This document shows positions 1 through 20,000 of a stretch of 20,000 bases of DNA, piece after piece (positions within the stretch are counted from its first letter, which is position 1; each line of letters starts with the position of its first letter). The position numbers and the translations under genes were made by a program. Origin of the DNA: an uncultured virus (IMG/VR IMGVR_UViG_3300029705_003980) (taxonomy: Duplodnaviria > Heunggongvirae > Uroviricota > Caudoviricetes). The stretch lies in IMG/VR virus record IMGVR_UViG_3300029705_003980; one strand, 5' to 3'. The notes under the pieces are model-generated. The model was not told the origin of the DNA. It ran no database searches and saw only the letters and a program-made list of their open reading frames with translations.

Positions 1-19
1 ATACAAGGAGGACTAACCT

Positions 20-421
20 ATGGAAAAAATCAAACTGTTTTTTGCAGCAATCGGCACGGCTCTTTCGTATGTTTTCGGAGGTATGGACACAATGCTCACC
101 ATCCTCATTGTCTTTATGACCATTGATTTTATCAGCGGCTTCACAAAGGCTTGGGCATTGAAAGAGTTTGATTCAAGCAAGTTTTACATCGGTGGTGTTA
201 AAAAGTTCGGCATTCTGCTTATCGTGGCTGTTGCATCTCTGCTTGACAACATCATCCACATTGACAGCGTGGCTCTGCGAACTGTGGCTATCTCTTACTA
301 CATCGCAAATGAAGGCTTTTCCATTCTTGAGAATTGGGGTGCTTTGGGACTTCCGCTTCCGAAAGCCATCAAGAGTGCTCTTGCAAAGTTGAGAAAGGAT
401 GAGGACGATGAATCTGAATAA
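20..421 (+). CDS. Phage holin (toxin secretion/phage lysis holin, Phage_holin_4-like)
   Basis: AGGAGG RBS at 6-11. 133 aa with hydrophobic segments, the D..SG..KA and YYIANEGFSILEN.G.LGLP.P motifs, and a charged C-terminal tail. Overlaps the endolysin start. Confidence 0.92.
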   Translation: MEKIKLFFAAIGTALSYVFGGMDTMLTILIVFMTIDFISGFTKAWALKEFDSSKFYIGGVKKFGILLIVAVASLLDNIIHIDSVALRTVAISYYIANEGFSILENWGALGLPLPKAIKSALAKLRKDEDDESE

Positions 422-1133
422 GCTGTTTCTCACACAGAATAACTGCTACAAAGCCGGAAAGAAAATTACCGTCAAAGGTATTATGGTTCATTCAACGGGT
501 GCAAACAACCCGTGGCTGAAGCGTTATCTCCCGGATGATGGAAAAATCGGTGTAAATAAGTACGGAAATCATTGGAACACACCACTTCCCGGTGGAAAGC
601 AAGTGTGCGTTCACGGCTTCATCGGAAAGCTCGCTGATGGTTCGGTCGCATCCTACCAATGTCTGCCGTGGAATCACAGAGGTTGGCACGCAGGCGGTTC
701 TGCAAATAACACTCATATCGGGTTTGAGATTTGCGAGGACGGACTGACCGATGTTACATATTTCAATGCGGTGTACAAGGAAGCTGTCGAGCTTTGTGCA
801 TACCTTTGCAAAGAATACGGTCTTACAGAAAAGGACATCATCTGTCATTCGGAGGGATATAAAAAAGGCATTGCTTCCAACCACGGCGATGTTATGCATT
901 GGTTTCCAAAGCACGGCAAGAGTATGGACACTTTCAGATCTGATGTTGCAAAAATGCTGAAAGCAGATACTGCAATTACTGAACTGACGACCATCAACGA
1001 TATTGTCTGGGAGCTTTCCCATCGTGGCATCATTACAAATACGGAGCTGTGGCTGAAGAAACTCGAAGAAGATTCTAACAGCTATTGGCTTGCGAGAAAG
1101 ACCGCAAACTATCTGCGACAAAATAATATTTGA
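408..1133 (+). CDS. Endolysin, N-acetylmuramoyl-L-alanine amidase (Amidase_2 family)
   Basis: Motifs VHSTG, WHAG, IGFEICE, CHSE, SNHGD. Start moved to ATG 408 (MNLNKLFL) behind AAGGATGAGG. Follows the holin. Confidence 0.9.
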   Translation: MNLNKLFLTQNNCYKAGKKITVKGIMVHSTGANNPWLKRYLPDDGKIGVNKYGNHWNTPLPGGKQVCVHGFIGKLADGSVASYQCLPWNHRGWHAGGSANNTHIGFEICEDGLTDVTYFNAVYKEAVELCAYLCKEYGLTEKDIICHSEGYKKGIASNHGDVMHWFPKHGKSMDTFRSDVAKMLKADTAITELTTINDIVWELSHRGIITNTELWLKKLEEDSNSYWLARKTANYLRQNNI

Positions 1134-1137
1134 CACT

Positions 1138-1177
1138 TAAGCCTGTAGGGATTTTTCCTTGCAGGCTTATTTTTTTT
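1138..1177 (+). terminator. Rho-independent terminator after the lysis cassette
   Basis: Stem TAAGCCTGTAGGGA/TCCTTGCAGGCTTA with two G-U pairs, followed by a T8 run. Confidence 0.88.
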
Positions 1178-1245
1178 GCTATTTTTGAAAAAACACCCCG
1201 CCAAAACACCTCTTAAATGTCGGTACTCCGAAAGGAGTGCTTTGA

Positions 1246-1626
1246 ATGAAACATGAAGCTATAGACCAATTAAGGTATCAGGGATTTGGTTACAGAAGAA
1301 TTGCCGCTATGCTCGGTATGCCCGAAGGCACAGTTAAATCATATTGTCGCAGACATCCTTTTGATATAAAGCAGAAGGTATGTTTTGAATGTGGGACACC
1401 AATTCAAAATACACCTCATAAGCGTGAAAAGAAATTCTGCTCGGATAAGTGCAGACAAAAATGGTGGAATAGCCATTTAGACCTTGTAAAAAGGAAGGCT
1501 ATCTACCATCTCACTTGTGAGCATTGTGGATGTGATTTTGAAAGTTATGGAAACAACCACAGAAGGTTCTGCTCTCGAACTTGTTATGCAAATTACAGAC
1601 GAAAGGTGGCTGAACCAAATGGATAA
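1246..1626 (+). CDS. HTH (sigma70 region 4-like) plus two Zn-finger motifs; LSR-associated protein
   Basis: AAGGAG RBS. HTH segment GFGYRRIAAMLGMPEGTVKSYCRR, then CFEC..FCSDKC and CEHC..FCSRTC. Confidence 0.8.
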   Translation: MKHEAIDQLRYQGFGYRRIAAMLGMPEGTVKSYCRRHPFDIKQKVCFECGTPIQNTPHKREKKFCSDKCRQKWWNSHLDLVKRKAIYHLTCEHCGCDFESYGNNHRRFCSRTCYANYRRKVAEPNG

Positions 1627-1780
1627 GGATTTGTTTAGTGCTATTACAGCATATAAAACCACAATGGCGGCTTTTAAAGTTATGTTGAATAAAGGTCTTA
1701 TTTCTGCTTCTGAATACAAAGATATTGACACAAAAATTGCACAAAAATACGGGTTATCTTTGTCGGTTATATATCGATAA
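1619..1780 (+). CDS. Small SHOCT-like protein (53 aa) preceding the LSRs
   Basis: GAAAGGTGG RBS at 1601-1609 and ATG at 1619 overlapping the previous gene. MLNKGLISASEY..ID is a SHOCT-type motif. Confidence 0.75.
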   Translation: MDKDLFSAITAYKTTMAAFKVMLNKGLISASEYKDIDTKIAQKYGLSLSVIYR

Positions 1781-1848
1781 ATAGTGCCTGAAACCCTTGA
1801 CTTTACGGCACTTTAGAGCAAATATATGGTAAAGAAAAGGAGGTAAAA

Positions 1849-3156
1849 ATGGATAGAATAATTAAGCAAGTGGTGTTTGCTGCACCCACAATAATAACTG
1901 CGTTAAAGGTTGCTGCATATACGAGAGTTTCAAGCGGAAAAGACACTATGCTTCATTCACTTTCTGCACAGGTGAGCTACTACTCAAAGTACATTCAAGA
2001 ACATCCCGGTTGGATTTACTGCGGTGTTTATAGCGATGAAGCAATTACCGGGACAAAGGAAAGTAGGAAAAATTTTCAAAAGCTACTTCAGGATTGCAAA
2101 GCCGGGAAAATTGACCTTGTTATAACAAAGAGCATTTCAAGATTTGCCCGTAATACAGTAACACTTCTTGAAAACATTCGAGAATTAAAAAATCTCGGTG
2201 TTGGAGTTTTCTTTGAAGAGCAAAACATAAACACGCTTACAGCTGACGGAGAGCTTATGCTCACAATTCTCGCATCGTATGCACAAGAGGAGAGTTTGTC
2301 AGCAAGTGAGAATGCAAAGTGGAGAATTCATAAAGATTTTGAAAAAGGGATTCTTCCTAAAAATGTTCAGAACATTTATGGCTTCAACCGAACCGAAGAT
2401 GGTGGATTTGAGATAATTCCCGAAGAAGCAGAAATCGTTAAGGATATCTTCAACCTTTACCTTGAAGGCTTTGGATTTTTGAAAATCGCTCAACACCTTA
2501 ACGAACTTGGAGTTGAAAGCAATACGAGAGAGAAATGGTCGGATAAAAAAGTAAAGTACATACTTTCCAATGAGAAATATGTCGGTGATTTGCTTTTGCA
2601 GAAATCATTTGTTGTCGACCATTTAACAAAAAAATGCAAAAACAATAATGGCGAGAAACCTCAATATTATGTCAAGGACAACCATCAAGGCATTGTTTCA
2701 CGAGAAATATTTGAGGCTGTGCAAGAAGAAATAAAGCGAAGACAACTAAAATACGGCAAGCAACTCACAGTAGTTCCTACATATTTGTTTACAGGGAAAA
2801 TGCAATGTGGCATATGCGGAAAGAATTACCGAAGAAAAATCATTAGAGGGAAACCTATATGGAGATGCCCAACATTTGATAGGTTCGGCAAAAAGGAATG
2901 TCCATCGAAGCAAATCCCCGAAGATATATTGATTGATTTGACTATGGAGGTATTGGGTACAAAAACAGTTGATATGAGGGTTTTCAATAAGAAAATTTCA
3001 AAGATGTTTCTACCTTCTGCTGACCGCATAATATTTGAGTTTACAGATGGACATACCATTAAAAAAACATGGCAAAATCGGTCACGCAGCCAAAGTTGGA
3101 CAGATGAAATGAAGGAACAAGCACGGCAACATACTTTGAAGAGGAGGAAATACTAA
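1849..3156 (+). CDS. Large serine recombinase 1 (resolvase, recombinase and Zn-ribbon domains; short C-terminus)
   Basis: AGGAGG RBS. Catalytic YTRVSS, DEAITG, KSISRFARN, NEKYVG and the CGICG..C..C Zn ribbon. Confidence 0.95.
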   Translation: MDRIIKQVVFAAPTIITALKVAAYTRVSSGKDTMLHSLSAQVSYYSKYIQEHPGWIYCGVYSDEAITGTKESRKNFQKLLQDCKAGKIDLVITKSISRFARNTVTLLENIRELKNLGVGVFFEEQNINTLTADGELMLTILASYAQEESLSASENAKWRIHKDFEKGILPKNVQNIYGFNRTEDGGFEIIPEEAEIVKDIFNLYLEGFGFLKIAQHLNELGVESNTREKWSDKKVKYILSNEKYVGDLLLQKSFVVDHLTKKCKNNNGEKPQYYVKDNHQGIVSREIFEAVQEEIKRRQLKYGKQLTVVPTYLFTGKMQCGICGKNYRRKIIRGKPIWRCPTFDRFGKKECPSKQIPEDILIDLTMEVLGTKTVDMRVFNKKISKMFLPSADRIIFEFTDGHTIKKTWQNRSRSQSWTDEMKEQARQHTLKRRKY

Positions 3157-4739
3157 TGGCAAAAGCGGTAACAGTAATACCTGCCACAATACACCCATTA
3201 ACAAAACTGCCATCTTTAACGATGATGCTTCGCAGAACCTGCGGTTATGCAAGAGTATCAACAGATAAAGACGAGCAATTCACATCTTATGCTGCACAGG
3301 TAGATTATTATACGAATTATATTAAATCAAAGCCTGAATGGGAATTTGTGAAGGTTTACACGGATGAAGGAATCACAGGAACTAATACAAAAAAACGTGA
3401 TGGCTTCAACGAGATGATTCAAGATGCTCTTGACGGAAAGATTGACCTCATAGTTACCAAGTCTGTAAGCAGATTTGCAAGAAACACCGTAGACAGCTTG
3501 GTAACCATCCGCAAGCTCAAGGAAAAAGGTGTAGAGGTTTATTTTGAGAAAGAGAACATATGGACACTTGACAGCAAAGGTGAATTGCTCCTTACCATAA
3601 TGTCGAGCCTTGCACAGGAAGAAAGTAGAAGTATTTCCGAGAATGTAACTTGGGGCAAAAGAAAAAGTGCATCCGATGGAAAAATCAGTCTCGGATATAA
3701 GCAGTTCCTCGGTTACGACAAAGGTCCCAACGGAACTCTCATTGTGAACAAGGAACAGGCGGTCATCGTTAAGCGAATTTATAAAGAGTTTATGCAAGGC
3801 AAAACACCTTGTATGATTGCAAAAAGATTGACCCAAGAAGGAATTAAGACTCCTTCCGGCAGAGGAAAAAAGTGGAATGTAAGCGTTATTATGAGTATTC
3901 TAACAAACGAAAAATATAAAGGCTCGGCTCGACTTCAAAAGAGTTTTACTGTTGATTTCCTTTCAAAGAAAATAAAGAAAAATGAAGGCGAAGTTCCACA
4001 GTATTATGTTGAGAACAGCCACGAAGCTATCATTCCGCCCGATGAATGGGAAAGGGTTCAGAAGGAGTTAATTAGAAGAAAGAGTTTCGGCAGAAAATAC
4101 AGCGGAAACAGTATTTTTTCAACAAGGATTGTGTGTGGAAATTGCGGAGCATTCTTTGGCTCAAAGGTATGGAATTCAACCGATAAAAAATATCGTCGAA
4201 CCATATGGCAATGCAATGATAAGTTCAAAGGCGAAACACGATGTGCGACACCGCACTTAAGCGAAGAACAGCTAAAGGAAGCATTTATAACAGCATTCAA
4301 CCGATTGTTTGATAACAAGGATGAAATTATCGGAAATTGCACAACGATTGTGGAAATGCTGACCGACTGCACGGAGCTTGATAAAAAAATAGAAACCCTA
4401 CACCAAGAACTGGAAGTAATAGCGGAAATGGTACAGAAGTGTGTTGATGAAAATGCCTCAACCATTCAAAACCAAGATGAATACCTACAGCGTTATAACG
4501 GATTTGTAGCTCGATACGAGGAGGGGCTTGAAAAACTCCAAAAATATGAAAATGAAAAGGTACTACGCATAGCAAGGGGTGAATCCTTCAACGATTTTAT
4601 GAAAGCGTTTATTAACATAGACAGCAACATAATCGAATTTGACAACGACCTATGGGTTTCAACAGTTGAGAAAGTGAATGTAATGCACGATGGCAAACTG
4701 ATATTTGTTTTTCAAAATGGAACGGAGATTGAGGTTTGA
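3156..4739 (+). CDS. Large serine recombinase 2 (with Zn ribbon and coiled coil)
   Basis: YARVST, DEGITG, KSVSRFARN, NEKYKG, CGNCG..C..C and a heptad-rich C-terminus. TAATG stop/start overlap with LSR1. Confidence 0.95.
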   Translation: MAKAVTVIPATIHPLTKLPSLTMMLRRTCGYARVSTDKDEQFTSYAAQVDYYTNYIKSKPEWEFVKVYTDEGITGTNTKKRDGFNEMIQDALDGKIDLIVTKSVSRFARNTVDSLVTIRKLKEKGVEVYFEKENIWTLDSKGELLLTIMSSLAQEESRSISENVTWGKRKSASDGKISLGYKQFLGYDKGPNGTLIVNKEQAVIVKRIYKEFMQGKTPCMIAKRLTQEGIKTPSGRGKKWNVSVIMSILTNEKYKGSARLQKSFTVDFLSKKIKKNEGEVPQYYVENSHEAIIPPDEWERVQKELIRRKSFGRKYSGNSIFSTRIVCGNCGAFFGSKVWNSTDKKYRRTIWQCNDKFKGETRCATPHLSEEQLKEAFITAFNRLFDNKDEIIGNCTTIVEMLTDCTELDKKIETLHQELEVIAEMVQKCVDENASTIQNQDEYLQRYNGFVARYEEGLEKLQKYENEKVLRIARGESFNDFMKAFINIDSNIIEFDNDLWVSTVEKVNVMHDGKLIFVFQNGTEIEV

Positions 4740-4755
4740 TATACAAAATAGAACA

Positions 4756-4797
4756 AACCAAAATATATCAGTTATTTACAAAAATGTAGTTTGAGCA
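4756..4797 (+). repeat. Left copy of a 42-bp imperfect inverted repeat (putative recombination or binding site)
   Basis: AACCAAAATATATCAGTTATTTACAAAAATGTAGTTTGAGCA matches the reverse complement of 11487-11528 at 36/42 positions without gaps. Confidence 0.85.
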
Positions 4798-4828
4798 TTA
4801 GCAAAACCCCTTATTTTAAGCGAAAAAC

Positions 4829-4862
4829 AAACTGCTCCTGTTTTGTTGACAGGAGCAATTTT
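4829..4862. terminator. Probable bidirectional terminator between convergent operons
   Basis: Stem TGCTCCTGT (4833-4841)/ACAGGAGCA (4849-4857) with A-rich left and T-rich right flanks. Confidence 0.75.
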
Positions 4863-4870
4863 AAGCAAAG

Positions 4871-5779
4871 TTATTCTTCATCATTTTCTTCAGAAACAGG
4901 GTTGGAGTATTCGCCATCATAGTTCTCAAAAATGTCATATGGAACATCGTCCGAATAATCTTCATCATCGTCAATGAAATCAAAGGTATTGTCGTATAGC
5001 TTGTTTATAGAGAGCCTGAACGCCTTGTTCTTTTTCTTGCCGTTGTATGTTATAACCATAACTTCGGCAAATCCCATTGAACCGGGGCGTCGCTCTCTTG
5101 CACTTCTACTGAGTATTTTGGGGGTCAAAGCACCAATCTTGTCCTTAAACTCCTCATCGTCAAGACTTTTGTTGTATGTAACTATGAGTTTCGCTATAGC
5201 CTTTAGGATGTTGGCAGTAAAGGAATCACAATCTCCTTCCCAAGTTCCGACACAAATCCTTAAGGTTCTACTGAGGACATGAATGCCGTATTTTTGATAA
5301 ATCATTTCAAGTGTTGAAACCGCACCGATAACTCCGGGCGATTTTCTTAACCCTATCTCTAAACCAAAAGACTCAACAACCTCTTTTATAATAAGCTGGT
5401 CGTGATTTCCGGCTTCAATATTTGCCATAAACACTTCGTATGGCTTGAGACCTTTGACAAACTTCATCTGATTTGCAAAAATATCAGCTTCATGTTCATA
5501 GCTCAAATCGTCATAAATCATACACCACACAGGCGTTTCACGAGACCCGGAAACAAGTGCCACAATTTCAATGGTATGCTGACCATTAAAGACATAGTTT
5601 ATACCATTACGGCGGCTGACTTTTACAGGATTAATTTGGTACAAATCAAAATGCTCTGCAGCCTTTTCCACATGAGCTTCTGAAAGGCTACGCTGATAGT
5701 CTTGGTTGGAGACAAGGTTTTTGATAGGTATCTGTTCAAAATGTACTTGTGGTACAAAAGGATTAAATTCTTCCATCAT
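4871..5779 (-). CDS. ParB/Srx-fold (DUF6551/DGQHR-like) protein with acidic tail
   Basis: YQRSL and VFNGQHT motifs. AAGGAGG RBS; start is 5779 (ATGA overlap with the upstream stop) or 5776. Confidence 0.7.
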   Translation of the reverse strand: MMEEFNPFVPQVHFEQIPIKNLVSNQDYQRSLSEAHVEKAAEHFDLYQINPVKVSRRNGINYVFNGQHTIEIVALVSGSRETPVWCMIYDDLSYEHEADIFANQMKFVKGLKPYEVFMANIEAGNHDQLIIKEVVESFGLEIGLRKSPGVIGAVSTLEMIYQKYGIHVLSRTLRICVGTWEGDCDSFTANILKAIAKLIVTYNKSLDDEEFKDKIGALTPKILSRSARERRPGSMGFAEVMVITYNGKKKNKAFRLSINKLYDNTFDFIDDDEDYSDDVPYDIFENYDGEYSNPVSEENDEE

Positions 5780-6735
5780 TCCGCCTCCTTTATTGAAGCA
5801 AGTAAATCTTCTGCTTTTTCTATTAGTGAACACAATACCTTTATCAGTTTATTTCTTGCAGTATCTGATACAATATTTAAGTTTGCATGGCTTTGCGTTC
5901 TGTTTATGGAACTAACCCACGATGGTATCGTAAGTGTTAGTTCGGTAACCTCTGCATCCGGGTCAAATTCAGGCATATTTTTAATACTTGGTGTTACTGG
6001 CTGCTCTTCTGCGGCAGCAGAACCTATGGCTTTTCTTGAACTGCTGTATTTGAAATACGCTTTATGGCTCCGATTCATCCGCCGATTTACTTCACGAAGT
6101 TCATCCTCCGGCATATTCGCAAGGTCAATAATGTTTTTGTGTGAAATTTTATACCTTCCTGACAGTATTTTGGGAACAAGCTCCGGGACTTTACTTCCGA
6201 TCTGCTCAAGCGACCTTGTATACACAGCATATTTTTGAACTGTTCCTGCTGACACATTGTTTTCTTCACCGATTTTTCTTGCAGTTCTTATGCCAGAAAA
6301 ATTAGGATTTGGAGAGGCAAAATAATCTTCATCGGATATACTTTCATCGTAATTACGGTCAGAAGTATATTGATTATGCCCGGTTGGGTTTTTTCGGCTG
6401 CTGATAACTTTTTCGGTTTCATACTGCATTCCTATTAAAAATTTTCTTGTTTCATCGGAAATGTTACGTCTGCCGAGCTGATTGGCACATATCCAAGCAA
6501 TCGCATCTTCTTTTGACTCGAAGTCCATTTCTCTAACTTCGTAGGGAATGTTATGGCGAGTACATATTTCATATCTGTTATGTCCGTCAACAATAAAGCC
6601 TTTCCAAGTGATGATAGCTTCCCGGCATCCATCTTTCAAGATGTTCTCTTCAAGCTGTAAATATTCTTGACGGAGTAAGGGGCGTATTAAGTTTTTGAAC
6701 TCTTTATTTATTTTTAGCGGTTTTCGTCTTTCCAT
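5776..6735 (-). CDS. ParB N-terminal-like domain protein with central HTH
   Basis: LEENILKDG..IIT...IVDGHNRY (GxxR) and NQLGRRN motifs; HTH-like TARKIGEENNVSAGTVQKY. GGAGG RBS before ATG 6735. Confidence 0.8.
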   Translation of the reverse strand: MERRKPLKINKEFKNLIRPLLRQEYLQLEENILKDGCREAIITWKGFIVDGHNRYEICTRHNIPYEVREMDFESKEDAIAWICANQLGRRNISDETRKFLIGMQYETEKVISSRKNPTGHNQYTSDRNYDESISDEDYFASPNPNFSGIRTARKIGEENNVSAGTVQKYAVYTRSLEQIGSKVPELVPKILSGRYKISHKNIIDLANMPEDELREVNRRMNRSHKAYFKYSSSRKAIGSAAAEEQPVTPSIKNMPEFDPDAEVTELTLTIPSWVSSINRTQSHANLNIVSDTARNKLIKVLCSLIEKAEDLLASIKEAE

Positions 6736-6746
6736 AATTGCCTCCA

Positions 6747-7121
6747 TCAATTCTCTATGCGAGTAAGCGTTTTCATAGAAAAAACTGCCATATTATGAGA
6801 TGATACAATATTCCCGGTTAGCCTGTACGAACAATTCATTTCTAAATTACCAACTACACTAATCAGTTTTTTTACAAACGACATACTATACAACTCATAG
6901 GAGTTATCTGCCATAAGTTTTTGCGGTTTGATTTTTTCGGATTGGTCACCCGGAACAGCTTTTTCAACAGCTCTTATTGCAACACATTTATTATCTGGAT
7001 TTACAAGTAATTGAATATATGGAGGGTCACCAAGTAACCGAAGCATACTTTTATAAATTCTGATTCGGTACTTCTTCAAATCAACAGAAATTGTGACCGC
7101 AGGATTTGGGGTTTCTGTCAT
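6747..7121 (-). CDS. Hypothetical protein, single copy of the domain shared with the neighbouring genes
   Basis: AGGAGGTG RBS and ATGA overlap. IQLLVNPDNKCVAIR and SYRLTG motifs are shared with the two upstream proteins. Confidence 0.8.
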   Translation of the reverse strand: MTETPNPAVTISVDLKKYRIRIYKSMLRLLGDPPYIQLLVNPDNKCVAIRAVEKAVPGDQSEKIKPQKLMADNSYELYSMSFVKKLISVVGNLEMNCSYRLTGNIVSSHNMAVFSMKTLTRIEN

Positions 7122-7879
7122 ACCGATTCACCTCCTATGCTCGGATTTGGTACAGGAACAATATCAGTAGATTTATTTTCCTCCGTATTATCTTTTATGG
7201 AATACACAGCATATCCTTCAACAATGTTAATCTGCATAGACTGCTTATGCTCATTAAAAGGTAAACCGAACTGGTCTTGCCATTCAGCCGGGAAAACAGG
7301 AGTCCTCGAAGTTTTAGGCTTTCCGCCTTCTGGTGTGGTTCTCTGGTATACTTCAGTAGCTGTTAAGTCAAAAGCTAAAAGGTACTCGTCATTGGAGTGA
7401 ATGAGCTTGCCAAGCATTTTATACCTATGATTCGGATTCCAATCCATAAGTGAAACGACTTTTGCAAAAAACAATTTACAAGTAATTTGCTTTGATTTTC
7501 TCTTTCCGTTTGAAACTGTACACCATTGAAAGGAGTCTCTTGAACCTTCTTCGCAGGGGCGAAGTGCAAGGATTTTTTTCTGCCTGTTAATTAAGACTTG
7601 AGCATAATCGAAATTTGGGAATTTTGATAAGCACGCTGCATTGACATAGAATTTACAGTTATTGAAAGTACACGAAGGTTCTCGCATATGTGCAAAGAAT
7701 TCACGTCTAACAACCTGAAATCCATCAAAATCAAAATCCTCTCCCATATCAAGTATTTCATCATCCTCTGCCAACAGAGGAAAATTTTCAGGCTTGCGAA
7801 CTGCCATATTTGCATTTGCAGGTTCACCAACTGACCTCAAAATTTCAGACAATGTATTTTGTCCGTCAAACTCATTCAT
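7118..7879 (-). CDS. Recombinase-associated protein, paralogue of the LSR3 C-terminal domain
   Basis: AGGAGGT RBS. DFDFDGFQVVRREFF, QVLINRQKKILALR, WNPNHRYKMLG and FPAEWQDQFG align with the LSR3 C-terminus. Confidence 0.8.
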   Translation of the reverse strand: MNEFDGQNTLSEILRSVGEPANANMAVRKPENFPLLAEDDEILDMGEDFDFDGFQVVRREFFAHMREPSCTFNNCKFYVNAACLSKFPNFDYAQVLINRQKKILALRPCEEGSRDSFQWCTVSNGKRKSKQITCKLFFAKVVSLMDWNPNHRYKMLGKLIHSNDEYLLAFDLTATEVYQRTTPEGGKPKTSRTPVFPAEWQDQFGLPFNEHKQSMQINIVEGYAVYSIKDNTEENKSTDIVPVPNPSIGGESV

Positions 7880-9773
7880 TACTGCTTACCTCCTGTAAAT
7901 CAATATCTCTTAATTCTTGTTGTATGTATCTTCGCAGTTCCTCAAAGCTCGTTACATTCATTTTCTTGCCTGTTTCATAAAGATGTCCTTCGATGCGAAG
8001 TTTCCATTCGTGTTCGCTTTGTGTCTCAAGCTCTTCAATGGAATGTTCGTGCAGATAGTATTCCTTACCGAAATTATTTGTCCACGATTCAGGTATAGCC
8101 CTTATACGCTTCCCATAAGGAGTTAAAGGCTGCATCTTTACGCAAGTTGAAAACGGCTCGTCCTCTGCCATTTTTGGCACAAGGTGCGGCTTAAGGAACG
8201 CCTCGGTGTTTGCTGTGTCAAAAATGTAGGCAACTTGAGAACCTTCTACAAGCTCCGTTCCTGTTATACGATACCTAAAGTCATCGTTCCAGCCGAACAA
8301 AGAGTAGATGGTCTTACCGAAAGCTGCCGTTGAAATATTACGAGGAATAAACCTCTGTCCGCTTATCTTTGAACATACAACGCTCTGACGATTATCACTA
8401 TTCGTAGTCCTAACAGCGAATTTTCGTGTGATAGGATTTACAAGCAATTCAATATGATTGTTGTTACCGATTTTGTTAGTACAACTTGCACTTAACGATA
8501 TATGCTTATCTCCAAAATTGATAATAGGCCTATGGAATGTGTCAAACAGCTCCATTCGTGCTACCTCAAAGCCACGAAGGTCAAAATCCCCGGCTTCAAC
8601 CTCAACAGTAACTTCCTCTGCTTTTTCAATGTTGGGGTCATAGTCGGGACCATAAACGCTGTGTGATGCCTTGAGATAATCCGTTTCTTTAAAAGATGCC
8701 CAACGAGGATTTATCACAACAAAGCCTTTTAATATTCCGCTATCAATAACTCGCAGTTCGGGAAGGTATGCCTTATTGCGATACTTTGCATTATCAAGCA
8801 TTCGCTGAACAGCAAGAAAATCATCCCTTGATACAATTGCTTCGTGATGATTTTTATAGATGCTCTGTGGCTTTTGTCCTGTGTTTTTCATTGTTTTTCG
8901 CTCACGATAATTGAGTTTGAACCTTTTCCTTGTTTTAACATAACCACAATGCCGTTCATTTCGGAGTATTTGAACCACGCCTCCGGCTGTCCATTTTATA
9001 TTGCCGAGGTAAGATTTACGCCCCAAAGCAATAAGAACATCTGCAATTTGCTTTGTTGAATATCCGTAAAGGTACATATAAAAAACAAGTTTTACGGTTG
9101 GTGATTCTTCGTGGTTAATGATTAGGTTACCTTCGCTATCGTGTGTATATCCGAGCAACTTTGGAGTAAGCGGGATACCATTGTCAAGCCTCATTCGGAG
9201 AGAGGTTTCCATACTTCTGCTTCTTGTGTGGGACTCTTCCTCTGCCATAGTAGCAATAAATGATAGTGCCATTTGCGAGTCATCATTTAAGGTGAAAATT
9301 GCCTCCGATTCAAAGAATACACCAACGGGAGATTTCAGTTCTGCCAGTTCTCGTACTAACTGAATCGTATCTACAAGGTTACGAGCAAAACGGGAAACAT
9401 TCTTTGTGATAATTAGGTCAATTTTCCCGGCTCGGCAGTCATTCAACATTTTATTGAAATCATCTCTGTAATCTTTAGAAGTTCCGCTTATGCCCTCATC
9501 TGCGTAAATGTGGACGAGTGTCCAATTTTCACGGCTTCTGACAAAATCTTCATAGTATATTTTTTGAAGCTCAAAGGAAGTGGTTTGTCTTTCATCATCT
9601 GTTGACACACGTGCATAGACAGCAACTCTCTGTGGCACATCTGTATCGTAATAATCACGTTGTTTTTGGGCAGGAATGTACTCATAGTTTTCTTCGTCTA
9701 TTTGAACGTGCATTCGCTGCCTTTGCTTTTCTCTTGAATGTTCCTTTGACATTCGCTTATCGTTATCAATCAC
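7872..9773 (-). CDS. Large serine recombinase 3, no Zn ribbon, atypical C-terminal domain
   Basis: GTG start with AAGGAGG RBS. YARVST, DEGISG, KNVSRFARN, LRNERHCG and HEAIVS motifs. No CxxC ribbon after the recombinase domain. Confidence 0.92.
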   Translation of the reverse strand: MIDNDKRMSKEHSREKQRQRMHVQIDEENYEYIPAQKQRDYYDTDVPQRVAVYARVSTDDERQTTSFELQKIYYEDFVRSRENWTLVHIYADEGISGTSKDYRDDFNKMLNDCRAGKIDLIITKNVSRFARNLVDTIQLVRELAELKSPVGVFFESEAIFTLNDDSQMALSFIATMAEEESHTRSRSMETSLRMRLDNGIPLTPKLLGYTHDSEGNLIINHEESPTVKLVFYMYLYGYSTKQIADVLIALGRKSYLGNIKWTAGGVVQILRNERHCGYVKTRKRFKLNYRERKTMKNTGQKPQSIYKNHHEAIVSRDDFLAVQRMLDNAKYRNKAYLPELRVIDSGILKGFVVINPRWASFKETDYLKASHSVYGPDYDPNIEKAEEVTVEVEAGDFDLRGFEVARMELFDTFHRPIINFGDKHISLSASCTNKIGNNNHIELLVNPITRKFAVRTTNSDNRQSVVCSKISGQRFIPRNISTAAFGKTIYSLFGWNDDFRYRITGTELVEGSQVAYIFDTANTEAFLKPHLVPKMAEDEPFSTCVKMQPLTPYGKRIRAIPESWTNNFGKEYYLHEHSIEELETQSEHEWKLRIEGHLYETGKKMNVTSFEELRRYIQQELRDIDLQEVSSNE

Positions 9774-10389
9774 CTAAAAGCCTCCTTTCTTGGAGTAGTT
9801 TAATTGCTTCTTCTTCATCATCCGGGAGAACTTTCCAATTAGGTGAAGGAAGGAACTCTGTATCTCTTAAATCTTCAGTATGATAAGAGGCAAGTGTATA
9901 AATATCTTCTGAAACGATGTATATACCAACAGGAGGTGTCTGTGCCGCAAGTAACCTTGATAACAAAATTAAGTCTTCCTCATATTGTGTTATATTCTTC
10001 TTTTTTTGAGTTATTATGAGGTCAACTTTTCCATTCATTGAATCATCTATAAGTCTTACCAATTCAGGAGAGTATTTCATTTTTGGTGCGGTATTGCCTT
10101 CGTCTATATAAAAGTCCACAAACTTCCACTTTGGGCAAAGGGCAATGGTGTCCAAGAACTGCTTTTTATGATGTGCGAGATAGTTTTCGTGCTTTGTTTG
10201 GTTGAAGTATCTGATATATACGCCTATCTTATACTCCTTTGTTGTACTCGGGCGCTCGTGCCGAATGGTCTGCAGCCAAGCCTTATGCTCTGCAATTTTA
10301 ATAGCCTGTTCCGATGTTTCCCCAAATGTGAGAGCAAACTGCGGTGTAGCTATGGCATTTAATTTATCAAATACTTCAAGTTCGTCCAT
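9766..10389 (-). CDS. Resolvase-fold protein lacking catalytic residues (207 aa)
   Basis: GGAGG RBS before ATG 10389. Recognisable fold motifs (W.FVDFYIDEG, GKVDLIIT), but YIRYF replaces YxRVS and QKKKNIT replaces KSxSRFAR. Confidence 0.8.
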   Translation of the reverse strand: MDELEVFDKLNAIATPQFALTFGETSEQAIKIAEHKAWLQTIRHERPSTTKEYKIGVYIRYFNQTKHENYLAHHKKQFLDTIALCPKWKFVDFYIDEGNTAPKMKYSPELVRLIDDSMNGKVDLIITQKKKNITQYEEDLILLSRLLAAQTPPVGIYIVSEDIYTLASYHTEDLRDTEFLPSPNWKVLPDDEEEAIKLLQERRLLGD

Positions 10390-10426
10390 GTTGTACCTCC
10401 ATAAAAATAGTTTCAGTAACATTTTA

Positions 10427-10440
10427 TATCCAATTGGATA
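10427..10440. promoter_or_regulatory. Perfect 14-bp palindrome TATCCAATTGGATA upstream of the recombinase operon; candidate XRE operator
   Basis: Seen directly. The related site TATCCGATAAGATA at 11002-11015 overlaps the XRE promoter. Confidence 0.55.
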
Positions 10441-10448
10441 AATAAACC

Positions 10449-10484
10449 ATAAACCCACAGTCAGGTGCTTGACTATGGGTTTAT
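10449..10484. repeat. 36-bp dyad site A
   Basis: ATAAACCCACAGTCA-GGTGCT-TGACTATGGGTTTAT has 15-bp arms with one mismatch and is 28/36 identical to 11444-11479. Confidence 0.8.
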
Positions 10485-10512
10485 AAAATCAAAAAATTTA
10501 TTCAAAATATAC

Positions 10513-10554
10513 AAAAAAAGAGTGAGACTAATTCATCTTGAATTCATCTCACTC
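10513..10554 (-). terminator. Rho-independent terminator of the leftward XRE gene
   Basis: Hairpin GAGTGAGA-CT-AATTCA-TCT-TGAATT-CA-TCTCACTC overlaps the stop codon and is followed by T7 on the minus strand. Confidence 0.75.
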
Positions 10555-10912
10555 AATAATCGTTATTTTCCTTTGGGGTATGCAAGGTTGTCTTTACTTG
10601 CTTCACAATCTTTATGATTGATTCTATTTCAGAAGGACTACAATCCGATAGCAGTTCGGAATATTCTTTTTGATACAGCTCGTTCACTTCCGGGGTGTCG
10701 GGACGAAGAATAATATCCGCTGAAACTTGAAGTGCCTCAACAATTCTTACGAAGGTTGTGAGCCACATTTTGCTTTTTCCAAGTTCAATATCACTTAAAT
10801 TGGAAGGTGAAATGTGAGCTTCAAAAGCGAGGTCATTTTGTGTCATCTTCTTGGACAGGCGGATTTCTCTGATTCGCTGACCTATTTCTTTAGTTTTCAG
10901 TTTTTCGTCCAA
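10553..10912 (-). CDS. XRE-family HTH transcriptional regulator (left)
   Basis: IGQRIREIR..KKMTQNDLA...ISPSNLSDIELGK. Likely TTG start at 10912 behind GAGGTG. Confidence 0.9.
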   Translation of the reverse strand: MDEKLKTKEIGQRIREIRLSKKMTQNDLAFEAHISPSNLSDIELGKSKMWLTTFVRIVEALQVSADIILRPDTPEVNELYQKEYSELLSDCSPSEIESIIKIVKQVKTTLHTPKENNDY

Positions 10913-10989
10913 AAATAACACCTCACTTCGTCATTTGACTATATTTATGATACATTTTATCATCACTTGGATATATTGTGAATAGCGAG

Positions 10990-11019
10990 TTGGATAGATA
11001 TTATCCGATAAGATATAAT
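10990..11019 (+). promoter_or_regulatory. Putative sigma-A promoter of the rightward XRE, overlapped by dyads
   Basis: TTGGAT-N18-TATAAT. Overlapped by GGATA-N5-TATCC (10992-11006) and TATC-N6-GATA (11002-11015). Confidence 0.5.
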
Positions 11020-11053
11020 GTTAAGTGAAATATTTTTTAAGGAGGAAAAATAT

Positions 11054-11389
11054 ATGGAACTTAACTACATCATTATCGGAAAGCGAATTAAGGAGGTGAG
11101 AAAAAAGAGAAAATTATCGCAAGAGGCTCTTGCAGAACTTATTGAAAAAAGTCCGCCCTATATCAGTTACATAGAAACTGCAAAAAAGCACTTGAGTTTG
11201 GAAACGCTGATTGATATAGCAAATGCATTACACATTTCCGTTGATTCACTTCTGGCGGCAAATGTCCTGTATAAAACGGAAGTTAGGGATGAGTTCAGCG
11301 AACTTATGAGCGATTGCGAAGAATACGAAAAGCGAATAATTGTTGACACAGTTAAAACTCTAAAACAATCACTTCGTTTGGAACTTTAA
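11054..11389 (+). CDS. XRE-family HTH transcriptional regulator (right)
   Basis: AAGGAGG RBS. IGKRIKEVRKKRKLSQEALAE...SPPYISYIETAK. Confidence 0.92.
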   Translation: MELNYIIIGKRIKEVRKKRKLSQEALAELIEKSPPYISYIETAKKHLSLETLIDIANALHISVDSLLAANVLYKTEVRDEFSELMSDCEEYEKRIIVDTVKTLKQSLRLEL

Positions 11390-11443
11390 CATTCCCGATT
11401 TTCTCATTATTTGCTATTATATTCGATTATAAAACAATTAACC

Positions 11444-11479
11444 ATAAACCCGTTGTTATAGGCTTGACTACGGGTTTAT
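11444..11479. repeat. 36-bp dyad site B
   Basis: ATAAACCCGTTGTTATAGGCTTGACTACGGGTTTAT. Perfect 11-bp arms at 11443-11453 and 11470-11480; direct repeat of site A. Confidence 0.8.
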
Positions 11480-11486
11480 GAAAAAG

Positions 11487-11528
11487 TGCTCAAACTACAT
11501 TTTCGGCAAAAACTACTATATTTTGGTT
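11487..11528 (-). repeat. Right copy of the 42-bp imperfect inverted repeat
   Basis: TGCTCAAACTACATTTTCGGCAAAAACTACTATATTTTGGTT; its reverse complement matches 4756-4797 at 36/42. Confidence 0.85.
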
Positions 11529-11554
11529 GAAAACGAGATTTTTAGCACACTATT

Positions 11555-11563
11555 TGGTATAAT
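11555..11563 (+). promoter_or_regulatory. Extended -10 promoter of the phosphoesterase operon
   Basis: TGGTATAAT (TGn plus consensus -10) just before the GGAGG RBS at 11571. Confidence 0.6.
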
Positions 11564-11582
11564 TATATGCGGAGGTTTTATT

Positions 11583-12290
11583 ATGATTTACTATACTGGA
11601 GATATACACGGCGAACCCTCAAGGGTGATTAAATTTGCCGATAAATTGAACTTAACAAGCAAAGATACGATTGTTATTCTTGGTGATGTCGGTGCAAATT
11701 ACTTTCAGGATTTCCGTGACGAAATAACGAAAAAGAAGTTAAATGACATCGGTGTAACAATTCTTTGTATTCACGGAAATCACGAAGTCCGTCCGGCAAA
11801 TATCCCTTCATACTCATTGATGGTTTGGGAAGGTGGCAAAGTGTGGTATGAGGATAAATATCCAAACCTATTATTTGCTAAAGACGGAGAAATATATACT
11901 CTCAATGGTATGCGTTATCTTGTTGTAGGCGGAGCGTACAGCGTGGACAAACACTACAGACTTGCAATGAACAGAGGCTGGTGGGCAGATGAGCAGCCTT
12001 CGGATGAAATCAAGCATTATGTTGATAGTCAAATTGTGAAAAATGAAATTGATGTTGTTCTTTCTCACACTTGTCCGCTTAAGTTTGAACCGACAGAAGC
12101 ATTCTTGCCGGGAATCGACCAAACAAGTGTGGATAAAAGCACAGAAATATGGCTTGATGAAATTGAAGAAAGGATATCATATAAAGCGTGGCTCTGCGGT
12201 CATTGGCATATTGATAAGAGTATAAATAACTTTCATTTTCTTTTTAATTCTTGGAAAAGTGCTGCAGACATTTTCGTAGAAAGTGAGTGA
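11583..12290 (+). CDS. Calcineurin-like metallophosphoesterase 1
   Basis: GDIHG, LGD, GNHE, SHT and GHWH motifs. GGAGG RBS before ATG 11583. Confidence 0.9.
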   Translation: MIYYTGDIHGEPSRVIKFADKLNLTSKDTIVILGDVGANYFQDFRDEITKKKLNDIGVTILCIHGNHEVRPANIPSYSLMVWEGGKVWYEDKYPNLLFAKDGEIYTLNGMRYLVVGGAYSVDKHYRLAMNRGWWADEQPSDEIKHYVDSQIVKNEIDVVLSHTCPLKFEPTEAFLPGIDQTSVDKSTEIWLDEIEERISYKAWLCGHWHIDKSINNFHFLFNSWKSAADIFVESE

Positions 12291-12726
12291 TATTATGGGA
12301 AAATATAAATTTTTACAGCCAGTCGAGGAAATGGAACACATAAGCCGAGCCGAACTTGGTGAACGCTTTGATGAAATTCTCGAAGCCTGCGAAAAGGATA
12401 ATGTAGGCTTTGTAATTACCGACTGCGGAAAAAATGATGTTGTTTTATGTCCTGCTCGTTGGATTGATTTTAGGTTCGATGATGATTTCGGCTGTATAAT
12501 GAATTGTGCAGTCAGATATGCACTCGGAAGAAACACCTATATGCCCGGTCTTGTATGTGATTTTGTGCGTAAATATATGAGTATTTTTGATGCAAAAACC
12601 ATTGATGTTATCATTCAGGACATTGACAGGGATTTAGAGTTCGGTTTAGACCAAAAAGAACTCTGGATTTCATTAAAGAACGACCTTCTCAAGTTTAAGG
12701 AAACGCGGGGTGATAAGAATGAGTGA
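12283..12726 (+). CDS. Hypothetical protein with a Phd/YefM-like N-terminal domain fused to a phage-type helical domain
   Basis: ISRAELGERFDEILE....VGFVITDCGKNDVVLCP fits the Phd pattern; the C-terminus contains AVRYALGRNTY. Start is 12283 or 12295. Confidence 0.6.
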   Translation: MSDIMGKYKFLQPVEEMEHISRAELGERFDEILEACEKDNVGFVITDCGKNDVVLCPARWIDFRFDDDFGCIMNCAVRYALGRNTYMPGLVCDFVRKYMSIFDAKTIDVIIQDIDRDLEFGLDQKELWISLKNDLLKFKETRGDKNE

Positions 12727-13351
12727 AAAATATTATATCTTTCAATTGGATGACCCTGCTACACCCGGTTTCTGTTCTTTTAACAAATTATATGTTGGCA
12801 CAGAAGCTGATTTGATGCATGTGGCAAATAATCTTGAAAAAGAAAATCACTACCACGAAACAGTTGCGGCATTACGAAGCTACTTTAATGGGAATAGAGA
12901 TGCAACGCACAGAATTGCATATTCTACAATGAAAATACTTACACCGATTGATATTGAATCCGAGCATAAAATTTCATTTGGTGAAAAGAAATGGACACAC
13001 ATTAACATTTGGGGATTCCCATATGAAATGAAGTGTGATTCCGGCATTACACATCAAATCGTTTTCAAACACGATGATAAATACTATCGCTGCATTCGTG
13101 CATGGCTTAAGAATTTATGTTATGAAAGTGTCAATGGCGAATGGCATCAATTAACTGATGGCTTTTGGGGAAATTACTCAATTCTTGATGTATCTTTTAT
13201 GCCTGATAAGAAGAATTTCACATTCAATAATCTTCTGTATGTAATTGAAGAAATTTATGAGGATGAGGTAAAAAAAGCTATTGACGATTTGCTTTTAGAA
13301 GAAAAGATAGAGATGAAAGGCATCTGTGATGAAATTTTCGCAGATGGTTGA
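12719..13351 (+). CDS. Hypothetical protein
   Basis: 210-aa ORF abutting or overlapping its neighbours in the operon; no motif recognised. Confidence 0.75.
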   Translation: MSEKYYIFQLDDPATPGFCSFNKLYVGTEADLMHVANNLEKENHYHETVAALRSYFNGNRDATHRIAYSTMKILTPIDIESEHKISFGEKKWTHINIWGFPYEMKCDSGITHQIVFKHDDKYYRCIRAWLKNLCYESVNGEWHQLTDGFWGNYSILDVSFMPDKKNFTFNNLLYVIEEIYEDEVKKAIDDLLLEEKIEMKGICDEIFADG

Positions 13352-13356
13352 ATGCA

Positions 13357-13542
13357 ATGGTACTTGAAACAATAACATTGGAAATTGAAACAAAACTATA
13401 TGAAGAGGCTAAAGAAGTAATCGAAAAAGAAGGCTACACCATTGAAGAGGCAATTATAATGTTTTTTAAGGCGTGTATTGCTTGTGGTGGGTTTCCTTTT
13501 CCTGTGTCAAAGGAGGAATTGCTCGAAGCTCAAGGAGGATAA
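13357..13542 (+). CDS. RelB/DinJ-like ribbon-helix-helix antitoxin-type protein
   Basis: ITLEIETKLYEEAKEVIEKEGYTIEEAIIMFFKA....GGFPF matches the RelB/DinJ pattern. Confidence 0.7.
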   Translation: MVLETITLEIETKLYEEAKEVIEKEGYTIEEAIIMFFKACIACGGFPFPVSKEELLEAQGG

Positions 13543-13545
13543 CAA

Positions 13546-14271
13546 ATGATATATGTACTTTCCGATATACACGGAAACACGGAGAGGTTTAATTCTATAA
13601 TGGAACAGATAAATCTTCAGCCGGAAGACACTTTATACATACTCGGTGATGTTGTAGACCGATATCCCGATGGAATTAAGCTCTTAAGAAAAATAATGAA
13701 AATGGATAATGTGAAAATGCTTCTTGGAAACCACGAATATATGATGCTGAATGCTCTTGACCCTATCAGCGAAAGAGATGAATGGGAGCAGGAACGCTCG
13801 CTTCGGTTGTGGTATAGGAATGGTGGTTTTGTCACTCATAACTATTTGAAGCATATACGAAAAGATATACGAAGAGAGGTTTTTAACTTCCTACGAAAGC
13901 TCCCTGTAAATATCAAGATTGAGGTTGGGGGCAAAAAATTCTTGCTTGTTCACGGCTCACCTTTAGAGAATTATAGTTGGATATTCCGAGAATATGAAAC
14001 GAAAGAAAAGTTTGCTGTTTGGGAAAGATGGCAGCCCTTTGACCCTGTTCCCGAAGGATACACTTTGGTGTTCGGTCATACACCTACTATCCATTTCCAA
14101 AACAATGACCCATTGGAGATTTTATTTTGTGATAATGCAATAGGAATTGACTGTGGTTCGGGGTTTCCAAAATCACAATTTGAGGGAGAAACTATCGGCA
14201 GACTTGCTTGTTTAAGACTTGATGATATGAAGATTTTCTACTCGAAGGAAGAAGGTGCAAATAATGGCTGA
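13546..14271 (+). CDS. Ser/Thr protein phosphatase-like metallophosphoesterase (PPP/lambda/PrpA type)
   Basis: SDIHG, GDVVDR, GNHE, W..NGG, VHG, FGHTPT and IDCG motifs; AAGGAGG RBS. Confidence 0.9.
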   Translation: MIYVLSDIHGNTERFNSIMEQINLQPEDTLYILGDVVDRYPDGIKLLRKIMKMDNVKMLLGNHEYMMLNALDPISERDEWEQERSLRLWYRNGGFVTHNYLKHIRKDIRREVFNFLRKLPVNIKIEVGGKKFLLVHGSPLENYSWIFREYETKEKFAVWERWQPFDPVPEGYTLVFGHTPTIHFQNNDPLEILFCDNAIGIDCGSGFPKSQFEGETIGRLACLRLDDMKIFYSKEEGANNG

Positions 14272-15520
14272 TAAATTATATGCTCCTCAAATTGACAGAT
14301 TTAGACATCAATTTGGACACTTGGGGTTTAGTTATTCAAATGGTATAACCTATGATGAAGAAACCTATCGTTTATTGAATCTGTTTTTTAAGGAATTACG
14401 CAAAATTTCACCTATCGCAGAGAATGGCTGCCGTGAGATATGGGTTCGTGCCGAGCGAGGTAATATTGATGCATATGGAAATTATGAAGAATGGCTTGAT
14501 TGTGGTGATGTCGAAAATTATGAGGAGTTTGAAAAATCGTGGTTAGCTGACTATCCCAACGAAACAAAGTGGTATCATATTGAGGCGGTTGAAACTGAAA
14601 CCGGGCATCAAGCGGTGGTCATAAATGAAAGATTTGTGTTTGAGGTTGCTCCTGATCAAGAGAAGGGATTCCCTCACGATACAAGTGTTTTTGCAAAATG
14701 GCTTCTTGATTCAATTAAATCTGTAATTATGCAGTTGAAAAGCGGGACATATATGGATTTTGTTAAGCAAAATCTGCCTGTAGAATTAAGGACAGGAACA
14801 ATACGTCAAAGTGATTTGTGGGAGATATACCCGGAAGACCGCACAAGATTTTTTGACGGAATAACAGACGAGGAAATTGAGGAAATATCTGAACTCTTAA
14901 ATAAACAGCCACAAGATGGATATAAGCCGGAAGGTCGCATTGCATCGGTTACAGCGAATGACTTCTTTAATTATTGTGCGATTGGTTATAAGGCTATGTC
15001 TTATAAATGGTATGGGATGACTCCAAAAGAACTCTATTATCGCTATGCAGATGGCAGAGATGAAGGTCTTTCCGAGGTTGACGCTGATTCCCCAGAGGCA
15101 TTTTCAAAATGGTTGAATAACAAAAGTCGTGGCGGAGGGCATCCGTGGGAAGTATGTCGAGGCGGTAATTCCACACATATAGCTCTACAAGTAGGCAATG
15201 ATGAAAAGGGGTATTTCCTTTTTCTCGCAGGCTCGTCATACGGCAGGGCAAATGAAACACTAAAGTTCTTCTTGGCACTTTCCCGTGCAGGTCTGCCTGT
15301 TTATCTCCACGACAGCGATGTTTTCATAAAAAGAATTCAAGGCACAGAAAAAATCGGAGTAATGCCACAAGGGGTTATTCCCAAATACTGTGAAAGTTCC
15401 TTCCCGAATGAAAAAATAATATCCTTTATGAATCTGCCATATGAAAACACAGATGCCGTTGCAAGCAAATGTGTATGGCAGGATATAAGGGAAGTTCATC
15501 TTTTAACAGAGGAGGTGTAA
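14264..15520 (+). CDS. Hypothetical protein (418 aa)
   Basis: Long ORF coupled to the phosphatase gene, with conspicuous ADGRDEGL and GGHPWEVCRGGNSTH motifs. Confidence 0.85.
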   Translation: MADKLYAPQIDRFRHQFGHLGFSYSNGITYDEETYRLLNLFFKELRKISPIAENGCREIWVRAERGNIDAYGNYEEWLDCGDVENYEEFEKSWLADYPNETKWYHIEAVETETGHQAVVINERFVFEVAPDQEKGFPHDTSVFAKWLLDSIKSVIMQLKSGTYMDFVKQNLPVELRTGTIRQSDLWEIYPEDRTRFFDGITDEEIEEISELLNKQPQDGYKPEGRIASVTANDFFNYCAIGYKAMSYKWYGMTPKELYYRYADGRDEGLSEVDADSPEAFSKWLNNKSRGGGHPWEVCRGGNSTHIALQVGNDEKGYFLFLAGSSYGRANETLKFFLALSRAGLPVYLHDSDVFIKRIQGTEKIGVMPQGVIPKYCESSFPNEKIISFMNLPYENTDAVASKCVWQDIREVHLLTEEV

Positions 15521-15521
15521 T

Positions 15522-15731
15522 ATGGCTGTCTCTTATAATAAGCTATGGCACATATTGATTGATAGAAAAATGCGAAAAAAGGACTTGCAGGAAGCAGCCG
15601 GACTAACACCACACATTATGCTTGTTTTACGCAAAAATAAGCATATTACAACTACAACAATATGGAAAATATGCAAAGCTCTAAACTGCACCGCAGATGA
15701 TTTTTTGGAGTTTGTTGAAGTGGAGGGTTGA
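15522..15731 (+). CDS. Cro/C1-type (HTH_26) small regulator
   Basis: AGGAGGTG RBS. SYNKLWHILIDRKMRKKDL...KICKALNC..DD. Confidence 0.88.
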   Translation: MAVSYNKLWHILIDRKMRKKDLQEAAGLTPHIMLVLRKNKHITTTTIWKICKALNCTADDFLEFVEVEG

Positions 15732-15736
15732 TACTG

Positions 15737-16513
15737 ATGGGAAAAGTGTTTTTTACTTCTGACCTTCATTTCGGACACACAAATGTTATAACCTTCGACA
15801 AAAGACCATTTGAAACTGTGGATGAAATGGACGCAGAACTAATAAAGCGTTGGAATAACAAGGTTGGAAAAGGCGACCTTGTATATGTTTTGGGAGATAT
15901 GATTTGGAAGTCCTCTAACAATGATGCAGAAAGCCTTATAAAAGGTCTTAACGGACAGATTATTCTAATTAAAGGAAATCACGATAGATTTCTCAAAAAT
16001 GCAAAGGCTAAAAAGGCTCTTTCCGGAATCAAGGAATATGACGATATTGTTGTTACACTTGAGGATGGAACGAAACGCAGATGTATTTTGAGCCATTATT
16101 ATATGCCTTTTTACAATGGGCATCTTTATCAAACAATACTGCTGCATGGGCATTCTCATATTTCACGAGAATCGGAAATGGAACGAGAAATGTCTCGTAC
16201 TCTCAATCAAAGAGGCTTCCCAAATGAAATATATAATGTTGGTTGTATGTATTGGAATTACGAGCCTGTAACTTTGGATGAGATTCTCGCAAAGAAACCA
16301 CAGCCTTCGGTTTTCACCAATTATGACAGGGTTCGGTCATTAAACATTGAAGATATGGCAAAGGGCATTAAATGTCCTTTGGAGGGTTTCGATGATATAA
16401 CGGATATGGGATTTACTTCTATGGAATGTATAGACCCTACCGGGTGCAGAGAGTGCTGTGTTGATTGGCTGAAAAGTGAAGCAAAAAGTAATAATATAGG
16501 AGGTTATGCTTAA
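15737..16513 (+). CDS. Calcineurin-like phosphoesterase 3 (COG4186-like) with a Cys-rich C-terminal extension
   Basis: FTSDLHFGH, LIKRWN, LGD, GNHD, LSHY, HGHSH and NVG motifs; GGAGG RBS. Confidence 0.88.
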   Translation: MGKVFFTSDLHFGHTNVITFDKRPFETVDEMDAELIKRWNNKVGKGDLVYVLGDMIWKSSNNDAESLIKGLNGQIILIKGNHDRFLKNAKAKKALSGIKEYDDIVVTLEDGTKRRCILSHYYMPFYNGHLYQTILLHGHSHISRESEMEREMSRTLNQRGFPNEIYNVGCMYWNYEPVTLDEILAKKPQPSVFTNYDRVRSLNIEDMAKGIKCPLEGFDDITDMGFTSMECIDPTGCRECCVDWLKSEAKSNNIGGYA

Positions 16514-16971
16514 TGAAATGGACAGTAAAAAATTTTGATGATAGCATTCCGGCAATAGCGGATTATGATTTATTTCCTTATTTTGAGGAATTTCTTTTAA
16601 AGCTCAAGAAAAAGAAAGTAACACGAGAAGAATTTGCTAAAGAAATACGCAGAGAATTGATGTATCATTATTGGTCGAGATGTGAATATGAAATATTTAT
16701 TGTAAAGGAAAATGATGGGCGCTTATACCTTTTACCACATTGTGGTGGTAGAGACAAAGACACTCCTTTTCTTGATGTTACCGATGATACGAGTTTTGAC
16801 TGGAAAGGTTTTGCTGAAATGCATATAAATAAGCAGATTTATGGTGATAAGGCAAAAATAGATATTTGGAATCAAATCGAATATAGGTTTGATGAATTTA
16901 TTTCTTACTGCTGGGAAGGTATACATAAAAGAAAATCTCCTCGAAAGAAAGGTGCAGCAAATGAAACTTGA
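16513..16971 (+). CDS. Hypothetical protein
   Basis: AGGAGG RBS and TAATG coupling; YHYWSRCEYEI and KIDIWNQI motifs. Confidence 0.8.
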   Translation: MKWTVKNFDDSIPAIADYDLFPYFEEFLLKLKKKKVTREEFAKEIRRELMYHYWSRCEYEIFIVKENDGRLYLLPHCGGRDKDTPFLDVTDDTSFDWKGFAEMHINKQIYGDKAKIDIWNQIEYRFDEFISYCWEGIHKRKSPRKKGAANET

Positions 16972-17722
16972 AATCGTACAAGACTTATTACTTGCATGTT
17001 CTGACGAGAAAATAATCGAAGAAGTTATTAAAAAAGAAGGCTACAAGAAGAAAAAAACTGTATATGAAGTTTATACTCCTCTGTTGGCTGATTTAAGAAG
17101 CCGAACGGTCGAGCCACAAAAAGATATTATTTTTGGTATCGAACATATTGTTGACGGAGAGCCTTCTGCTGATGCACTCCTTTACACTTGGTATGAATTA
17201 GAGTATGATTTTAAGCGGAGCGAAGAATATGAGTCAATAACAGATATTGATGCCTTACCCGATGAAAGCGTGGAACAGCTTATAAAATTAAAGTTTACGC
17301 CCAACTGCTATGGTTATGAATATTTGAACTGGGACATTATATTGGGATTTAAAATTGATGCTCACAATGCAGAGACTTTTGGAAAGGCTCGGTTGTTTGC
17401 AAATGTTCTTTCAGAAATGACATTCTTTGGTTTAACCGAGGAAGTAATAGAAGAAGCCAGACAAAGAGTGAGAAAAATAAATGCCACACTTAATGAGATT
17501 TTTGCACTTCCGCCAGACGAGCAATCAAAGTATTTAGCCTCTTGGGAAGATGTAAAAGCAAGCCTCGGAATTGACGATAAACCTTCTGCTGAAAAAGAAG
17601 TGTTCCATAAAACGATGAACAGAGAAATATTGAGAAATAAGCTCATTGCCTATAATACCATTAAGGACTATATGCTTCGCAAAGAATACGAACAGTCAAT
17701 GCAACTTCAAGAAAATCAGTAG
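16961..17722 (+). CDS. Hypothetical protein (possibly DUF6557-like)
   Basis: AAAGGTG RBS before ATG 16961. The W..ILG and L.EMTFFG motif resemblance is recalled, so the family call is tentative. Confidence 0.7.
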   Translation: MKLEIVQDLLLACSDEKIIEEVIKKEGYKKKKTVYEVYTPLLADLRSRTVEPQKDIIFGIEHIVDGEPSADALLYTWYELEYDFKRSEEYESITDIDALPDESVEQLIKLKFTPNCYGYEYLNWDIILGFKIDAHNAETFGKARLFANVLSEMTFFGLTEEVIEEARQRVRKINATLNEIFALPPDEQSKYLASWEDVKASLGIDDKPSAEKEVFHKTMNREILRNKLIAYNTIKDYMLRKEYEQSMQLQENQ

Positions 17723-17732
17723 GGGTATTTCT

Positions 17733-17870
17733 ATGAAAAAAACAGACGATAAACTAATACAGAAAAAACTGCTTTTTAAGGCATGGACAGGAATCCTGCT
17801 TGCAAAAGGGATAATTGACCCGGCGAGGCATAATCAAATGATTTCTTTGATTGAAAAAATGAGGAAGTAA
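17733..17870 (+). CDS. Small hypothetical protein, SHOCT-like (45 aa)
   Basis: AGGGG RBS; LLAKGIIDPARHNQMI motif. Confidence 0.6.
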   Translation: MKKTDDKLIQKKLLFKAWTGILLAKGIIDPARHNQMISLIEKMRK

Positions 17871-17887
17871 AAAGGTGAATTAACAAT

Positions 17888-18433
17888 ATGTACGATGTTA
17901 AAGAAAGAAAAAAGTTCAGAAATTTGACCATTGCAGAATTCACACAACAATTACAGGCATTGCCTCAAGCTGCAGAACTTTTGATATGTGGTGAGGATAC
18001 CTTCTTCCTTCATATGGAAAAAGACAAGTCTGTTGTTTGCATTGATACCGAGGATTTGGAGGATGTGTACATAGATGATAAAAATACCAGCCCCGAGGAT
18101 TTTTGGAATAATAGAGGTCTTTTGGAGCAAAGTAATACAAGGAAAATTCCTGATGAATTAGGTGAAATGCTGAATCAATTTGAGGAACAGAAAAAGGTTA
18201 TATATGCCCACTATGTTCAATTGGTGGATTCTGTTATTAGCGGTCAAATCAGTACAGAAAATGAAATTGAACGAATAATGGATGGGTTGATTGACTTTGG
18301 AGACGATGAGCATTTTCTTTCGTTATATAAAAAGCTGTGCCGCCATGTATTCTATACATACCCGCAGATGGTCGGTGAACACATACATCTGTTTCGGCTG
18401 CAATTTGAAGAAACCGAAGAAGAGGAATCATAA
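17888..18433 (+). CDS. Hypothetical protein, apparently two-domain
   Basis: AAGGTG RBS; 181-aa ORF in operon context. Confidence 0.75.
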   Translation: MYDVKERKKFRNLTIAEFTQQLQALPQAAELLICGEDTFFLHMEKDKSVVCIDTEDLEDVYIDDKNTSPEDFWNNRGLLEQSNTRKIPDELGEMLNQFEEQKKVIYAHYVQLVDSVISGQISTENEIERIMDGLIDFGDDEHFLSLYKKLCRHVFYTYPQMVGEHIHLFRLQFEETEEEES

Positions 18434-18435
18434 AA

Positions 18436-18639
18436 GTGAGTAAAAATAAAGAACTTACTATCACTTTCCATAATCCGAATAATGAAAATGACAGCAAGCT
18501 CATTGCGGAGGACTTTATTTCTCGTGCTTCTCAAAGTGTGGTAAAAGAGTATTTGTTGAATCAAGGAAAATTAGTGAGGGGTGAGCTGGATGTTTGTGAA
18601 AATAAAGATGTGGTGTCTGGAAACCCGGAACAAGATTAA
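18436..18639 (+). CDS. Small hypothetical protein
   Basis: GAGGA RBS and GTG start; fills the operon gap. Confidence 0.6.
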   Translation: MSKNKELTITFHNPNNENDSKLIAEDFISRASQSVVKEYLLNQGKLVRGELDVCENKDVVSGNPEQD

Positions 18640-19060
18640 AAATTTCAAATTAAAACGAAGATACCCTGATTACGAGGACAACGAATATAATTGTGATGAA
18701 TTGAAATTCATATGGGGTGTAAAGAGTTGGGACGATATGATTCCCGGTGATGCAACCTTTTTTACAATGAATGATTTGGATATAGTCTATGACCGAGAAA
18801 AAGAAGAATATTTGCTTGGTCTTGAAACCATATATTTATTTTCCGAAGGTAATAAAAGTGAGATTAAATATTTGGAAGACTTATTGGATAAGTTTACACA
18901 ATTCGCAGAAGACAATGGTTATATATCCGCAGAAGATAAACATTGTCTGCGTTGCATAGAAAGCAATGAGCCGTGGAGAGCAAAAACAATATCGGAATTA
19001 TACATAAGGTTTAAGATTTTTGTCTATGGCTATAAATCTGTAATTTCCGAGTTGTTATAA
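18590..19060 (+). CDS. Hypothetical protein
   Basis: GGGGTG RBS before ATG 18590; 156-aa ORF overlapping the previous gene. Confidence 0.7.
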   Translation: MFVKIKMWCLETRNKIKNFKLKRRYPDYEDNEYNCDELKFIWGVKSWDDMIPGDATFFTMNDLDIVYDREKEEYLLGLETIYLFSEGNKSEIKYLEDLLDKFTQFAEDNGYISAEDKHCLRCIESNEPWRAKTISELYIRFKIFVYGYKSVISELL

Positions 19061-19137
19061 AACCTTCCAGTGTATAGGTGGTAACTGGCGGTAAGCATAT
19101 ACCGACACAGCCGAGCTGAAATAACGCAGGATATGTC

Positions 19138-19162
19138 AAGAAGGTGGGAAGCCTTCTTTTTT
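19138..19162 (+). terminator. Rho-independent terminator ending the cargo operon
   Basis: AAGAAGG-TGGGAAG-CCTTCTT followed by a T run. Confidence 0.8.
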
Positions 19163-19203
19163 GTTTGAAAGTTGTGCAAATCGGAGAAATCAAACAAAAC
19201 GCA

Positions 19204-19232
19204 TTGTTTTTCACTTAAGAATATGATATAAT
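19204..19232 (+). promoter_or_regulatory. Putative sigma-A promoter
   Basis: TTGTTT-N17-TATAAT with extended TGn. Confidence 0.6.
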
Positions 19233-19273
19233 TTATGATAATGTATTACGATTTTACGGAAGGGTGAATTGCT

Positions 19274-19879
19274 ATGCCAGTTGTACCTGTAAATTTGGTG
19301 CTTGATGAAAAGACCTATGCAGGAGTGCTATCAGGAGCACTTGAACTTGGTGGATTAGTTAAAGATAAAGAATTAAAAAGAGTGAGAAAGCATCTTCCTA
19401 CAGTAGCGAAAGAAACAAAATCTGGCGTTGCAAAAGCTGTCGCAGTTATAAAAGACCACAAGGGTGCAGCTATTGGGGTTGGAATTGGTGCAGCAGTTGT
19501 TGCTGCCGGAGTTGGTGCTATTACATATTTTACGCAAAAGGATAAAAGAAAGGCTGAAAAACAATTCAGTAAATCTTTACATATATATTTGCAATCAGCT
19601 CAAAAAGGTGAAATATCACTTGAGATAGTTGAAGCCTTAATTGCAGACTTGGAAGTGGTATCTAAATTCTACGAAAACAAGGAATTACCATTAAAGTTGA
19701 CTGCAAAAGATTTGACCACCTTGTTTTATAGTATTTATGATTTTACAAAACGTCTCGCTGAAGCAAATAATATTTCAGTTTCAGAATTAAAGGCTCCTCA
19801 TAAATTCAAAAAGAATACAGTTGTTGACTTGCAAAACTATTTGAGAATACAAAAAGAAATACTTGAAAAAGCCGCTTGA
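19274..19879 (+). CDS. Hypothetical membrane-associated protein
   Basis: GGAAGGGTG RBS. One Gly/Ala-rich hydrophobic segment (GAAIGVGIGAAVVAAGVGAITYF) followed by basic residues. Confidence 0.8.
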   Translation: MPVVPVNLVLDEKTYAGVLSGALELGGLVKDKELKRVRKHLPTVAKETKSGVAKAVAVIKDHKGAAIGVGIGAAVVAAGVGAITYFTQKDKRKAEKQFSKSLHIYLQSAQKGEISLEIVEALIADLEVVSKFYENKELPLKLTAKDLTTLFYSIYDFTKRLAEANNISVSELKAPHKFKKNTVVDLQNYLRIQKEILEKAA

Positions 19880-19887
19880 ATGTCTGA

Positions 19888-19937
19888 TGAACCCATTGAT
19901 AGAATTTGAACCCCATAAATACGAAATGAACCCCATA
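19888..19937 (+). repeat. Three regularly spaced TGAACCC(C)AT direct repeats
   Basis: Copies start at 19888, 19907 and 19927 (spacing 19 and 20 bp). Confidence 0.7.
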
Positions 19938-20000
19938 TATAAATTCTATCAAAATATGCGTTATCTCACATAGAAACCGAATGATTTAGATGACATATCT

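What the first reader, a model, noticed from the sequence alone, without database searches (positions are those of the whole stretch)
4756..11528. A 42-bp inverted repeat brackets the recombinase/ParB operon and both regulators: candidate 6.7-kb invertible (or self-contained mobile) module
Seen: 4756-4797 (AACCAAAATATATCAGTTATTTACAAAAATGTAGTTTGAGCA) and the reverse complement of 11487-11528 (AACCAAAATATAGTAGTTTTTGCCGAAAATGTAGTTTGAGCA) are 36/42 identical. The 12-bp and 17-bp outer arms are perfect and all mismatches lie in the middle. Each site is itself quasi-dyadic (CAAAATATA...TGTAGTTTG), and both keep a near-central TT (4775-4776; 11508-11509 on the minus strand). The sites fall exactly on module borders: 16 bp after the LSR2 stop and just before the phosphoesterase promoter. 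Known: LSR att sites are about 40-50-bp imperfect dyads that need a matching central dinucleotide, and inverted sites give inversion. Inference: LSR3 or the LSR1/2 pair may flip this segment. That would swap the 4829-4862 terminator with the rightward XRE and site B at the head of the cargo operon. Alternatively the sites are element ends or protein-loading sites.
Basis: partly seen in the sequence, partly recalled or inferred. Interest (0 to 1): 0.85.

Follow-up and report, generated by a model that had tools for sequence, protein, structure and literature searches.

The report
Paired tandem-box sites flanking phage lysogeny module
The 42-bp inverted repeat is real and conserved in related gut phages, but it looks like two copies of a protein-binding control site, one wired to the early promoter, and not like the ends of a flippable DNA segment.

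Summary
By score alone it is only mildly unusual, since 1 of 60 random sequences matches it. Its weight comes from relatives. Eight related phage or prophage genomes carry both copies at the same two borders, and the copies of one genome resemble each other more than they resemble their orthologues.

Each arm is two direct AAAATRTA boxes 21 bp apart and has no dyad symmetry. The right arm (B) is the upstream element of the early promoter. In 31 of 35 distinct family sites its box edge lies exactly 33 nt from a TATAAT-like -10. The left arm (A) is a second, clade-restricted copy fused to a small palindrome, at the junction of an insertable HTH-LSR1-LSR2 module and the LSR3/ParB-like operon.

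The module kept one orientation in 99 of 101 relatives that show the regulator, and in contigs from three studies. I read the arms as paired binding sites for one unidentified protein. Inversion is unsupported but not excluded, because no raw reads were available. An earlier scan note described the LSR3 operon on other DNA.

The parts
4756..4797 (+). Site A, left arm of the inverted repeat. Box 1 is AAAATATA at 4760-4767 and box 2 is AAAATGTA at 4781-4788, 21 bp start to start.
   Evidence: The same site type lies after the ParB-like gene in L015, L017, L018, L026, L043, L137-L139 and L146.
4733..4759 (+). Small palindrome GGTTTG-N15-CAAACC abutting site A. It overlaps the LSR2 stop codon and holds a third box-like word, AAAATAGA, at 4745-4752.
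   Evidence: Read. The arms covary in relatives: GGTTTGTA..TACAAACC in L039 and GGTCTGTATC..GATACAGACC in L202. It is present next to A-type sites only.
4829..4861 (-). Terminator-like hairpin ending the minus-strand LSR3/ParB-like operon.
   Evidence: 13 pairs, T-rich tail. The stem CTCCTG..CAGGAG is conserved in relatives.
11487..11528 (-). Site B, right arm of the inverted repeat. On the minus strand, box 1 is AAAATATA at 11517-11524 and box 2 is AAAATGTA at 11496-11503.
   Evidence: Homologous tandem-box sites follow the plus-strand XRE gene in 35 distinct family sites.
11529..11563 (+). Early promoter coupled to site B: weak -35 region GAGATT at 11535-11540, TG at 11555-11556, and -10 TATAAT at 11558-11563. 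The -10 starts 33 nt from the outer edge of box 1.
   Evidence: sequence; the same 33-nt spacing in 31 of 35 distinct B-type sites, 2 more at 32 nt, and TG-extended in 27 of 35.
11444..11480 (+). Palindromic hairpin after the plus-strand XRE gene. It is a sister of the hairpin at 10447-10486 after the minus-strand XRE gene.
   Evidence: (D1, I4). A core AGTCA..TGACT with covarying stems recurs in relatives.
4871..10458 (-). Six-gene operon enclosed by the repeat. Genes: ParB-like DUF6551 (4871-5833), h324 (5776-6750), h124 (6747-7121), h253 (7118-7879), LSR3 (7872-9773), and a resolvase-like protein without the catalytic serine (9766-10389 or 10458).
   Evidence: Synteny is conserved in the viral and genome LSR3 loci.
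10553..11389 (.). Divergent XRE pair: minus-strand gene 10553-10921 and plus-strand gene 11018 or 11054 to 11389. The palindromes ATGATA-N5-TATCAT (10947-10963) and GGATA-N5-TATCC (10992-11006) overlap the predicted divergent promoters.
1246..4739 (+). HTH126-LSR1-LSR2 module, an insertable block whose right border abuts the palindrome of site A.
   Evidence: L026 and L289 have lysis terminator, then palindrome, then boxes, with no such block between; the LSR2 search matched more than 550 viral stretches, and 80 loci were kept.

Best explanation
The two arms are two copies of one sequence-specific protein-binding element. Each is a pair of direct AAAATRTA boxes two helical turns apart, about 29 bp of core. 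Copy B is the upstream control element of the phage early promoter. Its boxes would centre near -50 and -71 of an extended -10 promoter with a poor -35. That is where an activator sits, or a repressor that works by looping or contact with polymerase. Copy A is a second, inverted copy placed 6.7 kb away, where the late/LSR1-LSR2 operon and the LSR3/ParB-like operon converge, and it is fused to a small palindrome. One protein that binds both copies would tie early-promoter activity to the far border of the lysogeny module. It could do so by looping the module, or by co-regulating the recombinase module next to A. Shown: the architecture, the fixed promoter spacing, positional conservation, within-genome matching of A and B, and constant orientation. 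Inferred: that a protein binds, which protein it is, and the looping or co-regulation.
For: 1) Box architecture: both arms and 39 distinct family sites fit AAAATRTA-N13-AAAATRTA, with a conserved spacer (consensus acG AAAATGTA aTcG.ttTT.gcG AAAATgTA). All six A/B mismatches in the window fall in the spacer. 2) Promoter coupling: in 31 of 35 distinct B-type sites a hexamer within one mismatch of TATAAT starts exactly 33 nt from box 1. Two more are at 32 nt, and 27 of 35 are TG-extended. Of 11 A-type sites, 8 have no such hexamer and 3 have one at scattered distances of 18, 45 and 50 nt. 3) Conservation: both copies sit at the same two borders in the window, L015, L017, L018, L026, L137, L138 and L139. 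4) Matching within genomes: A-B identity within a genome is 36, 36, 34 and 34 of 42 in four genomes, against 22-31 for orthologous A-A and 24-30 for B-B. Only 2 of 120 permutations of five lineages reach the observed sum. 5) The box type next to a recombinase gene matches the same family's promoter boxes in another lineage: AAAACATATACAC in L202/L039 and in the B sites of L030/L036. 6) Specificity: in 43 viral loci scanned on both strands, only 2 tandem-box hits lay outside the A and B positions. 7) The XRE switch has its own palindromic operators of a different sequence, so a separate binder is plausible. The LSR3 C-terminal domain occurs three times in the operon, and its best, though weak, fold match is MraZ.
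Against: No binding protein is identified and no binding was tested. Copy A has no promoter at the B-type distance, so its role rests on analogy. The matched sequence just beyond box 2 (GTTTGAGCA in the window and L015, GACAC in L017, GACA in L137-L139) varies between lineages. That fits sequence exchange between the arms as well as it fits co-selection by a protein. Two of seven genomes in the table (L018 at 23 and L026 at 26 of 42) show no excess A-B identity. Copy A is absent from 57 of 60 genome loci tested, so it is dispensable for the family. All loci were fetched through LSR3 or LSR2 similarity, so co-occurrence with the operon is biased. The fold match is weak: Z 3.8, Foldseek E 0.09, model mean pLDDT 60.7.
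Confidence: 0.6

Rival explanations
1. Invertible segment: LSR3 (with its accessory proteins) or LSR1/LSR2 recombines A with B and flips the lysogeny module. The early operon would then sit behind the LSR3/ParB-like operon instead of behind the plus-strand XRE gene.
For: There is an inverted pair of near-identical sites with three serine recombinases nearby. LSR3 keeps the YARVST catalytic motif. The two arms evolve in concert within genomes. Serine recombinase accessory sites can be direct repeats (recalled: Sin site II). Only assembled contigs could be laid, and these drop rare variants.
Against: Orientation is the same in 27 of 28 viral and 72 of 73 genome loci that show the regulator. The two exceptions (L052, L187) do not have the arrangement an A x B inversion would give. 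Contigs from three studies bridge A (X3, X7, X8), and from two studies bridge B (X7, X8), in the reference orientation. None of the 15 joints displayed (of 32) lies at either site. The arms have no dyad symmetry. The centre is their least conserved part. B is fixed to the promoter at single-nucleotide spacing in relatives that lack A. Characterised serine integrases act only on unlike attP/attB partners (PMC3556126).
Confidence: 0.1
2. Recombination-module site: copy A (palindrome plus boxes) is the attachment or regulatory site of the insertable HTH126-LSR1-LSR2 module. The boxes there are accessory or directionality-factor sites, and B is a regulatory twin bound by the same factor. This would be a Cox/Apl-like double use.
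For: In L026 and L289 the block HTH126-LSR1-LSR2 is missing between the lysis terminator and the palindrome, so its right border abuts the palindrome. The palindrome-plus-boxes unit lies directly upstream of an HTH126-like gene in L289 and of a recombinase gene in L202 and L039. LSR2's last codons are supplied by the palindrome's left arm.
Against: The LSR2/site A/ParB-like junction is unbroken inside contigs of 228 kb and 126 kb (L138, L139), so it is not the site split by prophage integration there. Whether those contigs are chromosomal was not checked. Closer LSR2 relatives (L060, L063, L064; 67-71% identity) have no such site after LSR2. No hybrid or empty site pair was found. A-type sites also occur with no recombinase gene adjacent (L026, L043).
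Confidence: 0.2
3. Terminal inverted repeats of a 6.7-kb transposable or self-contained mobile module.
For: A 42-bp inverted repeat encloses a recombinase operon and its regulators.
Against: The flanks show no direct duplication: AGAACA on the left and GAAAAC on the right. The enclosed genes are the phage's own immunity/switch region. They keep the same neighbours in 50 of 50 genome loci and 18 of 18 viral loci that have recognisable early genes. Most of these lack the repeat. The right arm is part of a promoter shared by the whole family.
Confidence: 0.03
4. No function for the pairing: A is a neutral remnant of a duplicated or recombined promoter-upstream element.
For: The raw repeat score is matched in 1 of 60 random sequences. 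A is absent in most of the family. A has no promoter.
Against: A persists at the same border across lineages whose LSR3 is only 53-70% identical (L017, L026, L043, L137). It keeps both boxes intact and stays matched to B.
Confidence: 0.07

Closest known systems
Paired or auxiliary operators flanking a phage immunity region (lambda OL/OR looping, coliphage 186 FL/FR, TP901-1 OR/OL/OD). Recalled, not from a call.
   Same: Two related sites several kb apart, in mirror orientation, enclose the repressor/switch genes. One of them sits at the early promoter.
   Different: Those operators are palindromes bound by the repressor, and both lambda sites carry outward promoters. Here the sites are tandem direct boxes, the XRE switch has separate palindromes, site A has no promoter, and the binder is unknown.
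P2 Cox and 186 Apl sites: a factor that is both excisionase and regulator. Recalled.
   Same: Tandem direct repeats on one DNA face occur twice, once at a switch or early promoter and once beside the recombination module.
   Different: Those systems use tyrosine integrases and a small winged-helix protein. No such protein or att core is identified here, and the A junction is not split in the large contigs seen.
Serine-integrase attP/attB sites (Listeria phage A118; PMC3556126, abstract and passages read).
   Same: Size of about 40-50 bp, position next to a large serine recombinase gene, and the fact that inverted sites in cis would give inversion.
   Different: attP and attB are unrelated in sequence and only unlike partners recombine. 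A and B are 86% identical, lack symmetry-related halves, and vary most at the centre.
Hin/Gin-type invertible segments and gut-bacterial invertons. Recalled.
   Same: Short inverted repeats with a serine recombinase gene inside or beside the segment.
   Different: Those sites are 26-bp dyads and both orientations coexist in populations. Only one orientation is seen here, and the segment carries the whole lysogeny module.
MraZ on its multi-box promoter (PDB 9sz7 and 1n0e; titles).
   Same: A regulator that reads a row of direct-repeat boxes. MraZ is the top, though weak, fold match of the domain that LSR3, h253 and h124 share.
   Different: The match is weak (Z 3.8, rmsd 3.2 A over 84 residues; Foldseek E 0.09), there is no sequence similarity, and binding was not tested.

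Membership tests
Large-serine-recombinase attachment sites (attP/attB) | Length of about 35-55 bp, next to the recombinase gene | tested here: met
   The sites are 42 bp, and A lies 16 nt after the LSR2 stop. B is not next to a recombinase gene.
Large-serine-recombinase attachment sites (attP/attB) | [quoted passage not shown] | tested here: not met
   A and B are 36 of 42 identical and of the same type.
Large-serine-recombinase attachment sites (attP/attB) | Symmetry-related half-sites around a central crossover dinucleotide | tested here: not met
   9.7 of 42 positions are self-complementary, against 11.9 in shuffles, over 39 sites. Caveat: A118 attB itself has essentially no symmetry, so this feature is not universal.
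Large-serine-recombinase attachment sites (attP/attB) | Recombinant junctions (hybrid sites, split or inverted forms) exist | tested here: inconclusive
   None appeared in 122 related loci or in contigs of 4 runs. Raw reads were not available.
Invertible DNA switch (Hin/Gin type, invertons) | Inverted repeats bracket the segment, with a recombinase gene in or beside it | tested here: met
Invertible DNA switch (Hin/Gin type, invertons) | Both orientations occur in populations or relatives | tested here: not met
   One orientation in 99 of 101 loci that show the regulator, and the two exceptions are not A x B products. Contigs of three studies bridge in the reference orientation. Rare flipping is not excluded.
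Transposon terminal inverted repeats | Target-site duplication, and the unit found at unrelated sites | tested here: not met
   There is no flanking direct repeat. The unit always has the same neighbours.
Promoter-coupled operator or activator site | Fixed position relative to the core promoter across relatives | tested here: met
   Site B: 33 nt to the -10 in 31 of 35 distinct sites. Site A: not met.
Promoter-coupled operator or activator site | Bound by a defined regulator that changes transcription | not testable with these tools
   No protein-DNA tool was available. The candidates are only listed.
ParB-type loading site (parS) | Palindromic site near the parB-like gene, bound by a ParB-CTPase-fold protein | tested here: inconclusive
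   A lies about 75 nt beyond the stop of the DUF6551 gene. DUF6551 proteins carry a ParB-CTPase fold and bind CTP or ATP (bioRxiv 10.1101/2025.10.10.680097, passages). However, the boxes are direct repeats, not a palindrome, and binding is untested.

The most novel reading that the evidence does not exclude
The paired sites are the DNA targets of the composite LSR3 cassette. That cassette holds an active serine recombinase whose zinc ribbon is replaced by a MraZ-like box-reading domain, two free copies of that domain, a serine-less resolvase and two ParB-fold proteins. The cassette would synapse the two borders of the lysogeny module. The synapse would either hold the early promoter in a repressive or insulated loop, or on rare occasions flip or resolve the module. 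That would be recombinase machinery repurposed as a lysogeny switch in a very common family of gut Clostridia prophages.
Probability: 0.15. Interest if true: 0.8.

Novelty: new variant of a known kind. Interest (0 to 1): 0.45.

Why it matters
The family is abundant. The LSR3 search confirmed 126 relatives in the one-genome-per-species collection (best 80 kept) and 44 in viral contigs. Named records include Flavonifractor, Pseudoflavonifractor, Lawsonibacter, Intestinimonas, Angelakisella and Christensenellaceae. Its early promoter carries a tightly positioned, previously undescribed tandem-box element. Identifying the protein that reads it would give a handle on how these gut prophages decide between lysogeny and lysis. 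It might also show what the uncharacterised LSR3/ParB-like operon does. The negative result matters too: an inverted repeat beside serine recombinases is not by itself evidence of an invertible switch.

Tried and rejected
1) Searching the window's own genome: the assembly is not held. I used the nearest record, G001, which is identical in the tested 501-nt stretch and has the same arrangement.

2) The phage collection holds no close relative. There were only two 350-nt matches at 77% identity, in Blautia and Faecalimonas phages.

3) Two metagenome-contig scans for the site gave 0 and 72 stretches. None of the 72 is related to the window beyond the seed, so a wide census of junction types was not possible.

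4) Read laying used Logan contigs only, with no raw reads, so rare inversion cannot be judged. X18 gave only short pieces and bridges neither site among the listed pieces.

The 78 new loci examined were unrelated repeats or chance matches. A stricter pattern found only cassette-bearing contigs, 5 of 5, but these are close kin.

6) I tried to assign the binder by covariation of the XRE recognition helices with box type. The boxes turned out to be variants of one family across all lineages, so the test has no power.

7) PADLOC gave no hit for 11 proteins. Rfam gathering thresholds gave 0 families and there are no tRNA genes. The atlas search for h253 returned only unnamed phage clusters. A profile of h253 against PDB sequences gave 0 hits at E up to 10.

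8) Other LSR1/LSR2-bearing regions of genome G002 were fetched to look for a split site A. They hold no tandem boxes.

9) I considered the boxes as sigma-70 -10 elements and as a cre-like site in the family consensus. Both were rejected on reading the sequences: the first position is not conserved, and the window's own sites lack the cre core.

Full report
**Observation.** Positions 4756-4797 and the reverse complement of 11487-11528 agree at 36 of 42 positions. The outer 12 and inner 17 nt are perfect and all six mismatches lie in the 13-nt middle.

Site A begins 16 nt after the LSR2 stop. Site B ends 29 nt before TGGTATAAT (-10 at 11558-11563), which precedes the first phosphoesterase gene; that gene starts at 11583, not 11478.

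Taken alone the repeat is only mildly unusual:
- The 17-nt arm occurs exactly twice, against 0.17 expected; 4 of 200 shuffles reach two or more.
- The 12-nt arm is at chance level.
- 1 of 60 Markov random sequences of the same length holds an equally scoring inverted match.

The longer inverted pair reported (2092-2153 with 9379-9440) is coding similarity between LSR1 and LSR3 on opposite strands.

**Context.** The window is phage-like. The gene order is:
- Plus strand: holin, amidase, a small HTH/zinc-ribbon protein (HTH126), LSR1 and LSR2.
- Site A, then a terminator.
- Minus strand: a six-gene operon, followed by an XRE gene.
- Plus strand: a second XRE gene, a hairpin, site B, and a long operon with three metallophosphoesterase paralogues.

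The six-gene operon holds a DUF6551 ParB-like protein, h324, h124, h253, LSR3 and a resolvase-like protein.

The window's own assembly is not held. The nearest record, G001, is identical over the tested stretch and has the same arrangement.

LSR3 keeps the YARVST motif but gave no zinc-ribbon hit. The small resolvase-like protein has YIRYFNQT in that place, so it lacks the serine (the motif itself is recalled). LSR3 residues 369-580 are homologous to h253 (E 4e-19) and to h124 (E 5e-5). This agrees with an earlier scan note on other DNA (e1-5850799).

**What each arm is.** Each arm holds two direct boxes, AAAATATA and AAAATGTA, 21 bp apart start to start. The same AAAATRTA-N13-AAAATRTA layout recurs in relatives. 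The window and 122 related loci yielded 39 distinct sites. Their consensus is acG AAAATGTA aTcG.ttTT.gcG AAAATgTA.

About their centre, 9.7 of 42 positions are self-complementary, against 11.9 in shuffles, so there is no dyad symmetry. The direct-repeat score in that call is inflated by the search pattern and I do not use it.

In the 43 viral LSR3 loci, only 2 tandem-box hits lay away from the two homologous borders.

**Site B belongs to the early promoter.** Relatives share one order: XRE gene, hairpin, two boxes, weak -35 region, TG-extended -10, ribosome site, phosphoesterase gene. Among the 35 distinct B-type sites:
- In 31, a hexamer within one mismatch of TATAAT starts exactly 33 nt from the outer edge of box 1.
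- In 2, the distance is 32 nt.
- In 2 (L017, L139), the script picked a nearer hexamer, but the printed sequence also shows a one-mismatch hexamer at 33.
- 27 are TG-extended.

By my arithmetic, the boxes would centre near -50 and -71.

Lineages with variant boxes (for example GTGTATATGTTTTTGG in L030 and L036) keep the same layout and spacing.

**Site A is a second, clade-restricted copy.** Both copies are present in the window, L015, L017 (and its sister contigs), L018, L026, L137, L138 and L139. In a direct comparison of the two border regions in 60 genome loci, only L137 and L139 clearly beat their own shuffles. L138 carries both sites by pattern, and the other 57 show nothing.

None of the 11 A-type sites has a -10 at the B-type distance: 8 have none and 3 have one at 18, 45 or 50 nt. 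Their outer flank is instead a small palindrome, GGTTTG-N15-CAAACC at 4733-4759. Its arms covary in L039 and L202, and it encloses a third box-like word.

**Matching within genomes.** A-B identity within a genome is 36, 36, 34 and 34 of 42 in the window, L015, L017 and L137. It is 28, 26 and 23 in L138, L026 and L018. Orthologous A-A identity is 22-31 and B-B is 24-30. With one genome per lineage (five lineages), 2 of 120 permutations reach the observed within-genome sum.

Box 2 and the bases after it change together in both arms: AAAATGTAGTTTGAGCA, AAAATGTAGACAC and AAAATATAGACA. This is real concerted evolution. It fits co-selection by one binding protein. It also fits sequence exchange between the arms, and I cannot separate the two.

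**Orientation.** Among loci that show the plus-strand XRE homologue, the arrangement is the same in 27 of 28 viral loci and 72 of 73 genome loci. Another 14 viral and 7 genome loci do not reach the XRE gene. Recognisable early genes are co-directional with that XRE gene in 18 of 18 viral and 50 of 50 genome loci.

The two exceptions are L052 and L187. In L187 the XRE gene with its boxes faces the operon, so that all genes run the same way. An A x B inversion would not give either arrangement. Four distant relatives (L047, L048, L049, L054) have a unidirectional layout without the XRE pair.

Logan contigs also bridge the sites in the reference orientation:
- Site A: X3 (3223-4939, no differences), X7 (3467-10077) and X8 (4069-5021).
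- Site B: X7 (10148-14985) and X8 (10714-12017).

None of the 15 joints displayed, of 32, lies at either site. Contigs drop rare variants, so low-frequency flipping is not excluded.

**Module borders.** HTH126-LSR1-LSR2 behaves as an insertable block. In L026 and in L289 (a second contig of the genome that holds L137), the lysis-gene terminator is followed directly by the palindrome and boxes. In the window the block sits between them, and the palindrome's left arm supplies the last LSR2 codons.

The palindrome-plus-boxes unit lies just upstream of an HTH126-like gene in L289. It lies just upstream of a recombinase gene in L202, and of a degraded one in L039. Copy A is therefore linked to recombinase modules in several layouts.

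It is not the site split by prophage integration where that can be judged. The LSR2/site A/ParB-like junction is unbroken inside contigs of 228 kb and 126 kb. I did not verify that these are chromosomal. Closer LSR2 relatives (67-71% identity) lack the site altogether.

**Who binds.** This is unknown.
- **XRE switch operators.** The switch region has its own palindromes, ATGATA-N5-TATCAT and GGATA-N5-TATCC, over the predicted divergent promoters. The XRE proteins therefore probably have other operators; this is an inference.
- **XRE covariation.** Covariation between XRE recognition helices and box type has no power, because the boxes are one family throughout.
- **The triplicated domain.** The domain shared by LSR3, h253 and h124 is a candidate. 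The h253 model has mean pLDDT 60.7, with the core at about 65-185 scoring 77-90. Foldseek found nothing at E of 0.001 or better. MraZ on its four-box promoter ranked 13th, with E 0.093 and probability 0.54, the highest probability in the list. The Foldseek-independent search put MraZ (1n0e_A) first at Z 3.8, rmsd 3.2 A over 84 residues, followed by plant B3 DNA-binding domains at Z 2.2-2.8. These are weak matches and only a lead.
- **ParB-like proteins.** DUF6551 proteins have a ParB-CTPase fold and bind CTP or ATP (bioRxiv 10.1101/2025.10.10.680097, passages). That keeps a loading-site reading open.
- **A counter-case.** A small capsid-plus-LSR element (L077, L078) carries a tandem-box site beside TGGTATAAT in the opposite orientation, with no cassette on its 12.6-kb contig. 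This argues against a strict link to the cassette.

**Comparison with known systems.** Characterised serine integrases recombine only unlike attP and attB sites, whose sequences are unrelated, and they exchange strands at a central dinucleotide (A118 paper PMC3556126, abstract and passages). That paper also notes that A118 attB has essentially no symmetry, so the lack of a dyad is not decisive on its own. The near-identity of A and B and their variable centre do argue against that model.

The closest functional analogues I know are recalled and not drawn from any call. They are paired operators around immunity regions (lambda, 186, TP901-1) and the double-duty direct-repeat sites of P2 Cox and 186 Apl. 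The SPbeta repressor MrpR appeared only in a search listing and I did not read that paper.

My literature searches turned up no description of this site or of the operon. They were few and keyword-bound, so I make no claim that it is absent from print.

**Verdict.** The invertible or mobile-module reading is unsupported. The best reading is two copies of one protein-binding tandem-box element: one is built into the early promoter, and the other sits at the recombinase-module border of the lysogeny region. Interest is moderate. The element is conserved, precisely positioned and apparently undescribed, but its binder and the role of the second copy remain inference.

Noticed in passing
window 10447-10486 and 11444-11480: Both XRE genes are followed by sister palindromic hairpins (79% alike as direct repeats). 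Relatives keep an AGTCA..TGACT core while the outer stems covary. This could be a terminator with a conserved protein or processing site.
   Followed up: partly
window 1246-4739; L026, L289: HTH126-LSR1-LSR2 is a discrete insertable block. It is present after the lysis genes in many viral contigs (the LSR2 search matched more than 550 stretches). It is absent at this position in L026 and L289, and it sits at the end of the early operon in L026. Many viral contigs end within about 100 nt after LSR2.
   Followed up: partly
window 7872-9773 (residues 369-580), 7118-7879, 6747-7121: The C-terminal domain of LSR3, which replaces the usual zinc ribbon, recurs in h253 and h124. Its weak best fold match is MraZ (Z 3.8). 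The small upstream resolvase-like protein lacks the catalytic serine.
   Followed up: partly
L187 (Anaerotignum neopropionicum record) 8017-14909: Here the XRE gene, its hairpin and a tandem-box site all face the six-gene operon on one strand, with no early phage genes or LSR1/LSR2 nearby. This looks like a solitary, rearranged copy of the cassette.
   Followed up: partly
L077/L078 (viral contigs), L077 5275-7878: This is a small element with a capsid gene directly upstream of HTH126-LSR1-LSR2. It has a tandem-box site beside TGGTATAAT in the opposite orientation to site B. Two roughly 55-nt direct repeats lie at about 5640-5790. It may be a satellite-like element that borrows the same control site.
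   Followed up: no
window 10947-10963 and 10992-11006: The palindromes ATGATA-N5-TATCAT and GGATA-N5-TATCC overlap the predicted divergent XRE promoters. They are probably the operators of the XRE pair.
   Followed up: no
window 11583-12290, 13546-14271, 15728-16513: The early operon holds three calcineurin-like metallophosphoesterase paralogues, interleaved with small RelB/Phd-like and HTH proteins. That is an unusual load for a phage early region.
   Followed up: no
window 2092-2153 and 9379-9440: The longest inverted repeat in the window (62 nt, 79%) is coding similarity between the catalytic domains of LSR1 and LSR3 on opposite strands. It is not a site.
   Followed up: yes

Follow-up and report, generated by a model that had tools for sequence, protein, structure and literature searches.

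The locus described here raises the question of what a temperate phage does with a serine recombinase that is produced together with a catalytically dead relative, two proteins resembling its own C-terminus and two ParB-like proteins. The window, that is, the whole stretch of 20,000 nucleotides that was analysed, comes from an uncultured member of the Caudoviricetes (IMG/VR IMGVR_UViG_3300029705_003980), and its minus strand carries six genes, named g1 to g6, of which g2 encodes the recombinase LSR3. Our best explanation, to which we give an even chance of being right as a whole, is that they form one conserved, translationally coupled operon in the lysogeny/immunity region, and that this composite serine-recombinase operon is separate from the ordinary integrase pair of the phage, LSR1/LSR2. 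The operon is composed as follows:

9766..10389, minus strand: g1, degenerate (dead) resolvase catalytic domain of 207 aa, lacking the alpha-E helix
7872..9773, minus strand: g2/LSR3, serine recombinase of 633 aa with Resolvase and Recombinase domains, then a novel C-terminal X domain
7118..7879, minus strand: g3, free-standing X-domain protein of 253 aa
6747..7121, minus strand: g4, short X-domain paralogue of 124 aa
5776..6735, minus strand: g5, ParB-family protein of 319 aa with an N-terminal ParB/Srx-like domain, HTH and helical C-terminus
4871..5779, minus strand: g6, DUF6551 protein of 302 aa, ParB/Srx-related by annotation only
4829..4861, minus strand: intrinsic terminator-like hairpin at the operon end, read on the sequence as a 13-pair stem followed by a T-run

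The preliminary description had claimed six minus-strand genes (4871-10389) with strong ribosome binding sites (RBSs), stop and start codons that overlap or abut, and a single terminator, and on re-reading the sequence all of this was confirmed, including every junction coordinate. Read on the minus strand, g1 starts with ATG at 10389, has the RBS GGAGG and stops at 9766; g2 (GTG at 9773, stop at 7872) overlaps it by 8 nt and is itself overlapped by 8 nt by g3 (ATG at 7879, stop at 7118), which shares an ATGA overlap with g4 (ATG at 7121, stop at 6747). After a gap of 11 nt from g4, g5 starts with ATG at 6735 behind GGAGG, and g6 (ATG at 5779, stop at 4871, RBS AAGGAGG) follows through another ATGA overlap. 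An in-frame TTG for g5 is also present at 6750. In related loci the genes mostly overlap or lie at most 20 nt apart (g1/g2 overlap in 73 of 74 loci, g3/g4 in 81 of 93) and the g4/g5 and g5/g6 junctions are as tight as the others, counts that rest on start codons picked heuristically. A promoter of its own is probable for the operon, as two terminator-like hairpins sit between the cI-like gene and g1.

The genes also occur together in other genomes, as had been supposed. Genes g2 to g6 are colinear in 71 of 80 genome loci and in 14 of 15 non-identical viral loci, the remainder being cut contigs; in each of the 85 loci spanning them they stay together, g4 always lies between g3 and g5, and g1 is present in 65 of the 71 genome loci. 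The g3 family comprises 3286 representatives at E<=1e-3, with 366 relatives confirmed by tblastn in one-per-species genomes, and g3 was found in 20 phage records. Full-text literature searches turned up no paper describing the six-gene arrangement, in agreement with the first impression that it is not a characterised system.

LSR3 was rightly called atypical. It has Pfam Resolvase (9.7e-26) and Recombinase (3.5e-20) domains and no Pfam match to Zn_ribbon_recom, of which LSR1 and LSR2 each have one. As far as can be judged from sequence, its catalytic centre is intact, with all catalytic residues kept (S57, R55, R128 and R131 are invariant in 46/46 orthologues), and the place of the zinc-ribbon/coiled-coil module is taken by the novel, beta-rich X domain. 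The last 275 aa of LSR3 match g3 with E 3e-20, and g4 matches the LSR3 C-terminus by BLASTP with E 2e-5. The description of g3 and g4 as two accessory paralogues thus holds, but they are paralogues of this C-terminal domain rather than merely of each other (BLASTP E 0.003). No match to g3 was obtained in Pfam, PHROG, NCBIfam or PADLOC. Its AF2 model (pLDDT 79.5) has a confidently predicted core of two tandem beta-beta-alpha-beta-beta units without a clear structural relative, Foldseek giving no match at E<=1e-3 and the closest VIA match being MraZ (1n0e, Z 3.6).

The first gene was described as a dead resolvase, and the orthologues bear this out. The protein is 38% identical to the catalytic domain of LSR3 (E 5e-14) and scores 20.6 bits for Pfam Resolvase, under the cut-off of 23.3; in 48/48 orthologues a gap stands in the column of the catalytic Ser, F/Y adjoining it, and the equivalent of R128 is N, again in 48/48. 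The proposal of a multi-subunit complex is supported by one predicted contact, between g1 and the catalytic domain of LSR3 (residues 40-215), for which ipSAE was 0.85 against 0.02 for the best of 3 controls, the mark for a complex being one that 116 of 157 solved complexes attained, as did 2 of 215 mismatched pairs. Three prediction runs share at least 75% of the contacts, with a partner pLDDT of at least 81, and g1 is predicted to pack on the last core strand of LSR3 and the start of alpha-E. The prediction may lean on solved resolvase dimers, g1 being a paralogue of the very domain with which it is paired.

Two ParB-fold proteins had been proposed. For g5 this is upheld by the predicted fold: the AF2 model (pLDDT 84.7) suggests a ParB N-domain plus HTH architecture and matches by Foldseek pNOB8 ParB-N (5k5d, E 1.2e-4, prob 1.0) and Spo0J (1vz0, E 1e-3), with further matches to ParB-CDP, Noc and KorB. 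For g6, however, the ParB fold rests on annotation only: Pfam DUF6551 (117.4 bits against a cut-off of 26.8), PHROG 1033 'ParB-like partition protein' (6e-13) and one Atlas cluster auto-named ParB/Sulfiredoxin. A PDB sequence search with g6 gave no match, and no kinship between g5 and g6 was detectable by BLASTP or hhalign (probability 0.13). The GxxR motif is present in g5 as a near-invariant DGHNRY, but its equivalent in g6 is an invariant G66-Q67-H68-T69 (GQHT) without the GxxR arginine, so a GxxR mutant is applicable to g5 only. That the ParB-like proteins govern target choice, synapsis or directionality, as had been suggested, found no support.

The region upstream of the operon contains the repressor gene and several repeats, which together with a repeat arm on the far side of the operon are:

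10553..10921, minus strand: cI-like HTH repressor (Pfam HTH_3, 9.2e-11), directly upstream of the operon on the same strand
10449..10484, no strand: P1, 36-bp palindrome some 60 nt before g1, half-site TGACTnnnGGTTTAT
11444..11479, no strand: P2, second palindrome copy just past cro, seen as a 48-nt direct repeat (D1, 79% identical) and by motif matches
4756..4797, no strand: left arm of a 42-nt inverted repeat (I2, 36/42), the arms bracketing g6 to cro
11487..11528, no strand: right arm of the inverted repeat, adjoining P2 and upstream of the early operon

The cI gene is conserved beside g1 in related loci, and in the window P1 and P2 flank cI-cro. In 38 of 79 loci the strict motif TGAC-N4-GGTTTAT occurs in the 200 nt that precede the first operon gene, with 2 matches in the remaining 1.35 Mb; this family-specific palindrome is also found in an Anaerotignum island. 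Past cro the strict motif is found in 7 of 72 loci, and blastn-short links the P1 and P2 positions in 16 of 67. The palindromes could be cI or cro operators, or RNA hairpins, P1 scoring as terminator-like. As for the inverted repeat, an equivalent match exists in loci L006, L021, L028 and L046 and no match at all in 45 of 67; the right-arm core AAAATGTA lies past cro on the operon strand in 28 of 72 loci and on the opposite strand in 0 of 72. The repeat may be a duplicated promoter or operator. Logan contigs from 4 runs bridge both module ends in the reference orientation only, such contigs dropping rare forms, and neither a recombination site nor a product or junction came to light for the operon.

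Which of the recombinases integrates the phage? The preliminary description took LSR3 for the recombinase of the element, which was not confirmed; the window also contains an adjacent canonical pair:

1246..4739, plus strand: HTH/Zn protein, LSR1 and LSR2 (Pfam), a canonical LSR pair with Zn ribbons

Primary integration is probably not the work of LSR3. It is more likely that of LSR1/LSR2, which would make the operon an accessory system. Streptococcal prophages of the phi1207.3 type carry at their right end a recombinase pair to which LSR2 is about 50% identical, and this pair has been proposed, without demonstration, to perform integration (PMC4260502). Among the 60 matches listed, 17 of 19 PV0364xx records with an LSR2-type match lack a g3 match, and in several of these LSR2 is found at the end of the record. 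The prophage G032:C92 is complete, and in it LSR2 stops 0.65 kb short of the right junction, with the operon about 9 kb inside; in G021 the host junction is 5-7 kb past cro. The operon is also kept intact in three prophage remnants (G002:C4, G003 and G031:C11) that lack structural genes.

Alternatively, LSR3 and its five partners could be the phage family's own integration/excision machine and the LSR1/LSR2 cassette a hitch-hiking recombinase element, which seems to us rather unlikely. The place of the operon in the lysogeny module is indeed fixed whereas the HTH/Zn-LSR1-LSR2 cassette moves (it follows the lysis genes in the window, G021 and G022, and is found within the early operon of G032), the prophage ends keep the same map position wherever the cassette lies, and in window-type proviruses LSR1/LSR2 are not beside the prophage end either. 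Moreover the catalytic residues of LSR3 are invariant, and in three viral records (G023, G024 and G025) LSR3 and g1 are the sole Resolvase matches, with no tyrosine integrase (PF00589), so LSR3 could be the integrase in some phages. These records are, however, partial (72%, 46% and 28% complete), the att junctions lie 5-9 kb from the operon, LSR2-type pairs occupy prophage ends in streptococcal and other Heliusvirales records, and Heliusvirales-labelled records without g3 exist.

Several known systems share features with the operon. Like the phage large serine integrases that act with a recombination directionality factor, or RDF (phiC31 Int/gp3, Bxb1 Int/gp47, SPbeta SprA/SprB), LSR3 has a catalytic domain with Ser nucleophile and Arg residues and a Recombinase domain, and is encoded in a phage lysogeny module; control of a serine integrase by a separate protein is described as an established principle. 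Unlike them, LSR3 lacks the zinc ribbon/coiled coil that sets directionality there, has five co-encoded partners in place of a single RDF and has no adjacent att site. Several serine recombinases per element are also found in the pairs at element ends (phi1207.3 orf56/orf57, SCCmec CcrA/CcrB), the kind to which LSR1/LSR2 belong by identity to the phi1207.3 pair, their NCBIfam CcrB/CcrA matches being weak and far below the cut-offs; those pairs, however, are two full active LSRs, whereas the operon combines a live LSR, a dead catalytic domain and C-terminal-domain fragments. In Anabaena, XisF with XisH and XisI excises the fdxN element, a case of an LSR needing two further co-encoded proteins. 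LSR3 has a weak NCBIfam XisF match (56 bits against a cut-off of 375), but neither XisH nor XisI is related to the X domain or ParB, and the XisF C-terminus is of the normal LSR type. With the CTP-dependent DNA clamps ParB, KorB and Noc the operon shares the N-domain and HTH of the g5 model and an adjoining palindromic site, comparable to parS, which adjoins many par loci. In contrast to those clamps, g5 and g6 lack a ParA partner and are tied to a recombinase, and Pfam ParBc is matched by 0/57 members of the g5 family; a prophage integrated in the chromosome needs no partition function. Finally, small serine recombinases share the idea of a recombinase that is inactive until a specific nucleoprotein assembly forms, but in gamma-delta/Tn3 resolvase (accessory sites) and Hin/Fis this depends on additional DNA sites or proteins of the host, with neither dead paralogues nor ParB-like subunits involved.

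The operon might also be a lysogen-expressed superinfection-exclusion or defence system, its recombinase complex acting on incoming DNA with the family palindromic sites. Its position directly downstream of cI on the same strand recalls that of lambda rexAB, all six ORFs remain undamaged in the three remnants that have lost their structural genes, g6 has defence-type cargo as its neighbour in relatives (AAA_21+RloB in L077, an SNF2 helicase together with DUF4391 in L021), and the palindrome is conserved in diverged relatives. We nevertheless regard this explanation as unlikely: PADLOC has no match for any of the six proteins, the immunity end of a prophage often survives in remnants through its position alone and, to our knowledge, no defence system is built on a serine recombinase.

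Two functions might merely be co-transcribed, g1 to g4 being a recombinase unit and the ParB-family proteins KorB- or Noc-like silencers that stabilise lysogeny from the palindromes flanking cI-cro. The structural matches of g5 and the place of the palindromes agree with this, and phage ParB-fold/DUF6551 fusions are described in a preprint as binding CTP or ATP (10.1101/2025.10.10.680097). However, the tight coupling at g4/g5 and g5/g6, and the fact that the five genes are never apart, make it quite improbable. That the unit cro-cI-g1...g6 is a mobile cassette moved by LSR3 is very improbable, for although it is bracketed exactly by a direct repeat of about 111 nt (93% identical) in L034, one copy of which is the 3' end of an LSR2-type gene, and by the inverted repeat in the window, and is found alone between host genes in the Anaerotignum island of about 7 kb, the direct repeat occurs in just 1 of 67 loci, the inverted repeat is limited to the clade of the window and looks like a duplicated promoter region, the map position is the same throughout the family, and the islands resemble what deletions leave behind, one of them being abutted by an IS256 fragment.

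We therefore return to the composite recombinase operon as the preferred explanation. In the lysogen g1 would keep LSR3 inactive as a live/dead heterodimer, and the X-domain paralogues would assume the job of the coiled coil and directionality factor of ordinary LSRs, gating site recognition and synapsis. To the ParB-family proteins the palindrome next to the operon may offer a parS-like binding site, for loading or for regulation, from which they would position or license the recombinase. As the output of the operon we rank primary integration below a lysogen-phase DNA rearrangement on family-specific sites. The arrangement is very widespread and uncharacterised. On this explanation, which we hold as evenly balanced, it is carried by one sub-lineage of temperate phages of the Heliusvirales type that infect gut Clostridia, in which the rearrangement could serve to control excision or the immunity region, or to capture and exclude superinfecting relatives.

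The window belongs to the genome of a temperate phage of gut Clostridia. Among named phages its closest relative is Blautia phage NatCom_2932 (Ca. Heliusvirales by its label), which has the same layout without g1, and 89% of the sampled words of the window are common to a viral record of 17.7 kb. The genes and sites considered here, those of the operon being placed by our own reading of the sequence, are the following:

20-421, plus strand: holin
399-1133, plus strand: amidase
1246-1626, plus strand: small HTH/Zn protein
1849-3156, plus strand: LSR1, a canonical large serine recombinase with a Zn ribbon
3156-4739, plus strand: LSR2, a canonical large serine recombinase with a Zn ribbon
After LSR2, minus strand: the six-gene block g1-g6, made up of the next six entries
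10389 (ATG) to stop 9766, minus strand: g1
9773 (GTG) to 7872, minus strand: LSR3 (g2)
7879 to 7118, minus strand: g3
7121 to 6747, minus strand: g4
6735 (ATG) to 5776, minus strand: g5
5779 (ATG) to 4871, minus strand: g6
4861-4829, minus strand: a single terminator-like hairpin with T-run, at the end of the operon
About 60 nt upstream of g1: palindrome P1, 36 bp, with half-site TGACTnnnGGTTTAT
10553-10921, minus strand: cI-like repressor
11018-11389, plus strand: cro-like gene, after which the early genes follow
Just beyond cro: palindrome P2, the second copy

The first 5 kb of the early operon (11478-16513) contain three genes for calcineurin-like metallophosphatases (11583-12290, 13546-14271 and 15728-16513), and the ORF opening at 11478 probably has its true start at a methionine near 11583.

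The gene junctions listed in the preliminary description were all borne out by the reading of the minus strand. From g1 to g6 they consist, in order, of two overlaps of 8 nt, an overlap of 4 nt, a gap of 11 nt and a further overlap of 4 nt, and a GGAGG-type ribosome binding site precedes every start. Two terminator-like hairpins between cI and g1 make it probable that the operon is transcribed from a promoter of its own; no convincing promoter sequence could be defined for it.

The arrangement is well conserved. Of 27 pattern matches to g3 in IMG/VR, 17 were confirmed as loci; in genomes sampled at one per species, 366 of 437 stretches were confirmed, and the best 80 of them were compared. Colinearity of g2 to g6 holds for 14 of the 15 viral loci that are not identical to one another and for 71 of the 80 genome loci, the ten exceptions being contigs cut inside the block, and the co-occurrence on which the idea of a coupled system depended is therefore confirmed. 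Gene g1 was present in 65 of these 71 genome loci and in 8 of the 14 viral loci; in five loci (L001 and L013-L016) it is truly missing, the upstream region being present. The hosts recorded are Oscillospiraceae, Christensenellaceae, Lachnospiraceae, Ruminococcus and Anaerotignum. Full-text searches found no paper describing the six-gene arrangement, and the main text of the Heliusvirales paper (PMC11283538) contains no occurrence of recombinase, integrase, ParB or lysogen. In several relatives cargo of defence type is placed at the g6 end or at the prophage ends: a SNF2 helicase with a YspA/SLOG domain, a DUF4391 protein and a WapI-like protein (L021, 13603-18385), AAA_21 with RloB (L077, 13226-15069), and a type I RM system with HamA and a helicase, Hachiman-like (genome G022, L121 1152-8592).

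LSR3 has the catalytic equipment of a serine recombinase. It matches the Resolvase family (PF00239) with 91 bits and the Recombinase domain (PF07508) with 72.6 bits against a cut-off of 21.1, and residues S57, R55, R128 and R131 are invariant in all 46 orthologues. In the same Pfam scan it gave no match to Zn_ribbon_recom (PF13408), though LSR1 and LSR2 each gave one. Its C-terminal region of about 275 aa, the X domain, is instead homologous to g3 (E 3e-20) and g4 (E 2e-5). No family could be assigned to g3 in Pfam, PHROGs, NCBIfam or PADLOC, and a PDB profile search returned no match. The AF2 model of g3, built from 145 sequences, has a confident core (pLDDT above 90 at residues ~70-180) of two tandem beta-beta-alpha-beta-beta units. 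Foldseek found nothing in the PDB at E<=1e-3 (the PCNA and MvaI rows had TM 0.1), and the best match of a wide VIA search was a weak one to MraZ (1n0e; Z 3.6, rmsd 5.3, 96 aligned), followed by plant B3 domains (Z 2.8 and 2.7). These model matches are a hint, and no more, of a DNA-binding barrel.

By profile search the X domain occurs in free-standing or LSR-fused proteins. Of 18 proteins of intermediate length that were examined, eight are LSR3 fragments (seven matching Recombinase and one Resolvase), one carries Lar_N and nine have no Pfam match. The profile reaches 3286 cluster representatives at E<=1e-3, and g3 is found in 20 phage records, where every gene under the match is annotated as a hypothetical protein. 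The domain is thus widespread, and it occurs in the reference genomes of a phage lineage that is highly prevalent in the human gut.

The product of g1 is 38% identical to the catalytic domain of LSR3. Nevertheless its Pfam Resolvase match, of 20.6 bits, is under the cut-off of 23.3; a set of 48 non-redundant orthologues has, without exception, a gap in the catalytic Ser column with F/Y beside it and N as the equivalent of R128; and the alpha-E helix is absent. In its catalytic Ser and Arg residues and in its Pfam score, g1 thus falls short of a working serine resolvase/invertase. We predicted its complex with residues 40-215 of LSR3, each partner being given as an alignment, in three runs and with three controls. 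The pair scored 0.85 against 0.02 for the best of the controls, a result that may be due in part to likeness to known structures, since that domain and g1 are paralogues and structures of resolvase dimers are available. At least 75% of the contacts agreed across the three runs, with a partner pLDDT of at least 81; among solved complexes 116 of 157 attain the mark used, and among mismatched pairs 2 of 215. The predicted interface on LSR3 covers residues 153-161 and 163-176, that is the last core strand and the start of alpha-E, together with the helix after the SRFARN motif. The preliminary description had suggested that all six products assemble into one recombination machine; of that assembly, the one pair modelled, g1 with LSR3, gains support from the prediction.

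The two last genes of the operon are of ParB type to different degrees. The AF2 model of g5 (pLDDT 84.7) has an N-terminal ParB/Srx fold followed by an HTH, with Foldseek matches to the pNOB8 ParB-N structure 5k5d (E 1.2e-4) and to Spo0J, 1vz0 (E 1e-3), both at prob 1.0 and over 200-250 alignment columns; it also matches ParB-CDP, Noc and KorB over the N-domain and HTH. By sequence, none of 57 members matched Pfam ParB, and the best PDB profile matches were unrelated. In these 57 sequences D50, G51, H52, R54 and Y55 are near-invariant (DGHNRY), so that the GxxR nucleotide-binding motif is present. Gene g6 encodes a DUF6551 protein (PF20188; 117.4 bits against 26.8, profile positions 4-238 of 242) in which GQHT is invariant, and no homology between g5 and g6 was detectable by BLASTP or hhalign. 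The relation of g6 to ParB is by annotation only: the names of a PHROG and of an Atlas cluster, and a preprint that describes fusions of the ParB fold with DUF6551 and reports that those of phages bound CTP or ATP (10.1101/2025.10.10.680097). The membership of the operon is fixed at six genes with no ParA among them, and no ParA/CbiA-type match was found among the window proteins scanned. Given this absence, and given that the cassette is carried on chromosomes and by host-flanked proviruses, we rejected the maintenance of a plasmid-prophage by resolvase and partition functions.

Palindromes P1 and P2 flank cI-cro. Of 79 loci, 38 have the strict motif no more than 200 nt ahead of the first operon gene; beyond cro it was found in 7 of 72, with just two occurrences in the remaining 1.35 Mb. 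It is therefore family-specific and tied to the 5' end of the operon, and its sequence could serve as a parS-like site, an operator or an RNA hairpin. In the window, the stretch from g6 to cro is also bracketed by an inverted repeat of 42 nt (36/42). This repeat is confined to the clade of the window (L006, L021, L028 and L046), with 12-nt matches in five more loci and no match in 45 of 67; its core AAAATGTA marks, on one strand, the region ahead of the early operon in 28 of 72 loci, and the L021 copy after g6 faces the cargo genes. Given this clade limit and the strand-specific core, the arms are not supported as recombination sites, and we read them as a duplicated regulatory region.

The question of which recombinase integrates the phage was approached through prophage ends. 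In the complete prophage of G032 contig C92, which spans about 59.2-116.5 kb, the host genes (EamA transporter, GGDEF/EAL proteins, guaA) begin directly after a small early gene. The strings GAGCCGTGAA and TCACGGTT are common to both ends (about 59150-59180 and 116466-116507), around terminator-like hairpins; read by eye, they may be the att core, and they have no relation to the palindrome. In this prophage the end of LSR2 is 0.65 kb from the right junction, and the six-gene operon is ~9 kb inside. In G021 LSR1 and LSR2 are internal, and the early genes abut host genes (TetR, BspA-type surface protein) 5-7 kb beyond cro, at a junction seen again in a contig from another sample. Many streptococcal prophages, phi1207.3 for one, carry a recombinase pair at their right end to which LSR2 is ~50% identical; the phi1207.3 paper proposes, but does not demonstrate, that its pair performs excision and integration (PMC4260502). 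Among the 60 matches listed, 19 PV0364xx records carry an LSR2-type gene, in several cases at the very record end, and g3 was found in only 2 of these 19. From these end positions, the streptococcal likeness and the records without g3, the sequences indicate that LSR1/LSR2 is likelier to be the integrase than LSR3, and we conclude that the operon is an accessory unit carried by a sub-lineage.

We consider it unlikely that LSR3 with its partners is instead the integrase of the family. In favour of this, the HTH/Zn-ribbon protein (PHROG 2308), LSR1 and LSR2 move together as a cassette (window 1246-4739), which follows the lysis genes in the window, G021 and G022 and lies within the early operon in the G032 prophage, while the prophage ends stay put. 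Moreover, in three incomplete records the Resolvase matches are LSR3 and g1 only, with no tyrosine integrase. The depth of the operon inside the G032 prophage speaks against it. In a Heliusvirales record without the operon (PV036425.1, L147) a 400-aa ORF near the left end (1596-2798) has a match to the LSR3 profile (E 3e-104) that is limited to the catalytic and recombinase domains, with no X domain. A run of 630-aa, 229-aa and 121-aa genes in the same record was considered as a divergent operon and discarded, as the operon HMMs do not match those genes.

On three chromosomes the operon is accompanied by cI/cro and by few early genes or none, amid host or other mobile genes:

Anaerotignum neopropionicum, G002 contig C4: operon remnant
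Complete Oscillospiraceae chromosome, G003: operon remnant
G031 contig C11: operon remnant

No homologues of structural genes were found around these remnants in 95-140 kb each (about ±40-75 kb). All six ORFs are intact in each, which fits selection in the host or the usual survival of the immunity end of a prophage, and suggests a function selected in the lysogen. The Anaerotignum island also has the palindrome. No empty site for it was found in 15 genomes of the genus, where both flanks were located on different contigs, and Rfam gave nothing in 9 kb. At 105 nt from its g6 stop there is a fragment of ~200 nt (L104, 60500-60706) that is repeated elsewhere in the genus and, from our own reading of its translation, looks like the 5' end of an IS256-type transposase gene; two 16-nt direct repeats, GTTTACACnnACTTTG, are placed between this fragment and g6 (60707-60812).

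The reading that we rank first, at about even confidence, is that of an accessory recombinase system acting in the lysogenic phase. A function selected in the lysogen could also be exclusion or defence, which we judge rather improbable: PADLOC-DB 2.0 gave no defence family at E<=0.01 for any of the six proteins. Still less probable is that the operon comprises two functions that are merely co-transcribed, a recombinase set and a ParB-type pair sharing one conserved block.

Twenty runs are listed with the stretch or part of it, all as contigs, and these were the source for a direct look at rearrangements. The window is covered by Logan contigs of four runs (X3, X4, X5 and X7), which run across LSR2-g6 and across P1-cI-cro-P2, both in the reference orientation. 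No credible inversion or excision joint of the module was found in the contigs of these four runs, which cannot show rare forms; the joints listed, whose sides measure 20-44 letters at 90% likeness, seem to come from other organisms or from repeats. In L034 a direct repeat of ~111 nt (4381-4491 and 11316-11425; 93% identical) brackets cro-cI-g1..g6, one copy being the last ~36 codons of an LSR2-type gene, and the locus appears as if a cassette had been inserted at the 3' end of such a recombinase gene. Its left neighbours are an HTH protein and a 451-aa ORF in place of the usual early genes. Such a repeat is present in 1 of 67 loci only, and a self-mobile cassette is a highly improbable account of the operon.

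Large serine recombinases are major tools of genome engineering, and their directionality is understood through a coiled-coil/RDF mechanism. LSR3 differs from ordinary members in having no coiled-coil module and in travelling with a dead paralogue, domain fragments and ParB-family proteins. Within the accessory recombinase reading, it is tempting, if doubtful, to suggest that LSR3 delegates site choice and on/off control to these subunits. The dead paralogue g1 would cap the catalytic domain of LSR3, the free copies of its DNA-binding-like domain (g3 and g4) would serve site recognition or synapsis, and ParB-family NTP-dependent clamps would load at the nearby palindrome and license recombination at a distance, which would explain att junctions kilobases from the operon. 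If true, this would be the first link of ParB-type clamps to site-specific recombination, and LSR3 would represent a naturally modular recombinase and a different, possibly modular, solution to recombinase control.
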